A DNA stretch of 64,000 nt from an uncultured Bacilli bacterium. GTDB taxonomy: Bacteria; Bacillota_I; Bacilli_A; RF39; UBA660. Position 1 is the first letter of the stretch; each line of letters starts with the position of its first letter. The position numbers were made by a program, and so were the translations under genes. The notes under the pieces are model-generated. The model had not been told where the DNA came from. It made no database searches and saw nothing but the letters and a program-made list of their open reading frames with translations. Below, one piece after another: positions 1-64,000 of the stretch. The stretch is from the NCBI GenBank assembly GCA_910577505.1, contig CAJTLN010000002.1, forward strand, positions 114,740 to 178,739, written 5' to 3'.

Positions 1-467
1 TCTAAGAATGCTTCAGATTCAATATCACCGATTGTTCCACCAATTTCAGTGATTATGATATCAGCGTTTGATGTATGAGCTGCTTCATAAATACGTGCTT
101 TGATTTCATTAGTTACATGTGGAACTATTTGAACTGTTCCACCTAAAAAGTCACCACGACGTTCTTTTTCAATAACGGAAGCAAAAACTTTACCCATCGT
201 CATATTAGATGTGTAGTTTAATTCCTCATCAATGTAACGTTCATAGTGACCTAAATCTAAGTCAGTTTCAGATCCATCAGCTGTTACGAAAACTTCACCA
301 TGTTGATATGGTGACATTGTTCCAGGGTCAACATTAATATATGGATCAAATTTTTGCATGAATACTTTATATCCACGACTTTTTAATAATAGTGCAATAG
401 ATGAAGCTGTTATTCCTTTGCCAAGACCAGAAACAACTCCGCCTGTTACGAATACATATTTAGCCAT
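1..467 (-). CDS. pyrG: CTP synthase, N-terminal part (gene runs off the window start)
   Basis: Reverse-strand translation from ATG (complement of 465-467) gives [35 protein letters not shown]...[21 protein letters not shown]..., the canonical PyrG N-terminus. An RBS lies upstream on the - strand. Confidence 0.9.
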
Positions 468-640
468 TTTTCATACCTCCTTACCAAATAAAAAAAGCTA
501 ATAGCGAGAACGACTATAGGCTCTCTTAAATTATATCACTAAAATATGCATAATAAATAAAAAAAATAATAAAATGTAAAATAGTGACTAAACTTTAATA
601 TAATTTTATGATATTATATTAATAATAAGGGCGTGGTTAG

Positions 641-2044
641 ATGATATGTCGAAATTGTGGTGTTAAACTTAACGAGGAAATTAAGAAATGTCCTTTTTGT
701 GGAACGAATCTTGATAAGTCAGAAGTAGTTGAGTTAGATTCAAAATCAGGTGAAATGGATTTAGAATTACCTATTTTAAAAAATGATGAAGAAATAGTTG
801 AAATTGATGATACAGATTATAATTTAACTGATAATGATTTTGAAATCGAATTAGATGAAAATGATGATAAAGATTTTGATGATAATATTGATATAGATGA
901 ACCAGCTATTGATAATAGTATATCTTTAGAAAAGACTAGAAGCATTTCAATGCTAGAAGACTCACAAGAACTAAATGATTTTTCTTTAATAGATGATATA
1001 AATAAACAAATTGAAAGTGTTAATGAAGAGGCAGAAGAAGCTACTGATGATAGAAAAGAAATTGAAATCGTAGAAGAAGAAAATCTTCCTGAAGATGAAA
1101 AAGAAAATGGGGAAGATCTAACTACTGATGCCAGTTTAAAGAAGAGAAAGAAAATATTAATTTTAACAGGGATTTTTTCACTTATTTTAGTTTTAATGAT
1201 ATTTGTAGGTTTATATGTATATAGTAAAACCGATAAAAAAAATATTGGTGATAATTATGTAGATGAAATGTCAAAAGCATTAGATAGTTATTATAATGGT
1301 GGAGATATTGATGATGTAATATATGTATTAGAAGATGTCAAAAAAGATCCAGATAAAATAAAAGAGGTTCAAGCTAAAACAAGAACAATTTGCGATAGTT
1401 GGGTATTATTATACTTTGATGAAAAAATAAATAATAGAGCTGAGTTTGATGAAATAAGTGTTAAATATAAAGATTTGTTAAATGGATTACATTCTTATGC
1501 AATAGTAAAAAATAATAATATTAGAATTAAGGCATTAACTGATACTGATTATGATGAATTATTAAAACAAGTTGATGATATTTATAGTGATAGTACAATA
1601 TTTTTTGATGCATTAGCTTATTATAATGAGAAAGATTATAATAGGGCTTATTATGATTTTGATAAAATAGAAGATGATAATAAATACTATGAAAAAGCTA
1701 TATCTTATAAAAGTATGATAATATCTAATATTTTGGATTTAATGAAAAATGATATTAAAAAGATAGAAGCTGGAATGGATGATTTAACTGATAATGAAAA
1801 ATTACAAAAATATGCACATATAGAAAGTATTATATTTGAATATAATAATGTTTATGTAAGTGTTAATCTTAGTGATGACAATACATATCAAGAATTATTG
1901 AGTACATATACTAGTAAAGTATCAGAGTATACGGATAAGGTTTCAAGCAGTAATGAAAATAAATTAAATGATAAAAATAATGAAAAAGAAGAGAATAGAA
2001 TTGATGAAAATCAAGAATTAAATGAAGAAGAAAAAAGTGAATAA
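641..2044 (+). CDS. hypothetical membrane protein: N-terminal zinc-ribbon (CxxC...CxxC), acidic low-complexity linker, one TM helix, C-terminal extracytoplasmic domain
   Basis: ORF of 467 aa. MICRNCGVKL...KKCPFCGTNL is a zinc-ribbon. A D/E-rich stretch follows, then the hydrophobic helix ILILTGIFSLILVLMIFVGLYVY. No recognisable catalytic motif. Confidence 0.5.
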   Translation: MICRNCGVKLNEEIKKCPFCGTNLDKSEVVELDSKSGEMDLELPILKNDEEIVEIDDTDYNLTDNDFEIELDENDDKDFDDNIDIDEPAIDNSISLEKTRSISMLEDSQELNDFSLIDDINKQIESVNEEAEEATDDRKEIEIVEEENLPEDEKENGEDLTTDASLKKRKKILILTGIFSLILVLMIFVGLYVYSKTDKKNIGDNYVDEMSKALDSYYNGGDIDDVIYVLEDVKKDPDKIKEVQAKTRTICDSWVLLYFDEKINNRAEFDEISVKYKDLLNGLHSYAIVKNNNIRIKALTDTDYDELLKQVDDIYSDSTIFFDALAYYNEKDYNRAYYDFDKIEDDNKYYEKAISYKSMIISNILDLMKNDIKKIEAGMDDLTDNEKLQKYAHIESIIFEYNNVYVSVNLSDDNTYQELLSTYTSKVSEYTDKVSSSNENKLNDKNNEKEENRIDENQELNEEEKSE

Positions 2045-2067
2045 GACTTATAAAAAGTCTTTTTTTC
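2043..2067 (+). terminator. rho-independent terminator
   Basis: aagactt-ataaa-aagtctt hairpin followed by a T6 run immediately after the stop codon. Confidence 0.6.
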
Positions 2068-2113
2068 TGTAAAAAAATTACAATTTATTGTATACTAATT
2101 ATAGGTGATAAAA

Positions 2114-3340
2114 ATGGAATTTACTGAACTTAAAGAAAAAGAATTTATGGAATTTGTAAATTCTAGACCAGAAAAGAATTTTTTTCAAACTATTATGATG
2201 AAAAAGAGAATAGAACTTGATGGTTATGAAGTTTATTTAGTTGGTGTTAAAGAAAAGAACAAAATTGTGGCTGCTAGTTTAATTGCAGAGACTGGACATT
2301 CTTTTATGGGAAAAAGAACTTTTGAAGCTTATAAAGGTTTTATTATGGATTATAGTAATAAAGAGCTTTTAGACTTTATGACTTTAGAAGTAAAAAAATT
2401 CTTAAAAGAAAAAAATGGTTTAAGATTAATAATAGATCCTTATATACCTAATGTTTCTAGAGATATGGATGCAAACATAATAGATGGTATAGATAATAGA
2501 CAAATAAAGGATTACTTATATAAATTAGGATATAAAGATCATGATGGAGCACAAGTAAAATGGTGTTATTGCTTAGACATAAATGGGAAAAAAAGCGATG
2601 AATTATTTAATGATTTTAGAAGTAGTACAAGAAATAACATAAGTAGAACGATATCTAAATTTAAATTAGAAATAAAAACTTTAAAGAAAGATGAACTTTC
2701 AGAGTTTAAAAAAGTTACTAGTGATACTTGTGATAGAAGAAGTTTTAGTGATAAAACATTAAAGTATTATGAAGAAATGTATGATTGTTTTGGAGACGAT
2801 GTTACATTTAAAATATGTCAGTTGAATTGTGATACATATATTAATTATTTAGAAGAAGAAACAACAGAAATGGTTAGAAGAATAAACGAGTTATCTGATT
2901 CTGCTTCTAATAAGAAGAAAAAAGAACAAATGAAAAAAGACATAGAGAATAATAAAAAGAAAGTAGAAGAAACTAAAAAATTAAAAGATGAAAAAGGTAA
3001 TATTATTCCACTTTCTGCAGCAATGTTTATTATGTATGGAGATGAAATAGTTTATTTGTTTAGTGGTTCATATGCTGAATTAATGAATTTTTGTGGTCAA
3101 TATAGATTACAATGGGAGATTATTAAATATGCAGCTGATAATGGATATAAAAGGTATAATTTTTATGGCATACAGGATGTATTTAATCCAGAAGGTAAAG
3201 ATAGAGGAGTTTATGAATTTAAAAAAGGTTTTGGTGGTTATGTAGAAGAGCTTCTTGGTTCTTTTGAAATAACAGTAAGTCCTATTAATAATCTATATGA
3301 ATTTTTAAGAAAAGTAAAAAAAGTGATTAAAAGAGGATAA
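2114..3340 (+). CDS. FemAB-family aminoacyltransferase (peptidoglycan interpeptide-bridge formation, FemA/FemB/FemX-like)
   Basis: Matches S. aureus FemA across the length. N-terminal MEFTELKEKEF...FFQT...GYEVYLVGVK aligns with FemA MKFTNLTAKEF...FTQT...GYETHLVGIK. LIIDPYIP aligns with LHIDPYLP. The central K/E-rich coiled-coil insert is present. C-terminal GSYAELMNFCGQYRLQWEIIKYAADNGYKRYNFYGI and GVYEFKKGFGGYVEE align with FemA GSYAVQWEMINYALNHGIDRYNFYGV and GVVKFKKGY. The ATG at 2114 has RBS taggtga; the tracked ORF starts at an upstream GTG. Confidence 0.85.
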   Translation: MEFTELKEKEFMEFVNSRPEKNFFQTIMMKKRIELDGYEVYLVGVKEKNKIVAASLIAETGHSFMGKRTFEAYKGFIMDYSNKELLDFMTLEVKKFLKEKNGLRLIIDPYIPNVSRDMDANIIDGIDNRQIKDYLYKLGYKDHDGAQVKWCYCLDINGKKSDELFNDFRSSTRNNISRTISKFKLEIKTLKKDELSEFKKVTSDTCDRRSFSDKTLKYYEEMYDCFGDDVTFKICQLNCDTYINYLEEETTEMVRRINELSDSASNKKKKEQMKKDIENNKKKVEETKKLKDEKGNIIPLSAAMFIMYGDEIVYLFSGSYAELMNFCGQYRLQWEIIKYAADNGYKRYNFYGIQDVFNPEGKDRGVYEFKKGFGGYVEELLGSFEITVSPINNLYEFLRKVKKVIKRG

Positions 3341-3417
3341 TTTTTATTATTCTTTTTTCTTTGTTTATTTATAAAGTTATGAGATAATGAGTATAGAAAT
3401 GATATGAAGTGATAGAT

Positions 3418-4107
3418 ATGGATAAGTATAAAATTTCATTTTATGTGTTGATGTTATTAATGATTTTTTTAATTGGTTTTAAATTGTGTGTTAATTTAAA
3501 AAATGAAGATAAGAATGAAATTAAGAGTAATTTAGAAGATGTACAAATTGGAAACTATATTATAAAAAAGAATAATAATTTTTCTTATCATAATACCAGT
3601 GAAAGAAATAAAAAAATAGAGTACATTGTAATTCATTATACAGGAGCAGAAACAAGTGCTTTATCATATGTGGAATTTTTTAATAATCCTTTATCTACGG
3701 ATGCTAGTGCAGATTATTTTGTAGATTATAATGGAGATATTTATCAATATAATTTAGATATTGATAATAGATATAGTTGGGCTGTTGGTGGAGATAATGA
3801 AAATAGTTTAGGCGGAAGTTTATATGGTATTGTAAACAATGAAAATAGTATAAGTATAGAACTTTGTGTAAGAAGTAATGGAGCTAAGGATGCAAATATG
3901 TATGGCTGGAGTTTTAACTCTGTAACTTTAGAAGCAAGTATTGAATTAGTTAAATATTTAATGGAAAAATATGGTATTTCAATTGATAATGTTATAAGAC
4001 ATTATGACGTGAATGGTAAGCTTTGTCCTGGAATTATTGGATGGAACGAAGATAGCGGTAGTGTAAATGAGTGGGAAAAGTTTAAAACAATGATATCTTT
4101 ACAATAA
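3418..4107 (+). CDS. N-acetylmuramoyl-L-alanine amidase (Amidase_2 / PGRP domain), N-terminally membrane-anchored
   Basis: N-terminal TM helix. YIVIHYTG...SADYFVD.NG.IYQ...SWAVGG...NSISIELC...VIRHYDVNGKLCPG are the conserved Amidase_2 motifs. Confidence 0.7.
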   Translation: MDKYKISFYVLMLLMIFLIGFKLCVNLKNEDKNEIKSNLEDVQIGNYIIKKNNNFSYHNTSERNKKIEYIVIHYTGAETSALSYVEFFNNPLSTDASADYFVDYNGDIYQYNLDIDNRYSWAVGGDNENSLGGSLYGIVNNENSISIELCVRSNGAKDANMYGWSFNSVTLEASIELVKYLMEKYGISIDNVIRHYDVNGKLCPGIIGWNEDSGSVNEWEKFKTMISLQ

Positions 4108-4188
4108 AATAAATATTTGTTATTCTATTATTAAGATAATAGTTGAATGTTATATGAAAAAAGTATTTGTAAATCTAAGGTGAATTTT

Positions 4189-5688
4189 ATGAAAAAGTTA
4201 TTGTGGTTTTTAGTTATATTAGTAAGTTTTATTGAAATAGTATATGCGGATGAATTTCCATTAATAAAGGATAGAGAAGTTGCTAGAGTTGAAATAAATG
4301 ATGAACTTTGGTTTACACCAGATCGTGTTCTTTATGAATTTGGTGAAAAATATTTCGTTTATGATTTTTTTCATACTAATTACATAACAATAGGAGAAAG
4401 ACCTAATTGGCGAGGAGATTCTTTAAAAAAATACACTTTTTATGATAAGAATTGGAAAGAAATTTTAGAACATTCTAATTCTAATTTTTTTGAAGGAGAT
4501 GGTAATTATTTTATAGTCAATAATAAGATTTATAATTTTTTCTATGATTATGTACTGAATATGACAGTTTATGATGAAGATTTTCAATTTAAGACCTACA
4601 CTTTAGATTTTTGGGATGATGTGGTACCTTATGATTTTGGTATAGTAGATGTTATAGCCGATGAAAGCAATATTTATATATTATTGAAAGACATAGATCT
4701 TTATAAAGAAATTAGATTGTATGATGATAATTCTAAATATGAAATATTTGATTTAGATTTGATAGAAGTTAAAGAAAGATTTCCAGAATATTATTATAGA
4801 TATAAAAAGATGAGTGAATCATATTTTATAGTTGGTAATAATATTTATGCCTTTTATAATGATGATGAAATGAAAATGACAATTTATAAAGAAAATTCCA
4901 ACCTTGAAATTTATAATTTAGATTTTTGGGATGATGTGGTACCTTATGATTTTGGCATAGTAGATGTTATAGCTGATGAAAGCAATATTTATATATTATT
5001 GAAAGACGCAGATATTTTTAAAGAAGTCAGATTATATGATGGTAATTCTAAATATGAAATATTTGATTTAGACTTGTTGGAAGTGGAAGAAAGATTTCCA
5101 AAATATTACAATGAAGGTAATCAAAGGGCTACTGAAGAAGTGTATTATGATTGTGTCGGTAATGATGCAGTAATAAGCGGAGATATATTAGTTTATATAG
5201 AGAATGGTAATGAAAAATTTAGAATAAAAAATGAAAAATATAAAAAATATGGTCAAGCACGAAAATATAATAATTTGATTATATCTATTGCTTATAAAGG
5301 TGACTCTTTTAAAAGTGATATTTTGTTTTATGATTTAAATGGTAACCTTATTGGAACTTTTGAACATAACGCTTATGATATTGATTTATTATTTAAGAAT
5401 AATCAACTAGTTGTAGCTACATTATATGTGGATGGAATATGCGATATTTTTACCGAAGGTTATTATTCTTATAATCATAATTGCTCTAGTGTTCTAATGA
5501 ATGAAATTTATGATTTAAAGCCTGAATTTTTGGGCATGGCATTAGGAACAAGTATAGAAGAAAAACCTGATATAGTAACTAATCCTGACACTTTAGGTAT
5601 GATTAATAGAATTATAATGCTTTGTTTTATAACTTCTATTGTTATTACAATATGTGTATTAGTTAAAAAGAAATTTAAGATAATATAA
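4189..5688 (+). CDS. secreted Tyr/Asp-rich surface protein, paralog A1, with sortase-like C-terminal sorting signal (NPDTLG + hydrophobic helix + KKKFKII)
   Basis: Start MKKLLWFLVILVSFIEIVYA (signal peptide) with RBS aaggtga. Contains an internal 105-aa tandem duplication. The C-terminal conserved core RFGQAK.YN.LII.I.YK...DILFYDLNGNL...EHNAYD.D.L..NNQLVVA.LYVDGIC is shared with 6308..7189 and 8628..9899. It ends ...NPDTLGMINRIIMLCFITSIVITICVLVKKKFKII. Confidence 0.6.
   Translation: MKKLLWFLVILVSFIEIVYADEFPLIKDREVARVEINDELWFTPDRVLYEFGEKYFVYDFFHTNYITIGERPNWRGDSLKKYTFYDKNWKEILEHSNSNFFEGDGNYFIVNNKIYNFFYDYVLNMTVYDEDFQFKTYTLDFWDDVVPYDFGIVDVIADESNIYILLKDIDLYKEIRLYDDNSKYEIFDLDLIEVKERFPEYYYRYKKMSESYFIVGNNIYAFYNDDEMKMTIYKENSNLEIYNLDFWDDVVPYDFGIVDVIADESNIYILLKDADIFKEVRLYDGNSKYEIFDLDLLEVEERFPKYYNEGNQRATEEVYYDCVGNDAVISGDILVYIENGNEKFRIKNEKYKKYGQARKYNNLIISIAYKGDSFKSDILFYDLNGNLIGTFEHNAYDIDLLFKNNQLVVATLYVDGICDIFTEGYYSYNHNCSSVLMNEIYDLKPEFLGMALGTSIEEKPDIVTNPDTLGMINRIIMLCFITSIVITICVLVKKKFKII
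4540..5170 (+). repeat. in-frame tandem duplication, two ~315-bp units, ~95% nucleotide identity in the core (4603-4800 vs 4918-5115)
   Basis: ttagatttttgggatgatgtggtaccttatgattttgg.atagtagatgttatagc.gatgaaagcaatatttatatattattgaaagac... occurs twice 315 bp apart. The encoded LDFWDDVVPYDFGIVDVIADESNIYILLKD...YEIFDLDL.EV.ERFP.YY is duplicated. Confidence 0.85.
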
Positions 5689-5712
5689 AACTTCCAATTG
5701 GAAGTTTTTTTG
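5687..5712 (+). terminator. rho-independent terminator
   Basis: aacttcc-aatt-ggaagtt hairpin followed by a T-run right after the stop. Confidence 0.65.
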
Positions 5713-5882
5713 TCAATATTATAAATATAAGAAATATTTTATTTACTTAATTTTTTTATTATGATATTCTTTAATCAATATATACAAAGTAAGTTAAAGA
5801 ATACTTTTCATCATATAGCTCATCATTTTATTAAATTTATGCTCTTTAATTCTTTTATGTATATAATAAAGGAGATTAAAAT

Positions 5883-6311
5883 ATGAAGAAGATTTTTTTA
5901 ATAATTTTATTATTCTTTGCGTTTGCTAATCTTGTTTTTGCGGAAGATGTTCCTTTAAAAAGAAACAAAGAAGTTGCTAGATCTGAAGTTAAAGATCATT
6001 TTAGATTGCCAGAAAGAAAGCTTTTTTATAATGATAATAAGTATTTTATTATAGATGAGTATGAATATGTAGAAGAAATAGGTGAGCGTGAAATATTACA
6101 TACTGGCGAAATGAATTCATATCTATATGACAATAATTGGAATAAGCAAAATGAACTTGTTGGTATAACATCAAGAGATGTTCGTCTATCTTCTGTTTTT
6201 TATATTGATGATTATTATTATAGTATAAGCCAAAATGCTTATTATTATTTCAGCGATAAATCTGTATTTGAAATAAGTAGAGTAGGTAAAATTTTGATAG
6301 AGATGTTATGA
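5883..6311 (+). CDS. N-terminal (signal peptide) fragment of surface-protein paralog A2; split from the next ORF by an ATGA overlap, possibly a disrupted gene
   Basis: RBS aaaggagat. MKKIFLIILLFFAFANLVFA followed by EDVPLKRNKEVARSEVKD, which is homologous to A1 residues ADEFPLIKDREVARVEIND. Ends at TGA overlapping the next ATG (6308). Confidence 0.45.
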   Translation: MKKIFLIILLFFAFANLVFAEDVPLKRNKEVARSEVKDHFRLPERKLFYNDNKYFIIDEYEYVEEIGEREILHTGEMNSYLYDNNWNKQNELVGITSRDVRLSSVFYIDDYYYSISQNAYYYFSDKSVFEISRVGKILIEML

Positions 6312-7189
6312 AACTTGAATATAATAGGAAGAATTATACTTTAAATATTAATGAGTTATATTTTGAAAATAATGAATATATTTATTTTCTTGTTAATGAA
6401 TTTTATTATGCTTATGTTGAGGGCAAAAACATACGTATTAATGAATTTAGAATATTAAGAATTGATAAAGACTTAAGTGACTATACTTTTTTTGATTTAG
6501 ATGACGAAGAAATTATTAACAATGCTCCAGATTATTTTAATCAGATTATTATACCTAATATAGCATCAGGATTAATAGATGGAGAGAGTAATTATTTTCT
6601 TGAGAATGATAGATTATTGATTAGTGGAGATACTTTAAGTTATTATGATAATCTTGAAAAAAAGTTTGAAATAAGCAGCGAAGATTATGTTAGATTTGGT
6701 CAGGCTAAAGTCTACAATGAATTAATAATTGCTATAGGATATAAAAATTATCCTAGAGGTTATGAGGGTGATTCTGATTCGCAAACTACTGGTCTTAATA
6801 ATAGTGATATTTTGCTTTTTGATTTGGAAGGAAATTTATTATCTAAATATGAACATAATGCTTATGATTTTGACTTTTCTTTGATTGATAATCAATTAAT
6901 AGTAGCTAATTTATATGTAGATGGTATTTGTAAAGGCGAATATAGAAGTGGTGACCTTGGAGGATATTTCTCTTATAATTCTACTTGTAAAGGTACGTTA
7001 CAAAATGAAATTTTTGATTTGGATGCTAAATTTTTAGGTATGGCTGTTAGTGAAGATAAAGTTGTTGACGATATAATAGAAAATCCTGAAACTTTACCTG
7101 ATATTAATGTGATAATTATTTTTAGTTTTATCTTTTCTATTATTATTACTTTTAGTTTATTAGTAAAGTCTAAAATAAAAAGAATATAA
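6308..7189 (+). CDS. C-terminal fragment of surface-protein paralog A2 with NPETLP + hydrophobic helix + KSKIKRI sorting-signal-like end
   Basis: Shares the conserved core RFGQAKVYNELIIAIGYK...DILLFDLEGNLL..YEHNAYDFDFSLIDNQLIVANLYVDGIC with A1 and A3. Ends ENPETLPDINVIIIFSFIFSIIITFSLLVKSKIKRI. Confidence 0.5.
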   Translation: MKLEYNRKNYTLNINELYFENNEYIYFLVNEFYYAYVEGKNIRINEFRILRIDKDLSDYTFFDLDDEEIINNAPDYFNQIIIPNIASGLIDGESNYFLENDRLLISGDTLSYYDNLEKKFEISSEDYVRFGQAKVYNELIIAIGYKNYPRGYEGDSDSQTTGLNNSDILLFDLEGNLLSKYEHNAYDFDFSLIDNQLIVANLYVDGICKGEYRSGDLGGYFSYNSTCKGTLQNEIFDLDAKFLGMAVSEDKVVDDIIENPETLPDINVIIIFSFIFSIIITFSLLVKSKIKRI

Positions 7190-7190
7190 A

Positions 7191-7214
7191 AGCTTCTTAT
7201 TTAGAAGTTTTTCT
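7191..7214 (+). terminator. rho-independent terminator (weak)
   Basis: agcttct-tattt-agaagtt hairpin (one G-U pair) plus a T-run. Confidence 0.45.
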
Positions 7215-7234
7215 TTATTAAAGGAATGGTATTG

Positions 7235-8539
7235 ATGAAAAAGGATATATTGGATAGGATTATTGGAATTTATTATGTTATTTTGATTATTGCTTTATGT
7301 TTTATGGGAGGATTATCTAGTTATGATGTATTTTATAGCGATTTTATATCTAATACGTTGATTGGATTTGGAATTGTAGCTTTAATCTTGTATGTCATTT
7401 ATAGAATTAGGAACAACTCTACAAGATATTGGGATTTGATTATACTTATTATGTCTTTTTTAGGATATCTGTCTTATTATTATGCTTTTGATAAAAAAGT
7501 GGCTTTAAAAGGATTTTTGCTTGGTAGAGAAGGTTTGCTTGTAATTTATACATATTACATGACGTTTTTACTTTCATCAGTTTTAAAAAATACAAAGATG
7601 AAAAATCGTATTTTAATGACTGTTACTATTTGTGGTGCTTTACAGGTTATATATGGTCTATTACAGGTTTTTAGAATATCTAATATATTCGGATTACCAA
7701 TTGTTGGTAATTGGAAATATGCATCTGGATTTGTATTTAATTCTAACTTTTTTGGAAGTTACATGGTTTTACTTAATGGATTATGGATGAGTAGATTTTT
7801 CTTCGATAAAGAGATAAATTATAAAAATTTTTTGATTTTATTTATATTTATAACAGGTTTATTAATTAGTGGCGCCATGAGTGCTGTTGTTGCTTTATTA
7901 GTAATGTTCTGTCTGGTTGTTTTTATCAACGTGATAAATAAACAAAATAATATAAGATTGTTTCTAAGAAAAATTGGCATGTATTTAGTTTCAATTTTAT
8001 TAATTTATTCAGTAATTGTATTATGGACAAAAAGTGATTTAACTAAGGATATAAAAGAATTATATACTCAATCAGTTAGTACAGTTTCTGGTAATGTTGA
8101 TGAATCATTTGGTACTGGAAGAATCTATATTTGGAAAGAAGCTTTGAAGTATTTACCTGATTATATTTATACTGGCATAGGAATAGATAATTTTGCTTAT
8201 ATAGGTCATAGAGATGGAACATATATTTATGATTCTCCTAAGAAAGATAATATTATATATAAAGCACACAATGAGTATTTACAAATATTAGTTACAGAAG
8301 GAATATTTATGTTTGTTACTTATTTGATATTTTTAGGAAGTATTTTTTATACTGGAGTGAAGAATATTAAAAATGAAAAAAATAAGAATTTGATTGTTTG
8401 TTCATTACTTTTAATGTTTATTGGTTATTCAGTACAAGCATTCTTCAATATAAGTATGACGCTTATTGCACCTATATTTTTTATGATTAGTGGAATGCTG
8501 GTGTCTTGTTGTGAGGAGAAAATAGTAAAGGAATGTTAA
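7235..8539 (+). CDS. Wzy_C-domain polytopic membrane protein (O-antigen ligase / O-oligosaccharyltransferase family), paralog W1
   Basis: About 10 predicted TM helices. Large loop with GTGRIYIWKEALKYLPDYIYTGIGIDNFAY...AHNEYLQILVTEGIFMF, matching the Wzy_C signature (R...W...G.G...HN.YL...E.G). ATG 7235 has better RBS spacing than ATG 7226. Confidence 0.7.
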   Translation: MKKDILDRIIGIYYVILIIALCFMGGLSSYDVFYSDFISNTLIGFGIVALILYVIYRIRNNSTRYWDLIILIMSFLGYLSYYYAFDKKVALKGFLLGREGLLVIYTYYMTFLLSSVLKNTKMKNRILMTVTICGALQVIYGLLQVFRISNIFGLPIVGNWKYASGFVFNSNFFGSYMVLLNGLWMSRFFFDKEINYKNFLILFIFITGLLISGAMSAVVALLVMFCLVVFINVINKQNNIRLFLRKIGMYLVSILLIYSVIVLWTKSDLTKDIKELYTQSVSTVSGNVDESFGTGRIYIWKEALKYLPDYIYTGIGIDNFAYIGHRDGTYIYDSPKKDNIIYKAHNEYLQILVTEGIFMFVTYLIFLGSIFYTGVKNIKNEKNKNLIVCSLLLMFIGYSVQAFFNISMTLIAPIFFMISGMLVSCCEEKIVKEC

Positions 8540-8627
8540 TGTCAAAATATGGTTACTTTACATTATAATTTTTTTATGTTATTCTTTTCTTGTAAGATAG
8601 TGTATTTCGTTGTATGAGGTGAATAAA

Positions 8628-9899
8628 ATGATAAAAAATAAAATGCCTTTTTTAGTAGGATTTATAGTTTTCTTTTTAGTATTTACTATAGCTTTAGCGT
8701 TAGAAAACGTATTAGAAAGCACAAATGTTGTTAGTGAAATTGATTTTGATGTTATGCAAATTTCAAAGAATAATGTTGTCTTTTATAATGATGGATATAT
8801 TAATTATTTGAATTATTTACAAGGTATTAATCATAGTAAAAAAATTCAGTATTTTGATTTGGATGGAGAATTAAAATCTGAAATAGATGTTCCTTTTTTT
8901 TATTATGGTAGCATGTTTGATGACATAAAAAGTGAGATGATTGTTTCTGATAAATATGTATATATTTTTGATAGAGAAGATTATAAACCACACTCATTTT
9001 CTCCAGTAACTAATGAAGATTTAATTATACATAAATATGATGATAGTTTAAATGAAATTTCTAGTATAAAATTATCAGATTTTGGGGTAAAGTACGAATC
9101 TTTATATTATGTTGATGATGATAATGATAATGTTTATATATATATTTCTAATGAAAGTAGTTCAAAAATTTATAATATAGATTCTGAATTTAAAGAAGTA
9201 ATTCCTATAGAAACTAGTGATGAAAATCTAAAAAAATATTTTCCATCTTTAATAATTACCCAAAACCTTCAATTGGATGAAGATGTGAATTTTAGTTTAT
9301 TGGATAAATGTTTATATTTAGAAAATATAAATAATTATGTAATAGGTTCTAAAAAAAGTATTGGTACTTTAGAAGATGAAGATACTAGTATTTCTTATTT
9401 GAAATATGTAGAAAATGACGAAGTCCTTTTTGAAATAGAAAATGAAAATTATATTTCTTTTTCTTATCCTAGAAAATATAATAATTTGATTTTTGTATTT
9501 GGTGGTTACAATGATACAATGATTGGTTATAAAAGCGATATTTTGGTTTATGATTTGTCTGGTAATTTATTGCAAATTGTGGAAAATAATTCTGTTAATA
9601 GGTCTTATGATATTATGGGTGATAAGTTAATTTTATCTAGAAATTATTTTGATGGTGAATTAGAAAGATTGTTAGAATATAATATATTCTCTACACATAA
9701 GGTGTATTTTTACAATGATATATATAAAATAAATGATGATTTTTTGGGAAGCTCAGTTACTGATAATCCTAAAGAAGAAAAGCCCATTTATGATATAAAG
9801 AATCCAGAAACGAAAGATATTGCTATTATATTAATATTATTACTTTCTGTTGTTTCTTTTATATATTTTATTATTACAAATAAAAAGAAGATTTGTTGA
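8628..9899 (+). CDS. secreted Tyr-rich surface protein, paralog A3, with NPETK + hydrophobic helix + NKKKIC C-terminus
   Basis: RBS gaggtg, then MIKNKMPFLVGFIVFFLVFTIALA signal peptide. Conserved core ...YNNLIFVFGGY...DILVYDLSGNLL..VENN... is shared with A1/A2. Ends KNPETKDIAIILILLLSVVSFIYFIITNKKKIC. Confidence 0.6.
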   Translation: MIKNKMPFLVGFIVFFLVFTIALALENVLESTNVVSEIDFDVMQISKNNVVFYNDGYINYLNYLQGINHSKKIQYFDLDGELKSEIDVPFFYYGSMFDDIKSEMIVSDKYVYIFDREDYKPHSFSPVTNEDLIIHKYDDSLNEISSIKLSDFGVKYESLYYVDDDNDNVYIYISNESSSKIYNIDSEFKEVIPIETSDENLKKYFPSLIITQNLQLDEDVNFSLLDKCLYLENINNYVIGSKKSIGTLEDEDTSISYLKYVENDEVLFEIENENYISFSYPRKYNNLIFVFGGYNDTMIGYKSDILVYDLSGNLLQIVENNSVNRSYDIMGDKLILSRNYFDGELERLLEYNIFSTHKVYFYNDIYKINDDFLGSSVTDNPKEEKPIYDIKNPETKDIAIILILLLSVVSFIYFIITNKKKIC

Positions 9900-9906
9900 T
9901 AATTAG

Positions 9907-9929
9907 AAACTTCCTTATGGGAGTTTTTA
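9907..9929 (+). terminator. rho-independent terminator (weak)
   Basis: aaacttcc-ttat-gggagttt hairpin plus a T-run. Confidence 0.45.
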
Positions 9930-9942
9930 TGATGGAGGGTTT

Positions 9943-11247
9943 ATGAGAGAAAAAATTTATTATATGTTGTTAGAAATATACTTAATATTAGTTTTGTTAT
10001 GGTTGTTTATTGGTTCAATATTAAATACTTATGAATATATAGATAGTACTTTAACATCTTTAGGATTATTTGTATTTGCAATACTTGGTATAATTTTATA
10101 TATATTTTATAAATTTATACAAAAGAAATATTCTCTTATGGATTATTTGATAGTAATGATGAGTTTATTAGGATATCTTTCTTATTGTAATGCTTTTGAT
10201 AAAAGAGTAGCTCTTATTGGATTTATAGATGGAAGAGAAGGATTGCTTGCAATTCTTTCTTATTATATGATTTTTCTTTTAAGTACTACTGTAAAAAATG
10301 AAAAAATAAGAAAAGATGTTTTTAAATTATTAACACTGATAGGGATTATATTTGTTTTTTATGGAGTATTGCAAATTTTTGGTATATTTTCTTTTTTAGG
10401 AATACCAATAGTTGGGCAGTGGAAATATGCTTCTAGTCTACTTAATAATTCTAATTTTATGGGGGCGTTTTGTGTTTTGATGAGTGGTTTATGGTTGGGA
10501 AAATATTTTTTTGAGGATATTGAAAAAATAAATTACAAATCATTAATTGTATTATTTATATTCGTATTAGGTTTATTAATTAGTGGAGCAATGAGTGCAT
10601 TTGTTGCTTTGATTGTGATGATGTTAATAATAATATTTATTTATTTTTTTGTATTTAGAAAAAGATTTAATATAAAAAAAGTTTTTTTAAAAGTTTTAAA
10701 TATTTTCTTAATTTTTTTAATAAGTTTCATTTTTGTAAATTGTTGTAATTCAAACGAATTAATAAAGGATGTAAGAATATTAAATAGTGAAGTTTTTAAT
10801 TCTGCTACATCTGGTTTGAAGAAAGAATATGGAACTGGTAGAGTACATATATGGAAAGAATCCTTAAAGTATTTCCCTAAATATATATGGACTGGAGTTG
10901 GGATAGATAATTTTATTTATTTAGGAAAGAATGAATTTGTTACTGATTATATATCTGGAGTAAAGTATTCTAAAGCACATAATGAATATTTACAGATATT
11001 ACTTACTGAAGGTATCTTTATGTTTGTTATATATTTGTTGTTTTTAGGGATAATTTTTATTAAATCATTATTATCTATTTTTAGAAATAAAAAAGTAAAT
11101 TATGTTGTATTATCACTATTTTTAGCTTATTTCGGATATTGTATTCAAGCTTTCTTTAATATAAGTATGATAAAAGTAGCTCCAATATTTTATATGATTA
11201 GTGGAATGCTGGTGTCTTGTGTTGAAGGAGAGAAATTGAAGTATTAA
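9943..11247 (+). CDS. Wzy_C-domain polytopic membrane protein (O-antigen ligase / O-OTase family), paralog W2
   Basis: Clear paralog of 7235..8539. Both share FDK.VAL.GF..GREGLL, SGAMSA.VAL.VM, GTGR.HIWKE.LKY.P.YI.TG.GIDNF.Y.G, AHNEYLQIL.TEGIFMFV, and a C-terminal ISGMLVSC. Confidence 0.7.
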   Translation: MREKIYYMLLEIYLILVLLWLFIGSILNTYEYIDSTLTSLGLFVFAILGIILYIFYKFIQKKYSLMDYLIVMMSLLGYLSYCNAFDKRVALIGFIDGREGLLAILSYYMIFLLSTTVKNEKIRKDVFKLLTLIGIIFVFYGVLQIFGIFSFLGIPIVGQWKYASSLLNNSNFMGAFCVLMSGLWLGKYFFEDIEKINYKSLIVLFIFVLGLLISGAMSAFVALIVMMLIIIFIYFFVFRKRFNIKKVFLKVLNIFLIFLISFIFVNCCNSNELIKDVRILNSEVFNSATSGLKKEYGTGRVHIWKESLKYFPKYIWTGVGIDNFIYLGKNEFVTDYISGVKYSKAHNEYLQILLTEGIFMFVIYLLFLGIIFIKSLLSIFRNKKVNYVVLSLFLAYFGYCIQAFFNISMIKVAPIFYMISGMLVSCVEGEKLKY

Positions 11248-11415
11248 TAATTTAATGCTTCTTTTTTTATGAAAAAAATTTTTTGAAATAAAAGAAGGGA
11301 AAATGAATATAGAGGTAGAATATATAGAGTAGAGGGAGGTTTCTTAATGATATAAAGTTATTATTATAAATAAAGAGAAGAAGTTATTTAGTGGAAAATA
11401 AACAAATATTTTATT

Positions 11416-12300
11416 ATGTCATTTATTTCTTTAATGAGAGATTTTACTTTTAAAACTTTATGGGTGATAGGGAGTGAAGATAGTAAAAAATTTTTGAATA
11501 GAATTGTTTTTGAATTAGTTGGATATGATACTAATGATTTTATTTTAGGAATGAATGAATTAGGAGCTAATAATTATAAAAGTTTAGCAAATAGGTTAGA
11601 CATATTACTTTGCTCTAAAGATAATTTGACTAAAATAAATGTAGAAATTAATAGTGAATATAAAATTATTATGGTAAATAAAAACGATTCTTATATATAT
11701 AAGTTAGCAGATGAATTTTATTCTGGTATGGAAAGTAGTGATAAATATAAGCAAGAAATTAAAGTAGAACAAATAAATATAAATGGGTTTCTTAATAGAG
11801 AAGATAAAAGTGTTACGATAGCTCATTATGTTTCACGTGATTTAGATAATGATTTGGTTAGGAATGGAGTTAAATTCCATGATGTGTATCTACCAAATGT
11901 GAAAGAAATGTGTTATGATGGTTGTGATGAAATATATAAAGATTTAGCTATGTTTATGGCAAAGAGCTATGAAGAGATGACGGAATATGCTAAAGGAAAT
12001 AAAGAGAGGGAAACCGTTATGAAAGATTTGAAAAGACTTGGTAGTGATGAAGAATATGTAGATTTATATGATCATGACGAATTTGATGCTATTTTATTAC
12101 AATCATATAAAGATGATGATAGGGCAGAAGGATTGGCGGAAGGACGTGCAGAAAGTCGAGCTGAAGGACGAGAAGAAGGGCGAACTGAAGGACGAGCCGA
12201 AGGGCATATTGAAGGAAAAAAAGAAAAGGAACTAGAAATTATTGATAAATTAAAAAGTAAAGGCTTAACTGAAGAAGAGATAAAAGATTTATTAAGTTAG
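11416..12300 (+). CDS. Rpn-family (YhgA-like, PD-(D/E)XK) recombination-promoting nuclease / putative transposase
   Basis: N-terminal LMRDFTFKTLW...FLNRIVFELVG (the D..FK.LF motif of the PDDEXK_2/transposase_31 family). C-terminal tandem AEGLAEGRAESRAEGREEGRTEGRAEGHIEG repeats are typical of the Rpn C-terminal domain. No inverted repeats are seen flanking it. Confidence 0.55.
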   Translation: MSFISLMRDFTFKTLWVIGSEDSKKFLNRIVFELVGYDTNDFILGMNELGANNYKSLANRLDILLCSKDNLTKINVEINSEYKIIMVNKNDSYIYKLADEFYSGMESSDKYKQEIKVEQININGFLNREDKSVTIAHYVSRDLDNDLVRNGVKFHDVYLPNVKEMCYDGCDEIYKDLAMFMAKSYEEMTEYAKGNKERETVMKDLKRLGSDEEYVDLYDHDEFDAILLQSYKDDDRAEGLAEGRAESRAEGREEGRTEGRAEGHIEGKKEKELEIIDKLKSKGLTEEEIKDLLS

Positions 12301-12302
12301 AG

Positions 12303-12328
12303 AGCTTTCCTAATAAGGAAAGTTTTTA
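12303..12328 (+). terminator. rho-independent terminator
   Basis: ctttcc-taataa-ggaaag hairpin followed by T5. Confidence 0.6.
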
Positions 12329-12406
12329 TATGTGATAAAGTATAAAAAATTGCAAAAAAAGATAAGTTTTTATATAATAATGAACAAGTTTAAGAGGTGT
12401 TTTGTT

Positions 12407-12958
12407 ATGAAAAATCTGAAGTTTGGCAAAAGTTTTTTAGCTGGTATTGTTGCAGCATCAATAGTTGGTTGCAGTCTGGGTGGATATCACATTTATAAAA
12501 GACATGAAATTAATAGAGTTAAAGGTTATCTGGAAGATTTTTTAACAGAAGATAATTATGTTGATTTGAGCAAGATAAGTACAGAATATGAAATAAGAGA
12601 CTTTAGTGGTGAAGCTTTAAAAAGTGCTTTAGAAGAGATGGATGTTGATTATGTTAGAATAACTGATTCTTATATTTATGATGAGGCTCATGTGGAGACA
12701 TTTACACAAATGAATGCTGTTAATTATAATAAAGAATTGTGGACGGATCAAAATGGTAACATTATGTATGAAATGTATGAGCCTGTTAGAATGTCAGATG
12801 GATATGGTGTTAGATATGAAATCCCAGAAGGATTTACATTAGAAGAAATTGATGTTATAGCAGAACCAATAAGGTATAGTGAACTTGATAGTAAAATCAT
12901 TTCAGTTAATGAAAATAATTATGAAAACTCTTATAGTTTGGAACTTAGAAGAAAATGA
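12407..12958 (+). CDS. hypothetical lipoprotein
   Basis: RBS aagagg. MKNLKFGKSFLAGIVAASIVGCS contains a lipobox (VGC). The tracked ORF start at 12332 is less likely. Confidence 0.5.
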   Translation: MKNLKFGKSFLAGIVAASIVGCSLGGYHIYKRHEINRVKGYLEDFLTEDNYVDLSKISTEYEIRDFSGEALKSALEEMDVDYVRITDSYIYDEAHVETFTQMNAVNYNKELWTDQNGNIMYEMYEPVRMSDGYGVRYEIPEGFTLEEIDVIAEPIRYSELDSKIISVNENNYENSYSLELRRK

Positions 12959-13983
12959 ATTTAGATGAGTTAATTGGGAAATTCTTAGAGAGAACAGGGT
13001 ATCTTAATAACGATAGAATTTCAGCAATTGTTGTATATGGAAGTCGTGTTAGAGGTACTAATAAAACAACAAGTGACTTAGATATTTTAGTAATTACAGA
13101 AAACAGAAGAAATATAAAAGCAGCAATGATTATTGATGGGATAAAGGTAGATTATAATATTTTTTCATCATATGATTTATTTGAGATAGCTTATGAAAAG
13201 AGAATGGCCAATAATGCTTATTTTGAATCTATTTTGAAAAGTGGTAGAGTTATTAAAAATAATGGTATTTTAGAAGAATTTGAAGCTTATTTAGATGAAC
13301 TTAGTGATATGAAAATTCATAAGCGAAAATTATCATCAAAAGTATTAGAAGAAATAAAAAATCTATATGAAAATTTTACCTCTTCTAAATCAAGTTATTG
13401 GTATTTTAATTTATTAGAGAAATTAAGAATGACTTATAATTATTTAAAGAACTGTTCTTATGTTAGTATGGTAAAAGTTTATGAAGTCTTTTCAAATAGT
13501 GAGTTTTATGAAGATGCATATAGTATTAAACTTCCAAGTAGTGATTTTATATCTTTATTTTTAGATGGAGTAAATGTTAAAAATTTCGAGATACAATTAA
13601 AAATAGTTAATAAGATTATGTTTAATTTAGGTATAGATATTTATAAAGAAGTTGATTACATAGAAGACAGTGCTGAGTTTTTTTATGAAAATGATATAAA
13701 AAGTGAATTATTGGTTATTTATAATAAAGTAGAGAAAGTAATAGATTTTTTAAGTAATAATCATCCTTATGCCGATTATGCTTATAATGTTTTATTAAGA
13801 CAGATAGAATTGTTTTATCAAAGAGTTTATAGAAGTATTTCTAAGGAAATAAGTGATGCATTAAAAAGTGCAAATAATATTAGTAACGGAGAAAGAATAA
13901 GAACTTTAAAAGGATTATTTGGTATTGTTGATAAGGATTATCGTTTTGATTATGACAATTATATGTTAAAATTAAATTTGTAA
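12955..13983 (+). CDS. Pol-beta-superfamily nucleotidyltransferase-domain protein (function unassigned)
   Basis: YGSRVRGTNKTTSDLDILV matches the GS-x(9-13)-DhD NTase fold signature. The ATGA overlap with the upstream lipoprotein gene suggests co-translation. A C-terminal ~230-aa helical region has no recognised motif. Confidence 0.55.
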   Translation: MNLDELIGKFLERTGYLNNDRISAIVVYGSRVRGTNKTTSDLDILVITENRRNIKAAMIIDGIKVDYNIFSSYDLFEIAYEKRMANNAYFESILKSGRVIKNNGILEEFEAYLDELSDMKIHKRKLSSKVLEEIKNLYENFTSSKSSYWYFNLLEKLRMTYNYLKNCSYVSMVKVYEVFSNSEFYEDAYSIKLPSSDFISLFLDGVNVKNFEIQLKIVNKIMFNLGIDIYKEVDYIEDSAEFFYENDIKSELLVIYNKVEKVIDFLSNNHPYADYAYNVLLRQIELFYQRVYRSISKEISDALKSANNISNGERIRTLKGLFGIVDKDYRFDYDNYMLKLNL

Positions 13984-13992
13984 GGTGATGTT

Positions 13993-14628
13993 ATGAATAT
14001 ACAACTTGGATGTTATGAAATACCATTGGAAATAATACATAAGAATAACAAAAATATTTATTTTAGATTTAAAGAGGATGGTATTTTATATGTTACATGT
14101 AATAGGTTTGTTTCAGAAAAAGAAGTTAGAAGATTAATAGCTTTTAATGAAAAATCATTACTTAAGATGTATGAAAATTTTCTTAAACAGAATGAAAATA
14201 ATAGTCATTTTTATTACTTGGGAGATTCTTATACTGTAGTAGTTGATGAAACAGTTAAAAAGGTAAATATTGTGGAAGACATGATATATACAAAAGATGA
14301 TAAAATGCTTGATAAGTGGTGTAAAAATGAAGCTTTAAGAATATTTGGAGAAAGATTAAAAGCTCAAGTATTTAATTTTAGTGATATTCCTCCCTTTACT
14401 TGGAAAATTAGAAAGATGAGTACTCGTTGGGGAGTTAATAATGTTACTAAGAGAATTATTACTTTAAATAGTGAATTGTTAAAAAAGGATGTAACTTTAA
14501 TTGATTATGTTATAGTTCATGAGCTATGTCATTTTTATGAAGCGAATCATAGTAGTAGATTTTGGGCACAAGTAGAAAAGCGATATCCTTATTATAAATT
14601 AGCAAGAAAAAGATTGAGGGTGGAGTAG
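13993..14628 (+). CDS. YgjP-like / DUF45 (M48-like, HExxH) metal-dependent hydrolase
   Basis: WKIRKMSTRWG...YVIVHELCHFYEANHSSRFW is the characteristic YgjP/SprT-like HEXXH block. RBS aaggtga. Confidence 0.65.
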   Translation: MNIQLGCYEIPLEIIHKNNKNIYFRFKEDGILYVTCNRFVSEKEVRRLIAFNEKSLLKMYENFLKQNENNSHFYYLGDSYTVVVDETVKKVNIVEDMIYTKDDKMLDKWCKNEALRIFGERLKAQVFNFSDIPPFTWKIRKMSTRWGVNNVTKRIITLNSELLKKDVTLIDYVIVHELCHFYEANHSSRFWAQVEKRYPYYKLARKRLRVE

Positions 14629-15354
14629 ATGGAAATTATAACTTCATTAGATAATAAACATATTAAAAATTTAAGTAAGTTATTAATTAAGAAATATAGA
14701 GATCAAGAAGATATGTTCTTAGTTGAAGGGGAACATTTAGTAGAAGAATCTTTTAAATCTGGTAATTTAATTGAGTTAATTAAAACTGAGGATTATGAAA
14801 GGGACTTTGATGTTCCTACAACAATTGTAACTTATGAAGTGTTAAAAAAGTTAAGTAGTAGTGTTACACCTCAGAAAGTTATAGGAGTAGTAAAAAAGTT
14901 AGAAGAGAAAAAATATGGTAATAAAATTTTGATTCTTGATAATTTACAAGATCCAGGTAACTTAGGAACGATAATACGTAGTAGTGTAGCTTTTAATGTT
15001 GATACTATTGTTTTATCAGAAAATTGTGTTGATTTGTATAATGATAAGGTTATTAGATCAAGTGAAGGTATGTTGTTTCATATTAATGTAATAAAGAGAA
15101 ATATAGATGAATTTATAGATGAAATACATGAGGAAGGATATAAAGTACTTGGCACTAAGGTAACTGACGGAGAAAATGTTAAGAAGGTAGAAGTTCCGGA
15201 AAAGGTTGCAATAATTATGGGAAATGAAGGCGCTGGAGTAAGATGTGAGATACTTGATAAATGTGATAAGTATTTATATATTTCAATGAATAAGGTTTGT
15301 GAATCATTAAATGTTGGAGTAGCAACAAGTATTATTTTATACGAATTATTTTAG
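14629..15354 (+). CDS. TrmH/SpoU-family RNA 2'-O-methyltransferase
   Basis: ILDNLQDPGNLGTIIRSS, IVL...DLYN.KVIRSS.G and IIMGNEGAGV are the SPOUT motifs. Confidence 0.8.
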   Translation: MEIITSLDNKHIKNLSKLLIKKYRDQEDMFLVEGEHLVEESFKSGNLIELIKTEDYERDFDVPTTIVTYEVLKKLSSSVTPQKVIGVVKKLEEKKYGNKILILDNLQDPGNLGTIIRSSVAFNVDTIVLSENCVDLYNDKVIRSSEGMLFHINVIKRNIDEFIDEIHEEGYKVLGTKVTDGENVKKVEVPEKVAIIMGNEGAGVRCEILDKCDKYLYISMNKVCESLNVGVATSIILYELF

Positions 15355-15376
15355 ATGAATTTTGGGGGATTTGATT

Positions 15377-15718
15377 ATGGAAAAGATAAAGTTTAGCGAG
15401 GAACATGCACATGGATTTGTTAAGGAAGGATTAATGTTAGTTGGTTTTCCTGAGAATTTACAAATTCAAGGTTTTATTGGGGATAATGATACAGTTTCAT
15501 ATTGGGTCTATTATGAATCTGAAGTTAAAGGAAAAATGCATAAGAGAATTAAACCTTTAACTAAAAGAAATTATATTGATTTAATGAAATTCGCATTACA
15601 AATAAATGGTTATGATGTATCTTTTGTTGATATTAAAGTAAGAGATGAAAGTGTGTCGTATACTGTATCTACTAATATAGCTACCTATGATGGACCTCGT
15701 AAAAGAAAAAGAAGATAA
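15377..15718 (+). CDS. hypothetical protein with basic C-terminal tail (PRKRKRR)
   Basis: ORF with RBS ggggga 7 nt upstream of ATG 15377. No recognisable domain. Confidence 0.4.
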   Translation: MEKIKFSEEHAHGFVKEGLMLVGFPENLQIQGFIGDNDTVSYWVYYESEVKGKMHKRIKPLTKRNYIDLMKFALQINGYDVSFVDIKVRDESVSYTVSTNIATYDGPRKRKRR

Positions 15719-15738
15719 AGTAGGAAAGATGGTTGTTT

Positions 15739-16275
15739 ATGAGAGAAATAGAATTAAAGTTTAAAGTTGATAATTTAGATAGTTTTATAGAAAAGCTAAG
15801 AAGTCTTGGATGTGAAATTAGCGAATATATTAATCAAGCAGATACTATATATGTAGAGAATTTAAAAAATACAGAGAGTGTTGAGGGATCTGTTTGGTTA
15901 AGAGTAAGAAAAGTTAATGATAAAATAGAAATGAATTATAAAAAACAAAGTGCTAAAAAGAGTGAGTCACAAGAAATTGAATTTGGTGTTGATGATTATG
16001 AAAAAGCTAATAGTTTTTTAAAAGCATTAGGATATAATGAATGGGTTAGAGTTAATAAAAAAAGAAGATATTCTAAGTGTTTAAATGCCAATATTTGTAT
16101 TGATGAAGTTGAAAGATTAGGTTCATTTGTTGAAATAGAATATCTAATTGATGAAAATGATAAAACTATAGATTATGAAGAAGAATTACTTAAAATAGCA
16201 GAAAAACTTGGAATAGATACAAGTAATCAAGTAAATAGCCATTATGATACAATGATATCTGAACTTGAGGATTAG
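15739..16275 (+). CDS. CYTH-domain protein (class IV adenylate cyclase / triphosphate tunnel metalloenzyme family)
   Basis: N-terminal REIELKFKV (the ExExK CYTH signature). Size ~180 aa, with later acidic residues WLRVRK...EIEFGVDD...VEIEYL. Confidence 0.6.
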   Translation: MREIELKFKVDNLDSFIEKLRSLGCEISEYINQADTIYVENLKNTESVEGSVWLRVRKVNDKIEMNYKKQSAKKSESQEIEFGVDDYEKANSFLKALGYNEWVRVNKKRRYSKCLNANICIDEVERLGSFVEIEYLIDENDKTIDYEEELLKIAEKLGIDTSNQVNSHYDTMISELED

Positions 16276-16277
16276 TT

Positions 16278-16769
16278 ATGGAATATGTTTATATTGGAAA
16301 AATAGTTAATACTCATGGTATAAAAGGGGAACTTAGAATTCGAAGTGACTTTGATAAGAAGGAATTAGTTTTTAAACAAGGGTTTAATCTTTATATTGGA
16401 GAAGGGTATGTAAAAGAAGAAATTGTTAAATATAGAAGACATAAAGATTTTGATATGGTAACGTTTAAAGGATATAACAATATTAATCAAGTTTTAAATT
16501 ATTTAAAATTAAATGTTTATGTTTTAAGAGAAGATTTAAATTTAGATAATAATGATTATGTATTACAAGATTTGGTAGGATTTGAAGTAGTAGAAAACGG
16601 AGAAAAATTTGGTAAAGTAGCCGAAATCGTGTATAATGGAAGTAGTATTTTGTTATATGTTGAGGCAGAGAAGAATTTCTATATTCCTTATGTTGATAGC
16701 TATATAAAAAAAGTTGATTTATGCAATAAGTTAATAGAAGTTCATGGTGCTAAAGGGTTGATATTATGA
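16278..16769 (+). CDS. rimM: ribosome maturation factor RimM
   Basis: YIGKIVNTHGIKGELRI is the typical RimM N-terminus. It sits directly upstream of trmD. Confidence 0.85.
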   Translation: MEYVYIGKIVNTHGIKGELRIRSDFDKKELVFKQGFNLYIGEGYVKEEIVKYRRHKDFDMVTFKGYNNINQVLNYLKLNVYVLREDLNLDNNDYVLQDLVGFEVVENGEKFGKVAEIVYNGSSILLYVEAEKNFYIPYVDSYIKKVDLCNKLIEVHGAKGLIL

Positions 16770-17434
16770 GAATAGATATACTTACATTATTTCCAGGAAT
16801 GTTTGATGGATTTATTAACGAATCAATTATTAAAAGAGCAATAGCACAAAAAAGTGTTATAATTAATATAGTTGATTTTAGAAAGTATTCTAAGTTAAAT
16901 AATAATCAAGTAGATGATACTCCATATGGTGGTGGAGGTGGAATGGTTTTAAGAATAGAACCATTATATGATGCAATTATGGATATTAAGAAGGATTCAC
17001 CAGATGCTAAAGTAATACTCATGGCACCAGATGGAGTTCCGTATAAGCAGAGTATTGCAACGTCATTAAAAAATGAAAAACACTTGATATTTATTTGTGG
17101 ACATTATGAAGGTTTTGATGAAAGAATAAGAAGTCTTTGTGATATGGAAATAAGTATTGGTGATTATGTTTTAACTGGTGGAGAGTTACCAGCAATGGTA
17201 ATAAGTGATAGCATTATAAGATTAATTCCAGGAGTTATTACACAAACTAGTTTGGATAGTGAATCATTTAATGATAAATTGCTTGATTATCCAACATATA
17301 CAAAACCACAAGAATTTATGGGAATGAAAGTACCAGATGTACTCTTAAGTGGAGACCATGCAAAAGTTAGAGCATGGAGAGAAGAAATGAGAATAAAAAG
17401 AACGCAGACGAGACGACCAGATTTATTAAAATAA
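16766..17434 (+). CDS. trmD: tRNA (guanine37-N1)-methyltransferase
   Basis: MRIDILTLFPGMF...TPYGGGGGMVL...ICGHYEGFDERI...VLTGGELPAMV are canonical TrmD motifs. Overlaps the rimM stop. Confidence 0.92.
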   Translation: MRIDILTLFPGMFDGFINESIIKRAIAQKSVIINIVDFRKYSKLNNNQVDDTPYGGGGGMVLRIEPLYDAIMDIKKDSPDAKVILMAPDGVPYKQSIATSLKNEKHLIFICGHYEGFDERIRSLCDMEISIGDYVLTGGELPAMVISDSIIRLIPGVITQTSLDSESFNDKLLDYPTYTKPQEFMGMKVPDVLLSGDHAKVRAWREEMRIKRTQTRRPDLLK

Positions 17435-17446
17435 GAAGGTGAAAAA

Positions 17447-17899
17447 ATGGCAAGTAGCTACTTAATTAATAAAGGACATCATGATGAAAGTGTAGTTTCT
17501 ATACATGAGTTAGATGGCTATAAATTTAAACCAAAACCAGGTAAAGGAAACTATATTAGAGTTAATGAAGTTACAATAGTTGATAAAGTTATGATAGATA
17601 AAATATTATCTATTAAATTTGATAAAGCTTTTAAACAAGTTGTTGCGATGGCACTTGCTGTTATTAATGACGAAGATGCAGACGATGATTCAGCACAAAT
17701 CGTATTAGATGAGGTCGAATTAGTAAGACAAATTCTTTTGAATAGATATCAAAGATTTATAAGTTATGAAAAAGAACAGTTATTCTTGAAAAAATTGAGA
17801 CTTATAGAAAATGAAATGAGAATGAAACAAGTTCAAATTAAGCAGAAAGCTATGTATTTAGAACAACAAGAAACAATGACTCAAGGAAGAAGTAGATAA
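17447..17899 (+). CDS. hypothetical protein
   Basis: ORF of 150 aa with RBS aaggtga, located between trmD and rplS. Confidence 0.45.
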   Translation: MASSYLINKGHHDESVVSIHELDGYKFKPKPGKGNYIRVNEVTIVDKVMIDKILSIKFDKAFKQVVAMALAVINDEDADDDSAQIVLDEVELVRQILLNRYQRFISYEKEQLFLKKLRLIENEMRMKQVQIKQKAMYLEQQETMTQGRSR

Positions 17900-17944
17900 G
17901 GTATAGAAATATATCTTTTTTTTAGGGAAAGTGGGAGTTAAAGG

Positions 17945-17973
17945 TTGCAAAATGTAACTTAATCTGTTATAAT
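17945..17973 (+). promoter_or_regulatory. sigma-A-type promoter upstream of rplS (TTGCAA-17 nt-TGtTATAAT, extended -10)
   Basis: ttgcaa at 17945-50 and tataat at 17968-73 with 17-nt spacing and a TG at -15/-14. It is followed by an ~85-nt untranslated leader before rplS. Confidence 0.6.
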
Positions 17974-18061
17974 CGAAATTGCTTCAAGGAAGAAAATCCG
18001 CTGGAAATGTTTATTCTATGATTTTTGGGTAAGTAATATAGATATGAAAGGATGTATAAAA

Positions 18062-18403
18062 ATGGCTAATTTAGTAGACAAAATTAATGAGAAGCATGTA
18101 AGAAAAGACATTCCTGAATTCCGTGTTGGAGATACTGTAAGAGTAGACGTATGGGTAAAAGAAGGTAAGAAAGAAAGAATCCAAGCTTTTGAAGGACTTG
18201 TAGTTGCTAAAAAAGGTGGATCTGTTTCAGAAACTTTCTCAGTACGTAAAAAATCTTATGGTGTTGGAGTTACAAGAGTATTCCCAGTTAACTCACCAGC
18301 TATTGATAAAATAGTTGTTACTAAGAAGGGTATGGTTAGAAGAGCTAAACTTAACTTCTTAAAAGGAATGAGAAAAGAATACAAAGTAAAAGAAAGAAAT
18401 TAA
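18062..18403 (+). CDS. rplS: 50S ribosomal protein L19
   Basis: MANLVDKINEK...FRVGDTVRVDVWVKEG.KERIQAFEGLVVAKKGG..SETFSVRK.SYGVGVTRVFPV.SP is collinear with B. subtilis RplS. RBS aaagga. Confidence 0.92.
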   Translation: MANLVDKINEKHVRKDIPEFRVGDTVRVDVWVKEGKKERIQAFEGLVVAKKGGSVSETFSVRKKSYGVGVTRVFPVNSPAIDKIVVTKKGMVRRAKLNFLKGMRKEYKVKERN

Positions 18404-18421
18404 TTCTTTCTTTTTTGTTTT
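18391..18421. terminator. rho-independent terminator shared by convergent rplS and 18424..19008(-)
   Basis: agaaagaa-attaa-ttctttct hairpin followed by tttttgttttt. Confidence 0.6.
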
Positions 18422-18423
18422 TA

Positions 18424-19008
18424 TTAATCTTTTATTTCATTAACTTCTTGATATTCAATGTTTTGAGAAGCTAAATAATTTAAATATTCATTTAATTTAG
18501 AACCATATGTAACAGGTAATTTTATTTCTAAGTTATTATTTTTTATAGTATCTTTATTTAATTGATTAATGTAAAAAGTATTTTTTATAAAAAGGTTTTT
18601 ATCATTTAATTTGCATTTTAATTTATATTTACTTTCAATATTATCATAAGCATTACAATAATTAATAATAATATCTTTGTTATCATTTGAAATGTCATTA
18701 TAATAAATATTTATTATTTCTGTTAAAGTATTAATAATGTTGTCGGTAGATGATAGATATACAATATATGTACTTTTTTCATAGTTAATATAATCATTTA
18801 AAGGAATATTATACGCAAGAATATCATATGAATTTTTAGAATATTGAATAATTTTATTTTTAGAATAATTAATAATTTGATTACTAGAACTTATTTCAGG
18901 TTTTTCTTTTAATAAATTTTGAGCAAGAAAAATGATTACTATAATGGATATGATTATAGTTACAAGAATAATTATTTCTATAATTCTTGATTTGTTTATT
19001 TTTTTCAT
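18424..19008 (-). CDS. hypothetical N-terminally membrane-anchored protein (Asn/Ile-rich)
   Basis: Reverse ORF with RBS aaggagt. One TM helix (IIEIIILVTIIISIIVIIFL). Confidence 0.5.
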   Translation of the reverse strand: MKKINKSRIIEIIILVTIIISIIVIIFLAQNLLKEKPEISSSNQIINYSKNKIIQYSKNSYDILAYNIPLNDYINYEKSTYIVYLSSTDNIINTLTEIINIYYNDISNDNKDIIINYCNAYDNIESKYKLKCKLNDKNLFIKNTFYINQLNKDTIKNNNLEIKLPVTYGSKLNEYLNYLASQNIEYQEVNEIKD

Positions 19009-19157
19009 ATTAGTTACTCCTTAATATCTAAATTATAACATAATGTTTAAATAAAGTTTACTATGTTGTAATTTGATATTAACGTATAATTAAGTAAATT
19101 TTAAGATTTAGCTTTTATCAAAAGGATAAAAATGATAAAATGATGATGGTGGATATT

Positions 19158-19649
19158 ATGAATAAAAAAATAAAAAATATAATAAAAGAACTTATACCTT
19201 ATGTAGTTATATTACTTGTAGTAGTATTAATTAGAACATATCTAGTAACACCTATAATGGTTAATGGACCTAGTATGCAACCAACTCTTTCTGGTGGAGA
19301 AATAATGATATTAAATAAAAGGGGTAAAATTGATAGATTTGATGTAGTTGTAGTTGATATAAAGTCTGAGGACATAATTAAAAGAGTTATAGCTATGCCT
19401 GGAGAGACTATTTCATGTGAAAATGGTATTGTCTATGTAAATGATAGAAGACAGGATGAAGAATATAGTAAGGGTATTACAACTGATTTTGATAAAGTAA
19501 CTTTAGGTGAAGATGAATATTTTGTTTTGGGAGATAATAGAGAAAATTCTTTAGATAGTAGACGATTTGGGGCATTTAAAGAAGAACAAATAAAAGGAAC
19601 TGCAAAACTTGTATTGTTTCCGTTTAATAAGTTTGGAAATATAGAATAA
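19158..19649 (+). CDS. lepB: signal peptidase I (bacterial P-type, LepB/SipS-like)
   Basis: GPSMQPTL, RVIAMPGETI and GDNRENSLDSR are the SPase I boxes B, D and E. ATG 19158 is preferred (RBS ggtgga). Confidence 0.85.
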   Translation: MNKKIKNIIKELIPYVVILLVVVLIRTYLVTPIMVNGPSMQPTLSGGEIMILNKRGKIDRFDVVVVDIKSEDIIKRVIAMPGETISCENGIVYVNDRRQDEEYSKGITTDFDKVTLGEDEYFVLGDNRENSLDSRRFGAFKEEQIKGTAKLVLFPFNKFGNIE

Positions 19650-19762
19650 TTATTAGCGAAGATATTAGGCAACAATATCTTTTTTTGTTTTTTATGAGCA
19701 AATTTTGATTATTTTTCTAGTTTGTGTTATTATTATTCCCATGTGAAAAAGGGTGGTTTTTT

Positions 19763-21085
19763 ATGAAAAGAAAAATATCTGTAAATGACTTAAAAGTCGG
19801 TTATGTATTAGAAGAAGATATTAAAACAGGCGATGGTAAAATTTTAATAAAAAAAGGTACTGTTTTAACAGAAAATCTAATTATAAGATTAAGACAATGG
19901 AATGCTAAAAATGATTGTGTATTGGTTGTTGATGATTGTAAGGAAGAGATTGAAAAAAAAGATTTACAAGAAAAAGTTACAACTTCTTTAGAAAATGTTT
20001 TATCAGCAAGTCAAGAAGAACTTTCTAAAGCTGTTTTAGATTTAGATAGTTATGTTTCACATGTTTATGATGATTTAAAAACTATTGAAGATTTGCCGGA
20101 AGATATAATAAAAATTCAGTTTGCAAATACTCGTGGAGGACATTATTTTCGTTTGATGGCAATGTCTTGTGCACTTGCTAGTTTGTATAATAAAGAAATG
20201 GCTAATGGTCAAGAAATATCATTACATTCAATAGCACTTGCAGCTGTATTGCACGATTACGGAAAAAGATTTAGAAATGATCCAACTGGTTTAGGAAATT
20301 TGAAGATTGCTAAAAATGATACTGAGACTGCTGAAATGTTAAGTACACCTTATAGAGATGAACATCAATCTGTATTTTATCATTTGAAGGTAAAAGATAT
20401 GATTAATGGCCCTTATATTGATAGATATCATTCTGCTTATGCATATGTGGCTTTAAAAGATGTTGTACCAGAAGATGTTAGAGCAACTATATTATATTCT
20501 AATAGTACTAAAGAATCTTTTCAAAGAAAGCCAAAATATAATACTGTAATTAAAGCAGCAAATATTATAGCAATAAGTGATGCTTACGATACTTTATTAG
20601 AATATGTTGTTAGAGAAGTTATGAGTACTCCTTTTGAAAACGTTATTTCTTATATGGATCAGCTTGTGCATAATGGTTCTTTAGATAGTGAATTATATAG
20701 TTTATTTTTAAAACATATTCCAATATATCCAACAGGTTCTAAAGTATTATTATCTAATGATCAATATGCTGTCGTTGTTAGAAGATCTTCATCATTTCCA
20801 ACTAAACCATTAGTACTTACTTTGCCTCCAGCAGCGCCTGTATTAATAGATTTAAGTGAAACAACTAACATAACAATAAGAAGAGTTGTTAAAACTGATG
20901 AACATGCTTCAGATAAAGTAGATTCTATTCAAAGAGAGCAATTAGAAGGATTTATGACTAATCAAGTTAATATTACTTCAGAAGATGATCCTAGTACTGT
21001 AGTATTAAGAAGGGAACCAAGAGAACAATCCGTAACTTTAGGTAAGAGATTTAAGGGATTTCTTTCTCCTGAAAATAAAAAGTAA
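19763..21085 (+). CDS. HD-domain phosphohydrolase-like protein (HD-GYP-related N-terminal region, HD motif LHDYGK; no intact GYP motif seen)
   Basis: HSIALAAVLHDYGKRF is HD-like. The N-terminal MKRKISVNDLKVGYVLEEDIK...G.VLTENLI resembles the DUF3391-type N-domain seen before HD-GYP domains. RBS aagggtgg. Confidence 0.45.
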   Translation: MKRKISVNDLKVGYVLEEDIKTGDGKILIKKGTVLTENLIIRLRQWNAKNDCVLVVDDCKEEIEKKDLQEKVTTSLENVLSASQEELSKAVLDLDSYVSHVYDDLKTIEDLPEDIIKIQFANTRGGHYFRLMAMSCALASLYNKEMANGQEISLHSIALAAVLHDYGKRFRNDPTGLGNLKIAKNDTETAEMLSTPYRDEHQSVFYHLKVKDMINGPYIDRYHSAYAYVALKDVVPEDVRATILYSNSTKESFQRKPKYNTVIKAANIIAISDAYDTLLEYVVREVMSTPFENVISYMDQLVHNGSLDSELYSLFLKHIPIYPTGSKVLLSNDQYAVVVRRSSSFPTKPLVLTLPPAAPVLIDLSETTNITIRRVVKTDEHASDKVDSIQREQLEGFMTNQVNITSEDDPSTVVLRREPREQSVTLGKRFKGFLSPENKK

Positions 21086-21185
21086 GCGTAAAGATTGCAC
21101 ATATTTATGTGTAATTTTTTTATTGCCTTAAAAGTATGACTGTATTTATGATATACTATTAGAGAAATCGATTAGGAGAATTAAT

Positions 21186-21845
21186 ATGACAAGATATGTA
21201 AAAAAAGAAGAAATAAATGATTCAATTATAAAGGAGATATCATTAGCATTGAAAGATGGAAAATTAGTAGTTTTTCCGACAGATACAGTTTATGGTATAG
21301 GAACTAATGCATATAATGGAGATGCTTGTGAAAGAATTTATGAAGTAAAGGGTAGACCACCTTATAAACCATTAGTTTTATTGATTTCTGATATTTCTAT
21401 GTTAGAGGAACTGGTTGATTGTATAGGTTTGGTAGAACAAAAATTAATTGATTCTTTTTGGCCTGGAGCATTAACGATAAAAATGAAAAAGAAAAAGGGT
21501 GTTCTTCCTGATGTTATTTCAGCTGGAGATGAGTATCTTAGAGCGAGATTAGTGTCGAAAGGGGTAGTTTATGAATTAATAAAAAAGGCTGGTGTTCCAG
21601 TTGTAGCTCCTAGTGCAAATTTATCTGGTAGTTTAACAGGGACTAAAATGGATAATATAATGAAAGAATTGGATGGAAAAGTAGATTATATTTTAGATTA
21701 TGGAGATATAGAAAGTGATGCTACTTCAACAATTGTCGAAGTTATAGATGGAAAAGTTGTTATTATTAGAGAAGGAAAAATAACAAAGGAAGAATTAGCA
21801 AAAGTTGTTCCATTGCAAATAGAAAATAGTAATGATGAATTTTAA
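21186..21845 (+). CDS. tsaC: L-threonylcarbamoyladenylate synthase, YrdC/TsaC (Sua5) family
   Basis: VVFPTDTVYGIGTNA...YEVKGRP..KPLVLLISD...PSANLSG is the YrdC domain signature. Confidence 0.8.
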   Translation: MTRYVKKEEINDSIIKEISLALKDGKLVVFPTDTVYGIGTNAYNGDACERIYEVKGRPPYKPLVLLISDISMLEELVDCIGLVEQKLIDSFWPGALTIKMKKKKGVLPDVISAGDEYLRARLVSKGVVYELIKKAGVPVVAPSANLSGSLTGTKMDNIMKELDGKVDYILDYGDIESDATSTIVEVIDGKVVIIREGKITKEELAKVVPLQIENSNDEF

Positions 21846-22254
21846 TCAAAAAATGATTCTTAATGGCAAGAATATTGAAATTAGTAAAATAGAATTAAAT
21901 GAATGTGATTTATTAGTTATTGATAAATCACAAAAATATTGTTTTAAGGTATGTGTAAAGTATAATTGGAAAGATATTGATAATATAAAAATAGGTGAAA
22001 ATAAGAGTATTGATTTTAATGAGTATTGTTTATCTGAAAACAATGAATCTGCTTTGATTTGGCCGTCAAATAGATATGTGGAAAAAATAAGTGATGATTT
22101 AATATATTTTTATTTTGAATTTAAAGATATTCATAATACAGTATGTTATATGAATAAAAGAGAATGTTTTGATATAGATTTGAATTCTCTTGAAGTTAAG
22201 GTTTCTATTGATTATAGAGATGCTAGTAATGTTGCTATTATATATGAATTTTAA
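21832..22254 (+). CDS. hypothetical protein
   Basis: ORF of 140 aa overlapping the tsaC stop. No motif. Confidence 0.35.
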   Translation: MMNFNQKMILNGKNIEISKIELNECDLLVIDKSQKYCFKVCVKYNWKDIDNIKIGENKSIDFNEYCLSENNESALIWPSNRYVEKISDDLIYFYFEFKDIHNTVCYMNKRECFDIDLNSLEVKVSIDYRDASNVAIIYEF

Positions 22255-22270
22255 AAAAGAGGTAGAAAAT

Positions 22271-22840
22271 ATGCTCATTGTAGAATTAGGAATAAAATTG
22301 AATAAAGATTTTGAATATTATGATAAAGTTTTAAGAAAAAATGGTTTGATAAATGATTTTATGGTAGTGACTCATGATTTATATTATACAAATAAAGATT
22401 TAGATGGTTTAACTGAAAGTGAAATGAAAAGGTCTTGTATAAGATTAAGAAGTTGTAATGGCGATAACTATAATATACAGAATAATTTAATTAATGATTT
22501 AAATATAAAAGAGGTTTTAAATAATAAATTAAATGATTTTGAAAAAAGATTAGAAACATTTGGGTATAAGAAAGTTTTTGATACTACTAAAAAAGATTTT
22601 CATTATCATAAGGCTGGTATGTGTAATAAAATTCAACTTCAACAGATTGAAAATATAGGTTTACTTGTGTATTATGATAATAAGGAATATTATGAATTTG
22701 ATTCAGATACACAAAGAAAAATGTTAATTCAAGAACTTAATTCTTATGGTTTTAATTTAAGCTATGAAGTATTAGGATTAGATAAACTAAGAACTCTTTA
22801 TTATAAAAAAGAGATGTATAGTAAGAACCAAAATGGATAG
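22271..22840 (+). CDS. hypothetical protein
   Basis: ATG 22271 preceded by RBS aagaggtag. The tracked ORF (22190) starts upstream in the same frame. Confidence 0.4.
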   Translation: MLIVELGIKLNKDFEYYDKVLRKNGLINDFMVVTHDLYYTNKDLDGLTESEMKRSCIRLRSCNGDNYNIQNNLINDLNIKEVLNNKLNDFEKRLETFGYKKVFDTTKKDFHYHKAGMCNKIQLQQIENIGLLVYYDNKEYYEFDSDTQRKMLIQELNSYGFNLSYEVLGLDKLRTLYYKKEMYSKNQNG

Positions 22841-22851
22841 GAAGTGTTAAG

Positions 22852-23727
22852 ATGGATAATAATAGACAAAATTCAACAAATATAAATTGGTATCCAGGAC
22901 ATATGGCTAAAACTAAAAGATTAATTAAAGAAAAATATAATTTAATTGATGTAGTATATGAAGTGATAGATGCTAGAATGCCAAAATCATCTAAGATAAA
23001 AGATATAGATGAATTATTGAAAGATAAGCCTAGGATACTAATAATGACTAAAAAAGATTTGTGTGATTTAGATGTAACTAAGAAATGGGTTAAATATTAT
23101 GAAGAATTAGGTTATTATGTTGTATTAGCTGATTTATCACAAAATAATTCTGTTAGTGAGATAGTTGATTTAACGCATAAGATAACTAAGGAAATTCAAG
23201 AAAAGCGTGAAAATAAAGGTTTAACTAAAAAAGAAATAAGAGCATTAGTAATAGGTATTCCTAATGTTGGTAAGAGTACTTTGATAAATAGATTAGCTGG
23301 TAGAAAGGTTGCTGTTATTGGTAATAATCCTGGAGTTACTAAGAATCTATCTTGGTTAAAAACGAATAGCAATATATTATTACTTGATAGTCCTGGTATT
23401 TTATGGCCAAAATTAGCAGATAAAGAAGGAGCGCATAACTTGGCTGCATTTAGTGCTATACCTAGAGATATATTACCAGTAGATAGTGTGGCTATTCATA
23501 TTTTAAATAAGCTAGATAAATATTATAGTGATATAATTAAGACAAGATATAATTTAGATTATATGGATAATGATGATTTAGAATATGTTTATGAAACAAT
23601 AGGTAGAAAGATAGGAGCAGTTGTATCTGGAGGAGAAATAGATTATGATAGAGTTAGTAATACTATTTTAGAAGATATAAAAAATGAAAGAGTAAAAGGA
23701 ATTACATTTGATAGGATTGATGATTAA
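22852..23727 (+). CDS. rbgA: ribosome biogenesis GTPase A (YlqF/RbgA)
   Basis: INWYPGHMAKTKR...DARMP.SS...MTKKDL...GIPNVGKSTLINRL...LLDSPGIL is the circularly permuted GTPase YlqF. Confidence 0.9.
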   Translation: MDNNRQNSTNINWYPGHMAKTKRLIKEKYNLIDVVYEVIDARMPKSSKIKDIDELLKDKPRILIMTKKDLCDLDVTKKWVKYYEELGYYVVLADLSQNNSVSEIVDLTHKITKEIQEKRENKGLTKKEIRALVIGIPNVGKSTLINRLAGRKVAVIGNNPGVTKNLSWLKTNSNILLLDSPGILWPKLADKEGAHNLAAFSAIPRDILPVDSVAIHILNKLDKYYSDIIKTRYNLDYMDNDDLEYVYETIGRKIGAVVSGGEIDYDRVSNTILEDIKNERVKGITFDRIDD

Positions 23728-24335
23728 TGGTATATGAAGAAGTAGTAAATTATTTAAATGAAAGATTGGATTTAAGAGAATTTTTGAGTCCATTACAAAT
23801 TGAAAAGTTTTATTTGATAATAGCTAAATATTTGACTAATAGGACTACTTTGGAGACTTTTAAAGCTAATTTTGAAGGGACATTAGATTTTTATTCATCT
23901 TTGGGGATTTCGTTAAAAGATACTTTAAATAGTATTATGAATTGGCCTTCAGTTATGCATGCTAATAAAGAAGAATTATTTAAAAAGTATTTATTGTTAG
24001 CTAAAGTTGTTGATGCTTCAACTGGGGAACCAGTTAGGGATGATATAATAATTAATCATCCTAAAGATTTAATGACTGGATTTGAATTAATGTATGCAAG
24101 AACAATGTTTTTTCTTAATCCAGAATTAGATATTGTAAGAAATAATAATATAACTAGAAGAAAACTTATAAAAACAACAAATGATGAGTTTGAACAAATT
24201 TATGGAATATCTAAAATTGATATTATATCTAGATATCCTGTTCCAGAAAATATTTTAGATATTTTATTGTCGTGGGATGAAAATGGCAAAGTAAGGGAAG
24301 TATATGAAAGCAAAAAAAGTGGAAGAAACTATTGA
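23727..24335 (+). CDS. hypothetical protein
   Basis: ORF of 202 aa between rbgA and rnhB. No motif. Confidence 0.4.
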   Translation: MVYEEVVNYLNERLDLREFLSPLQIEKFYLIIAKYLTNRTTLETFKANFEGTLDFYSSLGISLKDTLNSIMNWPSVMHANKEELFKKYLLLAKVVDASTGEPVRDDIIINHPKDLMTGFELMYARTMFFLNPELDIVRNNNITRRKLIKTTNDEFEQIYGISKIDIISRYPVPENILDILLSWDENGKVREVYESKKSGRNY

Positions 24336-24969
24336 TTTATTAAAATATGAAAAAGAACTTTATAAAGAGAATATTACATTAATTGGTGGTGTTGACGAGG
24401 TTGGAAGAGGACCTTTAGTTGGACCTGTCGTTGCTGCTTGTGTTATATTACCTAAAAATTATAGTTTAGATGGACTTACTGATAGTAAAAAATTATCAGA
24501 GAAGAAACGTGAACAATATTATGATATAATAATGAAAGATGCTATTAGTGTTGGAATAGGAATTGTAGATGCTAAAAAAATAGATGAAATAAATATTTTG
24601 GAAGCATCACGATTGGCTATGAAACTAGCTATAGAAGATTTAAAAGTAAAGCCAGAATATATACTTAGTGATGCAATGAAACTTACTAATATTGATATTT
24701 CTTATAGAGATATAATTCATGGTGACGCTTTGTCACTTAGTATTGCAGCAGGGAGTGTTATAGCTAAAGTTACTAGAGATAGGATGATGTATGAGCTTGA
24801 TAAGGAACATCCTGAGTATGGATTTGCTAAGCATAAAGGCTATCCAACAAAGGAACATTTAGAAATGATTGAAAAATATGGGATTTTGGAAAATTATAGG
24901 TTTACTTATAGACCTGTTCGTGATTTAATTAATAAGATGAAAGAATTTAATAATGAAAGTAGTGATTAA
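24304..24969 (+). CDS. rnhB: ribonuclease HII
   Basis: LIGGVDEVGRGPLVGPVVAACVIL...DSKKLS is the RNase HII active-site region. The rbgA-rnhB adjacency matches Bacillus. Confidence 0.9.
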   Translation: MKAKKVEETIDLLKYEKELYKENITLIGGVDEVGRGPLVGPVVAACVILPKNYSLDGLTDSKKLSEKKREQYYDIIMKDAISVGIGIVDAKKIDEINILEASRLAMKLAIEDLKVKPEYILSDAMKLTNIDISYRDIIHGDALSLSIAAGSVIAKVTRDRMMYELDKEHPEYGFAKHKGYPTKEHLEMIEKYGILENYRFTYRPVRDLINKMKEFNNESSD

Positions 24970-24972
24970 AAA

Positions 24973-27087
24973 GTGAGACTTTTCTATAATAACGTATTTA
25001 AAAATTATTTTCTTCTAATGATAACTTTATTTGTTGAAGAACTTATATTTAGATGGTGTGTAGGTTTTTCATTATTTGATTGGTCTGTGTTAAGAATATT
25101 TATTGGGATTAATGCATTAAGTTTATTTCTAAGTGCAATATTTTCATTGTGTGGAAGAGTTGTTAGTAATATTTTATCTTTACTAGCAGCAGTAATTTGT
25201 ACGGTATATGCTTTAGTTCAAGCAGGATTTTTAAATTATCTTGGTGTCTTTATGTCTTTTGGGACGACTTCTCAAGCAGGTGCAGTTAAAGATTATATAA
25301 TGGATTATATTGCATCATTTTCTTGGAAATTTTGGTTAATACTTATTCCATTAGCATTTTTATTAATATTCTATGTTTTCTTTGATCATAGAATAAAAGT
25401 TTTAGAGAGAAATGATACAATAGATTTTGCTGATAAATTTGATAGTGAAGAACGTAAAAAATTAAATGATCAAATTTTAGCTAAGAAAAAAAGAAGAAGA
25501 TTAGTTAATGCAAAAATAAATGCAATGGTTCTTGCGGTTGCTTTTGCTGGTGTTTATTACTATACTCTTGGGGCTGACTTTATGCAAAATGATTTACAAT
25601 TAAAGTCAACAAAAGAACTTTTTGATAATCCAGATATTCCTAATATTGCAATGGGACAATTTGGATATACAATGTATGCTTTTGCTGATTTAAAAGCTGT
25701 GTTGTTACCAACAGATTCTATAGAAGAAACTCCTTTTGATGATGGTTATGTAAAAAATGAGCAGGTAATTAGTGATTATACTAGATATATGGATGATACA
25801 ATTTGGGAACAAATAATTTCTGATGAGAGTAGAGCAAACTATAAAAAATTGAATAATTATTATATAAGTCAACCTATTACAGATAAAAATGATTTTACTG
25901 GTTTCTTTAAAGATAAAAATTTAATTGTAATAATGATGGAATCAACAAATAATATTTTAATAAATGAAGAGTTTTTTCCGAATTTTTATAAACTATATAA
26001 TGAAGGTTGGGCTTGGGATAATGCTTATAGTCCTAGAAATTCTTGTTCTACTGGAAATAATGAAATGAGTGGAATGACTAGTTTATTTACGATTAATAAT
26101 TCTTGTACAGCAAATAATTATAAAAGAAATATTTATCCTGGAGCTATATTTAATTTATTTAATAAATCAGGATATACTACTACTAGTTTCCATAATTATA
26201 CTGATCAATATTATGCTAGAACTATATATCATCCTAATATGGGAAGTGGACATTTTTATGGTGTTCAAGAATTAGGAATTCCTTATAGCAATGTATATCA
26301 TGAGTGGCCTAGTGATGTTGAATTAGTTGAAAAAGTTCTTAATATTACAAAGGATCAAGATAAATTTATGACATGGATTACTTCTGTGTCTGCACATCAA
26401 CCATATACTCAAAGTAGTGAATTAGGAGATAAATATCTTGATTTATTTAAAGATACTAACTATAATATTTCACTTAAGAGGTATATGTCTAAATTAAAAG
26501 AATTTGATAATGCTATTGGAACGTTACTTGATGGACTAGAAGCTCAGGGAAAATTAGATGATACTGTAATTGTTTTATATGCTGATCATTATCCTTATGG
26601 CTTGAATACTAGTACTATTAATTCTTATTTTGATTATGATGTAACTAAGAGATATGAAGTTGATAGAACACCTTTTGTTATTTATAATACAAAGATGCAT
26701 GCACAGAAATATAAAGAATATACTTCATATGTAAATATTGTTCCAACTGTTGCTAATTTATTTGATTTAGATTATGATCCTAGATTATATGTTGGACAAG
26801 ATTTATTGTCAGAAAGTTATGAAAATAGGGTTGTTTTCTCTGATGGTTCATGGCAAGATGAAAAAGCATTCTATAGTGCATCAGGTGGTAGAATTATATA
26901 TTTTGAACCTAATACTACTTATACACCAGAGGAAATTAAAAATATTAATACTAATATCAAAAATAAAATATCTATGTCTAATTTAGCAATAAAGGTTAAT
27001 TACTTTAATTATTTAGAAGAAACAAAAGAAAAATATAAAGTAGAACAAATTCAATCTCAGAGTGGAGATGTATCAGTTTCTGAATAG
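24973..27087 (+). CDS. LtaS-family protein (5-TM anchor + extracytoplasmic sulfatase-type phosphoglycerol-transferase domain)
   Basis: Five N-terminal TM helices. After them, NLIVIMMESTNN is the sulfatase-domain Ser/Thr-metal site. Total 704 aa. The start codon is uncertain (GTG 24973 or ATG 25018). Confidence 0.6.
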   Translation: MRLFYNNVFKNYFLLMITLFVEELIFRWCVGFSLFDWSVLRIFIGINALSLFLSAIFSLCGRVVSNILSLLAAVICTVYALVQAGFLNYLGVFMSFGTTSQAGAVKDYIMDYIASFSWKFWLILIPLAFLLIFYVFFDHRIKVLERNDTIDFADKFDSEERKKLNDQILAKKKRRRLVNAKINAMVLAVAFAGVYYYTLGADFMQNDLQLKSTKELFDNPDIPNIAMGQFGYTMYAFADLKAVLLPTDSIEETPFDDGYVKNEQVISDYTRYMDDTIWEQIISDESRANYKKLNNYYISQPITDKNDFTGFFKDKNLIVIMMESTNNILINEEFFPNFYKLYNEGWAWDNAYSPRNSCSTGNNEMSGMTSLFTINNSCTANNYKRNIYPGAIFNLFNKSGYTTTSFHNYTDQYYARTIYHPNMGSGHFYGVQELGIPYSNVYHEWPSDVELVEKVLNITKDQDKFMTWITSVSAHQPYTQSSELGDKYLDLFKDTNYNISLKRYMSKLKEFDNAIGTLLDGLEAQGKLDDTVIVLYADHYPYGLNTSTINSYFDYDVTKRYEVDRTPFVIYNTKMHAQKYKEYTSYVNIVPTVANLFDLDYDPRLYVGQDLLSESYENRVVFSDGSWQDEKAFYSASGGRIIYFEPNTTYTPEEIKNINTNIKNKISMSNLAIKVNYFNYLEETKEKYKVEQIQSQSGDVSVSE

Positions 27088-27131
27088 TTATTGTAACAAC
27101 TTAGAAGTACATTTAGAAAGGAAAATACAAT

Positions 27132-29150
27132 ATGAAAAAATTAGTAATAGTGGAATCACCTTCAAAGAGTAAAACTATTGAAAAATATTTAGGAAACGAT
27201 TATAAAGTGGTTGCTAGTATGGGTCATATAAGAGATTTGGCAACAACAGGTAAATTTGGTTTAGGTGTAGACGTTGATAATGATTTTGCGCCTTCTTATA
27301 TACCTATGAAGGGAAAAAAGAAAGTTATTACAGATTTAAAGAAAATGTCAAAAGAAGCAGAACAAGTATATTTAGCAACCGACCCTGACCGTGAGGGAGA
27401 AGCAATAAGTTGGCATTTAAAAGAAGCTTTAGGTTTAAAGAAAAATTATGAACGCGTTACGTTTAATGAAATTACAAAAGATGTTATAATTGAAGCTTTT
27501 AATAAAGCTCGTGATATTGATGTTGATTTAGTTAAGAGTCAAGAGACTAGAAGAATATTAGATAGAATAATTGGTTTTAGATTATCTAAATTAATGCAAT
27601 CTAAAACAGGCGGTAAAAGTGCGGGTAGAGTACAAAGTGTTGCTTTGAAGCTTATTGTTGATAGAGAAAGAGAAATACAAGCATTTATACCAGAAGAATA
27701 TTGGTCAATTACAGCTAAATTTAATCAATTTGATGCTGATTTAGAAAAATATAAAAATAAAAAAATTGAACTTAAAAATGAAGATGAAGCTGACTATGTA
27801 ATATCTTCTTTAGGACCAGATTATCACATTAGTAATATTGAGTGTAAAGAGAAAAACAAAAAAGGTGTTATGCCTTTTAAAACTAGTACATTACAACAAA
27901 CAGCAGTTAATAAACTTAATTTTGCAAGTAGTAAGACAATGCGTATAGCACAAAAGTTATATGAAGGTGTAGACATTGGTAGTGAAACAGTTGGTCTTAT
28001 TACTTATATGCGTACAGATAGTGAGAGATTATCTCCTGTGTTTATTAATGAAGCATTTAAGTTTATTAAAGAAACATATGGAGATAAATATGTTGGTGCA
28101 GTAAAACAACAAAAGAAAAATGATAATATGCAAGATGCACATGAAGGTATTCGTGTAACTAGTCCTTATAGAACACCAGAGTCTTTAAAGAAATATTTAA
28201 GTGCAGATGAATATAAATTATATAGTTTAATTTATGCTAGAAGTTTAGCTTGCTTAATGGCAGACGCTAAAGTAAAAGCTACTGCTGTTACGTTACTTAA
28301 TAATGATTATGAATTTAAAGCTACTGGTAGTGTTTTAATATTTGATGGATATCTAAAAGTGTATGGTAATTATGAATCATCTGAAGATACAATATTACCA
28401 GATTTAACAGGTATAACAGTATTAAATGCGGATGAAGTAATAAAAGAACAACACTTTACTAAGCCAGCTCCAAGGTATACAGAAAGCTCATTAATTAAAG
28501 AATTAGAACGTCTTGGAATAGGTAGACCTTCAACATATGCAACAATTATGGAAACTATTAAAGCTCGTGATTATGTAACAGTTGAAGATAAAAAATTTGT
28601 TCCAACAAAAGTTGGTATAGAAACTACAGATAAATTACAAGAAGGATTTAGTGATATTATAAATGTAGAATATACAGCTAATATGGAAACAGAACTGGAT
28701 GAAATAGCTGAAGCTAAATTGAATAATGTTGAAGTATTAAAAGAGTTTTATAATAAGTTTGAACCATTAGTTGAAGATGCGTTTAAAAATATGGAGAAAA
28801 AAGAAGCAGAGCAGACAGGTGAGGCTTGTCCAGAATGTGGAAGTCCATTAGTTATTAGAAATGGTAGATATGGTGAGTTTGTTGCTTGTTCTAATTATCC
28901 AGAATGTAAATTCATAAAAAAGGAAGAAGTACCAGTATTAGAGATTTGTAATTGCCCTAACTGTGATGGAAAGATAATTGAAAAGAAAAGTAGAAAAGGA
29001 AAAGTCTTCTATGGATGTAATAATTATCCAAAATGTAAAACAGCTTATTGGTATAAGCCTGTAGATAGAAAATGTCCAGAATGTGGTGAAATGCTATTAG
29101 AAAAGTCTAAAAAAATAGTATGTAGTAGTTGTGAATATGAAGACGAGTAA
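27132..29150 (+). CDS. topA: DNA topoisomerase I
   Basis: MKKLVIVESPSKSKTIEKYLG...ASMGHIRDL (Toprim), TDPDREGEAI, active-site GLITYMRTDS, and three C-terminal Cys4 zinc ribbons. Confidence 0.93.
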   Translation: MKKLVIVESPSKSKTIEKYLGNDYKVVASMGHIRDLATTGKFGLGVDVDNDFAPSYIPMKGKKKVITDLKKMSKEAEQVYLATDPDREGEAISWHLKEALGLKKNYERVTFNEITKDVIIEAFNKARDIDVDLVKSQETRRILDRIIGFRLSKLMQSKTGGKSAGRVQSVALKLIVDREREIQAFIPEEYWSITAKFNQFDADLEKYKNKKIELKNEDEADYVISSLGPDYHISNIECKEKNKKGVMPFKTSTLQQTAVNKLNFASSKTMRIAQKLYEGVDIGSETVGLITYMRTDSERLSPVFINEAFKFIKETYGDKYVGAVKQQKKNDNMQDAHEGIRVTSPYRTPESLKKYLSADEYKLYSLIYARSLACLMADAKVKATAVTLLNNDYEFKATGSVLIFDGYLKVYGNYESSEDTILPDLTGITVLNADEVIKEQHFTKPAPRYTESSLIKELERLGIGRPSTYATIMETIKARDYVTVEDKKFVPTKVGIETTDKLQEGFSDIINVEYTANMETELDEIAEAKLNNVEVLKEFYNKFEPLVEDAFKNMEKKEAEQTGEACPECGSPLVIRNGRYGEFVACSNYPECKFIKKEEVPVLEICNCPNCDGKIIEKKSRKGKVFYGCNNYPKCKTAYWYKPVDRKCPECGEMLLEKSKKIVCSSCEYEDE

Positions 29151-29235
29151 TCGTCTTTTTTTTATTTATATGTTTGTTCTCTTGACCACTGTTTATAAAA
29201 ATATTATACTAATATTATAGAAAAGAGGAGTTTAT

Positions 29236-29715
29236 ATGAAAAAGAAATTTTTAGGGTTAGTTTTATTTGTTATGATGGCTTTAACTCTTACTGGATGTGG
29301 AAAGGAAGAAAATAAAGATTTAACTTGTAAAGCTAAAATTAATCAAAGTGGAATGGTTATTGAAATGACTGCTAAGGGAAGTTTTGGAAGTAAAAGTGAA
29401 AAGTTAAAAGATTTTGAAATGGAATATTTTTATGATTATACTGATTTATTCGAAAAATCAGGTGTAGAAATAACTAGTCAACTTGCTGATGAAATGAAAG
29501 ATTCAATTAGAACCGAATTAGAGAAACAATTTAAAGATAAAAAAGGAATAGAAATTAAGGACATTACAAATGATGGTAATAAATTTTATATTACTATTAA
29601 TGGAGATGTAGAAACTTTCGAAAAAGAATATCCAGCTGATTTCAAAAATGATGGAGAATTCACATATAATGGATTTAAGAAAGAATACGAAAAACAAGGA
29701 TTAACTTGTGAATAA
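29236..29715 (+). CDS. hypothetical lipoprotein (paralogous C-domain with 30414..31262)
   Basis: MKKKFLGLVLFVMMALTLTGCG lipobox with RBS aagaggag. LTCKAKIN...EMEYFYDYTD and GLTCE resemble the C-domain of 30414..31262. Confidence 0.55.
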   Translation: MKKKFLGLVLFVMMALTLTGCGKEENKDLTCKAKINQSGMVIEMTAKGSFGSKSEKLKDFEMEYFYDYTDLFEKSGVEITSQLADEMKDSIRTELEKQFKDKKGIEIKDITNDGNKFYITINGDVETFEKEYPADFKNDGEFTYNGFKKEYEKQGLTCE

Positions 29716-29748
29716 GAAAAGACTTCAGTTTTGAAGTCTTTTTCCTTT
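29714..29748. terminator. bidirectional rho-independent terminator
   Basis: aagacttcagttttgaagtctttttcc hairpin with a T-run. It lies between the convergent genes 29236..29715(+) and 29725..30285(-). Confidence 0.65.
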
Positions 29749-30285
29749 GGTATTTGAATTAGAATTTTTTTGTTTTTGCTCAGCTAATTTTGCGATACTA
29801 TTTGTATAGTTTCTGGCTTGAGCGATTAAAGCTGATTCCATAGAACGGAATGATATTCCAGTTAAACTTGCATTAAAAACATTTTCTTCGATAGAAGTAA
29901 CACAGTGATGATCTAGATAAGAGGCTTTTTTTAAAATTCTTTTTTCATGAAATTCAAGTCTTTTCTTGTATTCACATAATTTTTTAATAATTTCATTGAT
30001 TTTAGTTTTGTCACTTATAGCTTTATCAGCTAAAGTATTTAGTTCTTCAATACTAAGACTATTTAATGAATCAAAATCAGGAATGTATCCGAGGCTTTCA
30101 ATATATTCAGCATTATTTGAGTTATTTATGCGATAAAAACCTTCTGTATCACATTCCATATTTATAATGGATGGTTCAGTAAATAATTCTGGTCTTACAA
30201 ATTCTTTACTAGCGTTCAATGTTTCAATATCAGTTTTTTCTATAAATGCTATTTTTTTTCCTTTTACAACTCTTATTTTTTTCAT
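29725..30285 (-). CDS. hypothetical protein
   Basis: Reverse ORF of 186 aa with RBS aaggagaa. No motif. Confidence 0.45.
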   Translation of the reverse strand: MKKIRVVKGKKIAFIEKTDIETLNASKEFVRPELFTEPSIINMECDTEGFYRINNSNNAEYIESLGYIPDFDSLNSLSIEELNTLADKAISDKTKINEIIKKLCEYKKRLEFHEKRILKKASYLDHHCVTSIEENVFNASLTGISFRSMESALIAQARNYTNSIAKLAEQKQKNSNSNTKGKRLQN

Positions 30286-30413
30286 ATTTTCTCCTTATGT
30301 AATTATCATATCCCTAATATTACAATATGTCAAATTATCTATTTTTTGACTATAAAAATTTGTTGACTATATTTATTTTATTATATATACTTGTCTTAAA
30401 GTAGTGTGAGAAA

Positions 30414-31262
30414 ATGAAAAAAGATGTAATTACAATTGTTGCTTTATTAATTTTAATAGTTTTATTAGGTGGAGGGATATTTTTTGCTGTTAAAACTAAT
30501 ATGTTTAGTACTAGAACTGATGAAAAAGCGAATTTGACCCATAATGAACAATATTATGATGAGGATGAAGGCGAAGAAGAAAATCAAAATGAAGAAGTAG
30601 AAAAGCCAGAAGAAAAAGTGGAAGAAGTAGAGCAACCAAAGAAAGATGAAGTAAAAAAAGAAGAAAAGCCAGTTACTACACCACCTGTTATAAATAAAGT
30701 AGATGTAATTGAAAAAAATCCTACATTAGGTAGTGGTGGTCAAAATCAAGGAAGTAATAATAATCAAAATAATGATGATCAAGAAAAAAAAGATGATAAT
30801 ACTAATAACAATGGGGATAATCAAGATGATAATCAGAATGATGAACCTAAGCCTCCAGTATTGCCTAAAGAAGGGACGCTTACTTGTACAAATGTAACAA
30901 ATGATGAAGATGGTGTTTTGACACATACTGTAGTTGGTGTATTTGATACTACAGATGCTTATATTAATAATTATAAAGAAACTTTTGTTTATGATTTTAC
31001 TGATACGTATGAACCTTTTGATGATGAAATAAGAGCTACTTTGGAAAAAAGTTTAAATGATGAAGTTGTTGCATCATTAGGAGAGCTTGCTAATTCTTTT
31101 ACGATAACACCAGGAAGTAGAGGTAATATAATTAATTTAAGTTTGGCTAGTGATAGAAATAGATTAAAAGCTGTAAATCCAAGTGGATTTACAACTACTG
31201 GTATTTTCTATTATGAAAATTTTAAAAGTATTTATGCTAGTTCAGGATATATATGTAGTTAA
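30414..31262 (+). CDS. hypothetical membrane-anchored protein with acidic / N,Q-rich low-complexity linker
   Basis: N-terminal TM helix. An EEKVEEVEQPKK... stretch then GSGGQNQGSNNNQNND... Its C-domain is paralogous to lipoprotein 29236..29715 (LTCTNVTN...ETFVYDFTD...GYICS). Confidence 0.5.
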   Translation: MKKDVITIVALLILIVLLGGGIFFAVKTNMFSTRTDEKANLTHNEQYYDEDEGEEENQNEEVEKPEEKVEEVEQPKKDEVKKEEKPVTTPPVINKVDVIEKNPTLGSGGQNQGSNNNQNNDDQEKKDDNTNNNGDNQDDNQNDEPKPPVLPKEGTLTCTNVTNDEDGVLTHTVVGVFDTTDAYINNYKETFVYDFTDTYEPFDDEIRATLEKSLNDEVVASLGELANSFTITPGSRGNIINLSLASDRNRLKAVNPSGFTTTGIFYYENFKSIYASSGYICS

Positions 31263-31349
31263 AGGTATCGATTTTATAATCGATACTTTTTATTATATAT
31301 AGTGAAAAATTTATTTATATGTTATAATTTCTTGTAGTTAGGTGATTTT

Positions 31350-33146
31350 ATGAAACAGGAGAATATTAGAAATTTTTCGATAATTGCACATATAGATCAT
31401 GGTAAAAGTACTTTAGCAGATAGAATCCTAGAAATTACTGGTGGAGTAGATAAACATGATATGAAAGCACAAATGCTTGATAGTATGGATTTAGAGAGAG
31501 AAAGAGGAATTACTATTAAGTTAAATGCTGTACAACTTAATTATCGTTATAATAATGAAGATTATACTTTGCATTTAATAGATACGCCTGGGCATGTCGA
31601 TTTTAGTTATGAAGTATCGAGAAGTTTAGCGGCTTGTGAAGGAGCAATATTAGTAGTAGATGCGGCTCAAGGAATAGAAGCACAAACTTTAGCTAATTTA
31701 TATTTGGCGATGGCTGATGATTTGGTAATAATACCAGTTATTAATAAAATAGATTTACCGAATGCTGATATACCTAAAGTATTAAAAGAACTAAAGGATG
31801 TATTGGGATTTAGAGAAGATGAAGTAATTTTATGTAGTGGTAAGACAGGCGAAGGGGTTGAAGATTTAATAAAAGCAGTTGTAACACGTATTCCAGCTCC
31901 TAAGATTAATAATGAAGCCCCAACTAGAGCATTAATATTTGACAGTCATTTTGATGCTTATAGAGGAGTTATAGCTTTAGTTAGAGTATTTGATGGTAAA
32001 GTAACTAGTAAAGATACGATAAAGATGCTTGCTACTAATGATCAATATGGTGTTGTTGATTTAGGAGTTAATCATCCAAAAGAAGAAATAAAGAATGAAT
32101 TAGTATCTGGAGAAGTTGGATGGATAAGTGGATCTATTAAAGATATTAGAAGTGTTAGAGTAGGAGATACGTTAACTACTTTAAGAAGTGAAGCAGATAC
32201 ACAATTGCCTGGATATCAACCTATGAAACCAATGGTATATAGTGGAATATTCCCTGTTGAACCAAATAAATTTCCAGTGTTGCGTGAAGCTTTAGAAAAA
32301 TTACAATTAAATGATGCTTCACTTGCTTTTGAGCCAGAAACTAGTGATGCATTAGGATTTGGATTTAGAACTGGATTCTTAGGACTTTTACATATGGATA
32401 TTATAATGACTAGATTAGAAAGAGAATTTGATTTAGATGTTATAGCAACAAGTCCTTCTGTTATATATAAAGTTGAATTAACTAATGGGGAATGGGTGGA
32501 AGTTGATAGTCCTAATAAATTGCCAGAAAGAGCTAGAATTAAAGAAATAAATGAACCATATATAAAGACAAATATTTTTGTTCCTAGTGATTATATAGGT
32601 TCTATTATGGAGTTATGTCAGGATAAACGTGGTAATTATATTGGAATGGAATATATAGATCCAACTAGAGTTAATATTCATTATGAGATACCACTTGCTG
32701 AAGTAGTTTATGATTTTTTTGATAAATTAAAGAGTATGACAAAAGGATATGCTTCATTTGATTATGAATTATGTGGTTATAAACCATCTGATTTAGTTAA
32801 AATGGATATACTAATTAATGGAGATACAGTAGATGCATTAAGTGTTATTGTACATAAAGATGATGCTTATAATAGAGGTAAAAAGATAGTTGAAAATTTA
32901 AAAACTATAATACCAAGACAAATGTTTCAAGTCCCTATTCAGGCTAGTATTGGTAGTAAGGTTATTGCGAGAGAGAATATTAGTGCAATGAGAAAGAATG
33001 TTTTGGCTAAGTGTTATGGTGGGGATATTTCACGTAAAAAGAAATTATTAGAAAAACAAAAAGAAGGAAAAAAGAGAATGAAAATGGTTGGTCGTGTTGA
33101 AGTACCACAGGAAGCATTTTTAGCTGTATTAAAGGCGGATAAGTAG
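31350..33146 (+). CDS. lepA: elongation factor 4 (LepA)
   Basis: [20 protein letters not shown]...DTPGHVDF...NKID and the LepA-specific C-terminal domain. Confidence 0.95.
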
Positions 33147-33154
33147 GTGTTTAT

Positions 33155-34264
33155 ATGACAAAGAAAGATTTTAAAGATAAGATATTATTAATTACTTATG
33201 GAGTTTTGTTGTTCGTATTTTTAATGAATTATAATTGGATAGGCAATATACTAATGTATTTAGGAAATATTCTTTTACCATTTATAATAGGAGCTATTAT
33301 TGCATTTATATTAAATGTAATTGTTAAGATGTTAGAAGATTCTATTTTAAAGAAAACTGGTAAATATAAAAGGGGATTAAGTATTCTATTATCTTTATTG
33401 ATAGTATTTGGATTTATAGCTATAATGTTGTTTATTTTAATCCCTCAAATAAAAAATGCTGGAATGATTTTTATTGAAAATATTCCAGAATATCAAGAAA
33501 CGATTTATGATATTGGATCAAAATTTGGTTTATCAGAAGAAACATTAAGTTATATCGATTTGGAAAATAATAAAATAAAGGATGATTTTTTAACATTATT
33601 GTCTGATAATACAGAACATATTATTAATTTTTCAATGATGTTTGCTAATTCTTTATTAAGTGCTCTTACAAATTTCTTTGTTGGGTTTGTATTTGCAATT
33701 TATATTTTAATTGATAAAGAAAATTTATCTCGTCAGTTTAAAAAAATATTAAATAAACTTTTCAAGTCATCAGTTTACGATAAAGTATTAGAAATATCTA
33801 GATTATCTAATATGACGTTTCAGAATTTTATAAAAGTACAAGCATTTGAAGCTTTTATATTAGGTTTCTTATGTTTTATTGGTATGTTAATATGTAGATT
33901 ACCATATGCAGCAACTATATCTGTTCTTGTCGGATTTACAGCGTTAATTCCAATATTTGGAGCATTTATAGGTTGTGCTATTGGAGCGTTCTTAATATTT
34001 ATGATTAATCCTATAAAAGCTATTATATTTATTATATTCTTCTTAGTATTACAGCAAATAGAAGGAAATTTGATTTATCCCCATGTTGTTGGTGGAAAAA
34101 TTGGATTACCAAGTATTTGGGTTTTAGTTGCTGTAATGATAGGTGGATCTGTTGGTGGAGTATTTGGGATGTTAATTGGAGTTCCAATTATGTCTATAGT
34201 ATATAGTTTATTAAAAGTTTACGTAAATGATAAAAATAAAAAGAAAATAACTACTTCTAAGTAG
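33155..34264 (+). CDS. AI-2E (PerM/YtvI-like, UPF0118) family transporter
   Basis: About 8 TM helices. The C-terminal LQQIEGNLIYPHVVGGKIGLPSIWVLVAV block is typical of this family. Confidence 0.55.
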   Translation: MTKKDFKDKILLITYGVLLFVFLMNYNWIGNILMYLGNILLPFIIGAIIAFILNVIVKMLEDSILKKTGKYKRGLSILLSLLIVFGFIAIMLFILIPQIKNAGMIFIENIPEYQETIYDIGSKFGLSEETLSYIDLENNKIKDDFLTLLSDNTEHIINFSMMFANSLLSALTNFFVGFVFAIYILIDKENLSRQFKKILNKLFKSSVYDKVLEISRLSNMTFQNFIKVQAFEAFILGFLCFIGMLICRLPYAATISVLVGFTALIPIFGAFIGCAIGAFLIFMINPIKAIIFIIFFLVLQQIEGNLIYPHVVGGKIGLPSIWVLVAVMIGGSVGGVFGMLIGVPIMSIVYSLLKVYVNDKNKKKITTSK

Positions 34265-34272
34265 TTATTTTT
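34248..34272 (+). terminator. rho-independent terminator
   Basis: aactac-ttctaa-gtagtt hairpin overlapping the stop, followed by attttt. Confidence 0.5.
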
Positions 34273-34300
34273 AGTATACTTTATATAAGGAGAGTATGTT

Positions 34301-35044
34301 ATGAAAAAGAAATTTGTTATGATTCTTTTATTACTTGTTAGTGTATTTATAATCGCTGGATGTAAAAAAGAAGAAAGTTTAGGAAGAAATTTGACGGATG
34401 ATGAGAAAAAGATATTAATGGAAAGGGTGAATTCTTTAGAATTTTTTGATTTTTATGGAAGGAATTTTTCAACAAGTGATTTGACAAATCAGGAAGTTTT
34501 ACATTATGCATTTTATTCGAATCCAGATGCTGTAAGTTTTAAAGAATTAAAGAATTTAGTTGATAAAACAGTTGATTTTGAATTAGAACCAGAAAATTTT
34601 AAGTGTTTTATTCATGATAATGATGATTTAAGTAGTTATTATTTTCTTTATAATGAAGATACAGGAGAGTATGATGATAATTTAGAGCATGAGAGTCATG
34701 GAGCAGGCGGTTTTTTATCAAATGTATACAATCGTTATAGAAGTTCTTATAATGAAGGAGATATTTATACAATTTCTGTATATAAAATGTTTTCAGCGTT
34801 AAAACAATCTACAATAGATGAAAGACCAATGTTTTATGCAACATATAATGATGCAAAGAATAATAAAAATGTTATATTAAATTTAGAAGAATTCTATAAT
34901 TGGGAAAGCTTAAAATTAGCTGTAGAACCACAAGAATATTTAGATAAAATGGATAAAGATAAGTTGGTAACTTATACTTATACTTTTAAAAAAGTAGGAG
35001 ATAATTATCTTCTTACAAATTATGAATTTAAGAAAAAAGCATAA
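34301..35044 (+). CDS. hypothetical lipoprotein
   Basis: MKKKFVMILLLLVSVFIIAGCKKEE lipobox with RBS aaggagag. Confidence 0.5.
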   Translation: MKKKFVMILLLLVSVFIIAGCKKEESLGRNLTDDEKKILMERVNSLEFFDFYGRNFSTSDLTNQEVLHYAFYSNPDAVSFKELKNLVDKTVDFELEPENFKCFIHDNDDLSSYYFLYNEDTGEYDDNLEHESHGAGGFLSNVYNRYRSSYNEGDIYTISVYKMFSALKQSTIDERPMFYATYNDAKNNKNVILNLEEFYNWESLKLAVEPQEYLDKMDKDKLVTYTYTFKKVGDNYLLTNYEFKKKA

Positions 35045-35048
35045 TAAA

Positions 35049-35077
35049 ACAAGAGATTTATTTTCTCTTGTTTTTTT
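35049..35077 (+). terminator. rho-independent terminator
   Basis: acaagaga-tttattt-tctcttgt hairpin (8 bp) followed by T7. Confidence 0.7.
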
Positions 35078-35184
35078 AATTAGATTCTTTTATGGTATAT
35101 ATGTTTGTTACTCCTAAAAGAATGATAATAAGTAGTAAAATTATTATTACTATCGTGTTACCAATATATTTAATTAATAAAAAA

Positions 35185-35218
35185 AACAATATTTAAATAT
35201 CTTAGGTATTGTTTTTTT
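35185..35218. terminator. candidate bidirectional terminator downstream of 35227..36471(-)
   Basis: aacaata...tattgtt inverted repeat flanked by an A-run on one side and a T-run on the other. Confidence 0.45.
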
Positions 35219-35226
35219 ATTAGTAA

Positions 35227-36471
35227 TTATTTACTTTTTTTCTTTTTTTCTTTTAGCCAATCTTTCCCGTCTACCATACGTCCAACTAACATTGAACTAG
35301 CTGTATCACCAACTACGTTTAATACTGTAGCAGGAGCATCGATAACTGTAGCAATTATTGTTAAAATAGGTAGTGCTGCAGCAGGGAATCCCATAAGAGT
35401 TAAGATAAACATTTCAGAGATTGTTCCACCACCAACTGGTACTGCTGTTACTAGAAGTGTTGCAAGTAATGATACCCCAAGAACTGTCCATATACTTGGA
35501 TTCATTTCGAATAAGTATACTAGGAACATAATTTTAAATACGCTTCCTATAACAGATCCATCTTTATGGAAACTTGTACCCATTGGAATTGTTGTTTCAG
35601 CGATATCTTCAGATACACCAGCTTCTCTAGCAGCTTTTACGTTTACTGGAATACAAGCAGCAGATGAACAAGTAGCAAGAGCTGTAAAAGTAGGAGCTAG
35701 AACACTAGACCAATAAGATTTAAAGCCTTTTTTACCACCTGCAATAAATGCATATAATGAGTAAACTGCAAAGTAAACTATAACACATGTAACTGTATAA
35801 ATTATAAATGTTTTTAGGAAACCTACAGCAATACTTTGTCCATAAGTTCCGATTAATGCTGCAAAATAGCAACCTAAACCAATTGGAGCATAATACATAA
35901 TGATATTAACCATTTGAAGTACTACGTCATTTAAACTAATTAAAATATTTTTTAATCCTTCGCCTTTTTCTTTAGTTTTTCTGATAGCAAGCCCAAAGAT
36001 AATAGAGAATACTAATAGTGGAATGATACTATCTTTACTTAGCAAAGTATGAAAGTCACTTACTGTAAGTAAACTAGCAGTTCTTTCTAAGATAGATACA
36101 TCATTATCTATAACACTTTCTTCATCTAATAATTCTAATATTTTAGAATTTTCTTTAGTTTCTACTAAATTGAATGAGTAAGTTGAAACTAAACCAATTA
36201 AAGCAGATATTACTGACATTATTACAAATGCAATAACGATTCTACTCATAATTTTTCCAAGTCTTTTAGGACTTTCCATTTTTATAATGGCTGTTGTAAT
36301 TGTTAAGAAAATAAGTGGTACTATAACAACAAACATTAAATTAATGAATATGTCTCCAAGTGGACTTAATACACTTGCTTTCTCCCCAAATACTAAACCT
36401 ACAATAGCACCAATAATAATTGAAACAATTAAAATTATTGTCTGCTTATAATTTGACCATATTTTTTTCAT
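35227..36471 (-). CDS. dicarboxylate/amino acid:cation symporter (DAACS family)
   Basis: CSSAACIPVNVKAARE.GVSEDIAETTIPMGTSFHKDGSVIG corresponds to the SSSAxLPxT ... PxGxTxNMDGTA motifs. About 8 TM helices with re-entrant loops. Second ATG chosen for RBS ggagg spacing. Confidence 0.75.
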   Translation of the reverse strand: MKKIWSNYKQTIILIVSIIIGAIVGLVFGEKASVLSPLGDIFINLMFVVIVPLIFLTITTAIIKMESPKRLGKIMSRIVIAFVIMSVISALIGLVSTYSFNLVETKENSKILELLDEESVIDNDVSILERTASLLTVSDFHTLLSKDSIIPLLVFSIIFGLAIRKTKEKGEGLKNILISLNDVVLQMVNIIMYYAPIGLGCYFAALIGTYGQSIAVGFLKTFIIYTVTCVIVYFAVYSLYAFIAGGKKGFKSYWSSVLAPTFTALATCSSAACIPVNVKAAREAGVSEDIAETTIPMGTSFHKDGSVIGSVFKIMFLVYLFEMNPSIWTVLGVSLLATLLVTAVPVGGGTISEMFILTLMGFPAAALPILTIIATVIDAPATVLNVVGDTASSMLVGRMVDGKDWLKEKKKKSK

Positions 36472-36601
36472 AGTCATCCTCCTTCATTACTAATAATCAT
36501 ATTCCTAAATTATAAAAATAGTAAGGAATGCAAATCCACAGAAAAAAATATAGATATAGATAAAATCCACAATATGTGGTATTGTTGTAATAGGTGATAT
36601 T

Positions 36602-38164
36602 ATGCAAAAGAAATATATAAAGATGAATAATAATGATGAACATTTAAGTATAGGAAATTTATTTAGAATTATAAAGGACTCTTCTAAAAATAAGATGTCA
36701 GCATTACAAAGTGAAATGTTTTGTACTTTATTTGAATTAGAATATATAAATGATACAACGGTAAATAATTATTGTGTTGGATGTAGAAGTATTGGAGCAG
36801 AATATAAACAGACTTTCTTAAATAAAGAGATAAGATATGAGAAAGAAAAGCAGGAATTTGCTGATAACATAATAGGTTTAATTAATATTATGGATGGTGT
36901 TGTTCATAAAGATATTAAAGATAAGATACAATTTATAAATGAAAGTGATAGTGCTTTAAGTCTCTCTAAAAAATTATATAATTTAGCAAAGAATGATAAA
37001 CAAATAATAAATGAATTTACGAATAGGCTATATCAACTTATTAATGATAATAAGATATATGATTGTTTAATAGAAGAGTTAATATTTATTGTTCTTCATA
37101 AAAAGCAACCAATTTATGAAGATGAATTAAAGAAGGAAGTATTTGAAACTGTCCTTAATGATACGAGTATTAGTTCAGTTGATTTACAAGAGTATTTATC
37201 TTTGAAATTAAGAGAAGGTATTAATTTTGATTATTCAATGAAAAAATTAGCTATAGAAGGTAATGCTTATGCTAATTTTGAAATAGGTAGTAATGAGTAT
37301 TATGGTTATTTTACAGGTAATCCTAGATATGATGAAGCATTCAAATACTTAGATAAAGCAGCTTCTATGAATCATGCTAGTGCAAATTATATGATAGGAA
37401 ATATGTTTGTTAGAGGATTAATTGGAGGTAAATCTAATGAAGAATTAGAACGAGGATATGAATATTTAGTTAAATCATATAATTTAGGGAATGTTGCGGC
37501 ATCTAATTTAATAGGAAATATGTATAGAGATGGAATATATCCTTTAAAGAAAGATTTAGATAAAGCTCGAGAGTATTATAATAAAGCAGCAAATAATGAT
37601 TATGCTTATGCTTATAATAATTTAGGGAAGATAGAAGAAAATAATGGAAATACTAGTGAGGCATTTAAATATTACTTAATTTCAGCTGATTTAGGAGAAA
37701 GTTGGGCTTGTAATAAAGTTGGAGAATATTATAGAACTGGTATTATAGAAAAAAATATGAAAAAGGCTTTTTATTATTATCAAAAAGCTTTAGAAAGTAA
37801 TTATAAGGTTTTGTGCAATTATGCTTATTATAATTTGGCTAAGTACTTTTATATGGATGGATATATGGATATTGTATTGGAGGGAGATGTAGATAAAGCT
37901 TTAGCCTATTATCAAAAAGCTAGTGAAAATGGTATTTTAGAAGCAACTATTGAATTGTTTAAATATAACACTAAGAAATATTTGTTTTTTAGAGATAATG
38001 ACATTAAAAAGGAAATTTATAGATTAAAAAAGATAATAGAAGGACATCCAAAATACAATAAAGATATATGTGATGAAGTCGAAACAATTATTAATGAATT
38101 AATGGAAAAAAGAGAAATAAATATTGAGCCAATAGAAGATTTAGCATGGGAAATAATTGAATAA
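36602..38164 (+). CDS. Sel1-like repeat (SLR/TPR-like) protein
   Basis: Repeated A.Y.IGNMF..G / SNLIGNMYRDG / YNNLGKIEE..G / ACNKVGEYYRTG blocks spaced ~36 aa apart match the Sel1 repeat pattern. Confidence 0.55.
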   Translation: MQKKYIKMNNNDEHLSIGNLFRIIKDSSKNKMSALQSEMFCTLFELEYINDTTVNNYCVGCRSIGAEYKQTFLNKEIRYEKEKQEFADNIIGLINIMDGVVHKDIKDKIQFINESDSALSLSKKLYNLAKNDKQIINEFTNRLYQLINDNKIYDCLIEELIFIVLHKKQPIYEDELKKEVFETVLNDTSISSVDLQEYLSLKLREGINFDYSMKKLAIEGNAYANFEIGSNEYYGYFTGNPRYDEAFKYLDKAASMNHASANYMIGNMFVRGLIGGKSNEELERGYEYLVKSYNLGNVAASNLIGNMYRDGIYPLKKDLDKAREYYNKAANNDYAYAYNNLGKIEENNGNTSEAFKYYLISADLGESWACNKVGEYYRTGIIEKNMKKAFYYYQKALESNYKVLCNYAYYNLAKYFYMDGYMDIVLEGDVDKALAYYQKASENGILEATIELFKYNTKKYLFFRDNDIKKEIYRLKKIIEGHPKYNKDICDEVETIINELMEKREINIEPIEDLAWEIIE

Positions 38165-38356
38165 TTTAATAGGTGATGGAATGGTGAATGAATATAATAC
38201 AGAAACAGAAGTTATGATAAATAAATATACTATTGTTAAGGTTTTATATACAAGTAATTAGATACCTTTTAAAATAACTGTCTAATAGGAGTCAATAATA
38301 ATGAATTTTAATTTATGAATTGATATAATAAAGATGGTAGTAAAGGTAGTGGTTTG

Positions 38357-39439
38357 ATGGAAAGTGTTTATATACATATTCCTTTTTGTAAGAGCATTTG
38401 CAGTTATTGTGATTTTTGTAAAATGTTATATAACGGCTCTTGGGTTACGCAATATTTAAATGCTTTAATAAATGAAATACAAGATAGGTATTTAGGAGAA
38501 GAAATAAGAACTTTATACATAGGTGGGGGGACACCTTCTTCGTTATCAATAAAAGATATAAGATATTTATTTGAAATAATAAGTCGTTTAAATTTGAATA
38601 AGTTAGAAGAGTTTACTTTTGAATGTAATTTAAATGATATAAGTGAAGATTTACTTCAAGTATTAAGAGAAAATGGTGTAAATCGTCTTAGTATAGGAAT
38701 AGAGTCATTTAATGAAGATAAGTTGAAGTTTATGGAAAGATATCATACATTTAGTGATGCTAAAGATAAGATGAAACTAATTAGAAAAATGGGCTTTAAT
38801 AATGTTAATGTTGATTTAATATATGGAATACCAGGAGAAACATTAAAAGATTTAAAAAAAGATTTAGAACTTATATTAAAACTAGAACCAGATCATATTA
38901 GTACATATTCATTGATAGTTGAAGATAATACAAAAATAGGTATTAATGGTGTTTTACCTATACCAGAGGAATTAGATGCTTCAATGTATGAATATATATG
39001 TGATAAATTGGATATAAAAAAATATAATCACTATGAAATAAGTAATTTTGCATTAAATGGCAAGGAGAGCCGTCATAATTTACAATATTGGAATAATAAT
39101 GAATATTATGGATTTGGTTTAGGAGCTCATGGTTATATTCATGGTGTTAGATATGAAAATACAAGAAGTTTAACTAAGTATGTTAAGGGTGAGTTTTTAA
39201 AAAGTGAAGAAATACTTAGCAAGGAAGATAAGATGTATAATGAATTAATGCTTGGTTTTAGAAAAATGGAGGGCATTAATTTAAAAGATTTCTTTATGAA
39301 ATATGAAGTTAATATGCAAGAGGTATTTGATTTACATGAAGTTTTAAGAGATGAAGAATTAATTGTTGATGGGGAATATATTTATGTTAATCCAGAATAT
39401 ATATATGTTATGAATGAAATACTGATTAAAATAATTTAG
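38357..39439 (+). CDS. hemW: radical SAM heme chaperone HemW (HemN-like coproporphyrinogen-III oxidase family)
   Basis: YIHIPFCKSICSYCDFC (CxxxCxxC radical-SAM cluster) ...LYIGGGTPS... with HemN C-domain. It occupies the conserved lepA...hemN...hrcA neighbourhood. Confidence 0.85.
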   Translation: MESVYIHIPFCKSICSYCDFCKMLYNGSWVTQYLNALINEIQDRYLGEEIRTLYIGGGTPSSLSIKDIRYLFEIISRLNLNKLEEFTFECNLNDISEDLLQVLRENGVNRLSIGIESFNEDKLKFMERYHTFSDAKDKMKLIRKMGFNNVNVDLIYGIPGETLKDLKKDLELILKLEPDHISTYSLIVEDNTKIGINGVLPIPEELDASMYEYICDKLDIKKYNHYEISNFALNGKESRHNLQYWNNNEYYGFGLGAHGYIHGVRYENTRSLTKYVKGEFLKSEEILSKEDKMYNELMLGFRKMEGINLKDFFMKYEVNMQEVFDLHEVLRDEELIVDGEYIYVNPEYIYVMNEILIKII

Positions 39440-39463
39440 ATTAGTTTTTATAAAAATAATAAA

Positions 39464-39498
39464 AGACAAATAAGAGATGAACTTATTTGTCTTTTTTT
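39464..39498 (+). terminator. strong rho-independent terminator
   Basis: agacaaataag-agatgaa-cttatttgtct (11-bp stem) followed by T7. Confidence 0.8.
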
Positions 39499-39560
39499 GA
39501 TATTATTTAAAAAGTTTTTTTATGTCTTCAGGATTGTACGTTTCAATTTTTCTTGCAACT

Positions 39561-40024
39561 TTAGTAGTTTGCAAATAGGTATGCAAGGTCATATCTTTTT
39601 AATTCTATTAGACGATTTATAATGAGAGGACTAGTTATTTCATCACTTATGTTAGCACTATTTTTGATAATAATTTTAATGATTTCTTCTAGGTTTTTTT
39701 GTTGATATTCTTTTACTATATAAGCGCCTTCACTTTGACCAAATTCGCTTATTATTTCTTGAGTTGTAAAATCATTAATAATAATATTAATAAAATATTC
39801 AGGACTTTTTTCTTTCAGAGCATTTAGGACTATTGTGGTTATTTTAGGGTTAATAGTTCTTCACCTAAATAATCTGCAAAAGATTCAATATTAAATTCGC
39901 TTCCAGCGGCTATTTTATTTATTAACGTTTCTCTTAATTCGGTATTGGAAGATATTATTTTATAATCTTCATTAGTTAATGAAGAGGTGTCAGAATTTAT
40001 TTTGTTTAAAATTTCTTTTTCCAT
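39561..40024 (-). pseudogene. frameshifted small gene (61-codon ORF with start, continuing in another frame for ~91 codons without a start)
   Basis: Reverse ORF 39839-40024 (MEKEILNKINSD...GEELLTLK*) is directly followed, in a different frame, by an open frame encoding TIVLNALKEKSPEYFINIIINDFTTQEIISEFGQSEGAYIVKEYQQKNLEEIIKIIIKNSANISDEITSPLIINRLIELKRYDLAYLFANY* that has no initiation codon. Confidence 0.3.
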
Positions 40025-40156
40025 ATAATTACCTTCTATCTATCTTTTAAAATTATATCATATTTGCAATAAGTTTTAATTATTAAAAATTAAAATAATT
40101 TTTTTTGATCTTAAATTATGATATAATTTGTTTATACTATTGAAAGGTAGGATAAA

Positions 40157-42439
40157 ATGGAAGATAAAGAATTAGAAAAGACTAAGCCTATTGAAGTTAT
40201 TAATGAAGAAATTGAAAGTCGTAGTGAACGATATAATGAAGATTTTAGCGATGACTTGTCTAGAGAACAAAAGTATAAAGATAAAATAGAAGTTGAAGAA
40301 AGAAAAGTAGAAGAAGAAGCTGCTGAAGAAGCTTTAGCCGAAAAAAATATTGCATTGGCAGAATCATATTTAGCAGAAGAAAGACAAGAAGAAGTTTTAG
40401 AAGAACCAGTTCTACAGAAAAAAATGAACTTGATAGATAAAATAAAAGCTAAATGGGAAGATATGGATAAAAAACAAAGAATAATGTTAATTGTGATTCT
40501 TGTTTTATTATTGATTTTAATATTAATATTTACAATTTTTATAGTTATTAGGTTAAATAAAAAAGATACTTTAGATAAGCCAGAGAAAAAAGTAGAAGAA
40601 AAAGCTCCAGAAATAACTGATAATTTCTATTATAAAGACGGTAAGTTATATTTTTTAGATGCTTCAGAAAAAGAAATAGGAACATATGAATGTGAAAATA
40701 AGGATTCTAAATTATGTTATGTGGCTAATAATAAATATAGGGATGATTTTGATGTTCCAAAATTAGAAGATGAAGATAAAGAAGAAATAGTTAATAGAAT
40801 GTCAATATATGAGGATAATTATGTTTTTGTTGTAGATACAAGTGATGAGAAGAATAAAGATACTAAGTTATACTCTATAAAAGATAATGAAGTTAAGGAT
40901 GCATATTCTGATGTTAAAGCTTATGATGATAATTATGTTATTGTAGCTAATACAGATAAGAAATATGGTTTAATAGAGATAAATGAAGGAATAAAAGAAG
41001 TTATAAAGAATAATTATGAATATTTAGGATTAATAGATGGAGAAGATAACCTAATTGCTAAAAATAAAAAAGGTTACATTGTTATTGATAAAAAGAATAA
41101 AGAATTAAGTTCTATATTTGATTCTAAGTATGAAATTAAATCGTATAATAATAATTTTGTAGTTGCTAAAGTAGGTAACGAATACTTAGCATTTAATTAT
41201 AAAAATGAAGTTATTGCTAGTGGATATAAATATATAACAGTAGCTGATGATTATGTTGTTGCAGCAAATGATGAGAAAAAAGTTTATATTTATGATGGTG
41301 AAAAAAATAAATATAATGAAGGTAATATATCTTTAAATAATGATAATTATGTTAAGACATATATTTATAATGATAAGGGAAGTATTCTAGAAATAAAGAG
41401 AAGCTTTGAAGTAACTGTTAAAGATACTGTAATAGAAATAGCTGTTTATAAAGAGGGAGAAGATAATCCGACTTATAAAAACATTGATATTGTTGAAGGA
41501 TTAGCAAATAAGAAAAATAAATATGTAAATTATTTTGAAAATAAATTGTATATTTATAAAGATTTAGATAAAACACAATTGTTAACAATTTATACTTGTG
41601 ATAATAAGAATTATATAACTAAAGAGTCAGATACTTTTGATTATTGTTTTATTGCTCAAGATGAAATATATGAAGATCACGATATGATGGAACAAGGATA
41701 TAAAGATAGAAAAGCTTTGGTTCCAATAATAAATAATAGATTTATCTTTATCAAAGATGGTAATAATACAGTAAAATTATATAATTTTGTTGAAGATAAA
41801 GTAATGGGAACATATACAAGTGTTAATTCTTATACTAATAATAATGATTATAGTGTTTCATATTTTGATGGTAAGATTGATATTGTAGGTGTAAATAAAA
41901 AAGGTAAATATGGGGTACTTACAATAGATGGTGATAATGTAAGGGCGAAATATACATTTGAATATAATAAGATAGAAAAAATGGAAGATAATTTTATTGC
42001 TCAAGATTCAAATAATAATTGGAAATTATTAAAGAGTGATGGAAATGAGTCCGAAAGTTTTAAAGGTAAAATAATGGGTTATTCTAAAGATATGAAGTAC
42101 TTTAAAATTAAGGTCGGCAATAATTATGTTGTATATAATGATAATAATGAACAAGTTAGTGTAGATATTCATTCTTATGTTGACTTATATAATGGCTATT
42201 ATGTTGGAGTAGACAAAGAAAAAAAATTGTATATATATGATTATCAAGGTGAAAAATTATCTACAGAAGGGATTAAATTAGGAGATTTTCCTTATGTTAA
42301 TACAAATAATCCTGCATATAAGGTAAAGAAGGTTGGCAATGACTTTGTAGTTTCTGTATATGATGGATCAAATTATATTGATTATAGTACAAAAGCAGAT
42401 AAAGTAGAGACTCCAGAAGAAAATTCGGAAGAATCATAA
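40157..42439 (+). CDS. type-II membrane protein: acidic coiled-coil cytoplasmic N-terminus, one TM helix, large extracytoplasmic WG/KWG-like repeat (beta-propeller-type) domain
   Basis: RBS aaaggtagg. TM helix IMLIVILVLLLILILIFTIFIVI. More than 10 degenerate ~35-45-aa repeats of the form (D/N)NYV.V....KKYG(L/V)I..NG..V(I/L), including NNNWKLLKSDGNE. Confidence 0.5.
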   Translation: MEDKELEKTKPIEVINEEIESRSERYNEDFSDDLSREQKYKDKIEVEERKVEEEAAEEALAEKNIALAESYLAEERQEEVLEEPVLQKKMNLIDKIKAKWEDMDKKQRIMLIVILVLLLILILIFTIFIVIRLNKKDTLDKPEKKVEEKAPEITDNFYYKDGKLYFLDASEKEIGTYECENKDSKLCYVANNKYRDDFDVPKLEDEDKEEIVNRMSIYEDNYVFVVDTSDEKNKDTKLYSIKDNEVKDAYSDVKAYDDNYVIVANTDKKYGLIEINEGIKEVIKNNYEYLGLIDGEDNLIAKNKKGYIVIDKKNKELSSIFDSKYEIKSYNNNFVVAKVGNEYLAFNYKNEVIASGYKYITVADDYVVAANDEKKVYIYDGEKNKYNEGNISLNNDNYVKTYIYNDKGSILEIKRSFEVTVKDTVIEIAVYKEGEDNPTYKNIDIVEGLANKKNKYVNYFENKLYIYKDLDKTQLLTIYTCDNKNYITKESDTFDYCFIAQDEIYEDHDMMEQGYKDRKALVPIINNRFIFIKDGNNTVKLYNFVEDKVMGTYTSVNSYTNNNDYSVSYFDGKIDIVGVNKKGKYGVLTIDGDNVRAKYTFEYNKIEKMEDNFIAQDSNNNWKLLKSDGNESESFKGKIMGYSKDMKYFKIKVGNNYVVYNDNNEQVSVDIHSYVDLYNGYYVGVDKEKKLYIYDYQGEKLSTEGIKLGDFPYVNTNNPAYKVKKVGNDFVVSVYDGSNYIDYSTKADKVETPEENSEES

Positions 42440-42440
42440 A

Positions 42441-42464
42441 AAGAACATTAATTGTTCTTTTTTT
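42441..42464 (+). terminator. rho-independent terminator
   Basis: aagaaca-ttaat-tgttctt hairpin followed by T7. Confidence 0.6.
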
Positions 42465-42519
42465 CTTGTTGACACATTCTTTTTGACTAAATATAATAAA
42501 TTTTTAATTGGGTGGTTTA

Positions 42520-43269
42520 ATGAAAAATATAGATTTATTTTTAAAAATGAAGAAAGATCTTGGTGGTTATCAAATAGGATTTCATAATATAGGATTGAAA
42601 AAATATCAAAGACTTATAAGTGGTGATTATAAATATAAAGATTTGTTTGAAATTACAGGTGCTGATGTTAGCGAAAAAGCAATTGCTGAGAGGATTTTAA
42701 ATAGTGGATTAAAGGTTGTTGAAAGATGTAGGGGATTAAGAAGTACTGTTATGCCAGTTAATGATTTTAATGAGGAAAGTTTAAATTATACATATAATTT
42801 GTATGGAGTTGGAACTACTTATAATATAATTGTCGCAATTCCATATATATTTTATTATAATGGGGAAAAGTATTTTGTGGGAGATATTAATGATTGGGCA
42901 AGTTTTTGTAATATATTTATGTTTCCTTCTGGTATAACTAAAGAATTCATTTATGGCTATTATACAAAGGAAATTGTTGATTCTATTGAGGAACGTGTTG
43001 GTAATAATGTTTGGCATGAGTTGATTTATGATGACGAATTAGAGTTTGTTGATAATCATAATTTTTATGGTAAAATGAGCCAGGAAGACCAAGCACTATT
43101 TTTAAGAGAGATTTTTAAGGGAAGAAGGAGATTATTGAGTAATTTAAAACTTGCTAATAGTGATAAAAAGTGGCCTTTATTATTTAGAACTCCTTATGAA
43201 AGAATGGTTATAAAAAATACAAGAGAAGATGCTAAAAGATTAATATATGAAAAATATGAAAAAAAATAA
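42520..43269 (+). CDS. hypothetical protein
   Basis: ATG with RBS gggtgg. About 250 aa. No motif. Confidence 0.45.
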   Translation: MKNIDLFLKMKKDLGGYQIGFHNIGLKKYQRLISGDYKYKDLFEITGADVSEKAIAERILNSGLKVVERCRGLRSTVMPVNDFNEESLNYTYNLYGVGTTYNIIVAIPYIFYYNGEKYFVGDINDWASFCNIFMFPSGITKEFIYGYYTKEIVDSIEERVGNNVWHELIYDDELEFVDNHNFYGKMSQEDQALFLREIFKGRRRLLSNLKLANSDKKWPLLFRTPYERMVIKNTREDAKRLIYEKYEKK

Positions 43270-43291
43270 CTACAATTTGGTAGTTATTTTT
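43267..43291. terminator. bidirectional rho-independent terminator between convergent genes
   Basis: aactac-aatttgg-tagtt hairpin with an A6 run upstream and T5 downstream. Confidence 0.55.
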
Positions 43292-44267
43292 CTATGTAAT
43301 AAGCGTAATACTCATCAAATGTTATGTTTTCTTCGTAAATTTGTTTTGCTACATCATAGCCAACATATCTAAAATGCCAGCTTTCTGTATTATATCCTGT
43401 TATATGTTCTTTTCCTTCTGGGTAACGAAGAATAAAACCATATTTGTAACAATTATCTTTTAACCAAGCATATTCTTCAGATTCTTTAAACTCATTGGCT
43501 GTTTTATGCTCTAAAGAAGTGATATCGATTGCAAGTCCAGTTTGATGTTCGGAAAAACCTGGACGAGCAGCGTATGAATCAGCATATTTTAAACTTATTT
43601 TTTTATATTCGTTATATATTTCTTCTTGAGATTTGTAAGGACGATATGATGAGTTAATCATTAATCTTACACCAAGGGCTTCATTAACATCGTTGCGCAT
43701 ATTTTCAAAATTTTCAATAACAATACTAGCTACTTTATTGCCAGCGTAAGAATATTGCAAGCTGACGTTTTGTAAGTCAGTTCTTTCATAATTGCTATCT
43801 AAATAATAAAATTTATTAACTATGACTAAATAGTTATTGTCAATGTTGCTTTTATATGTTTCATTATACCATCCGGCATTGGCATGAACATTTACAAGTG
43901 CTATAACATCTTCATATGTTGTTTTTTCGTGGTATTCTTTGTATTCGACATATTTGTCAAAGTATTTTTCTTTATAGTATTTTTGATTTACTATTTGATA
44001 ATATGATTCATTGTATTTTTTAGTAAGAATTTGATCTAATTTATCTGATGAAAGTTTTTCTATTAGTTTTGTTGTCTCTTTTTTAGAATATCCTTTTTCT
44101 AATATTTTATATTCGTATGTTTCTTTGTACTTGAATTCTTCGACAATTTTAATAGATTCATTTATTGTATAAATGAACATTATTATAAAAAATGTGAAAT
44201 AAATTAGGAATCTTTTGAAGCTTGACTTTAGGCGAAGACGCTTTTTCTTCTTTTTTCTTTTTACCAT
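43284..44267 (-). CDS. D-alanyl-D-alanine carboxypeptidase, VanY / peptidase M15B family, N-terminally membrane-anchored
   Basis: SYRPYKSQEEIY...AARPGFSEHQTGLAIDI...WLKDNCYKYGFILRYPEGKEHITGYNTESWHFRYVG are the VanY/M15B motifs (Zn ligands H..D...H). RBS aaaggatg. Confidence 0.8.
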   Translation of the reverse strand: MVKRKKKKKRLRLKSSFKRFLIYFTFFIIMFIYTINESIKIVEEFKYKETYEYKILEKGYSKKETTKLIEKLSSDKLDQILTKKYNESYYQIVNQKYYKEKYFDKYVEYKEYHEKTTYEDVIALVNVHANAGWYNETYKSNIDNNYLVIVNKFYYLDSNYERTDLQNVSLQYSYAGNKVASIVIENFENMRNDVNEALGVRLMINSSYRPYKSQEEIYNEYKKISLKYADSYAARPGFSEHQTGLAIDITSLEHKTANEFKESEEYAWLKDNCYKYGFILRYPEGKEHITGYNTESWHFRYVGYDVAKQIYEENITFDEYYAYYIEK

Positions 44268-44406
44268 TTAATCACATCCTTTATAATATAATTATAGCAA
44301 AATAAATCACTTAATGGTAGATAATAAAATTTTTTTAAGTCGTTCGGATTTTATTGCCTTTTGTCGAAATAAAGTGTATTATTTAAAATAGAGGAGGAGT
44401 GAAAAA

Positions 44407-44973
44407 ATGAGAAAAGGAAAAAGCATAAAGTTAGCAGTAGTAGTAGCTGTATTAGCAATGTTGGTAGGTTTTGCTGCTGTTTCTACTGTTTTAAGATTTA
44501 ATGGTACTGTTTCATTAAAAGGTAATGCTGCTGAATTTGAAAATAATCTTCGTTTTGTTAGTACTGGTGCTAAAGCACCTACAATTGAGTCAAGTATGAA
44601 TAAAACTGGTAATAAGTCAGTATCTGTATCTGATAATGGAAAGCAATTAACTTTTGTTACACCAGAGTTTAATACAGTAGGTGAAACAGCAACTGTTACT
44701 TATTATGTTGAAAATGTTGGTCAATATGACGCTTTACTTGGGGAAATAACTTGTAAGGCTACTGCTACAAATGCAAATTTAGTTGATTATTTAGAAATAA
44801 TTGAAAGTACTAATTATAATGGAACTACACTTGCTGCTGGTAGTGAAGCAAGTCCTACTCAAACTGAAGAAGCTTCAACTATCACAGTTAAGTTAAAGAA
44901 AACTTACGCTAGTGAAGAAACAGGGATAGTAACAATTACTTGTCAATTACCTGCAACAGCTAAAGAAAATTAG
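44407..44973 (+). CDS. small secreted TasA/camelysin-like (SipW-cognate-type signal) protein
   Basis: Strong RBS gaggagg. MRKGKSIKLAVVVAVLAMLVGFAAVSTVLRFNGTVSL resembles the TasA-family signal/N-region (...LVGGGTWAAFND...). The mature ~150-aa beta-rich domain FVTPEFNTVGETATVTYYVENVGQYDALLGEITCKA is paralogous to the N-regions of 47520, 51539 and 58782. Confidence 0.55.
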   Translation: MRKGKSIKLAVVVAVLAMLVGFAAVSTVLRFNGTVSLKGNAAEFENNLRFVSTGAKAPTIESSMNKTGNKSVSVSDNGKQLTFVTPEFNTVGETATVTYYVENVGQYDALLGEITCKATATNANLVDYLEIIESTNYNGTTLAAGSEASPTQTEEASTITVKLKKTYASEETGIVTITCQLPATAKEN

Positions 44974-45012
44974 AAGTTTAGTAGAAAATAGTTAAAGAGT
45001 GGTGATGAAAGA

Positions 45013-46152
45013 ATGTTAAAAATTGGATTACAGATTGTATTTGAAATTTTATTAGCAATATTACTATTCTTTAACGTTTTTGTACTCAGAACTTTTAATT
45101 TAGTTTGGGTATTTATTGGATTATTAGGATTTTTAATTTTTTTATTATTTTTAATTAAGTATAAGAAACCTAGTAAACAAAGAAGTAAGACATTATATTA
45201 TATAGTAGTTGGTGGATGTTTAATTGTTCAAATATCTTTCTATATATGGGGATTATTTACAGGTTTTTCTACAAGTTATAATGTATTTTATAGAAATTAT
45301 TTATCAAAGATTCATATACTTGGTGTATTCTTTATTGTTTCTATAACTGAAATGATAAGATATCTTATTTTCTTAAATTATAATTATAATAAAAAAGATA
45401 AGAAAAAGTATATAGCAAGATTCATAATGATATTTAATTATGTTCTTATAGATTATATGTTGTTAGGAAAAAGTTGTAATTTTACAAGTAGATATGACTT
45501 AGTTAATACTTTATTGACTTTTGTTATTCCTTCAATTGCTAAAAACTTGTTTTTAGATTATACGAGTCAAAAATATGGTTATATAGTTAATTATTGGTAT
45601 CGATTAATAATGGATTTATACTTATATTTTATTCCTATAGAACCAAATGTAAATATATTTATAAAGACTGTAATATTATCAGTTTTACCATATTTTCTAT
45701 ATGTTATATTGGAAAATGTGTTTGGTAATAAAAAGAGAATAGCTCGTAAAGATAAAAAGAAAAACATAAGTGTTAATATTGTAACTTTAGTAATTCTTGC
45801 AGTATTGGTTTATTTAATATCGTGTCAATTTACTTATTCGATGATAGCTGTCGGAAGCGAATCAATGCAGGGGACTATTAATAAAGGTGATGCTGTAATA
45901 TATAAAGAATATAAGGGTGAAAAATTAAGTGATGGAGAAGTAATTGTATTTCGACAAAATAATAAATTAATAGTTCATCGTATATCTTCTGTATTTGAAT
46001 TAGATAATGGAGATCAAGCCTTTAATACAAAAGGTGATGCTAATGTTAGTGAAGATAATTGGATTGTAACTAAAGAAAATGTAGTTGGCGTTGTAAAATT
46101 AAGAGTTTTACTGATTGCATGGCCATCAGTATTATTAAATGAATGGTTGTAA
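45013..46152 (+). CDS. SipW-like (ER/archaeal Sec11-type) signal peptidase I with ~265-aa N-terminal polytopic membrane extension
   Basis: The C-terminal 110 aa carry, in order, the Sec11/SipW boxes: VGSESMQGT (SGSMEP), KGDAVIY (GD), LIVHRIS (HR, His-type catalytic dyad) and TKGDANVSEDN (GDNN). The N-terminal ~265 aa form 6-7 hydrophobic helices. Confidence 0.7.
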   Translation: MLKIGLQIVFEILLAILLFFNVFVLRTFNLVWVFIGLLGFLIFLLFLIKYKKPSKQRSKTLYYIVVGGCLIVQISFYIWGLFTGFSTSYNVFYRNYLSKIHILGVFFIVSITEMIRYLIFLNYNYNKKDKKKYIARFIMIFNYVLIDYMLLGKSCNFTSRYDLVNTLLTFVIPSIAKNLFLDYTSQKYGYIVNYWYRLIMDLYLYFIPIEPNVNIFIKTVILSVLPYFLYVILENVFGNKKRIARKDKKKNISVNIVTLVILAVLVYLISCQFTYSMIAVGSESMQGTINKGDAVIYKEYKGEKLSDGEVIVFRQNNKLIVHRISSVFELDNGDQAFNTKGDANVSEDNWIVTKENVVGVVKLRVLLIAWPSVLLNEWL

Positions 46153-46166
46153 GTGGAGTGATAAAA

Positions 46167-47492
46167 ATGAATGAAGAAAAAAATAATAGAAATAAGAAAG
46201 AGATTATTTTAGTAGCAGTTGGAGCAGTTGTAATTTTAATGCTTACAATGTTTTTATGTTACAAATCAATAAAAAGTAAAGAAGAGTATGTTATGCATTA
46301 TTCTGATAGTTCAGAACTAGATTATAACGTATATTTAAAAAAGAATGATTTTTATACTACTCCATATTTACCTAAAGATAGAGTATATATTTCAACATTA
46401 ATAGATTATATTGATGCGTCTTTCAATTATAATTTTGATGTGGTCGAAGATATTAATTTAGGATATAAATATTATATAAGTGCGAAAGTTGTTGTTGATA
46501 GTAGTTCTGGAAAAAGAATTTTTGAAAGTGAAGATATGCTTTTAGATAAGACAAGACTACAAAGAGTTAAAGATAAGAAATTCTCAATTAAAGAAAATGT
46601 AAAAATAGATTATAATAAATATAATCAATTAGCTAGTTCATTTATCAACAAATATGAACTTTCAGCTAAAGCCAATGTACTTGTAAGTATGTATGTTGAT
46701 GTAGCTGGTACTTATGAAAAATTTGAAAAGGAATTAAATGATTCAGCTGTAGTTAGTTTTGAGATTCCTTTGACTGCTAATACTACAGAATTAAAAATGA
46801 ATTATGATTTAAAAAATAATGTAAATGAAAAATTTGAATATGGTAAAACAAGGATTATTCATCCATTCTTATTTGCTTTATCTATATTAATAGCAATTAT
46901 AGATATTATATGGTTTATATATGAATTAGTTATATATGTTCAAAATAAAGATGTAAAAGTTAAATATAAAGAAAAATTAAAAAAGATATTTAGAGATTAT
47001 GGTCCTTATATTAGTAAGAAAGCAGCATCTACTAATACTAGAGATATTATGTATACTATGTCGTTAAGAATAGAAGTAGTTAATTCTTTTGATGATTTAA
47101 TTAATGTAAGAGATAGTATTGAAAAACCTATTTTGTTCTATGAAGCAATACCTGGAGAGCAGGCAATATTCTATATTATAGATACTAAAGTTTCTTATAT
47201 TTATATAATGAATGCAAGAGATTGTGGTAAGAAAAAAAATGAAGAAATTGAATATACTCAGGAAGAAGAAAAAGATATAGAATCTATTTCTAATATTGAA
47301 AATTTTGAACAAGAAGTTGAAGAGGTAGTAGAAAATGAAGAAACTACTGAAAAAATAAAAGAAGATATTAAAGAAGAAAAAAAAGAGGAATTATCTACTA
47401 TTGATCAAGAGGAAGTAATAGATAAAGATAAAGAAAAAAAGAAAAAGAAGAAAAAAAAGAGTACTAAAAAGAAAAAAGAAGTAGCTGAATAG
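46167..47492 (+). CDS. bitopic membrane protein with extracytoplasmic domain between two TM helices and K/E-rich cytoplasmic tail (possibly DUF5305-like SipW-locus partner)
   Basis: Overlaps the peptidase gene end (start inside its last codons, RBS agtggagtga). TM1 is IILVAVGAVVILMLTMFLC and TM2 is IIHPFLFALSILIAIIDIIWFIYELVIYV. Ends in EEKKEEL...KEKKKKKKKKSTKKKKE. Confidence 0.5.
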   Translation: MNEEKNNRNKKEIILVAVGAVVILMLTMFLCYKSIKSKEEYVMHYSDSSELDYNVYLKKNDFYTTPYLPKDRVYISTLIDYIDASFNYNFDVVEDINLGYKYYISAKVVVDSSSGKRIFESEDMLLDKTRLQRVKDKKFSIKENVKIDYNKYNQLASSFINKYELSAKANVLVSMYVDVAGTYEKFEKELNDSAVVSFEIPLTANTTELKMNYDLKNNVNEKFEYGKTRIIHPFLFALSILIAIIDIIWFIYELVIYVQNKDVKVKYKEKLKKIFRDYGPYISKKAASTNTRDIMYTMSLRIEVVNSFDDLINVRDSIEKPILFYEAIPGEQAIFYIIDTKVSYIYIMNARDCGKKKNEEIEYTQEEEKDIESISNIENFEQEVEEVVENEETTEKIKEDIKEEKKEELSTIDQEEVIDKDKEKKKKKKKKSTKKKKEVAE

Positions 47493-47519
47493 AACTAGAA
47501 AAACAAGGAGATATGCAGT

Positions 47520-50500
47520 ATGAAGAGAAAAAGTCGTATAAAGATAAATAAACTTAAGCTGGTTATGATAATCCTTGTTTTTTCTATGACTATTGGTTTT
47601 GCAGCTTTAAATACTGAATTAAATTTCTTTGGAGTAAGTACAATAGCTTTTGGTGAAAATGATTTTAGAGTTTATATTAGTAGAGCTTTTATAAATGATG
47701 TTGGTAAATCAAATGTTATAAACGAAAATAAAGATGCTTTTACTTTTACTTATTCTGATATTAATCGTAAGGATGCTGACTTAAAATATACAGTAAAAAA
47801 TACTTCAAATTCATATTATGCAGATGTTGAAGTAAGTTGTAAATCTCGTAAAAATGATGGAACTTCGTTTATTTATAATGAAGAAAATTATGAAAGTCAT
47901 AAGTTTCGTATTGAGCCAGGAAAGTCTTTAACTAAGGATATTAAGTTATTGCTTCCTAATACAAATTTAAATTTAATAAGTGAGAATTCTGATATTTTAT
48001 TGGTAGATCATATAAAAGGTATATCAAAAGGTAGTGATAGTAATATTAATTTTAATACATCAAATGGCACAGGTGTATATGAAAGTACAAGTACAAATTC
48101 TGGTAATAAGGTATATTATTATCGTGGAGCTACTGCTAATAATGATGTTATATTTGCAGATAAATGTTGGAAGATTTTAAGAACTTCTGAAAATGGTGGA
48201 ATAAAGTTAGTTTATAATGGTAATTCAATTGGTGGCACTTGTACGGAATTTTCTTCATCGTTAGGAATTTTATCTGATGAGGAAGTTATACAAATTGATA
48301 GTTCTCAGAATTTTAATAATAATGCATATGCAGGATATATGTATGGTGGTTTAAATTCGTCTGATTATTTGGGAACTCATAGTAATATAAATGATTCTTA
48401 TTTTAAACAAAAATTGGACGATTGGTATGAGAGATTTATTTTAAACACTGAATATGAAAAATATGTAATTGATGATTCTTTTTATAATGATAGAACTATA
48501 TTAAGAGATTATTCTAAAGTTACTAGTACTGATACTTTTGAAGGTTTAGGTTATGGTACTCATACTACTTTGTATGAAAGTGCTGGAAGATCTAGTTCAT
48601 TAGCAAAAACATTGTCACCTACTTATAAAGTTAATAATACAAATGATAGTTTTTCTGTTTCTAGTACTAATGGTAATGGTAAATTAAATTATCCTATAGG
48701 AATGTTGACAGCAGATGAATTAGTATATGCGGGAGTAACTAATGATGCTTCTAATAAGTCATGGTTAGAGGCATATAAAAGATTTATTTTAACAATTTCT
48801 CCTGTTGGATATTATAATAATTCAATGAATTTTAATGCATTAAGTGGTAGAGTTTTAAAGGCTTATCCTTCTGATTTTAAAGACGAAAGTGTTTATGTTT
48901 TACCAGTTTTAACTATAAGTTCAGATTTACATATTGTTAGTGGAGATGGAACGTCATCTAGTCCTTTTGTGTTATCTTCTGAAGATACATACGAGAATAG
49001 TTACACTTGTTCTCTTAATGTTAATAAAGTAGGTTATAGTGAAGATATAGAACCAAGAAATCCTTTACTTGATTTAGAGGTTGGGGAAGAGTATTGTTTT
49101 GATGAAGAATGTTTTTATACGATTAGCAATGACAATAAAGGAACTATAAAAATGATTGCTAAGTATAATTTATATGTTGGAAATAATTATGCTGATTATT
49201 CTAATTCTACAACTATTTCTAAAACAGATGCTTTATATGGAAAACAACATTATACAGCTGTAGGTACGCCAACATCAGGTGCGTATCCTCATATTGCAAC
49301 TGTTCCTTATAGTAAAAATACTACTGATAATACTTATGTTAATAGTGTTGTAAAAAATTATGTTGATGAATATGGGAAATATTTACAAGATCTTACAGGA
49401 ATTAATTTAAAGGCTGAACTTATTACTAGAGATGAATTAGTTGATTTGGGATGTGTTGTTATATCGAAGACAGACGGAAATTGTAATAATCCTAAGTTTG
49501 ATTGGGTAACTAGTACTACTTATTGGACTATGACTCCTGAGAATGGAACAGTTTATTTAGTTGGAAGTGATGGTTATTTTAAGGCTCCAACTACGCAATC
49601 GAACCTGGCAGCAAGTATGTTTAGAGGAGTACGACCTGTAATAACTATTTCTTTACCATCTAAGAATCCAGATGTAACTTTTGTTACAGGTAATGGTGAA
49701 ACACCTGGAGATGAATTATGTATAGGTAATGAATGTTTCTACGTTTTAAAATATGATGAGACTAATTATACTTTGTTTTCTAAATATAATTTATATGTTG
49801 GAAATAAATTTGATACCGGAAGTAGAACAACAATTAGTACGACTGATCCAAGTTATGGCAAGCAGAATTCTTTGGCTCTAGGAGATAAAGGATCACCAAT
49901 ATATGGAACGTTAAATTATGCAGATTCACTTAAAGCAATAAGTAATTATGTAGATTATTTGAATAATACGTATGGTTTGCACGCGACTGGAAGAGGCATT
50001 TCTCTTGAGGAATTGGAAAATCCAATTGGATGTCGAGATTTAACTGGTTCTGGTATTAATCATGGTTGTAGTAAAGAGAAAAATCCGCTTGTTAAATATG
50101 AATGGGTAACTAATACAACTTATTGGACAGGTGCTCTGAGTGGAGATAACGTTTATATAGTAGGAGGAGATGGCTTTTTTAAAGCTGTTGCTAAGACAAA
50201 TACGGATAATCGAGGAGCTCGACCTGTTATTATTGTTCCTGCATCTGAAATAAAAAGTCCTGATTATGTTGTAGATGATAAAAATAAATATCCAGAGTCT
50301 TGGAATGATAATGGTATCTTTTCTGAATATTACGACCAAGCATACGAAAAGTTAAAGACAATGACGACAGAAGAAAAGATTGGTCAGTTGTTGGTTGTTT
50401 CTTATTCTAATGGTAAGCCTAGTGATACTGAAAAAGCCATACAGAGTTACCATGTTGGAGGAGTTTTATTTTTTGCTGATGCTTTTGAAGACAAGAGTGA

Positions 50501-51413
50501 AGCGCAAGTTATATCTATGACATCTAATTTGCAGTCTAAATCTAAAATACCTTTAATGATGCAAGTTGATGAAGAAGGTGGAATTGTAACTCGAGTGGCT
50601 AGAAATACTAATTTAGTTAGTAATGAACTGCAAGCTTATCCAAATTTATTTAAAACATATACAAGAACAATTAGTGGAGTAACGTCTACATTTAATGGAT
50701 TTAAGTCTCCTAGTGATTTATATAATGATAGTGGTCATAATTTTGAACTAGTTAAGCAAGAGACTAAAGTTAAAAATTCAGTTTTAAGAAGACTTGGATT
50801 AAATATAAACCTTGCTCCAGTTTCTGATATAGCTGCTTCATCTTCTTATATTTATCCTAGAACTTTAGGAAAAGATGCATTCACAACTGGCGAATTTGTA
50901 AAGACAGTAGTAGAAACCAGCAAAAATAGTGGAGTTAGTCATTCATTAAAGCACTTTCCTGGTTATGGAAATAATTCAGATACTCATACTTCTTCATCAG
51001 TAGATGAAACTAGTTTGGAAGAATTAAAAAATAAGCACTTAGTACCATTTGTGTCTGGTATAAATGCTGGTGTTGAGTCTGTATTAATATCTCATAATAT
51101 TATTTCAGCTTTAGATAAAGATAATCCAGCTTCATTATCGTATGCAGTTCATTCGTTATTGTTTGATGATTTAGGTTTTACTGGTCTAGCAATAACAGAT
51201 GATTTATCTATGAATGCTAGTAGTGGTATTAGTAATACATATATAAAGGCATATACAGCTGGGAATCATATTTTGCTTACATCTGATAAATATGCTACTG
51301 CATATAGTGAAATATTAGAAGGTGTTCAATCTGGAAATATTTCTCTTTCGGATTTAAATCAAAGAGTTTTTAAAGTATTGGCTTGGAAATATTATGCAGG
51401 AATATTATCATAG
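47520..51413 (+). CDS. 1297-aa secreted multi-module protein: TasA-like signal/N-domain, repeated ~200-aa modules, C-terminal GH3 beta-N-acetylhexosaminidase (NagZ-like) domain
   Basis: RBS aaggagat. N-terminal MKRKSRIKINKLKLVMIILVFSMTIGFAALNTELNFFG resembles that of 44407. Two modules carry ECFY..., KYNLYVGN..., SYGKQ, W.T.TTYWT, G.DG(Y/F)FKA, (V/A)RPVI (approx. 49080-49670 and 49700-50250). The C-terminus (approx. 50330-51413) has KIGQLLVV, QVDEEGGIVTR, KHFPGYG and GFTGLAITDDLSM, which are GH3/NagZ motifs. Confidence 0.7.
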   Translation: MKRKSRIKINKLKLVMIILVFSMTIGFAALNTELNFFGVSTIAFGENDFRVYISRAFINDVGKSNVINENKDAFTFTYSDINRKDADLKYTVKNTSNSYYADVEVSCKSRKNDGTSFIYNEENYESHKFRIEPGKSLTKDIKLLLPNTNLNLISENSDILLVDHIKGISKGSDSNINFNTSNGTGVYESTSTNSGNKVYYYRGATANNDVIFADKCWKILRTSENGGIKLVYNGNSIGGTCTEFSSSLGILSDEEVIQIDSSQNFNNNAYAGYMYGGLNSSDYLGTHSNINDSYFKQKLDDWYERFILNTEYEKYVIDDSFYNDRTILRDYSKVTSTDTFEGLGYGTHTTLYESAGRSSSLAKTLSPTYKVNNTNDSFSVSSTNGNGKLNYPIGMLTADELVYAGVTNDASNKSWLEAYKRFILTISPVGYYNNSMNFNALSGRVLKAYPSDFKDESVYVLPVLTISSDLHIVSGDGTSSSPFVLSSEDTYENSYTCSLNVNKVGYSEDIEPRNPLLDLEVGEEYCFDEECFYTISNDNKGTIKMIAKYNLYVGNNYADYSNSTTISKTDALYGKQHYTAVGTPTSGAYPHIATVPYSKNTTDNTYVNSVVKNYVDEYGKYLQDLTGINLKAELITRDELVDLGCVVISKTDGNCNNPKFDWVTSTTYWTMTPENGTVYLVGSDGYFKAPTTQSNLAASMFRGVRPVITISLPSKNPDVTFVTGNGETPGDELCIGNECFYVLKYDETNYTLFSKYNLYVGNKFDTGSRTTISTTDPSYGKQNSLALGDKGSPIYGTLNYADSLKAISNYVDYLNNTYGLHATGRGISLEELENPIGCRDLTGSGINHGCSKEKNPLVKYEWVTNTTYWTGALSGDNVYIVGGDGFFKAVAKTNTDNRGARPVIIVPASEIKSPDYVVDDKNKYPESWNDNGIFSEYYDQAYEKLKTMTTEEKIGQLLVVSYSNGKPSDTEKAIQSYHVGGVLFFADAFEDKSEAQVISMTSNLQSKSKIPLMMQVDEEGGIVTRVARNTNLVSNELQAYPNLFKTYTRTISGVTSTFNGFKSPSDLYNDSGHNFELVKQETKVKNSVLRRLGLNINLAPVSDIAASSSYIYPRTLGKDAFTTGEFVKTVVETSKNSGVSHSLKHFPGYGNNSDTHTSSSVDETSLEELKNKHLVPFVSGINAGVESVLISHNIISALDKDNPASLSYAVHSLLFDDLGFTGLAITDDLSMNASSGISNTYIKAYTAGNHILLTSDKYATAYSEILEGVQSGNISLSDLNQRVFKVLAWKYYAGILS

Positions 51414-51427
51414 ATAATTAAATTAAT

Positions 51428-51467
51428 CTCAGTAAATGAAAATACTGAGATTTTTTATTAATGTTAT
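51428..51467 (+). terminator. rho-independent terminator
   Basis: atctcagta-aatgaaaa-tactgagat hairpin followed by T6. Confidence 0.65.
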
Positions 51468-51538
51468 AAATAGAGAAAAATTTTACTAAATATGGGAAAA
51501 ATGATATTATAAGGCCGTTATTTTGGGGGGATTCTAAT

Positions 51539-52009
51539 ATGCAAAATATAATATTGTTGATAAAGTATCCGTTTATAACAATTGCAGGTATAGTAGTGTT
51601 TATAGGAGCAATAATAAATGGAACAATAGATATAAATATTTCTTGTAATAAGTTTGATGTTGGATTATCTAATGTTAAAATAGATGGTGAAGCTAAAAAC
51701 GTGTCTATTAATAAACGTAATATTAATTTTGTAACAGGAGATTTAAAAAATGTTGGAGATGTATCTATTTTAGAATATGATTTAACTAATAAGAGCAAAT
51801 TATATAATGCTAATATTTCAATGAAATGCTATAAAGAAGGAAATAAAAGTGATTATTTTAGTGTTGAAGATATAACTCCTCAAATTCTTAAAGCTGGTGA
51901 AACTAAAAAAGGTTATATAAAAGTGAGTCTTTTAAAGGAATCATTAACAGATAGTAATGAAAATTTTTATTGTACAATGGATGTTAAAGCAGAGAAAAAT
52001 AATAAGTAA
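51539..52009 (+). CDS. small TasA-like paralog (N-terminal hydrophobic segment + beta-rich domain)
   Basis: RBS ggggggat. MQNIILLIKYPFITIAGIVVFIGAIINGT, then FVTGDLKNVGDVSILEYDLTNKSKLYNANISMKCYKEG, which is homologous to the FVTPEFNTVGETATVTYYVENVG...ITCKA block of 44407. Confidence 0.5.
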   Translation: MQNIILLIKYPFITIAGIVVFIGAIINGTIDINISCNKFDVGLSNVKIDGEAKNVSINKRNINFVTGDLKNVGDVSILEYDLTNKSKLYNANISMKCYKEGNKSDYFSVEDITPQILKAGETKKGYIKVSLLKESLTDSNENFYCTMDVKAEKNNK

Positions 52010-52053
52010 ACGTAAGAAAAAGTCTATACAAGAGTGTGTAGATTTTTTTGTAA

Positions 52054-52081
52054 TTAGCAGTTGACCATTGACATCTGCTAA
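52054..52081. promoter_or_regulatory. CIRCE-like operator 1 (imperfect, 10-nt spacer), overlapping the hrcA promoter
   Basis: TTAGCAGTT-gaccattgac-ATCTGCTAA compared with consensus TTAGCACTC-N9-GAGTGCTAA. The 7-bp arms TTAGCAG/CTGCTAA are perfect inverted repeats. Confidence 0.5.
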
Positions 52082-52096
52082 TAAAATGTTTATAAT
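52068..52096 (+). promoter_or_regulatory. consensus sigma-A promoter for the hrcA-grpE-dnaK operon (TTGACA-17-TATAAT)
   Basis: ttgaca at 52068-73 and tataat at 52091-96 with 17-nt spacing. Embedded between/within the two CIRCE elements. Confidence 0.65.
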
Positions 52097-52100
52097 TAAT

Positions 52101-52127
52101 TTGGCACTTAAGAAAGAATAGTGCTAA
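52101..52127. promoter_or_regulatory. CIRCE operator 2 (HrcA binding site)
   Basis: TTGGCACTT-aagaaagaa-TAGTGCTAA is a 9-N9-9 inverted repeat that matches the CIRCE consensus at 15 of 18 arm positions. Located just downstream of the -10. Confidence 0.8.
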
Positions 52128-52141
52128 TGGTGGTGACTTTT

Positions 52142-53140
52142 ATGGATGAAAGACAAAAAGAACTACTTAAAGAAATAGTAGAGTCTTATATTAAAAGTGT
52201 TAAACCTGTTGGTAGCCAAGCATTGTGTAAGAAGTTTAAATTATCTTCTGCAACAATTAGAAATGAAATGGCTACTTTAGAAAAATTGGGATATATTGAA
52301 AAAAATCATGTATCTAGTGGTAGAGTTCCTAGTGAACGAGGATACAAATATTATGTAGAACATTTAATGCAACCTAAAGAATTAAATGGAGAAGAAATGT
52401 TAAAGCTACAAACGATATGTCATAATCAACAGTTACAGGTAAGTGACGCAATTGCAAAATGTATGGAAATTATTGCTGATATAACTAATTATACTAGTGT
52501 TGTATTGGGCAAAAATTCAAATGATAATAATTTGCAACAAGTTAATATGATTCCACTTGATAATAATCAAGTAATTGCTCTGGTTTGTACTAACAAAGGT
52601 ATTGTAGAAAATAAAAAGTTTAGGATACCAGAAAATATATTTATGGAAGAACTAGTTAAGACTTGTGAAATCATTAATAAGATGTTAGTTGGAACGCCAA
52701 TTGATGAAGTAAGTCAAAGATTAGAATATGATATTAAGCCTATTATAAGTAAAACTATTAATCAATATGAAAAAGTTTATGAAATATTCTATGATGCATT
52801 TAATGATTTTACCAAAAATAGTGCCAATGTATATTTTAGTGGTAAGACTAATATTTTAAAACAACCTGAATATGATAATATTGAAGAAATTAAAAGGATT
52901 GTTAATAAATTCGAAGACGAATCTTTGGTTAGAAAAATCGAATGTAAGAGTGAAGGAATTAATGTTTATATTGGAGAAGAGTCAGAATTTGATCCAAATG
53001 TCACAATAATTAAAAGTAAGTATAACATTAATGGAGAGGAAGGCACTATTGCTATAGTTGGTCCTAAAAGGATGGAATATGATAAAGTAATAGGATTACT
53101 TGAATACATTAATGAAGAATTTAAAAGTAAAGATGAATAA
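52142..53140 (+). CDS. hrcA: heat-inducible transcription repressor HrcA
   Basis: MDERQKELLKEIVESYIKSVKPVGSQAL.KK...SSATIRNEMATLEKLGYIEK.HVSSGRVPS is collinear with B. subtilis HrcA. ATG 52142 preferred over the tracked upstream GTG. Confidence 0.88.
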   Translation: MDERQKELLKEIVESYIKSVKPVGSQALCKKFKLSSATIRNEMATLEKLGYIEKNHVSSGRVPSERGYKYYVEHLMQPKELNGEEMLKLQTICHNQQLQVSDAIAKCMEIIADITNYTSVVLGKNSNDNNLQQVNMIPLDNNQVIALVCTNKGIVENKKFRIPENIFMEELVKTCEIINKMLVGTPIDEVSQRLEYDIKPIISKTINQYEKVYEIFYDAFNDFTKNSANVYFSGKTNILKQPEYDNIEEIKRIVNKFEDESLVRKIECKSEGINVYIGEESEFDPNVTIIKSKYNINGEEGTIAIVGPKRMEYDKVIGLLEYINEEFKSKDE

Positions 53141-53199
53141 TTTATGTGAGTAATTTTGGACTTACTATAAATTTTACTTGTAGAAGAGGAGACTAAAAA

Positions 53200-53823
53200 A
53201 TGGAAGAAAATAAAAATACTCCAGTTCAAGAAGAAACAAAAGTAGTAGAGGAAGTAGAAAAAGCTGTGAAAGAGGAAGTAGCAGAAGAAACAAATAATAC
53301 TACTGAAGTTAGTAATGAAGAAACTCCTAAGAAAGAAGAAAAGAAAAGCTTTTTTAAGAAAAAAGACGATACAGAATTAAAGAAACTTAAAGAAGAAAAT
53401 GAGATATTAAAAGATAAATTCTTAAGAGTTAATGCTGAAATGCAAAATATGAGAAGAAGAATGGAAGAAGAAAAATCTAATCTTCTTAAATATGAAGGGG
53501 AAGAATTGATTAAAAGATTACTTCCAATCGTAGATAATTTTGAAAGAGCTATAGGAATGGATGATACTAATTTAGAAGATGAAGTAAGTAAGTTCTTAAG
53601 TGGATTTAAAATGATCTATGGAAATTTAAATAGTACATTACAAGGATATGAAATTATTGCAATGGACTCATTAAATAAGCCTTTTGATCCTAATACTATG
53701 GAAGCGGTTTTAGCTGAACCAGTTGAAGGAATGGAACCTAATATTGTAGTAGATGTTTTACAAAAAGGTTATACTTATAAAGGTAAAGTTATTAGACATG
53801 CTATGGTAAAGGTTAGCAAATAA
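53200..53823 (+). CDS. grpE: nucleotide exchange factor GrpE
   Basis: RBS agaggag. Acidic N-terminal region, coiled-coil LRVNAEMQNMRRR and C-terminal beta domain (LLPIVDNFERA). Confidence 0.9.
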   Translation: MEENKNTPVQEETKVVEEVEKAVKEEVAEETNNTTEVSNEETPKKEEKKSFFKKKDDTELKKLKEENEILKDKFLRVNAEMQNMRRRMEEEKSNLLKYEGEELIKRLLPIVDNFERAIGMDDTNLEDEVSKFLSGFKMIYGNLNSTLQGYEIIAMDSLNKPFDPNTMEAVLAEPVEGMEPNIVVDVLQKGYTYKGKVIRHAMVKVSK

Positions 53824-53886
53824 TAACAAAATAAACATAAATTTAATTATACAAATTATACAAAAATATAGAAAAGAGAGATAATT

Positions 53887-55713
53887 ATGGGAAAAATTAT
53901 TGGTATAGATTTAGGTACAACAAACTCATGTGTTGCAGTACTTGAAGGTGGAGAACCACACGTTATAACTAATCCAGAAGGAAATAGAACAACTCCTTCA
54001 GTAGTTGCTTTTAAAGGTGATGAAGAATTAGTTGGTGAAACTGCTAAAAGACAAGCCGTTACAAATGTAGATAATACAATTGCTTCAATTAAAAGAAAAA
54101 TAGGTACTAAAGAAAAAGTTAGTGCTAATGGTAAGAAATATACTCCAGAAGAAATAAGTGCAAAGATTTTAATGAAATTAAAGAGCGATGCAGAAGCTTA
54201 TTTAGGAGAAAAAGTTACAGAAGCAGTTATTACTGTTCCTGCATACTTTAATGACGCTCAAAGACAAGCTACTAAGAACGCTGGTAAGATTGCTGGTTTA
54301 GATGTTAAACGTATTATTAATGAACCAACAGCCGCAGCTTTAGCTTATGGTATTGATAAACAAGAAAATGCTCATACAGTATTAGTTTATGACTTAGGTG
54401 GAGGAACATTCGATGTTTCAATTCTAGACTTAGGTGATGGTGTATTTGAAGTTAAATCAACATCAGGAAATAATAAACTTGGTGGAGATGATTTTGACCA
54501 AAGAATTATGGATTATTTAGTAGCAGAATTTAAGAAAGAAAATGGTGTTGATTTATCAAATGATAAAATGGCAATGCAACGTATTAAGGATGCTGCTGAA
54601 AAAGCTAAAAAAGATTTATCTGGTATGACTTCAACACAAATTAATATTCCATTTATTACTCAAAATGAAAATGGACCATTACATTTAGATGTAACATTAT
54701 CAAGAGCTAAATTTGAAGAAATCAATATGGATTTATTTGAAAGTACTTTAGATCCAGTTAGAAAAGCACTTAAAGATGCTAAGTTAACTGCTAAAGATAT
54801 TGATAAGGTATTATTAGTTGGTGGATCAACTCGTATTCCATATATTCAAGATTTAGTTAAGAAAGAATTAGGACAAGATCCTAGTAAAGGAGTTAACCCT
54901 GATGAATGTGTTGCAATTGGTGCATCTATTCAAGGTGGTGTTTTAACTGGTGAAGTTAATGACTTAATCTTATTAGATGTAACTCCATTATCACTTGGTA
55001 TTGAAACTTTAGGAAATGTTATGACAGTATTAATTCCTAGAAATACAACAATACCAGCAAGTAAGAGTCAAGTATTTAGTACTGCTGCAGATAATCAACC
55101 TGCTGTAGATATTCATATCTTACAAGGTGAAAGACCAATGGTACAAGATAATAAGACTCTAGGAAGATTCCAATTAGGAAATATTCCTCCAGCACCTAGA
55201 GGAGTTCCACAAATCGAAGTTAAATTTGATATTGATGCTAATGGTATCGTTAATGTATCTGCTAAAGATTTAGGAACTGGTAAAGAACAAAGTATTACAA
55301 TTACTTCAAATACTAACTTAACTGATGAAGAAATTGATAAGATGATGAAAGAAGCAGAAGCTAATAAAGAACAGGACGAAAAACGTAAAGAAGAAGCAGA
55401 AGTAAGAAATGAAGCTGATTCATTAATCTTCCAAACTGAAAAGGCAATTAAAGATTTAGGAGATAAAGTTGATTCTGCAGATAAAGAAAAAGCTGAAGAT
55501 AAAATGAAAGAATTAAAAGATGCTTTAGCTGGTGATGATTTAGATGCTATAAAAAAAGCAAAAGATGAATTACAAGAATCTGCTATGGCATTAGCTACAA
55601 AAGTTTATGAAGAAGCTGCAAAAGCAAATCAAGCTAATGCTGGCGAAGCTACTGAATCATCTGATGATGATAAACATGATAATGTACAAGAAGCTAGTTA
55701 CGAAGAAAAATAA
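53887..55713 (+). CDS. dnaK: molecular chaperone DnaK (Hsp70)
   Basis: [18 protein letters not shown]...[10 protein letters not shown]...[11 protein letters not shown]... is unmistakable Hsp70. Confidence 0.97.
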
Positions 55714-55776
55714 TTAAAATTAAGGTAAAAAGTTCTAGGTGACTAGAACTTTTAGCCGATATATGGAGGAAAACTT

Positions 55777-57582
55777 ATGCAAAAATATAATAGTAGAGAT
55801 GAAGTACCTGAAGAATTTAAATGGGATTTAACTCCATTCTTTAAAAATAATGACGAATTTGAAGATAGTTATAAAAAGACAAAAGAATTAGCTTTAGAAT
55901 TAAAAGATTATGTTGGGTGTACTAAAGATGCTAATAGATTGTATGAATTCTTAAAAAAGCAAATAGAGTGCATTGCTTTATGGGAAGATTTATATGTTTA
56001 TGCATATTTGATTAATGATCAAGAGCTTGGAATTTCAGAAAGTATGGAAAGAAAAAACAGATCAGAACAGTTAAATACTATTTTAACTACAAATACTAGT
56101 TTTTTTGCTCCAGAGTTATTAAGATTATCAAAAGAAGAATATGATGCATTGTTTAAAAATAATTCTAAATTAGAAGAATTTAGAGCAGATTTGGATAGTA
56201 CTTATAGAGAAAAAGAACATGTTTTATCGGAGAATGAAGAAGTTATTGTAAGTCAATTAACTGATGCAATGAATCATTTTGACGATATGTCTTCGGCTTT
56301 ATTAAATAAAGAACATGATTATGGAAAAATAAAATTAGAAGATGGTAGTGTTTCTACTATTGCTCCAAATAATTTTCGTTCTTTGATGCGTAATAAAGAT
56401 GAAAATATACGTAAGAGAGTTTATAACCTATTTAATAAAAAGTTAATGCAATATGCAGATAGTAATGCAATGTATTTAAATAGTTATGTTTCTATGAATG
56501 ATACAATTGCTAAAATTCGTCATTATAAAGATTCTTGGAATAGTAAATTATTTGGTTTAAATTTAAGTGATAAAGTATTTAAAACATTAGTTAAAGTTAC
56601 TGAGGATGGATATGATACTTTACATAGATATTATGAATTAAAAAAGCATGCTTTAGGATTAGATACAATGCATAGATATGATTTGTATTTAGAAATGGCT
56701 AAGTCTGAAAAAGAATATAGTATACCTGAAGCACAAAAGTTAATACGTGAAGCATTAAGACCATTAGGGGAAAAATATTTAGAAAAGTATGATAAAGTTA
56801 TTAAAAATCGTTATATTGATTATTGCCAATATAAAGGGAAATGTAGCGGTGGATACTCATTTTCTACAGTGTTACAAGATTCTAGAATACTAATGAGTTA
56901 TAATTATACTTTGGATTCTGTTTCAACAATAGCACATGAAGCAGGTCATAATATTCATCATCAATTCGTAGGGGAAAATAATCCTTATCAATATCGTTTC
57001 CCATCTTCAATTGTTGCAGAAGTTGCTTCTTTAACAAATGAATGTTTACTTTCTAATTACTTAGCTGAGCATGGCGAAACAAAAGAAGAAAAATTAGCGG
57101 GTCTTGCCAACATTATGGGAGTTATTACAAGCAATTTATTTGATGCGGTAAGAGAAGGTAAACTTGAACAAGAAATGTATCAAGAAGTACATAAAGGCGG
57201 AATGATTACTAAAGAATTCTTAAATAAAAAAGCTAAGTCTTCTTTAAAAAAATATTATGGTCCAGTTGTAAAAATGGATAAATATGCTGCTAATACATGG
57301 ATAACTAGAAGTCATTATTATATGCATTTTTATCTATATAGTTATTCAATTTGCATAAGTGTTGCTTCAAATGTAGCATCTAAAATTCTTGTAGGAGATA
57401 AAAAGATGCTTGATAGTTATATGAAATTTTTATGTGCAGGATCTGATAAATGGCCTAATGAAGCATTTGCGATTTTAGGAATAGATTTAGAGGATAGTTC
57501 TGTATATGAAAATGCTATAAAGTATTTTGATTCATTAATTGATAAATATTATGAAATACTTAATGAAGATGAGGTGAAATAA
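55777..57582 (+). CDS. pepF: oligoendopeptidase F (peptidase M3B)
   Basis: About 600 aa with HEAGH zinc motif (...[13 protein letters not shown]...) and PepF-like overall layout. Inserted between dnaK and dnaJ. Confidence 0.75.
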
Positions 57583-58709
57583 TGGCTAGTAGTAGAAATT
57601 ATTATGATGTTTTAGGTGTTTCTAAGACGGCTACAGATGCAGAAATTAAAAGTGCATTTAGAAAATTAGCTAAACAATATCATCCAGATATTAATAAAGA
57701 GCCTGGAGCTGAGGAAAAGTTTAAAGAGATTGGTGAAGCTTACGCAGTATTAAGTGATTCTGAAAAACGTAAACAATATGATCAATTTGGGCATGAAGCA
57801 TTCACACAAGGAGCTGCACAAGGTGGATTTGGTGGAGGATTCGGAGGATTTTCTGCCGATGATATTGATTTATCTAGTATCTTCGATGATTTATTTGGTG
57901 GTGGAATGTTTGGAGGAGGATCTCGTAGAGGACAAAATAGAAATCGTCCTACGAAGGGAAGAGATTCTTTAGTAAATGTAACACTAACTTTCGAAGAAGC
58001 TGTATTTGGTTGCAAAAAAACTATTAATATAGATTTAGATTCAGAATGTGAGTCTTGTGATGGAAAAGGTGGAAGTGGCGAAGAAACATGTTCTACTTGT
58101 GGTGGTAGAGGAAGAGTTATCACACAACAAAGAACGATGTTTGGAGTTTTCCAATCTGAAACAACTTGCCCTGATTGTAATGGGAAAGGTAAGTCATATA
58201 AAAATGTATGTAAAAAATGTAATGGTAGTGGACATGTAGTAAAAAATAAAGAAATAGAAATTACTGTTCCAGAAGGTGTTGATACAGGACATCAACTGCG
58301 TATTACAGGTAAAGGTGCTGCGGGATATAATGGTGGCCCTAATGGTGATATTTATATTGAATTTAAAGTAAAAGATCATCCGTTATTTGAAAGAAAAGAA
58401 AATGATATTTATGTAGATGTACCACTTACAATTACAGAAGCGGTTTTAGGTTGTAAAAAAGAAATACCAACATTATCTGGAAGTGTAGTATTAACAATTG
58501 ATGCAGGAAGTCAACCTGGAGATCAATTACGACTTAGGGGTAAAGGAGTTAAAGATCCTGTTCGAAATAAAAAAGGCGATATGTATGTTGTTTTAGATGT
58601 AGTTATTCCAGATAAATTAGATAGAAAACAAAAAGAGTTATTTAAAGAGTTAGATAAAACAGACTTAGAAACAGGTAATAGTTTTAAAAACTTTAAAAAA
58701 TATCTATAA
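57582..58709 (+). CDS. dnaJ: molecular chaperone DnaJ
   Basis: J-domain YYDVLGV...HPD (HPD motif), a G/F-rich region, and four CxxCxGxG zinc-finger repeats. Confidence 0.95.
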
Positions 58710-58731
58710 GAGCTTTATAAAGCTCTTTTTC
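58709..58731 (+). terminator. rho-independent terminator after dnaJ
   Basis: agagcttta-taaagctct hairpin followed by T5. Confidence 0.65.
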
Positions 58732-58781
58732 TTTTTATATTTTTTTGTTATACTTAAAATAGTGAAAAGGGTGAAGATAAC

Positions 58782-60068
58782 GTGGCTAAATTTTGGAATA
58801 TGGACAATAAATACTCAATAATTATTGTATCTATGGTTGGTGTTTTTGTTATATTAGTTATATTAGCTGTAATATTTAGTAACGTGAAATTTGAGGCGAA
58901 AACTGAAGGAACTGTTGCAAAAATAATTAATGATGGAGATTTAACGATAAATTATGTCGATGGAGATATGATAGATTTTAATGATTCTAAAGAACATTCT
59001 TATGGTGTTACTATAACAAATACATCTGATGCCAAATTATACTATTCTATTTATTTTAGCTCTGCTAATGTAGATGCGAATGTAAGAATAAATGATTATG
59101 AAGGTAAAACAGTTAATGAATTAAGTGAAGATATAACTAAAAATAAGTTGATTAATCTTTATAGTATAGAAAGTGGAGAAACATTAAGATATACAATAGT
59201 TATAAAGAGTAAAAGTAAGTTTAAAGGTAATTTAAACGTTGTTAATGAGTCTTTAACAACGGATACTTTTTCTGATTTAATATTATTAAATAACAATATC
59301 TCAGTACCTAAAACTAGAGTAGGTGAAGAAATTGCTACAAAGAATGAGGGATTAATTACGACAATTGATAATAGAGGAACTTCTTATTATTTTAGGGGAG
59401 CAGTATTAAATAACTATGTAAAATTAGGAAATATCTTATTTAGAGTTGTTAGAATTAATGGTGATAGTACTGTAAGATTAGTTTTAGATAATGCGTTAGA
59501 AACTCAATTGGCGTATAATACAAACTCATTAGCTCAAGATCAAGAGCCTTCGTCACTAGCTTTACTTTCTGGGGCATCTATATTAACTTCATTAAATACA
59601 TGGATGGAAGAGAATTTAGCTGATTATTTATCATATTTAACAGTTGGGGATTATTGTACTGATACTAATTTTAATAATAATATAAATGGAATTAACTATT
59701 CTTCTGCATACAATAGAAATATTGTTGATAAAGAACCAGACTTATTTTGTACTGGAGAGGTATATACTGGTAAAGTTGGATTATTGAGTGCTGATGAAGT
59801 AGTATTTGCGGGAGCATCTACTAATATACCTAATAGTAGTTATTATTTGTATAATAAAGATATTCAAGGGAACTATGTAACAAATAGTAGTTATTCTGTT
59901 AATTCTGCTAATAATGTAGCAATGATAAATGTAATGTCAAATGGAGCTTTTGGAGATGGTATTCTAATAAATAATATTTCTTATGTAAGACCTGTTATAA
60001 ATGTTAGTATAAGTGCTAAAGTTAAAGGGTCAGGTACATTAAAAGATCCATATATTATTGTTTCTTAA
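58782..60068 (+). CDS. secreted/anchored paralog of the N-terminal region of the 1297-aa protein (TasA-like N-domain + YY(F/Y)RGA...RLV and LLSADEVV(F/Y)AG blocks)
   Basis: N-terminal hydrophobic segment IIIVSMVGVFVILVILAVIF. SYGVTITNTSDAKLYYSIYF aligns with YTVKNTSNSYYADVEVSCKS. GTSYYFRGAVLNNYVKLGNILFRVVRINGDSTVRLV aligns with GNKVYYYRGATANNDVIFADKCWKILRTSENGGIKLV. VGLLSADEVVFAG aligns with IGMLTADELVYAG. Start is GTG 58782 or ATG 58797. Confidence 0.55.
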   Translation: MAKFWNMDNKYSIIIVSMVGVFVILVILAVIFSNVKFEAKTEGTVAKIINDGDLTINYVDGDMIDFNDSKEHSYGVTITNTSDAKLYYSIYFSSANVDANVRINDYEGKTVNELSEDITKNKLINLYSIESGETLRYTIVIKSKSKFKGNLNVVNESLTTDTFSDLILLNNNISVPKTRVGEEIATKNEGLITTIDNRGTSYYFRGAVLNNYVKLGNILFRVVRINGDSTVRLVLDNALETQLAYNTNSLAQDQEPSSLALLSGASILTSLNTWMEENLADYLSYLTVGDYCTDTNFNNNINGINYSSAYNRNIVDKEPDLFCTGEVYTGKVGLLSADEVVFAGASTNIPNSSYYLYNKDIQGNYVTNSSYSVNSANNVAMINVMSNGAFGDGILINNISYVRPVINVSISAKVKGSGTLKDPYIIVS

Positions 60069-60151
60069 TGTAAAAAAATATAAATTATTTTATTTCATTA
60101 TTTATAAATGAAAAAAATGGTGTTATACTCAAATGGTAGGGAGATGTAATT

Positions 60152-60820
60152 ATGAATTATTTACTAAATATTCTTGATGCAATATCAGAATCTAGTACTT
60201 TTTTCTTAGTATTAATTATTTTATTAATTATAGTTTCTCTATCTATGCTTTATTTACTTTATGTACAAAAAAAAGAAATATCTGAAAAAAATATTGAAAG
60301 TCAGATGACTAATCAAAGACAGATAATTGAGCAGGTTGAGGAGATTAATGCTACTCCAAATGAAGTAGTACAAGAAAATAATGAATTACAATCTGGTTTA
60401 TCGACTGAAAATTCAACTGTTCAAACATCTGAATTGGTTGAGATTACGGATGATGAAATTCCAAAAGAATTAGAATATACTCAAGCTTTATGGGAGAATG
60501 ATAGTTTTGATTTAAAGAGTGTTACTCAAGAATTAGAAGCATTACCAAGAGAGAAAACAATTCAACTTACTCCTTATGAGGCTGAACAAGAAGAAAAAGC
60601 AATAATAAGTTATGATGAACTAATAGGTCAGACTGATAGAATTGATATTAATTATAATAAATCAAAAAAAATTGAAAATGATGTTTATGTAAAACAAAGT
60701 GATTTGAATAAGAGTAATCAGTTTGAAGATAAAAGGGTTAATAAAGTTGATGTTACGACTTATGAGCATGAAGAGGCCTTTTTAGAAGCCTTGAAGCAAT
60801 TACAAAAAATATTAAATTAG
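60152..60820 (+). CDS. hypothetical N-terminally anchored protein
   Basis: RBS gggaga. TM helix FFLVLIILLIIVSLSMLYLLYV, then a Q/E-rich soluble region. Confidence 0.45.
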   Translation: MNYLLNILDAISESSTFFLVLIILLIIVSLSMLYLLYVQKKEISEKNIESQMTNQRQIIEQVEEINATPNEVVQENNELQSGLSTENSTVQTSELVEITDDEIPKELEYTQALWENDSFDLKSVTQELEALPREKTIQLTPYEAEQEEKAIISYDELIGQTDRIDINYNKSKKIENDVYVKQSDLNKSNQFEDKRVNKVDVTTYEHEEAFLEALKQLQKILN

Positions 60821-60839
60821 GACTCTTAGGAGTCTTTTT
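60820..60839 (+). terminator. rho-independent terminator (short stem)
   Basis: gactc-ttag-gagtc hairpin followed by T5. Confidence 0.45.
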
Positions 60840-60857
60840 GTGTAGGGAGAGTATGTT

Positions 60858-62135
60858 ATGGTAAAAAATAAAGAAAAAAAAGAATATATTTTAGAATATG
60901 ATATGATTTTTGCTAATGTCTTATCTTTTCTTTTATTGATTATAGCTATAGGAATTACTGGTGTAATAATTGTTTTATTTAAGCTACCTAATAATTTTAG
61001 TATTTATTTAGAGGATAATAATTTAAGTTTTTATTTTGGTATATTTTTTATTATAATGATTTTTTGGATGGTTTTACATGAAATAATACACGGGATTGCT
61101 TATCAAGTTATGGGAGCTAAAAACGAAAATATTGTTTTTGGAGCAGCAATTGAAAAAGGGGTTTTTTATTGTAAATGTAAGGAATATATTGATAAGAAGT
61201 GTATTATGGTTTCGCTTATTTCGCCTTTTATTTTAATAGGAGTTGTTACTTATATAATTGGTTTTATAATAAAGTCTCCTTTACTTATCATTTTATCTAT
61301 TATAAATATTTCTGGAGCTTCTGGGGATTTAATGATGTTTAGTTTCTTTTTAAAACAAGATAATGATGTTGAATTTAAAGAGTTAGGTTTTTCTTCCCCT
61401 TTTGTTCTAAGAACTAGTAAGAATTTGAATGAAAAAAAATATTTAGGTATTAAATCGATTAAAGAAGTAAAAGATGAATCAGAAACAAAAGAGGGACCAG
61501 AAAAGAAAATACATATTAGTAAAGCTTCATGGATTTTTATAATAGTTATGCTAATTTTATTAATATTATTGTTTGTTTTACAAACAATAAATAATAATAT
61601 AGACAAAAGTGAATTAAATGAAAATTATGGTGTAGTAGAAGAGGAAAGCGAAGTTACTGATGCATTAGAAAAATATGATGGTGAAAAGATAGAATGGAAT
61701 GTTGTTAACGATTCAAAGGTTAAAGAAATACCAGGTGTTATTTTTAGAAGACTTGATGGAAATATTGTAGCAGATGACGGGATGTCTGAAAAAAATGTTT
61801 TTACTAATTTTTATTCATTAAAAAATGTATTTTTATATGATCTTACAAATGATAATGTACCTGAAATAATAGCATCATTTGACTGCTGTTATGGCGTTTC
61901 TATTGGAGTCATAGAAATTTATGATTGGGTTAGTAATATTACTTATATTTTTACTGAAGAAAATTATCATAAATATTATTTGTATTCAAAAAACAATAAA
62001 GTTTATTTATTAGATTGGGATTTTGATAACCAATATTATGCTTTTCGTGGAAGTTTGAAGTTAGAAGAAGAATTTATGGATGATGATAATTCTAATTATA
62101 GAAAACTTACAATAAAGCAGGAGGAAGAACTATAA
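60858..62135 (+). CDS. membrane-embedded HExxH zincin-like protein (DUF3267-like putative metalloprotease) with C-terminal extracytoplasmic domain
   Basis: RBS gggaga. LHEIIHGIAYQVMGA lies at a TM helix boundary. About 5 TM helices, and the C-terminal ~190 aa are soluble. Confidence 0.45.
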   Translation: MVKNKEKKEYILEYDMIFANVLSFLLLIIAIGITGVIIVLFKLPNNFSIYLEDNNLSFYFGIFFIIMIFWMVLHEIIHGIAYQVMGAKNENIVFGAAIEKGVFYCKCKEYIDKKCIMVSLISPFILIGVVTYIIGFIIKSPLLIILSIINISGASGDLMMFSFFLKQDNDVEFKELGFSSPFVLRTSKNLNEKKYLGIKSIKEVKDESETKEGPEKKIHISKASWIFIIVMLILLILLFVLQTINNNIDKSELNENYGVVEEESEVTDALEKYDGEKIEWNVVNDSKVKEIPGVIFRRLDGNIVADDGMSEKNVFTNFYSLKNVFLYDLTNDNVPEIIASFDCCYGVSIGVIEIYDWVSNITYIFTEENYHKYYLYSKNNKVYLLDWDFDNQYYAFRGSLKLEEEFMDDDNSNYRKLTIKQEEEL

Positions 62136-62307
62136 AAAAGTAAATTACATCTGTTATATAAAAGTGAACTTATTGCATATATAAAAGTTGTGATTTAGAA
62201 AAGATGAGCCCAATTGATAATAAAAGGTATAAAATTTATGTTATAAAAGATAATTTAGGAAATTATCTTTTTTTGTGCTATAATTTTGTTTGAATTAGGT
62301 GATGTAT

Positions 62308-63582
62308 ATGAAGTTTAATATATTAACATTTGGATGTAAGGTTAATTCTTATGAATCTGAATATATGAAGGAACAACTAATTAATCATGGATATATTTAT
62401 GAAGATGATTATAAGTCAAGTGATATAGTTATAGTTAATACTTGCAGTGTTACTAATACTGCAGATAATAAATGTAAAAAGATGATTAGAAATGTTAGGA
62501 GAGATAATAATGATGCTCTTTTAATGGTTTGTGGTTGTACAGCAGAGAATCATCGTGATGAACTTAATGATTTAGATATAGATATATTAATTGGTAATAA
62601 GGAAAAATCTAAGGTTATAGAATTAATTGAAGATCATCAAACTAGTCATGAAAAATATATTAAATTTTATAATGATAGAAGATTACCTTTTGAAGATATG
62701 AAAGTTAATGAGTTTAATGATAAAACGAGAGCTTATGTTAAGATTCAAGATGGATGTAATAATTATTGTGCCTATTGTATTATTCCTTATGTAAGAGGAA
62801 GTATTAGAAGCAAGGGATTTTTAGAAGCTGTTTCAGAAATTAAAGAATTAGTATATAAGGGACATAAAGAAATAGTTTTTACAGGTATTAACACTGGTGC
62901 TTATGGAAAAGAAACTGGTAAATATGATTTAACTGATTTAATTAGAGAAATCTCTAAGATTGACGGACTAGAAAGAATAAGAGTATCTAGTATAGAAATT
63001 ACAGAAATAAATGATAAGTTTATTCTAGAAATGAAAAATAATAAGAAGTTATGTGGACATTTGCATGTTTCTTTGCAATCTGGTAGTGAGAGAATCTTAA
63101 ATATTATGAATAGAAAATATACTAAACAAGAATATTTAGATAAAATAAATAAGTTAAGAGAAGCAAGACCTGATATTAATTTAACTACTGATGTTATTGT
63201 TGGTTTTCCAACTGAGACTGAAGAAGAGTTCTTAGAATGTATAGATTATTGTAAGTTAGTAGGTTTTAGTAAAATACATGTTTTTCCTTATTCGAAGAGA
63301 GAGGGAACTAAAGCTGCAGAAATGGATGGACATTTACCAAATAATATTAAGAAAGATAGGGCAAGAAGGTTAATTCTAATAGATAATGATTTACAGCTTA
63401 AGTATAATCAAAAGTTTATTGGTAAGATGGTTAATGTTTTAGTAGAAGAAATAATAGATGGAAAATCTATTGGTCATACAGAGAATTTCTTGAAAGTTAT
63501 AATTGATAAAGAATTGGATACTAATAGATGTTATGATGTAGTTATTAAAGAAGCTTATATTGATTATGTTAAAGGAGAATAA
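62308..63582 (+). CDS. mtaB: MiaB-like tRNA methylthiotransferase (MtaB/YqeV family; radical SAM)
   Basis: MTTase N-domain with Cys (FGCKVNSYES...NTCSVT), radical SAM IQDGCNNYCAYCIIP, and a C-terminal TRAM-like segment. Confidence 0.8.
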   Translation: MKFNILTFGCKVNSYESEYMKEQLINHGYIYEDDYKSSDIVIVNTCSVTNTADNKCKKMIRNVRRDNNDALLMVCGCTAENHRDELNDLDIDILIGNKEKSKVIELIEDHQTSHEKYIKFYNDRRLPFEDMKVNEFNDKTRAYVKIQDGCNNYCAYCIIPYVRGSIRSKGFLEAVSEIKELVYKGHKEIVFTGINTGAYGKETGKYDLTDLIREISKIDGLERIRVSSIEITEINDKFILEMKNNKKLCGHLHVSLQSGSERILNIMNRKYTKQEYLDKINKLREARPDINLTTDVIVGFPTETEEEFLECIDYCKLVGFSKIHVFPYSKREGTKAAEMDGHLPNNIKKDRARRLILIDNDLQLKYNQKFIGKMVNVLVEEIIDGKSIGHTENFLKVIIDKELDTNRCYDVVIKEAYIDYVKGE

Positions 63583-63678
63583 AATAATTAATTCTTCTTT
63601 TTCTTATGTTGAAAAAGAGAATGATTTATTATATAATTTTATATAGTAAGGGCAGTGTTAACTGTAACGGTGATATAT

Positions 63679-64000
63679 ATGAAAAATGATAATGATTTAA
63701 ATTTAGATTTTATTGTATCTAGAAGATATAAGTTGACAGAAAGTACACTAAATGAAGTTGCGGATGAAATCCAAAAAAAATATGGTGTTGAAGTATTAGG
63801 AATAGTAGAAAATGAAGATGGTTATGTTTTTAGAGGAAAGTATGGATTTACGATTGGAGATTTAACTTATGATATAAAACAGGGAAGGTATAGTAAATTC
63901 AATTATCATCGTGGAGTTAAGGAAAGTATAAGAGAAAAGGATGAAGCTATGAAAAGAGCTTCTAGACGCAAGTATAAGGTTCAAAGAAATAGAATTGGTG
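63679..64000 (+). CDS. hypothetical protein, 5' part (runs off the window end)
   Basis: ATG 63679 opens a frame (MKNDNDLNLDFIVSRRYKLTESTLNEVADEIQKKYGVEVLGIV...) that is uninterrupted to the window end. Confidence 0.3.
   Translation, partial: MKNDNDLNLDFIVSRRYKLTESTLNEVADEIQKKYGVEVLGIVENEDGYVFRGKYGFTIGDLTYDIKQGRYSKFNYHRGVKESIREKDEAMKRASRRKYKVQRNRIG

Follow-up and report, generated by a model that had tools for sequence, protein, structure and literature searches.

Co-diversifying gene pairs for propeller-type surface proteins and WaaL/Wzy_C-fold transferases in an uncultured Bacilli bacterium

A 64-kb stretch of DNA from an uncultured Bacilli bacterium, here called the window, carries three genes for secreted proteins (A1, A2 and A3). 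The last two are each followed by a gene for a polytopic membrane protein (W1 and W2). What do the W proteins act on, and is the A protein encoded next door their substrate? An earlier note on this DNA proposed a surface-protein O-glycosylation or anchoring module, with each W enzyme dedicated to its neighbour.

Results

The open reading frames of A1, W1, A3 and W2 are all present on the + strand, in the following arrangement:

2105..3340, + strand: FemAB-family gene, context only (Pfam FemAB, 8.1e-97)
3409..4107, + strand: Amidase_2, membrane-anchored N-acetylmuramoyl-L-alanine amidase (Pfam Amidase_2, 7.4e-21)
4189..5688, + strand: A1 (ORF, AF2 model, Foldseek, motif)
4507..5108, + strand: internal tandem duplication of A1 (repeat family D1)
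5687..5712, + strand: hairpin and U-run at the A1 stop codon (-9.5 kcal/mol, z = -3.09; terminator scan agrees)
5883..6311, + strand: A2 N-terminal fragment, 142 aa (A-family HMM, 1.6e-15)
6290..6311, + strand: A2 frameshift zone (sole overlap of the two frames)
6308..7189, + strand: A2 C-terminal fragment, 293 aa (A-family HMM, 7.2e-53)
7188..7214, + strand: hairpin and U-run in the A2/W1 gap (-8.5 kcal/mol, z = -2.13)
7235..8539, + strand: W1, 12-TM WaaL/Wzy_C-fold transferase (Pfam Wzy_C, 61.9 bits; phmmer)
8628..9899, + strand: A3, divergent A paralogue (ORF; paralogy; motif)
9904..9929, + strand: hairpin and U-run in the A3/W2 gap (-12.2 kcal/mol, z = -3.75; 0/200 shuffles as good)
9943..11247, + strand: W2, 12-TM WaaL/Wzy_C-fold transferase (Pfam Wzy_C, 59.7 bits; AF2 model)

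Pfam confirmed that FemAB and the amidase lie immediately upstream of the cluster, the amidase directly 5' of A1. The FemAB gene forms the conserved left border of a variable envelope island and occupies the same position in four relatives (L005, L012, L014, L015). Together with an LtaS-like gene in the host, it indicates a monoderm wall. The terminator-like hairpins described after A2 and A3 were also found, with a further one after A1, and they start at the A stop codons. Of 22 A genes, 13-14 have such a hairpin with a U-run behind them; it is rare behind W genes.

The paralogy of the three A proteins was borne out by pairwise alignments: A1 aligns with the C-terminal part of A2 (44% over 252 aa, E 5e-43), with A3 (34% over 140 aa, E 1e-15) and with the N-terminal part of A2 (E 2e-12). 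A2 itself, which had been taken as a single gene from 5883 to 7189, is present as a paralogue but not as one reading frame, as its 1307 nt are not a multiple of three. It consists of two ORFs that share an ATGA overlap. Because the second frame is closed upstream of 6290, the frameshift must lie within the A4T4-rich stretch 6290-6311. The N-terminal fragment holds the signal peptide and a conserved EVAR segment. The conserved core lies in the C-terminal fragment, together with NPET (nt 7082-7093), the TM helix and the basic tail, but this fragment lacks a signal peptide of its own.

The A family is tiny and unannotated, with 51 cluster representatives among 1.84 billion clusters. A is a type-I membrane-anchored surface protein: each family member combines a Sec signal peptide and a beta-propeller ectodomain with a flexible stalk, predicted to be disordered, an NP(E/D/N)T motif, a TM helix at the C-terminal end and a tail of basic residues in the cytoplasm. 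The AF2 model of A1 is all-beta (pLDDT 73.5, pTM 0.67), its Foldseek matches are WD40/BamB-type propellers, and stalk residues 455-471 are predicted to be disordered (pLDDT < 50). The tandem duplication in A1 comprises two 287-nt copies of 84% identity with a period of 315 nt (105 aa), which correspond to extra propeller blades; it is also seen in P0003 and is absent in P0002. A1 ends in NPDT (nt 5581-5592), a TM helix and the tail KKKFKII, and A3 in NPET (nt 9801-9812), a TM helix and the tail NKKKIC. The description of these proteins as "sorted" holds in so far as each C-terminus combines NP(D/E)T, a TM helix and a basic tail, while the sorting itself is interpretation.

Two earlier claims about W, its Wzy_C membership and the motifs GTGR(I/V)(Y/H)IWKE, G(I/V)GIDNF and AHNEYLQIL.TEGIFMF, proved correct. 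Both proteins score well above the gathering cut-off of PF04932 (31.7 bits), and they are 47% identical to each other (E 6e-124). Pfam found no TPR, PglL_A or Wzy_C_2 domains in W1 or W2. W1, a member of W clade beta, matches the WaaL structure 7TPG by phmmer (1.5e-8) with the Arg and His residues aligned (Arg296, nt 8120-8122; His345, nt 8267-8269). For W2, a confident AF2 model (pLDDT 91.6, pTM 0.93) had 7TPG as its only significant PDB match (E 2e-7, TM 0.58/0.62). Its Arg300 (nt 10840-10842) and His346 (nt 10978-10980) lie in an outward-facing loop, and R300, W304, K344, H346 and N347 are invariant across 48 homologues. The same Arg/His residues define the active site of WaaL and PglS (PMC12800693). 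W1 and W2 are therefore WaaL/Wzy_C-fold (GT-C_B) enzymes, with an intact Arg/His active site facing outward at the membrane surface.

In seven related assemblies, an A gene lies immediately 5' of 11 of the 14 W genes; the exceptions are both W genes of L012 and one of L016. Five A clades correspond one-to-one to five W clades. The A and W trees mirror each other (r = 0.837, matched by 0/10000 permutations), and the true pairing ranks first among 32 within-genome swaps. A3 belongs to A clade 4, and its orthologue in L001 likewise precedes a W2-type gene. Furthermore, a far more divergent A-W pair, whose W scores 37 bits against Wzy_C, occurs in a different chromosomal context in L021. Several A genes may accompany one W, as in L001 with six A genes upstream of a single W, which would suit an enzyme with many substrates. 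Dedication of each W to the A encoded beside it thus gained real comparative support. The substrate relation is a further step, because block duplication of neighbours alone can produce matching trees and co-diversification therefore indicates linkage.

The amidase is a recurrent third member of the module: in 6 of 7 genomes, such a gene stands immediately 5' of A. Elsewhere, W carries a fused GH3 domain or SpoIIP amidase. This recurrent link of A and W to peptidoglycan hydrolases was missed in the first reading of the locus. Among the relatives, a W homologue is fused to a Bac_transf phosphoglycosyl transferase (L010), or a Wzx/Polysacc_synt flippase gene adjoins W (L005, L012, L015). In L008 and L017, type IV pilin-like genes are flanked by W relatives of 34-35% identity, and the pilin-like protein of L008 ends in ...DSAS.

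The A ectodomains diverge very fast. The NP(E/D/N)T motif is near-invariant and placed 0-6 residues above the C-terminal TM helix. An alignment of 30 sequences shows invariant N and T, with P conserved in at least 90%. Of 60 unique C-termini, 52 combine the P with one of E, D and N at x, and 58 have the T; the next residue differs widely (L, K, N, E, T, S, A and others) and is Gly in 1/60. Within clades, TM helices and tails are kept: clade 3 has LCFI, for instance, and clade 1 xKK(h)(D/E)F-COOH. The Thr of NPxT is the only conserved hydroxyl residue in the flexible, membrane-proximal segment of A, and no conserved exposed Tyr stands out. The emphasis once laid on tyrosine was overstated: the A proteins contain 8.2-9.4% Tyr, a modest enrichment over the 5.9% of 37 other window proteins. 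An argument modelled on WsfB fails, as the enrichment is small and common to W (7.1-7.6% in W1/W2). If A is modified, the NPxT Thr is a better acceptor candidate than Tyr.

Discussion

Genes of known target-specific O-oligosaccharyltransferases (TfpO, TfpM and PglS) also adjoin those of their targets, and the residue modified by TfpO and TfpM is a Ser or Thr at the C-terminus (PMC12645811). Among the systems closest to the A-W pairs are TfpO/PilO and TfpM of the Pseudomonas and Acinetobacter pilA-tfpO pairs. Like W, they are polytopic Wzy_C/WaaL-like proteins without PglL_A or Wzy_C_2, and their genes lie directly beside a dedicated target, as those of W lie beside A, the candidate target. The target hydroxyl is near the C-terminal end (PMC12645811), as is the candidate site in A, and the pilin-like neighbours of W relatives in L008 and L017 add to the likeness. 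There are also differences. The W hosts are Gram-positive-type uncultured Bacilli, and the neighbours of W in the window are beta-propeller type-I membrane proteins instead of pilins. In place of a free C-terminal residue, the candidate site of A is a juxtamembrane NPxT with a TM helix behind it. Unlike pilA-tfpO, the A-W pairs have multiplied and co-diversified into five clades, in a neighbourhood with peptidoglycan hydrolases.

Further comparisons are with other Wzy_C proteins. WaaL, the O-antigen ligase of Cupriavidus metallidurans (7TPG/7TPJ), shares the fold (TM 0.58-0.62) and the outward-loop Arg/His at a sequence identity of just 16%; the A-W host lacks a lipid A-core acceptor, so the acceptor of W must differ. 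WsfB and WsaB (Paenibacillus alvei, Geobacillus stearothermophilus) are likewise Gram-positive Wzy_C proteins, and are proposed to glycosylate a surface protein (PMC2943079). However, WsfB has a TPR motif and WsaB a TPR partner, and both belong to an slg glycan-synthesis locus with an S-layer protein as target (PMC2943079), whereas W1/W2 have no TPR, the A proteins are TM-anchored propellers without an outstanding conserved exposed Tyr, and the 64-kb window has neither an S-layer nor an slg-type glycan cluster.

We tentatively favor, at a little less than an even chance, the reading of the A-W genes as target-linked O-oligosaccharyltransferase-like pairs, in which W glycosylates its own A, with the NPxT Thr preferred over Tyr. 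A glycan made elsewhere in the genome would be carried on undecaprenyl-diphosphate (Und-PP) and moved across the membrane by a Wzx-type flippase, such as those encoded beside W in relatives. W would then bind the glycan and transfer it en bloc to its A partner, following the logic of pilA-tfpO, and the acceptor would be the Thr of the juxtamembrane NPxT and not a tyrosine. The hairpin 3' of each A could allow plentiful A transcript and less W through read-through. Against this reading, no glycosyltransferase, phosphoglycosyl transferase or flippase genes were found in the 64-kb window. In addition, simple protein glycosylation does not predict the GH3 and SpoIIP fusions or the amidase neighbour; these suggest that the substrate or acceptor is a glycan of the cell wall. 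The shape of NPxT, TM helix and basic tail, which is also that of a sortase signal, likewise counts against this reading.

There are rival explanations. In the first, which we consider unlikely, W1 and W2 would ligate or polymerize a glycopolymer, either a secondary cell-wall polymer or a lipid-linked one, and the A proteins would be surface proteins that merely share a variable envelope island with them. In Firmicutes, the Wzy_C proteins TacL, TuaE and SscD act on flipped Und-PP-linked wall-polymer precursors and often neighbour a Wzx/TacF-type flippase (PMC5727136, PMC11841062). TacL (RafX), the LTA ligase of Streptococcus pneumoniae, joins Und-PP-linked teichoic acid to a glycolipid (PMC5727136), and TuaE/SscD of Bacillus and Staphylococcus are polymerases adjoining a flippase (PMC11841062), as W does in the three relatives named above. 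The phosphoglycosyl transferase fusion and the hydrolases fused to or beside W fit such a role as well. The earlier note had named Wzy polymerases inside a polysaccharide locus of relatives as evidence against its proposal, and such surroundings are in part seen. More distant W relatives occur among glycosyltransferase, LicD, ABC transporter or Wzx genes (GT4 and LicD in L006, GT4 in L018 and L019), so that a role as polymer ligase or polymerase keeps some probability. Yet TacL and TuaE/SscD are not known to be paired or co-diversified with a dedicated secreted protein family, and the A-bearing genomes have neither glycosyltransferase nor teichoic/teichuronic acid synthesis genes around W. A glycopolymer role also leaves unexplained the A-then-W adjacency, the one-to-one clades within multi-clade genomes, and the divergent W that follows a divergent A in L021.

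Adjacency and co-diversification are also expected of obligate complexes. Modelled on class B PBP-SEDS polymerase or Wzz-Wzy pairs, A could serve W as its cognate extracellular subunit and not as its substrate, joined through the TM helix and NPxT stalk of A, and the complex would act with the amidase on cell-wall glycan. WaaL and RodA have the GT-C_B fold in common (PMC12800693), and the clade-specific TM helices and tails of A, together with the recurrent Amidase_2, SpoIIP and GH3 link, are consistent with such a complex. We regard it as rather improbable. The up to six A genes per W, the frequent A pseudogenes and splits and the fast ectodomain divergence fit variable surface substrates better, and the pilin-like partners of W relatives are classic O-oligosaccharyltransferase targets. 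A separate possibility concerns the role of the motif only, and is compatible with any of the above: NP(E/D/N)T, TM helix and basic tail could form a sortase-B-like signal. A sortase encoded elsewhere would then cut A behind the Thr and attach it to the peptidoglycan cross-bridge that FemAB builds. The known class B sortase motifs NPQTN and NPKTG resemble NPxT, the C-terminal architecture of A is tripartite, in L001 a protein outside the A family closes with NPKTG, TM helix and basic tail, and FemAB adjoins the island. We nevertheless find this doubtful, as the residue after Thr varies and is rarely Gly, in contrast to LPXTG or NPxTG/N signals, neither the 64-kb window nor the Pfam lists for about 300 kb of related loci contain a sortase domain, and conserved cytoplasmic tails are unexpected in a discarded segment.

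For the preferred reading as target-linked pairs, the joint evolution of A and W suggests that each W may attach a sugar chain to the A protein encoded beside it. The association with peptidoglycan hydrolases further suggests that the product works in or at the cell wall.

Gene layout of the envelope island

The A-W module is part of a variable envelope island, bounded by FemAB and by a YgjP/SpoU/RimM/TrmD block. The window has a G+C content of about 25% and nearly all of its genes are on the + strand. The module pairs surface proteins of the A family with membrane enzymes of the W family.

Genes of the A-W module and its upstream neighbours in the window
2105-3340, + strand: FemAB
3409-4107, + strand: membrane-anchored Amidase_2
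4189-5688, + strand: surface protein A1 (ORF)
5883-6311 and 6308-7189, + strand: surface protein A2, in two pieces (ORFs)
7235-8539, + strand: membrane enzyme W1 (ORF, Pfam Wzy_C)
8628-9899, + strand: surface protein A3 (ORF)
9943-11247, + strand: membrane enzyme W2 (ORF, Pfam Wzy_C)

The GC skew is strongly positive across the whole window, 1-64000 (0.14-0.50). Scans of the 64 kb for tRNAs and Rfam families returned no match, and a promoter scan of the window was uninformative (83 sites, 83.8 expected). Several larger ORFs match no Pfam family, among them 19724-21085, 40157-42439 and 58782-60068. Upstream of FemAB, 641-2044 encodes a 467-aa zinc-ribbon and transmembrane protein with an acidic low-complexity region, and a counterpart of 531 aa occupies the same position in L005, one of the fetched related loci (L001-L021). 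Between W2 and a conserved 183-aa gene, 11416-12300 encodes a protein of 294 aa whose C-terminal part bears an (R/E)AEG(R) repeat; it weakly matches an Rpn-family or PD-(D/E)XK transposase-like model (TIGR01784, E 0.038). Among the fetched loci its equivalent was found only in L002, whose W gene product is identical to W2; because the relatives L001 and L014 do not carry it, this gene looks like an insertion. Further downstream, a 1297-aa protein (47520-51413) combines a long N-terminal part without annotation with a C-terminal GH3 domain (1.2e-51), and is preceded, at 45013-47492, by a 379-aa protein with a signal-peptidase S26-like domain and by a 449-aa protein. An LtaS-like sulfatase-domain protein (24973-27087, 704 aa) and a VanY D-Ala-D-Ala carboxypeptidase (43284-44267, - strand) point to an envelope that is monoderm and contains peptidoglycan and LTA of the polyglycerol-phosphate type.

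W enzymes

W joins the Wzy_C/WaaL family as a new member. The earlier note had recognized W1 and W2 as Wzy_C proteins, and the Pfam scan agrees, with 61.9 and 59.7 bits for PF04932 against a gathering score of 31.7. The two enzymes share 47% identity (E 6e-124), and neither carries a domain beyond Wzy_C (Pfam, E <= 0.01), such as PglL_A, Wzy_C_2 or TPR. By sequence, the only PDB match of W1 was the WaaL O-antigen ligase 7TPG (E 1.5e-8), and in the Arg/His alignment to WaaL that the note had proposed, GTGR and AHNEY fall on the Arg and His segments of 7TPG. With 48 homologues as input, AlphaFold (AF2) modelled W2 at high confidence (pLDDT 91.6, pTM 0.93), and 7TPG is also the model's sole significant fold match in the PDB (Foldseek, E 2e-7, TM 0.58/0.62). 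R300, W304, K344, H346 and N347 are invariant among the 48 homologues. WaaL and the O-oligosaccharyltransferase (O-OTase) PglS use a pyrophosphate-binding Arg and a catalytic His (PMC12800693); by analogy, the invariant Arg and His of W correspond to these, with roles taken from that work. In the predicted helix pattern, 12 transmembrane segments place the 269-357 loop on the outer face of the membrane and the N- and C-termini on the inner one.

The A family and its NPxT terminus

The A proteins are an orphan family. Five matches were found in a database of 5.8 billion proteins, and 51 representatives among 1.84 billion clusters (E <= 1e-3). A profile built from 30 aligned A sequences, searched against the 5.8 billion proteins under a restrictive word filter, gave 3 proteins. 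A metagenome profile scan with the A-family alignment A1 recovered two loci, one being a duplicate, and a profile scan of genome contigs recovered one. The Pfam scan of the A proteins assigned no family, its sole trace being sub-threshold Kelch hints for A3, and the NCBIfam scan of A and W proteins gave no meaningful match and no sorting-domain model. Both the family and its NPxT C-terminal signature appear undescribed.

As first read, the three window proteins are paralogous: A1 matches the C-terminal part of A2 (E 5e-43), A3 (E 1e-15) and the N-terminal part of A2 (E 2e-12). The predicted model of A1 is an all-beta propeller (pLDDT 73.5, pTM 0.67) with generic structural neighbours, namely WD40, BamB and sortilin-type propellers (Foldseek against the PDB). 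Residues 455-471 form a low-confidence stalk between the propeller and the C-terminal helix. A1 also contains a recent internal tandem duplication (4507-5108; two 287-nt copies, 84% identity, period 315 nt or 105 aa), which adds propeller blades; it is shared by the A1 homologue P0003, the L014 orthologue, and absent from the homologue P0002.

In an alignment of 30 A sequences with a mean identity of 19%, the N and T of NPxT are invariant, the P is conserved in at least 90%, and a Cys pair is conserved too. All full-length A proteins end in this motif, a hydrophobic segment and a basic tail. Among 60 unique C-termini, 58 have the Thr, and the commonest forms are NPET (23), NPDT (22) and NPNT (7). 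In most of them, 0-6 residues separate the motif from the hydrophobic segment. The position after the Thr varies widely (L 11, K 9, N 7, E 6, T 6, S 5, A 4 and others), with G in one of the 60. A 314-aa secreted non-A protein of L001 (17003-17947), without a Pfam match, ends in NPKTG, a transmembrane segment and a basic tail, which indicates that the NPxT module is not strictly confined to A; the corresponding position of the window is without a gene.

A2 had been described as a single gene, 5883..7189, yet this span of 1307 nt is not one ORF. The frame changes within 6290-6311, a stretch rich in A4T4, and the two ORFs share an ATGA overlap. Since the C-terminal piece has no signal peptide, A2 is a pseudogene or an assembly frameshift. 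Code-4 or other recoding was rejected as the cause of the split, as the stop is reached by the frame change and all other genes are normal under table 11. One A copy is split in three genomes: in the window (5883-7189, after 142 aa), in L001 (1798-3050, after 121 aa) and in L005 (14867-16081, after 211 aa), each time with the signal peptide on the N-terminal piece. Each split may be a pseudogene that arose on its own or a frameshift of the assembly, or the two-gene form may be tolerated.

The A proteins had also been called strikingly Tyr-rich, and WsfB-style glycosylation on tyrosine by the neighbouring W had been considered. Tyr is enriched, if modestly: it makes up 8.2-9.4% of A, against 7.1-7.6% of W and 5.9% of 37 further proteins of the window. 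We have dropped the tyrosine reading as unsupported, because the enrichment is modest and common to W, and because no exposed Tyr is conspicuous for its conservation.

Coupling of A and W

The association was surveyed by local HMM searches of all loci fetched, the A-bearing ones being the window, L001, L005, L012, L014, L015 and L016. Each A-bearing genome surveyed also has W in the same cluster, and an A gene lies immediately upstream for 11 of the 14 W genes. A much more divergent pair occupies another chromosomal position in L021, where an A relative with NPVT is followed by a Wzy_C::SpoIIP fusion. In neighbour-joining trees, five A clades match five W clades one-to-one. A3-type genes always precede W2-type genes and A1/A2-type genes precede W1-type genes, and several clades coexist within single genomes. 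The distance matrices of 12 A-W pairs are correlated (r = 0.837; none of 10000 random re-pairings was as good), and the true pairing ranks first among the 32 possible within-genome swaps. Block duplication by itself can yield matching trees. An argument for selection is that the adjacency persists where A identity has dropped to about 20%, and also at a different locus. We infer from these sequence patterns that each W may be dedicated to its neighbouring A as target.

A stem followed by a U-run begins at each A stop codon (-9.5 kcal/mol for A1, -8.5 for A2, -12.2 for A3), which bears out the terminator-like hairpins noticed earlier after A2 and A3 and adds one for A1. In the related genomes, such a hairpin follows 13-14 of 22 A genes but few W genes.

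The wider W family and the cell wall

W relatives without A, at 30-36% identity, have two kinds of context, glycan genes and secreted proteins. To the former belong the GT4-W-LicD-ABC order of L006, the GT4 genes of L018 and L019, and L010, with two GT2 genes and a W fused to a phosphoglycosyl transferase. Glycosyltransferase, LicD or ABC genes thus adjoin W in the A-less L006, L018 and L019. Among the secreted-protein contexts, L008 (3968-14123) holds a tandemly duplicated unit of secreted protein, W, GT2 and radical SAM. Its secreted proteins, a 1205-aa Listeria-Bacteroides-repeat protein and a 426-aa type IV pilin-like protein (N_methyl 30.5 bits, ending ...DSAS), share a C-terminal domain. 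In L017 (8001-11347), W is followed by a 144-aa pilin (KGFTLIELL), GT2 and GtrA. Pilin-like neighbours occur only with these more distant relatives; A1, A2 and A3 have no N_methyl motif (Pfam) and are beta-propellers, not pilin-like.

Fusions of Wzy_C in the related loci
L015, 7476-9929: Wzy_C::GH3, 817 aa
L021, 10551-13568: Wzy_C::SpoIIP, 1005 aa, with an insertion of about 130 aa in the outer loop
L010, 8001-9866: Wzy_C::Bac_transf phosphoglycosyl transferase, 621 aa

The fusions agree with the W topology, as a C-terminal Bac_transf domain follows directly in L010 and GH3 is preceded by one extra transmembrane helix in L015. SpoIIP is a peptidoglycan amidase family distinct from Amidase_2. 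Six of seven genomes have an Amidase_2 gene immediately before an A gene; in L012, it is located between A and W and overlaps W by 4 nt. GH3 genes are present in the islands of L005, L012 and L016, besides the fusion in L015. A Wzx-type flippase follows W in L005, L012 and L015. A polysaccharide-locus context of W was found neither in the window nor in L001, L014 and L016, and the 64-kb window has no glycosyltransferase or nucleotide-sugar genes. Taken together, the amidase neighbours, the GH3 genes, the GH3 and SpoIIP fusions and the flippase suggest that the product of the module probably acts at the wall.

Comparison with known systems

In target-linked O-OTases of the TfpO/TfpM/PglS type, the target is encoded beside the enzyme, and the pilin-specific TfpO and TfpM modify it at a C-terminal Ser or Thr (PMC12645811). 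The enzyme gene next to its dedicated target resembles W after A, with A as the presumed target, and the same arrangement is seen for W relatives with secreted proteins in L008 and L017. However, their targets are type IV pilins or pilin-like proteins, whereas A1-A3 are, compared by description, beta-propellers. The general O-OTases PglL/PglS combine Wzy_C with PglL_A and/or Wzy_C_2 domains (PMC12645811), whereas W1 and W2, again compared by description, show Wzy_C only. The S-layer O-OTases WsfB/WsaB have a TPR motif or partner, an slg glycan locus and an S-layer target (PMC2943079). By the same kind of comparison, W has no TPR, the window no glycan locus, and the A proteins are membrane-anchored propellers. 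If W does act as an O-OTase on A, the co-diversified A-W pairing with an amidase would be a new form of the target-linked theme.

Proposed function and alternatives

Beyond fold, motif and gene linkage, all functional statements here are inferred. The best-supported model, which we hold tentatively, is that A-W is a target-linked O-oligosaccharyltransferase-like system. W would take a flipped Und-PP-glycan, the putative donor, and transfer it to the cognate A. Such a donor is indirectly supported by the homologues fused to Bac_transf and by the adjacent Wzx flippases. The most plausible candidate acceptor is the Thr of the NPxT next to the membrane: no other conserved residue with a hydroxyl group lies in a flexible segment level with the active site of a WaaL-type enzyme. 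A substrate-enzyme relation also fits with several A per W, the fast-evolving A ectodomain and the recurrent A pseudogenes, as well as with the terminator-like hairpin between A and W and the pilin genes next to W relatives.

The hydrolase fusions and glycosyltransferase-rich contexts of distant W relatives do not follow from the O-OTase model, and for this reason we keep two other explanations alive. Like TacL or TuaE/SscD (compared by description; PMC5727136, PMC11841062), W may ligate or polymerize a polymer of the wall or a lipid-linked one. Alternatively, A may be a cognate subunit of W rather than its substrate, by analogy with SEDS-bPBP or Wzy-Wzz pairs. Independently of these readings, NPxT, transmembrane helix and basic tail could be a sortase-B-like signal, as suggested by the tripartite terminus of A and by the non-A protein of L001. 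Against a sortase speak the variable position after the Thr, without a conserved small residue (G, N, A or S), the conservation of the A tails within clades, and the lack of a sortase gene in the 64-kb window and in about 300 kb of related loci. It is also conceivable, if improbable, that NPxT-CTERM is a new sorting or anchoring signal, with W as its dedicated processing enzyme, covalently joining the Thr of the cognate A to an Und-PP-linked wall precursor, and the hydrolases trimming the attachment site. The precursor would then be a secondary wall polymer or a lipid II-derived glycan, and the amidase, SpoIIP or GH3 would trim the peptidoglycan where the protein attaches.

Significance

Were the NPxT-CTERM reading true, surface proteins would be coupled to the wall without a sortase. 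If the partner of W is instead a wall glycan, the recurrent fusions of WaaL-fold enzymes with peptidoglycan hydrolases would indicate a step in Gram-positive wall assembly that has not been described. If W glycosylates A, monoderm Bacilli would have a target-dedicated system of en-bloc O-glycosylation whose substrate is not a pilin and whose sequon, NPxT, is short, defined and close to the membrane. The five clades in which enzyme and partner have co-diversified offer a natural specificity-swap experiment. The bacterial O-oligosaccharyltransferases known so far would be extended, glycoengineering would gain new pairs of enzyme and sequon, and an orphan family of proteins from uncultured gut bacteria would be given a role.

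Follow-up and report, generated by a model that had tools for sequence, protein, structure and literature searches.

An NPxT C-terminal signal in RF39 beta-propeller proteins whose genes are paired with WaaL-type ligase genes

Our results show that A1, A2 and A3, three paralogs encoded in the window (the whole 64,000-nucleotide stretch of DNA analysed here), belong to a lineage-specific family of secreted beta-propeller surface proteins that end in an NPxT motif, a transmembrane helix and a basic tail. This C-terminus is a genuine, family-defining tethering or sorting signal. Furthermore, an A gene and the Wzy_C gene that follows it form a two-gene module, which duplicates and diverges as a unit. 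Judged by its sequence and structural model, the partner is a WaaL-type (Wzy_C, GT-C-like) ligase with an invariant Arg and His. The interpretation that we favour, with a probability of about 40%, is that A and the WaaL-type ligase form a cognate pair, with A as the tethered acceptor.

The A genes in the window

The module and its neighbours comprise the following features:

2105..3340, + strand: FemAB-family peptidyltransferase, located upstream of the module in several related species
3409..4107, + strand: membrane-anchored Amidase_2 protein (N-acetylmuramoyl-L-alanine amidase), a neighbour kept in most loci
4147..5688, + strand: A1, secreted beta-propeller protein, probable start ATG at 4189 (MKKLLWF)
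5560..5688, + strand: C-terminal signal of A1, with linker, NPDT (5581-5592), LGMINR, helix, tail and stop codon
5687..5708, no strand: palindromic hairpin AAAACTTCCAATTGGAAGTTTT followed by a T run, terminator-like, after A1
5883..6311, + strand: N-terminal fragment of A2, with signal peptide and first blades
6308..7189, + strand: C-terminal fragment of A2, with NPET (7082-7093), transmembrane helix (7103-7165) and tail KSKIKRI
7226..8539, + strand: W1, Wzy_C / WaaL-like ligase, 36 nt 3' of A2, with R299 and H348-N349-E350 subfamily-invariant
8610..9899, + strand: A3, intact paralog, probable start ATG at 8628, with NPET (9801-9812) and tail NKKKIC
9943..11247, + strand: W2, Wzy_C / WaaL-like ligase, 43 nt 3' of A3, 46% identical to W1
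12332..12958, + strand: small exported protein with a lipobox-like IVGC, no Pfam match

The three C-termini quoted in an earlier note on this DNA match the sequence of A1, A2 and A3 exactly. All three end in NP(D/E)T, followed by 2-6 residues, a transmembrane helix and a Lys-rich tail. In A1, the hydrophobic helix consists of 18 residues (5611-5664) and the tail reads KKKFKII (5665-5685). The same gene contains an internal duplication of 287 nt (4507-4793 and 4822-5108). The terminator-like hairpin lies directly 3' of A1, which is therefore left without a Wzy_C gene of its own.

A2 is present in the window as two ORFs (5883..6311 and 6308..7189), broken by a frameshift where a run of four A at about 6284-6287 stands against five A in the near-identical strain L005. 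This run is the sole difference between the window and L005 in 1307 nt. The intact A2 orthologue (P0004) has 435 aa. The A genes look phase-variable.

In general, the A proteins start with a signal peptide, continue as a beta-propeller and reach the motif through a short linker. The AF2 model of A3 likewise predicts a signal peptide, a beta-propeller, a disordered linker, NPET, a transmembrane helix and a tail, with the helix beginning directly after Thr (H402-428). No family in NCBIfam or Pfam covers the A proteins, the source databases hold no names for them, and a comparison with solved structures gave no sequence match. A fold search returned generic beta-propellers only (TM about 0.4). 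Scans with the family alignment found one locus in genome contigs and two loci in metagenome contigs.

Conservation of the NPxT signal

In the + strand ORFs of the window of at least 120 aa (18,996 aa in total), NPxT occurred three times, against 1.4 times expected from composition. All three occurrences lie 32-35 residues from the ends of A1-A3, and the combination of the motif with a C-terminal transmembrane helix and a basic tail was found in no other ORF of the window.

Profile search gave 44 representatives of the family. The alignment of 42 sequences has a mean column identity of 17%; only G318, N398 and T401 are invariant, and P399 is conserved in more than 90%. The motif was found in about 47 distinct C-termini from at least 10 genomes, and the complete C-termini, taken from the sequence library and the related loci, all read NPxT except for one (NSET). 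Poor conservation of NPxT in orthologues had been named as evidence against a sorting signal. We found the opposite, since nothing in the family is more strongly conserved than NPxT, which sits in an otherwise variable, disordered linker. Its Thr is never replaced by Ser, and x is D, E or N.

The residue after Thr, called unusual in the earlier note, is indeed the least conserved position around the motif (IC 0.86 bits). It can be L, K, E, S, N, A, D, H or others, and it differs even within single genomes (L/K; R/E/G; S/L/K). Asp occupies P2' in 22 of the 49 C-termini, and a separate group carries 'TLPD'. Across the family, the motif is followed by 2-7 residues, the transmembrane helix and the basic tail; the hydrophobic core starts at a median of 2 residues after Thr, and the tail has a median length of 9.5 residues with 4 K/R. 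With a signal peptide at the N-terminus and the motif, a hydrophobic stretch and a basic tail at the other end, the tripartite layout is indeed, as was proposed, the one known from C-terminal sorting or anchoring signals.

The transmembrane helix and tail change no faster than the ectodomain (identities in group B of 0.31 and 0.24). The in-register identity of the helix is 0.27-0.39, compared to 0.14 for shuffles, and the ends of the tail are subtype-specific ([KR][KR]x[DE][FYI]-COOH or [FY][KR]xI-COOH). This position-specific conservation suggests that the mature protein keeps both elements.

Pairing of A with a WaaL-type ligase

Every genome examined has at least one A gene directly upstream of a co-oriented Wzy_C gene, at a distance of 36-76 nt. 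This applies to the window and to the loci L001-4/L006, L005, L007, L008/L011, L009, L010, L012, L013 and L015, in differing contexts: a glycosyltransferase cluster (L012), a neighbouring Polysacc_synt flippase (L009, L011), or dnaB/dnaI-fmt with a Wzy_C-SpoIIP fusion (L015). There are four A subtypes, each with its own Wzy_C subtype (Mantel r=0.68, p=2e-4). Paralogs inside one genome are more distant from each other than orthologues across genomes, and W2 is orthologous to the Wzy_C gene after A3-type genes in other genomes. A diverges much faster than its partner, with A identities of 36-51% where the Wzy_C identities are 60-73%. The A paralogs may also exceed the Wzy_C genes in number, for instance in L007 with six or seven A genes versus two Wzy_C genes, in which case several A proteins would need to share one ligase.

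A protein of about 183-187 aa after the last Wzy_C gene also occurs in L001, L005, L007 and L008; the L008 protein has N- and C-terminal sequence in common with the product of 12332..12958. By analogy with L011 and L015, ORFs 46143..47492 and 47520..51413 (GH3 C-terminal) were suspected to be a second module with an A/Wzy_C fusion. This candidate was rejected, as the ORFs contain neither an A-like C-terminus nor a Wzy_C part.

The identification of the two neighbours as Wzy_C proteins was borne out by Pfam (61.8 and 59.7 bits; cut-off 31.7). R299 and H348 are invariant in the 53 sequences of the Wzy_C subfamily, and none of their Cys residues is invariant or near-invariant. The sequence match to WaaL 7TPG (E=1.5e-8) spans the Arg and the His of AHN. 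Conserved Arg and His residues in an external loop are known from E. coli WaaL (R288, H338) and PglL (R298, H349) (PMC3643930). The AF2 model of W1 (pLDDT 92.6) has WaaL 7TPG as its best PDB match, and this was the only Foldseek PDB match to the Wzy_C model with E < 1e-3 (TM 0.53-0.57). A weak resemblance of the model to the SEDS proteins FtsW and RodA was seen as well. Searched with Pfam, both proteins gave Wzy_C only, without the PglL_A / PglL_B motifs (PF15864). PilO likewise lacks these motifs (PMC3643930), and hence their absence leaves O-OTase activity possible for Wzy_C.

The earlier note had also raised the possibility that the motif serves the neighbouring Wzy_C proteins. Their invariable adjacency to A, together with paired duplication and co-divergence, is strong circumstantial evidence for such a role. 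With an invariant Arg and His and no invariant Cys, sortase-like chemistry is impossible, and a Wzy_C protein that used the motif would do so as a glycan ligase. A Cys transpeptidase of the sortase or exosortase kind was rejected on the same grounds, as the Arg/His pattern and the fold are those of WaaL.

Search for a sortase

In agreement with the earlier note, no sortase was found in the window, either by tblastn with S. aureus SrtA and SrtB (best E=2.7) or by a Pfam scan of about 40 ORFs that included those of sortase size. ORF 40157..42439 was considered (SrtB tblastn E=14, 'TIYTC') but rejected, as it lacks a Pfam match to sortase and looks like a long membrane-anchored protein with repeats. 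A sortase was not found within 8-10 kb in 13 related loci from at least 10 genomes either, and about 214 kb of lineage DNA contained no LPXTG-type protein. Furthermore, ten C-termini compared with the curated sorting-signal HMMs of NCBIfam, at E up to 10, matched no srtB model. LPXTG_anchor (TIGR01167) reached 13.1 bits on the A C-termini, below its cut-off of 15.9, and over the transmembrane part only.

The proposed kinship with class-B sortase signals holds for the motif itself, where the conserved N, P and T occupy the same positions. Compared to the pentapeptide NPx[TS][NGS], the A family keeps N, P and T but not the conserved P1'. To our knowledge, the residue after Thr is G, N, A or S in all sortase classes characterised so far. 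Class-B sortases are usually encoded beside their substrates. Their motifs are NPQTN and NPKTG, and SrtB of B. anthracis requires Asp at P2' (DNPKTGDE) (PMC11987632). The genes srtA/B have been reported missing from RFN20 and ML615J-28 (PMC10868615); because these are the only lineages named, RF39 would by implication retain them.

Comparison with known systems

Class B sortase signals, such as NPQTN of S. aureus IsdC and NPKTG of B. anthracis IsdC, are similar to the A C-termini in that a secreted protein carries N-P-x-T before a helix and a basic tail. The acidic residue two positions after Thr (DNPKTGDE) is frequent in the A family too. In contrast, x is K or Q in class B signals, whereas it is D, E or N in the A family, where the fifth residue is free. 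The class B cargo is a NEAT protein, while that of the A family is a beta-propeller whose gene is always paired with a WaaL-like ligase gene. Curated HMMs exist for the class B signals; the A signal matches none of them, and no sortase was found nearby in the genomes examined.

The PglL, PilO and TfpO O-oligosaccharyltransferases are usually encoded beside the gene of a membrane-anchored acceptor (21 of 31 pglL homologues), and they modify a hydroxyl residue of this acceptor with an undecaprenyl-pyrophosphate (Und-PP)-linked glycan (PMC3643930). Pilin with PilO/TfpO and ComP with PglL/PglS are therefore comparable to A with Wzy_C, as each combines a Wzy_C enzyme with an adjacent, co-oriented membrane-anchored protein. 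However, these pairs are Gram-negative, and the pilin acceptor has an N-terminal helix and a site that is usually Ser. The candidate acceptor A differs from pilin by its C-terminal helix and by the invariant NPxT predicted at the membrane surface.

In the Gram-positive S. pneumoniae, the Wzy_C protein TacL joins a surface polymer to a membrane anchor (PMC5727136). TacL and WaaL (7TPG) have the same Pfam domain and Arg/His as W1 and W2, whose predicted fold matches WaaL. Yet, their acceptors are glycolipids (the LTA anchor and lipid A-core), whereas the co-inherited candidate acceptor found here is a protein. WsaB and WsfB of Geobacillus and Paenibacillus are Firmicute Wzy_C enzymes that transfer a long Und-PP-linked glycan onto Thr, Ser or Tyr of a surface protein. 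Unlike A, the protein that they modify belongs to the S-layer, is not tethered, has its gene elsewhere and lacks a juxtamembrane motif. In Actinomyces oris, LcpA glycosylates GspA while it is held by its C-terminal LPXTG signal, and SrtA then moves GspA to the wall. This offers a model in which glycosylation and sorting by a sortase both occur. It differs from our case in that the transferase is an LCP protein instead of Wzy_C and the signal is LPXTG; here, a sortase was not found in the loci searched.

A proposed tethered acceptor and its ligase

Because an A gene always lies directly upstream of a WaaL-type ligase gene, A may be the acceptor of this ligase rather than the bearer of an ordinary wall-anchoring signal. 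The A precursor would be exported via Sec and lose its signal peptide. The C-terminal helix and basic tail would stop transfer, so that the invariant Thr would come to lie just outside the membrane, a few residues from its outer face. The reaction centre of the WaaL-type enzyme, with Arg and His facing the Und-PP-linked donor, would be located at the same interface. The cognate ligase would recognise N-P-x-T and most likely move a glycan or glycopolymer from Und-PP onto the tethered protein, with the Thr hydroxyl as favoured acceptor. A would thereby become a protein membrane anchor or carrier for surface glycan. Three points in this scheme are inferences, namely that A is a substrate of the ligase, that NPxT serves the enzyme as recognition or acceptor site, and that A stays in the membrane. 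An N-glycosylation sequon at NPxT was rejected, because Pro directly after Asn rules it out.

Several results argue for an acceptor-ligase pair. The motif is the most conserved feature despite the low mean identity of 17%, and the residue after Thr is unconstrained, unlike in known sortase motifs. The helix and tail are conserved in register. A and Wzy_C are adjacent in all genomes examined, irrespective of context, and they show paired duplication and co-divergence, while the partner is WaaL-like by domain, residues and fold. PglL, PilO and TfpO with their adjacent acceptors, as well as TacL, provide precedents. The window and related loci gave no sortase, and no curated sorting-signal HMM matched. 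On the other hand, adjacency and co-divergence would also be expected if both proteins merely share a pathway. The Wzy_C proteins do not match the PglL-specific Pfam model, and A paralogs outnumber Wzy_C genes in L007.

A more far-reaching version, which we consider doubtful, is that NPxT-CTERM is the signal of an unrecognised anchoring system of RF39, in which a WaaL-type GT-C ligase rather than a sortase links an Und-PP glycopolymer to the invariant Thr at the membrane surface. The product would be a protein-anchored surface polymer, a proteinaceous counterpart of LTA or LPS, with simple-sequence repeats turning its protein part on and off. The RF39 Bacilli to which this version refers are described as wall-bearing.

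Alternative explanations

An alternative explanation might be a classical wall-sorting signal, with a distal class-B-like sortase that cuts after Thr and links A to the peptidoglycan cross-bridge built by the FemAB enzyme nearby. The reported retention of srtA/B in RF39 and the frequent Asp at P2' make this a possible reading, though at clearly less than even odds. The signal peptide and tripartite C-terminus are as expected of a sortase substrate, and conserved C-terminal signals do occur in true sortase substrates, for example in M proteins. Some of the evidence weighs against the acceptor-ligase pair and in favour of a sortase at the same time. Class-B signals are fixed at precisely N, P and T, of which the A family has N and T invariant and P above 90%. 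That Thr is never Ser fits a sortase P1 better than most O-glycosylation sequons, in which Ser is usually tolerated as well. Asp at P2' (22/49) and the 'TLPD' group echo the DNPKTGDE requirement of B. anthracis SrtB, and the lineage is RF39/CAG-1000-like, outside RFN20 and ML615J-28. Moreover, FemAB, which builds peptidoglycan cross-bridges, is encoded adjacent to the module in several species, and paralog arrays with phase variation are typical of wall-anchored surface proteins. In contrast, a sortase would have to tolerate a P1' that is unconstrained even inside one genome and a middle residue that is acidic or Asn instead of K or Q. It was not found within 8-10 kb in the genomes examined, where a class-B enzyme would usually be, and neither the absence of LPXTG-type proteins from about 214 kb of lineage DNA nor the sub-threshold scores of the srtB-signal and LPXTG HMMs are in its favour. 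The position-by-position conservation of the helix and tail also argues against it, and the obligatory pairing with Wzy_C is not accounted for by a sortase itself. Possibly, Wzy_C is linked for another reason, and might glycosylate the acidic, Ser/Thr-containing linker before anchoring, much like LcpA with GspA.

It is also conceivable, though we consider it unlikely, that A undergoes no covalent processing and serves as a bitopic subunit or regulator of Wzy_C. NPxT would then be a juxtamembrane helix cap or docking element that places the propeller over the ligase or polymerase, perhaps comparable to a PBP with RodA or FtsW. The helix that starts right after Thr in the AF2 model (H402-428) is consistent with such a role, as is N-P-[DE]-T, which fits the N-cap and N1-N3 pattern of a helix. 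In-register conservation of the helix and tail, the subtype-specific tail ends, the co-divergence of A and Wzy_C, and the weak likeness of Wzy_C to FtsW and RodA, both of which have a single-pass partner, point in the same direction. Yet, a helix cap would rarely need three invariant residues at 17% identity, because S, D or T could replace Asn. Furthermore, proteins that outnumber Wzy_C, are switched on and off and diverge much faster than Wzy_C (36-51% versus 60-73%) resemble variable cargo more than an essential subunit. Still another sorting enzyme encoded elsewhere (exosortase, rhombosortase or CPBP-type) might cut at NPxT and add a lipid or other anchor. The tripartite layout is common to PEP-CTERM, PGF-CTERM, GlyGly-CTERM and MYXO-CTERM (10.1101/2023.06.07.544157). 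The motif nearly abuts the helix, as in PEP-CTERM-type systems, and the signal is absent from NCBIfam. Nevertheless, we found no positive support for such an enzyme and no polytopic protease or transpeptidase candidate conserved near the module. Among the conserved neighbours, Wzy_C alone is polytopic, and it lacks the invariant Cys expected of the exosortase/archaeosortase type, where a polytopic enzyme with a catalytic Cys, plus Arg and His, is encoded with its targets. We consider this explanation very improbable.

Implications

C-terminal tripartite signals have repeatedly led to envelope-assembly enzymes, including sortase, exosortase, archaeosortase, rhombosortase and myxosortase. The NPxT signal described here has not been catalogued so far, and the enzyme that it goes with is a WaaL-type ligase instead of a known sorting enzyme. 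Should this ligase use the motif, Gram-positive bacteria would have a new way to couple a surface glycan to a membrane-tethered protein, and the compact sequon and enzyme pair might also serve glycoengineering. Should a distal sortase be responsible, the family would mark out a class-B-like enzyme that lacks P1' specificity. Either way, our results identify the main variable, apparently phase-switching surface antigens of RF39, a widespread uncultured gut lineage, and A with Wzy_C offers a concrete two-gene system that is open to testing.

The conserved C-terminal signal

The window has a G+C content of ~25%, and the genes listed in its first 12 kb all lie on the + strand. They include the three paralogous secreted surface proteins A1, A2 and A3 and two Wzy_C proteins (W1, W2), with gaps of 36 nt in the A2-W1 pair and 43 nt in the A3-W2 pair.

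Features at the start of the window (coordinates, strand where assigned, description)
641..2044, +, zinc-ribbon membrane protein
2105..3340, +, FemAB-family transferase
3409..4107, +, membrane-anchored Amidase_2
4147..5688, +, A1
5687-5708, terminator-like palindromic hairpin after A1
5883..6311 plus 6308..7189, +, A2, two ORFs
7226..8539, +, W1, Wzy_C protein
8610..9899, +, A3
9943..11247, +, W2, second Wzy_C protein
11416..12300, 294-aa ORF between W2 and the small exported protein
12332..12958, small exported protein, lipobox-like IVGC

The earlier note read the C-termini of A1-A3 as resembling sortase-B sorting signals, and its quotations of them are exact. In A1, NPDT (5581-5592) is followed by LGMINR, 18 hydrophobic residues and KKKFKII. 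A2 is split into two ORFs in the window. The + strand ORFs of the window (18,996 residues) contain three NPxT sites against 1.4 expected from composition. All three belong to A1, A2 and A3, 32-35 residues before the protein end, and motif, C-terminal helix and basic tail together are absent from every other ORF of the window.

Conservation is the decisive test of motif against chance. A word-indexed search gave only 5 relatives; a full profile search with HMMER, over 1.84 billion representatives, yielded 44, of which 27 had E <=1e-10. All complete C-termini carry NPxT, helix and basic tail, except that one has NSET in place of the motif. Given this conservation, refutation through loss of the motif in orthologues, as the earlier note envisaged, clearly fails. 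The observation is borne out and widened; its interpretation is supported in part. Of the columns aligned across 42 sequences (mean column identity 17%), just three never vary, one Gly and the motif's N and T, and P exceeds 90%. Across ~47 distinct C-termini (alignment members plus paralogs read from related loci), information content is 4.3, 4.0, 2.4 and 4.3 bits for N, P, x and T, with counts at x of D 19, E 18 and N 8. The residue after T had rightly been called unusual: in and around the motif, no other position is so poorly conserved (0.86 bits); the second residue after T is Asp in 22/49.

Neither Pfam nor NCBIfam has a family that the A proteins match, sequence comparison with solved structures gives no match, and the family is without a name in any source database. 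For A3, AlphaFold2 run on the 42-sequence alignment gave a model (pLDDT 83, pTM 0.81) that opens with a signal or anchor helix at the N-terminus; an all-beta domain and a low-confidence linker follow, then NPET at residues 398-401 and a helix (402-428) beginning directly after Thr. Foldseek searches of the PDB returned only generic beta-propellers (e.g. CylK, sialidases, PL24 lyases, BamB; TM ~0.4). A nearly invariant Cys pair (DGIC...C) is consistent with an extracytoplasmic domain. A1 is ~80 residues longer than A2 and A3 because of an internal direct duplication of 287 nt (4507-4793 and 4822-5108, 84% identity, spacing 315 nt), which means duplicated propeller blades.

Apparent phase variation of the A genes

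Compared with the near-identical strain L005 (GCA_964018015.1), the sole difference in 1307 nt of A2 is an A4 run replacing A5 (~6284-6287; L005 12100), which turns the gene off in the window; the intact form is the 435-aa protein P0004. Conversely, A3 is off in L005, with T7 where the window has T8 (8894-8901; L005 14707). In the single-copy species (loci L001-4, L006), many independent assemblies have A cluster members that break at the same (TA)n tract, ATTATATATATATTATTAG (L001 about 10820-10840); the changes there are frameshifts of about -2, +2 and +4 nt and, in frame, a 'YI' insertion of +6 nt. L007 and L009 likewise contain split A paralogs. From these sequences the A genes look phase-variable, and the homopolymer cases could be assembly error.

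The Wzy_C partner

In every genome examined (window, L001-4/L006, L005, L007, L008/L011, L009, L010, L012, L013, L015), a Wzy_C gene directly follows a co-oriented A gene, and L007 has six or seven A paralogs with two Wzy_C genes. The surroundings of the pair vary from locus to locus: it runs on into six glycosyltransferase genes in L012, adjoins a Polysacc_synt flippase in L009 and L011, and lies between dnaB/dnaI-like genes and fmt in L015. When each Wzy_C was matched to its preceding A gene, congruent subtypes emerged (win_1, L001, L007_1; win_2, L007_2; L011_1, L009_1, L013; L011_2, L009_2; win_1 and win_2 being the window pairs). The A and Wzy_C identity matrices are correlated (Mantel r=0.68, p=2e-4), and paralogs within a genome are further apart than orthologues across genomes, so the pair has duplicated and diverged as one unit. 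A evolves faster, with 36-51% identity where Wzy_C has 60-73%.

Both neighbours are Wzy_C proteins, as had been proposed (Pfam 60-62 bits, cut-off 31.7). Among solved structures, 7TPG, the O-antigen ligase WaaL, is closest in sequence (E=1.5e-8), in an alignment spanning the R-x-x-IW and AHN segments. All 53 subfamily members share R299, H348, N349 and E350, whereas they have no conserved Cys. The AF2 model (pLDDT 92.6) has a significant fold match to WaaL alone, with FtsW and RodA weak. Together these features mark the partner as a WaaL-type glycan ligase or polymerase; a Cys transpeptidase was rejected.

Relatives of the partner also occur fused to cell-wall enzymes, namely SpoIIP (engulfment amidase; L015 10551..13568), GH3 (NagZ-like; L011 1..1044), LicD and GT2. 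P0054, P0062 and P0108 are among the fusion proteins, and such fusions point to a role in wall or glycopolymer assembly.

Other genes around the module

Equivalents of the zinc-ribbon protein, which combines TM and extracellular domains, occur in L001, L005, L010 and L015, upstream of FemAB or near the A/Wzy_C module. The small exported protein has no Pfam match; L001, L005, L007 and L008 have a protein of ~183-187 aa after the last Wzy_C gene, in L008 with N- and C-terminal sequence in common, and it could be a third component. The 294-aa ORF, with an AEGR/AESR/EEGR repeat at its C-terminus and weak FliH-like matches, may be a mobile or decaying gene; by position only, it is matched in L005 by two ORFs (112 and 130 aa) and in other species by none. 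Further along, the product of 47520..51413 is an exported protein of 1297 aa; GH3 forms its C-terminal domain, and its long, internally repetitive N-terminal region is of unknown family.

Sorting signal or acceptor site

No sortase was found in the window, in agreement with the earlier note: S. aureus SrtA and SrtB as tblastn queries reached E=2.7 at best, and Pfam scans of ~40 ORFs, those of sortase size included, showed no sortase domain. The same queries gave nothing with E below 1 in 15 fetched loci, and Pfam annotation showed no sortase <=8-10 kb from A genes in other genomes. ORF 40157..42439 was rejected as a candidate, its 'TIYTC' being a chance mimic of the TLxTC signature outside any sortase domain; this 760-aa protein, which has no Pfam family, is acidic at its N-terminus and has a single TM helix and a long, beta-rich region of repeats. 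Non-redundant DNA of the lineage (~214 kb) encodes 24 distinct A-type C-termini but no LPXTG-type protein. A search of ten A C-termini against NCBIfam, at E up to 10, gave no match to a srtB-target model and none that passed a cut-off, and the NPxT signal is not present in current curated sorting-signal libraries.

Only one species of the genome collection has a relative, 'uncultured Bacilli bacterium MGBC127997'. The DnaK of the window shares 93% identity with that of Candidatus Coprovivens excrementavium, whose genus is placed in order RF39, family CAG-1000 (PMC8035907). A survey of these orders found srtA/B missing from RFN20 and ML615J-28, which implies retention in RF39 (PMC10868615), so a distal sortase may well exist.

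In subtype group A (11 sequences), identity is 0.40 in the ectodomain, 0.29 in the linker and 0.83 in NPxT, and in-register TM identity is 0.39, where shuffling within the helix gives 0.14±0.01. Group B (16 sequences) has 0.24 in the ectodomain, 0.16 in the linker and 0.31 after the motif, with TM identity of 0.27 against 0.145±0.007. Group A ends in [FY][KR]xI and group B in [KR][KR]x[DE][FYI]-COOH (-2 acidic in 13/16; -1 F, Y or I in 14/16). Hydrophobicity and charge are all that a cleaved and discarded signal requires; hence the pattern suggests that helix and tail are retained in mature A, with only moderate support because true sortase substrates also have conserved signals.

We consider it most probable, at roughly 40%, that A is a tethered acceptor glycosylated by its cognate WaaL-type ligase. 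Adjacency, paired duplication and co-divergence favour this, as do the apparent retention of helix and tail and the placing of Thr at the membrane surface, the site of WaaL-type chemistry. Dedicated pairs have precedents: PglL, PilO and TfpO O-oligosaccharyltransferases are Wzy_C proteins mostly encoded beside their membrane-anchored protein acceptor (21/31 for pglL homologues), and they cannot do without the corresponding Arg and His (PMC3643930). Another Wzy_C protein, pneumococcal TacL, joins teichoic acid to a membrane glycolipid (PMC5727136). However, the PglL-specific motifs are absent from W1 and W2, Thr-only specificity is unusual for such a sequon, and glycosylation of A is inferred.

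A class-B-like sortase acting on NPxT is a serious, if rather doubtful, alternative. The tripartite layout and the same three fixed positions as in class B signals stand from the original reading; Thr is never swapped for Ser, a FemAB gene is a neighbour, RF39 reportedly keeps sortases, and Asp is common at P2', where B. anthracis SrtB requires it (PMC11987632). Against it, P1' is unconstrained even inside one genome, the sorting-signal HMMs do not match, and none of the A modules examined has a sortase close by; the middle motif residue is acidic, and the obligatory ligase partner is left unexplained. This estimate includes a possible combined model in which tethered A is glycosylated and then sorted. 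In that order of events, A would resemble GspA of Actinomyces, a tethered protein that is glycosylated before sorting. A purely structural docking role for NPxT seems unlikely, and action of another, unknown sorting enzyme very improbable.

To our knowledge, a tripartite C-terminal signal coupled to a WaaL-type ligase is undescribed. The NPxT system fits best among sorting signals or, alternatively, among O-OTases paired with a dedicated acceptor.

Follow-up and report, generated by a model that had tools for sequence, protein, structure and literature searches.

A candidate AbpX-type surface-filament and display locus in an uncultured low-GC gut Bacilli bacterium

Gene content and setting of the locus

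Five open reading frames, all on the + strand, span positions 44407-52009 of the window, that is, the whole 64-kb stretch of DNA that we analysed. Each of them lies where an earlier note on this DNA had placed it. The features are as follows.

44407..44973, + strand: major small subunit, 188 aa (signal and beta-sandwich)
45013..45762, + strand: membrane domain at the N-terminus of the peptidase, spanning residues 1 to ~250 (eight predicted helices, CAAX-protease-like fold)
45763..46152, + strand: anchor helix, S26 domain and C-terminal helix of the peptidase (TIGR02228, SEC11C, invariant residues)
46167..47492, + strand: DUF5305-type accessory membrane protein, 441 aa (orthologue positive for PF17231)
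47520..51413, + strand: large cargo protein, 1297 aa (cognate signal, module, GH3_N)
51425..51452, + strand: intrinsic-terminator-like hairpin (10-bp stem, then a T run)
51539..52009, + strand: small module paralogue, 156 aa (independent module HMM)

The first four genes form an operon that ends at the terminator-like hairpin, and the 156-aa gene lies beyond it. The locus had been described as an insertion into a lepA-hemW-hrcA cluster. These three genes are present; however, four genes part lepA from hemW, and the distance from hemW to the locus, about 5 kb, is filled by other genes. The lepB gene of the window encodes a bacterial-type signal peptidase, as previously read. A VanY-like gene adjoins the locus in the window and in two related loci (L012 and L013), a linkage confined to close relatives.

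The gene order is widely conserved. Of 130 related stretches in a collection of species-representative genomes, the best 80 were compared; in these, the small subunit lies directly upstream of the peptidase in 73 loci, and a DUF5305 protein directly downstream of it in 78. All 80 loci belong to MAGs of uncultured Bacilli and Clostridia of the gut.

The peptidase, its substrates and the accessory protein

The peptidase is 379 aa long and carries all four signal peptidase boxes previously recognised in it, namely VGSESMQG (Ser284), KGD, VHR (His322) and KGDAN (Asp342), although the last reads GDAN and not GDNN as claimed. Ser284, His322 and Asp342 (codons 45862-45864, 45976-45978 and 46036-46038) are invariant among 18 homologues and align with human SEC11C in its catalytic region, this protein being the best solved relative of the enzyme (E 4.5e-10). 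With 76.3 bits against TIGR02228 (cutoff 51.85), the peptidase is of the ER/archaeal type, which confirms the initial assignment; the LepB-type model TIGR02227 fails, at 33.2 against a cutoff of 47. The AF2 model contains ten helices: eight in the N-domain, an anchor helix (256-271) preceding the ER/archaeal-type S26 domain (275-365), and, at the C-terminus, a short helix (370-378). The predicted fold of the N-domain is that of the CAAX-protease/CPBP group (SpdC, Rce1), with SpdC as the closest structural match. Its CAAX motifs are degenerate, with E113-x-x-R116 on helix 4 and the conserved His absent, and no similarity of this domain to SpbR or SpdC was found at the sequence level. Such a fold in the peptidase is unreported in the literature that we found on such loci.

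The 188-aa gene is preceded by a strong Shine-Dalgarno sequence, AGGAGGAG, its ribosome-binding site being the strongest. The product has a Sec-type signal ending in V-G-F-A/A (the slash marks the predicted cut), followed by an amphipathic N-terminal strand, AVSTVLRFNGTVSL. The remainder is acidic, is modelled as a beta-sandwich and holds two conserved Cys (C116, C179). The signal of the 1297-aa protein reads I-G-F-A/A-L-N-T-E-L-N-F-F-G, and the common N-terminal motif proposed for these two proteins is real. In the family at large, [VI]-G-F-A-[AST]-[VI]-[ST]-T-T-L-x-I-N-G-T occurs in 146 of 153 members, a frequency far beyond chance. The Gly at -3 and the Ala at -1 are near-invariant, and the strand after G-F-A combines alternating hydrophobic residues with a near-invariant Gly. 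Members have a median pI of 4.43, and 120 of 145 contain two Cys.

A module HMM built with the window sequences left out matches both residues 6-192 of the 1297-aa protein (62.5 bits, E 1.6e-19; module at ~6-192, 47535-48095) and the 156-aa protein (84.8 bits, E 2.5e-26, the alignment starting at residue 24). Hence, the 188-, 1297- and 156-aa proteins are paralogues with a common N-terminal beta-sandwich module, as the earlier note had supposed. The GFAA motif is nevertheless absent from the 156-aa product; this protein has a hydrophobic N-terminus, with neither the G-F-A cleavage motif nor the TTLxI strand. Paralogues with a hydrophobic N-terminus and no such motif recur in seven loci, with counterparts of the 156-aa protein in L012, L036, L020, L026, L031 and L033. 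The 156-aa protein is a candidate for an uncleaved membrane anchor, a cap or a terminator subunit.

Downstream of its module, the 1297-aa protein comprises a middle region of ~750 aa with no family match and a C-terminal NagZ-like GH3 domain (residues 949-1287, 50364-51380). This domain shows the motifs KHFPGYG..DTH and TDDLSM and scores 176.4 bits with Pfam GH3_N, and every one of the solved structures nearest to it is a beta-N-acetylglucosaminidase (6k5j, LpqI, YbbD/NagZ). The module-GH3 fusion is present in 12 other loci; as a recurrent cargo, a NagZ-like GH3 enzyme is unreported in the literature found on such loci. The view that the cargo set is unlike that of B. subtilis is supported. 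Among the 150 best family representatives, about 40% carry the module at the N-terminus of a protein of 280-1406 aa, and the passenger domains counted among 57 large members (Flg_new 13, ALK_LTK_GRD 7, DUF285 5, LRR_5 3) are adhesin-like.

The accessory protein measures 441 aa from the start at 46167 and 449 aa from that at 46143. Only the longer frame overlaps the peptidase stop, so the overlap reported before holds for one of the two starts. Nor is the protein bitopic, as first described: two transmembrane segments are predicted (TM1 13-31 and TM2 234-252), separated by an extracellular domain, and TM2 leads into a cytoplasmic domain with an E/K-rich tail. The protein has no direct Pfam match of its own. 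However, the product of L010:11156-12253, to which it is 43% identical (349 aa, E 2e-92), is positive for PF17231 at 53.5 bits.

A proposed assembly mechanism and its alternatives

With moderate confidence, we read the locus as an AbpX-type (TasA-superfamily) system for surface filaments and display. Surface proteins bearing one common N-terminal tag, a sugar-cleaving enzyme among them, are the probable substrates of the peptidase and its helper protein, and the data support the proposal that the peptidase is dedicated to co-encoded proteins with this N-terminus. According to the model, Sec would export the proteins with the cognate N-terminus (basic n-region, hydrophobic helix, then the motif). 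The co-encoded peptidase, a fusion of a Sec11/SipW-type Ser-His catalytic domain with a catalytically degenerate CAAX-protease-like domain of eight helices, would cut them after G-F-A, and the DUF5305 protein may work with it. The cut would free the amphipathic N-terminal strand, which could then enter the beta-sandwich of a neighbouring module by donor-strand complementation. The abundant 188-aa subunit would polymerise in this way, and the 1297-aa protein would join the polymer through the same module, displaying a NagZ-like beta-N-acetylglucosaminidase outside the cell. The 156-aa paralogue keeps the sandwich that would act as acceptor, has neither cleavage site nor donor strand, and may stay in the membrane as an anchor or act as a cap. 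The order of subunits is likewise part of this conditional scheme.

It is possible, if distinctly less probable, that the module is a docking tag for sortase-independent surface display and not part of a long fibre. The cut strand of a cargo (the GH3 enzyme, or Flg_new, DUF285 or LRR adhesins) would then dock non-covalently, either into a membrane-anchored acceptor without a strand of its own, as in proteins of the 156-aa type, or into short 188-aa oligomers. The large multi-domain share of the family representatives listed above means that a display tag fits as well as a fibre. The adhesin-like passengers, the motif-less paralogues with hydrophobic N-termini and one locus (L008) in which five consecutive large cognate-signal proteins follow DUF5305 also favour docking. 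On the other hand, a stand-alone small subunit with the strongest ribosome-binding site comes first in the 73 loci mentioned, as would be expected of a major polymerising subunit. Furthermore, the solved relatives AbpX, AbpA, 0406, Tafi and TasA form filaments in every case.

We consider it improbable that the locus encodes a cell-wall turnover complex like SagB-SpdC of S. aureus, in which the CAAX-like domain would scaffold a membrane-tethered GH3 enzyme, acting with the VanY/LdcB carboxypeptidase nearby, and the small module proteins would be accessory. The structural match to SpdC, a glucosaminidase scaffold, the peptidoglycan-recycling enzymes YbbD/NagZ and LpqI among the GH3 relatives, the recurrence of the GH3 fusion and the adjoining VanY-like gene would suit such a complex. 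Yet about 68 of the same best 80 of 130 loci have no GH3 gene within 8 kb and keep the subunit-peptidase-DUF5305 order, and the archaeal AbpX locus, with the same peptidase, encodes no glycosidase. The VanY linkage does not extend beyond close relatives, and the intact catalytic residues of the peptidase imply cleavage rather than mere scaffolding.

Still harder to defend is the view that the common N-termini serve unrelated surface proteins as signal anchors and stay uncleaved, and that the peptidase acts on other substrates; the gene linkage would then be silent on function. The hydrophobic segment could serve as a transmembrane anchor; but a near-invariant G-x-A closes that segment, the genes are very tightly linked to that of the peptidase in Bacilli, Clostridia and one archaeon, and the three window proteins are demonstrably paralogous.

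The suggestion of a SipW/TasA/TapA locus, taken as direct orthology to the biofilm fibre operon of B. subtilis, is scarcely credible: the peptidase is of the ER/archaeal type, as SipW is, and TasA and AbpX belong to one superfamily (10.64898/2026.01.04.697558), but membership tests contradict it, with the Bacillus SipW equivalog model at 43.7 against a cutoff of 190 and neither Peptidase_M73 (TasA/camelysin) nor TIGR04088, the check proposed earlier, matching any window substrate or any of 41 orthologues (Pfam/NCBIfam, E<=0.1), while SipW-type enzymes have two transmembrane helices (10.64898/2026.01.04.697558) against ten predicted here, and TapA is absent from the locus, with a DUF5305 protein instead.

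Comparison with known systems

The SipW-TasA system nonetheless shares with our locus a dedicated ER/archaeal-type Ser-His signal peptidase encoded with a secreted fibre subunit, and TasA fibres are reported to assemble by donor-strand exchange (PMC9674648). Unlike the window peptidase, SipW-type enzymes have no CAAX-like domain. The haloarchaeal Tafi system comprises TafA/TafE, the peptidase TafD and the DUF5305 protein TafG (PMC11821415, PMC12337348), and deletion of tafD abolishes pilin processing and fibres (PMC11821415). It differs in being archaeal only, in its mostly Tat-exported pilins and in the architecture of TafD, which has four predicted transmembrane helices (PMC11821415, PMC12337348).

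In S. aureus, degenerate CAAX-protease-like scaffolds are known from SpbR-SpsB and SpdC-SagB (PMC12260438, bioRxiv 10.1101/2020.05.21.109470). There, the eight-helix fold is paired with a type I signal peptidase and with a membrane-anchored glucosaminidase, respectively, whereas in the window CAAX-like fold and peptidase form a single polypeptide, and the peptidase is Sec11-type instead of the bacterial P-type. SpbR inhibits cleavage; the domain described here may instead activate the peptidase or capture its substrates. In Foldseek, the predicted subunit is also similar to self-complemented FimA (probability up to 1.0, with a TM-score of only 0.3-0.4), and it has at its N-terminus a strand in which hydrophobic residues alternate and a Gly is conserved. 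Chaperone-usher pili differ in that the host lineage here is labelled Bacilli, the locus encodes no chaperone or usher, and there is no sequence relationship.

The closest counterpart is the AbpX fibre system, first described in a January 2026 preprint in archaea and Bacillota, where the loci encode an SPase I with ten TM segments, a DUF5305 accessory protein, minor subunits and tip proteins (10.64898/2026.01.04.697558). The structure is thus not wholly undescribed, against the earlier suggestion. In hhalign, the peptidase matches the 380-aa SPase beside Pyrodictium abyssi abpX at 98.4% (E 6e-15, 273 columns), over both membrane and catalytic domains. For the subunit, the alignment of 41 sequences reaches AbpX at 90% (E 1.7e-6); with signal peptides removed, the similarity of the mature subunit is marginal (26%, P 7e-4), and a shallow subunit profile gave no match to AbpX. 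AbpX (9sj2) is among only 5 weak PDB matches of the family HMM. [quoted passage not shown] Further differences are the hosts (uncultured gut Bacilli and Clostridia MAGs), the cargo (GH3 enzyme or adhesin repeats), and the lack in the window's operon of c-di-GMP or kinase genes and of an SLH or LPXTG cell-wall anchor like that of bacterial AbpX loci. Both systems share a mature acidic two-Cys beta-sandwich subunit of ~165 aa, a dedicated ten-helix SPase I of ~380 aa and an accessory protein of the DUF5305 type, besides a minor paralogue resembling the subunit and a large protein that is tip or cargo. The locus is probably a divergent gut version of the AbpX fibre system within the TasA superfamily.

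Layout and distribution of the locus

All five open reading frames that the earlier note had proposed for the locus are present in the window. They are given here with the bacterial signal peptidase gene lepB and a hairpin, strand being stated for the genes of the locus.

19140-19649: lepB, bacterial P-type signal peptidase (TIGR02227, 131.8 bits)
44407-44973, + strand: small subunit gene (188 aa)
45013-46152, + strand: peptidase gene (379 aa)
46143 or 46167-47492, + strand: DUF5305-type helper gene (449 or 441 aa)
47520-51413, + strand: large cargo gene (1297 aa)
51425-51452: hairpin and T run, between the 1297-aa gene and the 156-aa gene
51539-52009, + strand: small module paralogue gene (156 aa)

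The first four genes of the locus are tightly packed, with intergenic gaps of 39, 14 and 27 nt. The window has a G+C content of 25%, a strongly positive GC skew and nearly all of its genes on the + strand. The locus had been described as lying within a lepA-hemW-hrcA cluster, with lepB in the same window. All four genes are there, but four genes separate lepA from hemW and about 5 kb lies between hemW and the locus. This interval codes for a 760-aa membrane protein, a 253-aa protein and, on the minus strand, a VanY/LdcB-like carboxypeptidase. The 760-aa protein (40157-42439) crosses the membrane once, is acidic in its N-terminal region and has a large ectodomain rich in repeats, without a Pfam family; its orthologue, 56% identical, is found close to the same locus in L013, one of the related loci from other genomes. 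The carboxypeptidase gene (43284-44267, minus strand) directly adjoins the locus. It is kept in L013 (85% identity) and in another related locus, L012 (72%), and is absent from more distant ones. Rfam and tRNA scans of the window gave no match, and a promoter scan performed no better than shuffled sequence; its results were set aside. A perfect sigma-70 consensus (TTGACA, 17 nt, TATAAT) stands at 52068-52096, 25 nt upstream of hrcA, and is the sole 12/12 match in the 8 kb scanned.

The peptidase protein recurs residue for residue on contigs of GCA_964018015.1 and of several assemblies of public sequencing runs, and the nearest species-level relatives carry the label uncultured Bacilli. A scan of one genome per species returned 130 stretches encoding a relative of the peptidase, the best 80 of which were fetched. 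These 80 loci all come from uncultured metagenome-assembled genomes, many with titles that name gut, faecal or rumen sources. They are labelled Bacilli, Firmicutes CAG:582, Mollicutes/Tenericutes, Candidatus Coprovivens, Erysipelotrichaceae, Clostridia, Eubacteriales, Oscillospiraceae and, in a few cases, Muribaculaceae. The last label, borne by L015, L020, L026, L030 and L038 ('uncultured Muribaculaceae'), is probably a binning or labelling error; all other carriers are labelled Bacillota. In 73 of the 80 loci, the coding sequence of a small module protein stops shortly upstream of the peptidase gene. Contig ends cut three of the other seven, and in a further three the small-subunit gene comes after the DUF5305 gene. 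A DUF5305-like gene follows the peptidase gene directly in 78 of the 80. The chromosomal position of the locus varies between lineages, and the cassette therefore moves as a unit. Two loci, L017 and L075, hold two peptidase-DUF5305 pairs each, so that the processing pair is duplicated there. A self-repeat of about 13.5 kb in L011, which presents LtaS-like, CmpB, HD and ValRS genes twice, may be an assembly artefact or a duplication.

The peptidase and its membrane domain

The peptidase is an ER/archaeal-type signal peptidase I, as the earlier note had proposed. Residues 248-363 score 76.3 bits against TIGR02228 (ER/archaeal, Sec11/SipW type; cutoff 51.85). A better score as a LepB-type enzyme had been named as the result that would count against this assignment; TIGR02227, the bacterial P-type model, gave 33.2 bits, below its cutoff of 47. 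The enzyme also falls below the cutoff of the Bacillus SipW equivalog NF046067 (43.7 bits; cutoff 190). Its boxes SxSM, HR and GD(N/A)N provide a Ser-His(-Asp) set instead of a Ser-Lys dyad. In 18 homologues, which reach down to 29% identity, the residues S284, H322 and D342 do not vary; they align with the catalytic region of human SEC11C and SEC11A, which are the best solved relatives of the peptidase by sequence.

What sets this peptidase apart as atypical is its N-terminal membrane domain of 250 residues, which more than 200 proteins of roughly 380 aa conserve from end to end. The AF2 model (pLDDT 78.6) shows eight N-terminal helices, an anchor helix (256-271), a beta-rich catalytic domain and a short C-terminal helix (370-378). 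The total of ten helices agrees with the hydropathy profile. The predicted N-domain has the eight-helix, Rce1-like fold of CPBP or type II CAAX proteases (Rce1, Abi, PF02517). From the CAAX motifs EExxxR, FxxxH and HxxxN/D, only E113-x-x-R116 in helix 4 is conserved. E113 is the sole invariant residue across 36 sequences, one archaeon included, and there is no invariant His in residues 1-250 among the homologues aligned. Since profiles of the N-domain retrieved no match, CPBP included, from Pfam or from PDB sequences, we assign it as a putative degenerate CAAX-protease-like domain on its predicted fold alone. Two degenerate CAAX-protease homologues of S. aureus are instructive here: SpbR is a binding partner and regulator of the signal peptidase SpsB (PMC12260438), and SpdC scaffolds the TM-anchored glucosaminidase SagB. 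Because of these precedents, we suggest by analogy that the CAAX-like domain may serve to catch the conserved signal helix within the membrane plane.

Tagged proteins, their helper and the glycosidase cargo

We compared the three candidate substrates with a family HMM built without any sequence from the window. The 188-aa protein scored 175 bits, the 156-aa protein 84.8 bits (E 2.5e-26) and residues 6-192 of the 1297-aa protein 62.5 bits (E 1.6e-19). Judged by sequence similarity, these proteins are paralogues that have an N-terminal beta-sandwich module in common. A profile search of 1.84 billion cluster representatives yielded 1170 relatives at E<=0.001. Among the relatives listed, about 60% measure 165-240 aa; the others range from 280 to 1406 aa and carry the module at their extreme N-terminus. 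The passenger domains of the large relatives are typical surface-protein repeats, namely Flg_new, ALK_LTK_GRD, DUF285, DUF6273 and BspA-type LRR. In one related locus, L008, the DUF5305 gene is followed by five consecutive large ORFs (12346-21149; 359, 721, 680, 503 and at least 427 aa). They encode Flg_new and DUF285 proteins that all start with the cognate signal in the form G(I/L)GYA(S/T)(V/I)..., and the small subunit of this locus has a phage-type integrase gene shortly upstream.

The cognate N-terminus, found in 146 of 153 members, consists of a basic stretch, a hydrophobic helix and the motif [VI]-G-F-A-[AST]-[VI]-[ST]-T-T-L-x-I-N-G-T. Positions -3 and -1 hold the small residues, G and A respectively, that type I peptidases require there. 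The predicted mature N-terminus of the 188-aa protein is A-V-S-T-V-L (family consensus A-V-[ST]-T-T-L), and across the family the segment after the predicted cleavage site combines alternating hydrophobic residues with a near-invariant Gly. Once cleaved, the 188-aa protein would comprise 165 aa with a pI of 4.7. The mature small members are acidic in general (family median pI 4.43), and 120 of 145 have exactly two Cys. The 156-aa protein keeps the sandwich and lacks both the G-F-A site and the T-T-L-x-I strand. Equivalent motif-less paralogues are found in six related loci (L012, L036, L020, L026, L031 and L033).

The AF2 model of the 188-aa subunit (pLDDT 83.5) is a beta-sandwich, and its core is of the jelly-roll or beta-sandwich kind seen in solved members of the TasA superfamily. 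The earlier note had likened the substrates to the TasA/camelysin family and had named the SipW-cognate signal model TIGR04088 as a check, and neither was borne out. TasA/camelysin (Peptidase_M73) did not match the three window proteins at E<=0.1, nor was it among the 25 most frequent of the 80 families matched at E<=1 by 41 orthologues. TIGR04088 gave no NCBIfam match at E<=0.1, a search in which the HMMER filters can discard short models. The observation behind that note is confirmed, and its overall interpretation was right in part. Two further readings of the signal were rejected. A type IV pilin with a prepilin peptidase does not fit, as the peptidase belongs to S26 and not to A24, and the hydrophobic segment stands ahead of the motif and not behind a G/F cleavage site. 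A lipoprotein does not fit either, as there is no lipobox Cys.

The 441-aa helper had been taken for a bitopic protein; it has two TM segments, 13-31 and 234-252. According to these segments, two TM helices enclose an extracellular domain that is followed by a cytoplasmic one. PF17231 (DUF5305) failed to match the window helper directly, even at E<=10, and the helper has no direct Pfam match. The helper is 43% identical over 349 residues (E 2e-92) to the syntenic protein of the related locus L010, which matches PF17231 at 53.5 bits (cutoff 29). We therefore place it in DUF5305 tentatively, by transitive homology. The C-terminus (47230-47492) is a Glu/Lys-rich low-complexity tail with a lysine run, and strain variants of the helper have 441 or 445 aa. 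DUF5305-like proteins of the Clostridia loci (L055-L090) measure from 345 to 1033 aa, so that many of them have large additional domains.

The 1297-aa protein ends in a GH3 domain of 350 residues (PF00933, 176.4 bits). All of the domain's top solved relatives belong to the beta-N-acetylglucosaminidases, among them YbbD/NagZ of B. subtilis and LpqI of M. tuberculosis, and the sequence contains the GH3 signatures KHFPGYG..DTH and TDDLSM (in general form KHFPGxG..D[ST]H and DDLSM). The NagZ equivalog model scored 119 against a cutoff of 207, so that the cargo is NagZ-like and not NagZ. Cognate signal, module and GH3 domain occur together in 12 of the 80 loci, seven being L012, L013, L014, L020, L026, L031 and L033, and five clostridial or more distant (L050, L064, L074, L086 and L059). 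The middle region of about 750 aa (48090-50340) has no family match and is common to other GH3 fusions and to non-GH3 proteins in L059, L091 and L021. Within it, two segments (residues 489-552 and 720-759) correspond to one and the same part of the family profile.

A possible display system and its relation to AbpX

Beyond the identification of genes and domains, we infer the following as the most likely mechanism. Sec would export the tagged proteins, and the dedicated peptidase together with the DUF5305 protein would cut them after G-F-A. The freed amphipathic strand would enter the sandwich of the next module. The 188-aa protein, whose gene is the first in the operon and has the strongest ribosome-binding site, would form a polymer that the 1297-aa protein joins via its module, and the glycosidase would thereby be displayed. 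The 156-aa protein, a strand acceptor but not a donor, is probably retained in the membrane and would anchor or cap the assembly.

The main rival to this mechanism is that the module serves as a docking tag for surface display and not as a fibre subunit. Less probable is a complex for cell-wall turnover centred on the GH3 enzyme, as GH3 is missing from most loci and from the archaeal counterpart, the locus of the Pyrodictium abyssi fibre subunit AbpX. Returning to strand exchange, we tentatively advance a broader reading, which we regard as possible though rather doubtful. The locus would encode a machine that sorts and displays proteins non-covalently and independently of sortase, and that is widespread in uncultured Bacilli and Clostridia of the gut. 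The fused CAAX-like domain would capture the conserved signal helix of a whole surface-protein regulon and gate its cleavage, as a natural fusion of the SpbR-SpsB type. The freed strand would dock by donor-strand complementation onto the strand-less membrane acceptor (the 156-aa protein) or the 188-aa polymer, tethering the NagZ-like glycosidase and adhesins to the cell surface.

Knowledge of the carriers is limited to metagenome-assembled genomes of the human, mouse and ruminant gut. They comprise RF39-like Bacilli, Firmicutes CAG:582, Candidatus Coprovivens and several lineages of Clostridia, and the locus bears on how these organisms build their surface. The tag G-F-A/A-V-S-T-T-L-x-I-N-G-T (slash, predicted cleavage site) picks out more than 1000 protein clusters that a single dedicated peptidase probably processes, and an N-terminal tag of this kind would allow the surface proteome to be predicted genome-wide. 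A natural fusion of a CAAX-like scaffold with a signal peptidase would bear on the origin of SpbR-SpsB regulation and on the role of the ten-helix AbpX peptidases. In addition, the recurrent GH3 cargo suggests that fibres of the TasA superfamily can act as enzyme display scaffolds, beyond the biofilm matrix.

A literature search on DUF5305 pointed to haloarchaeal Tafi papers (PMC11821415, PMC12337348) and to the AbpX preprint of January 2026 (bioRxiv 10.64898/2026.01.04.697558). AbpX loci of archaea and Bacillota, according to the preprint, combine their own dedicated ten-TM SPase I with DUF5305 as accessory protein, minor subunits resembling AbpX and tip proteins that vary. In the literature consulted, we did not find the CAAX-like fusion, the GH3 cargo, the strand-less paralogue or the size of the tagged family. 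The abpX-linked peptidase of P. abyssi (380 aa) aligns with the window peptidase family over 273 columns (hhalign probability 98.4%, E 6.1e-15, query 68-369). Both enzymes are about 380 aa long, and the alignment takes in the membrane domain and the E-x-x-R motif. The subunits are more distant. With a shallow profile built from 9 sequences, the 188-aa protein matched no PDB sequence and had no significant hhalign match to AbpX; a signal came only from a broader alignment of 41 subunits. With signal peptides kept, this alignment reached 90% (E 1.7e-6) against an AbpX profile that is itself shallow, the homologue search having given only five Pyrodictium-like proteins. With mature parts only it reached 26% (P 7e-4; reversed control, P 0.088). 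The subunit family HMM matches AbpX (9sj2) at E 0.78.

The acidic mature protein of about 160 aa with a Cys pair is common to AbpX and the window subunit. In contrast, the donor-strand calcium ligands that define AbpX, position 2 being aromatic and position 4 acidic (bioRxiv 10.64898/2026.01.04.697558), are replaced by Val and Thr in the window subunit. Clostridial relatives are intermediate (e.g., GYA/QLTDTL and GYA/ALTDTL). Moreover, the window locus carries a GH3 cargo, unlike the archaeal locus. The locus is a variant of a system type described only months earlier. Given the strong peptidase homology, the weak subunit link and the missing calcium ligands, we file it as AbpX-like: it probably works as the AbpX system does, with a shared peptidase and accessory machinery and a subunit from a putatively divergent clade.
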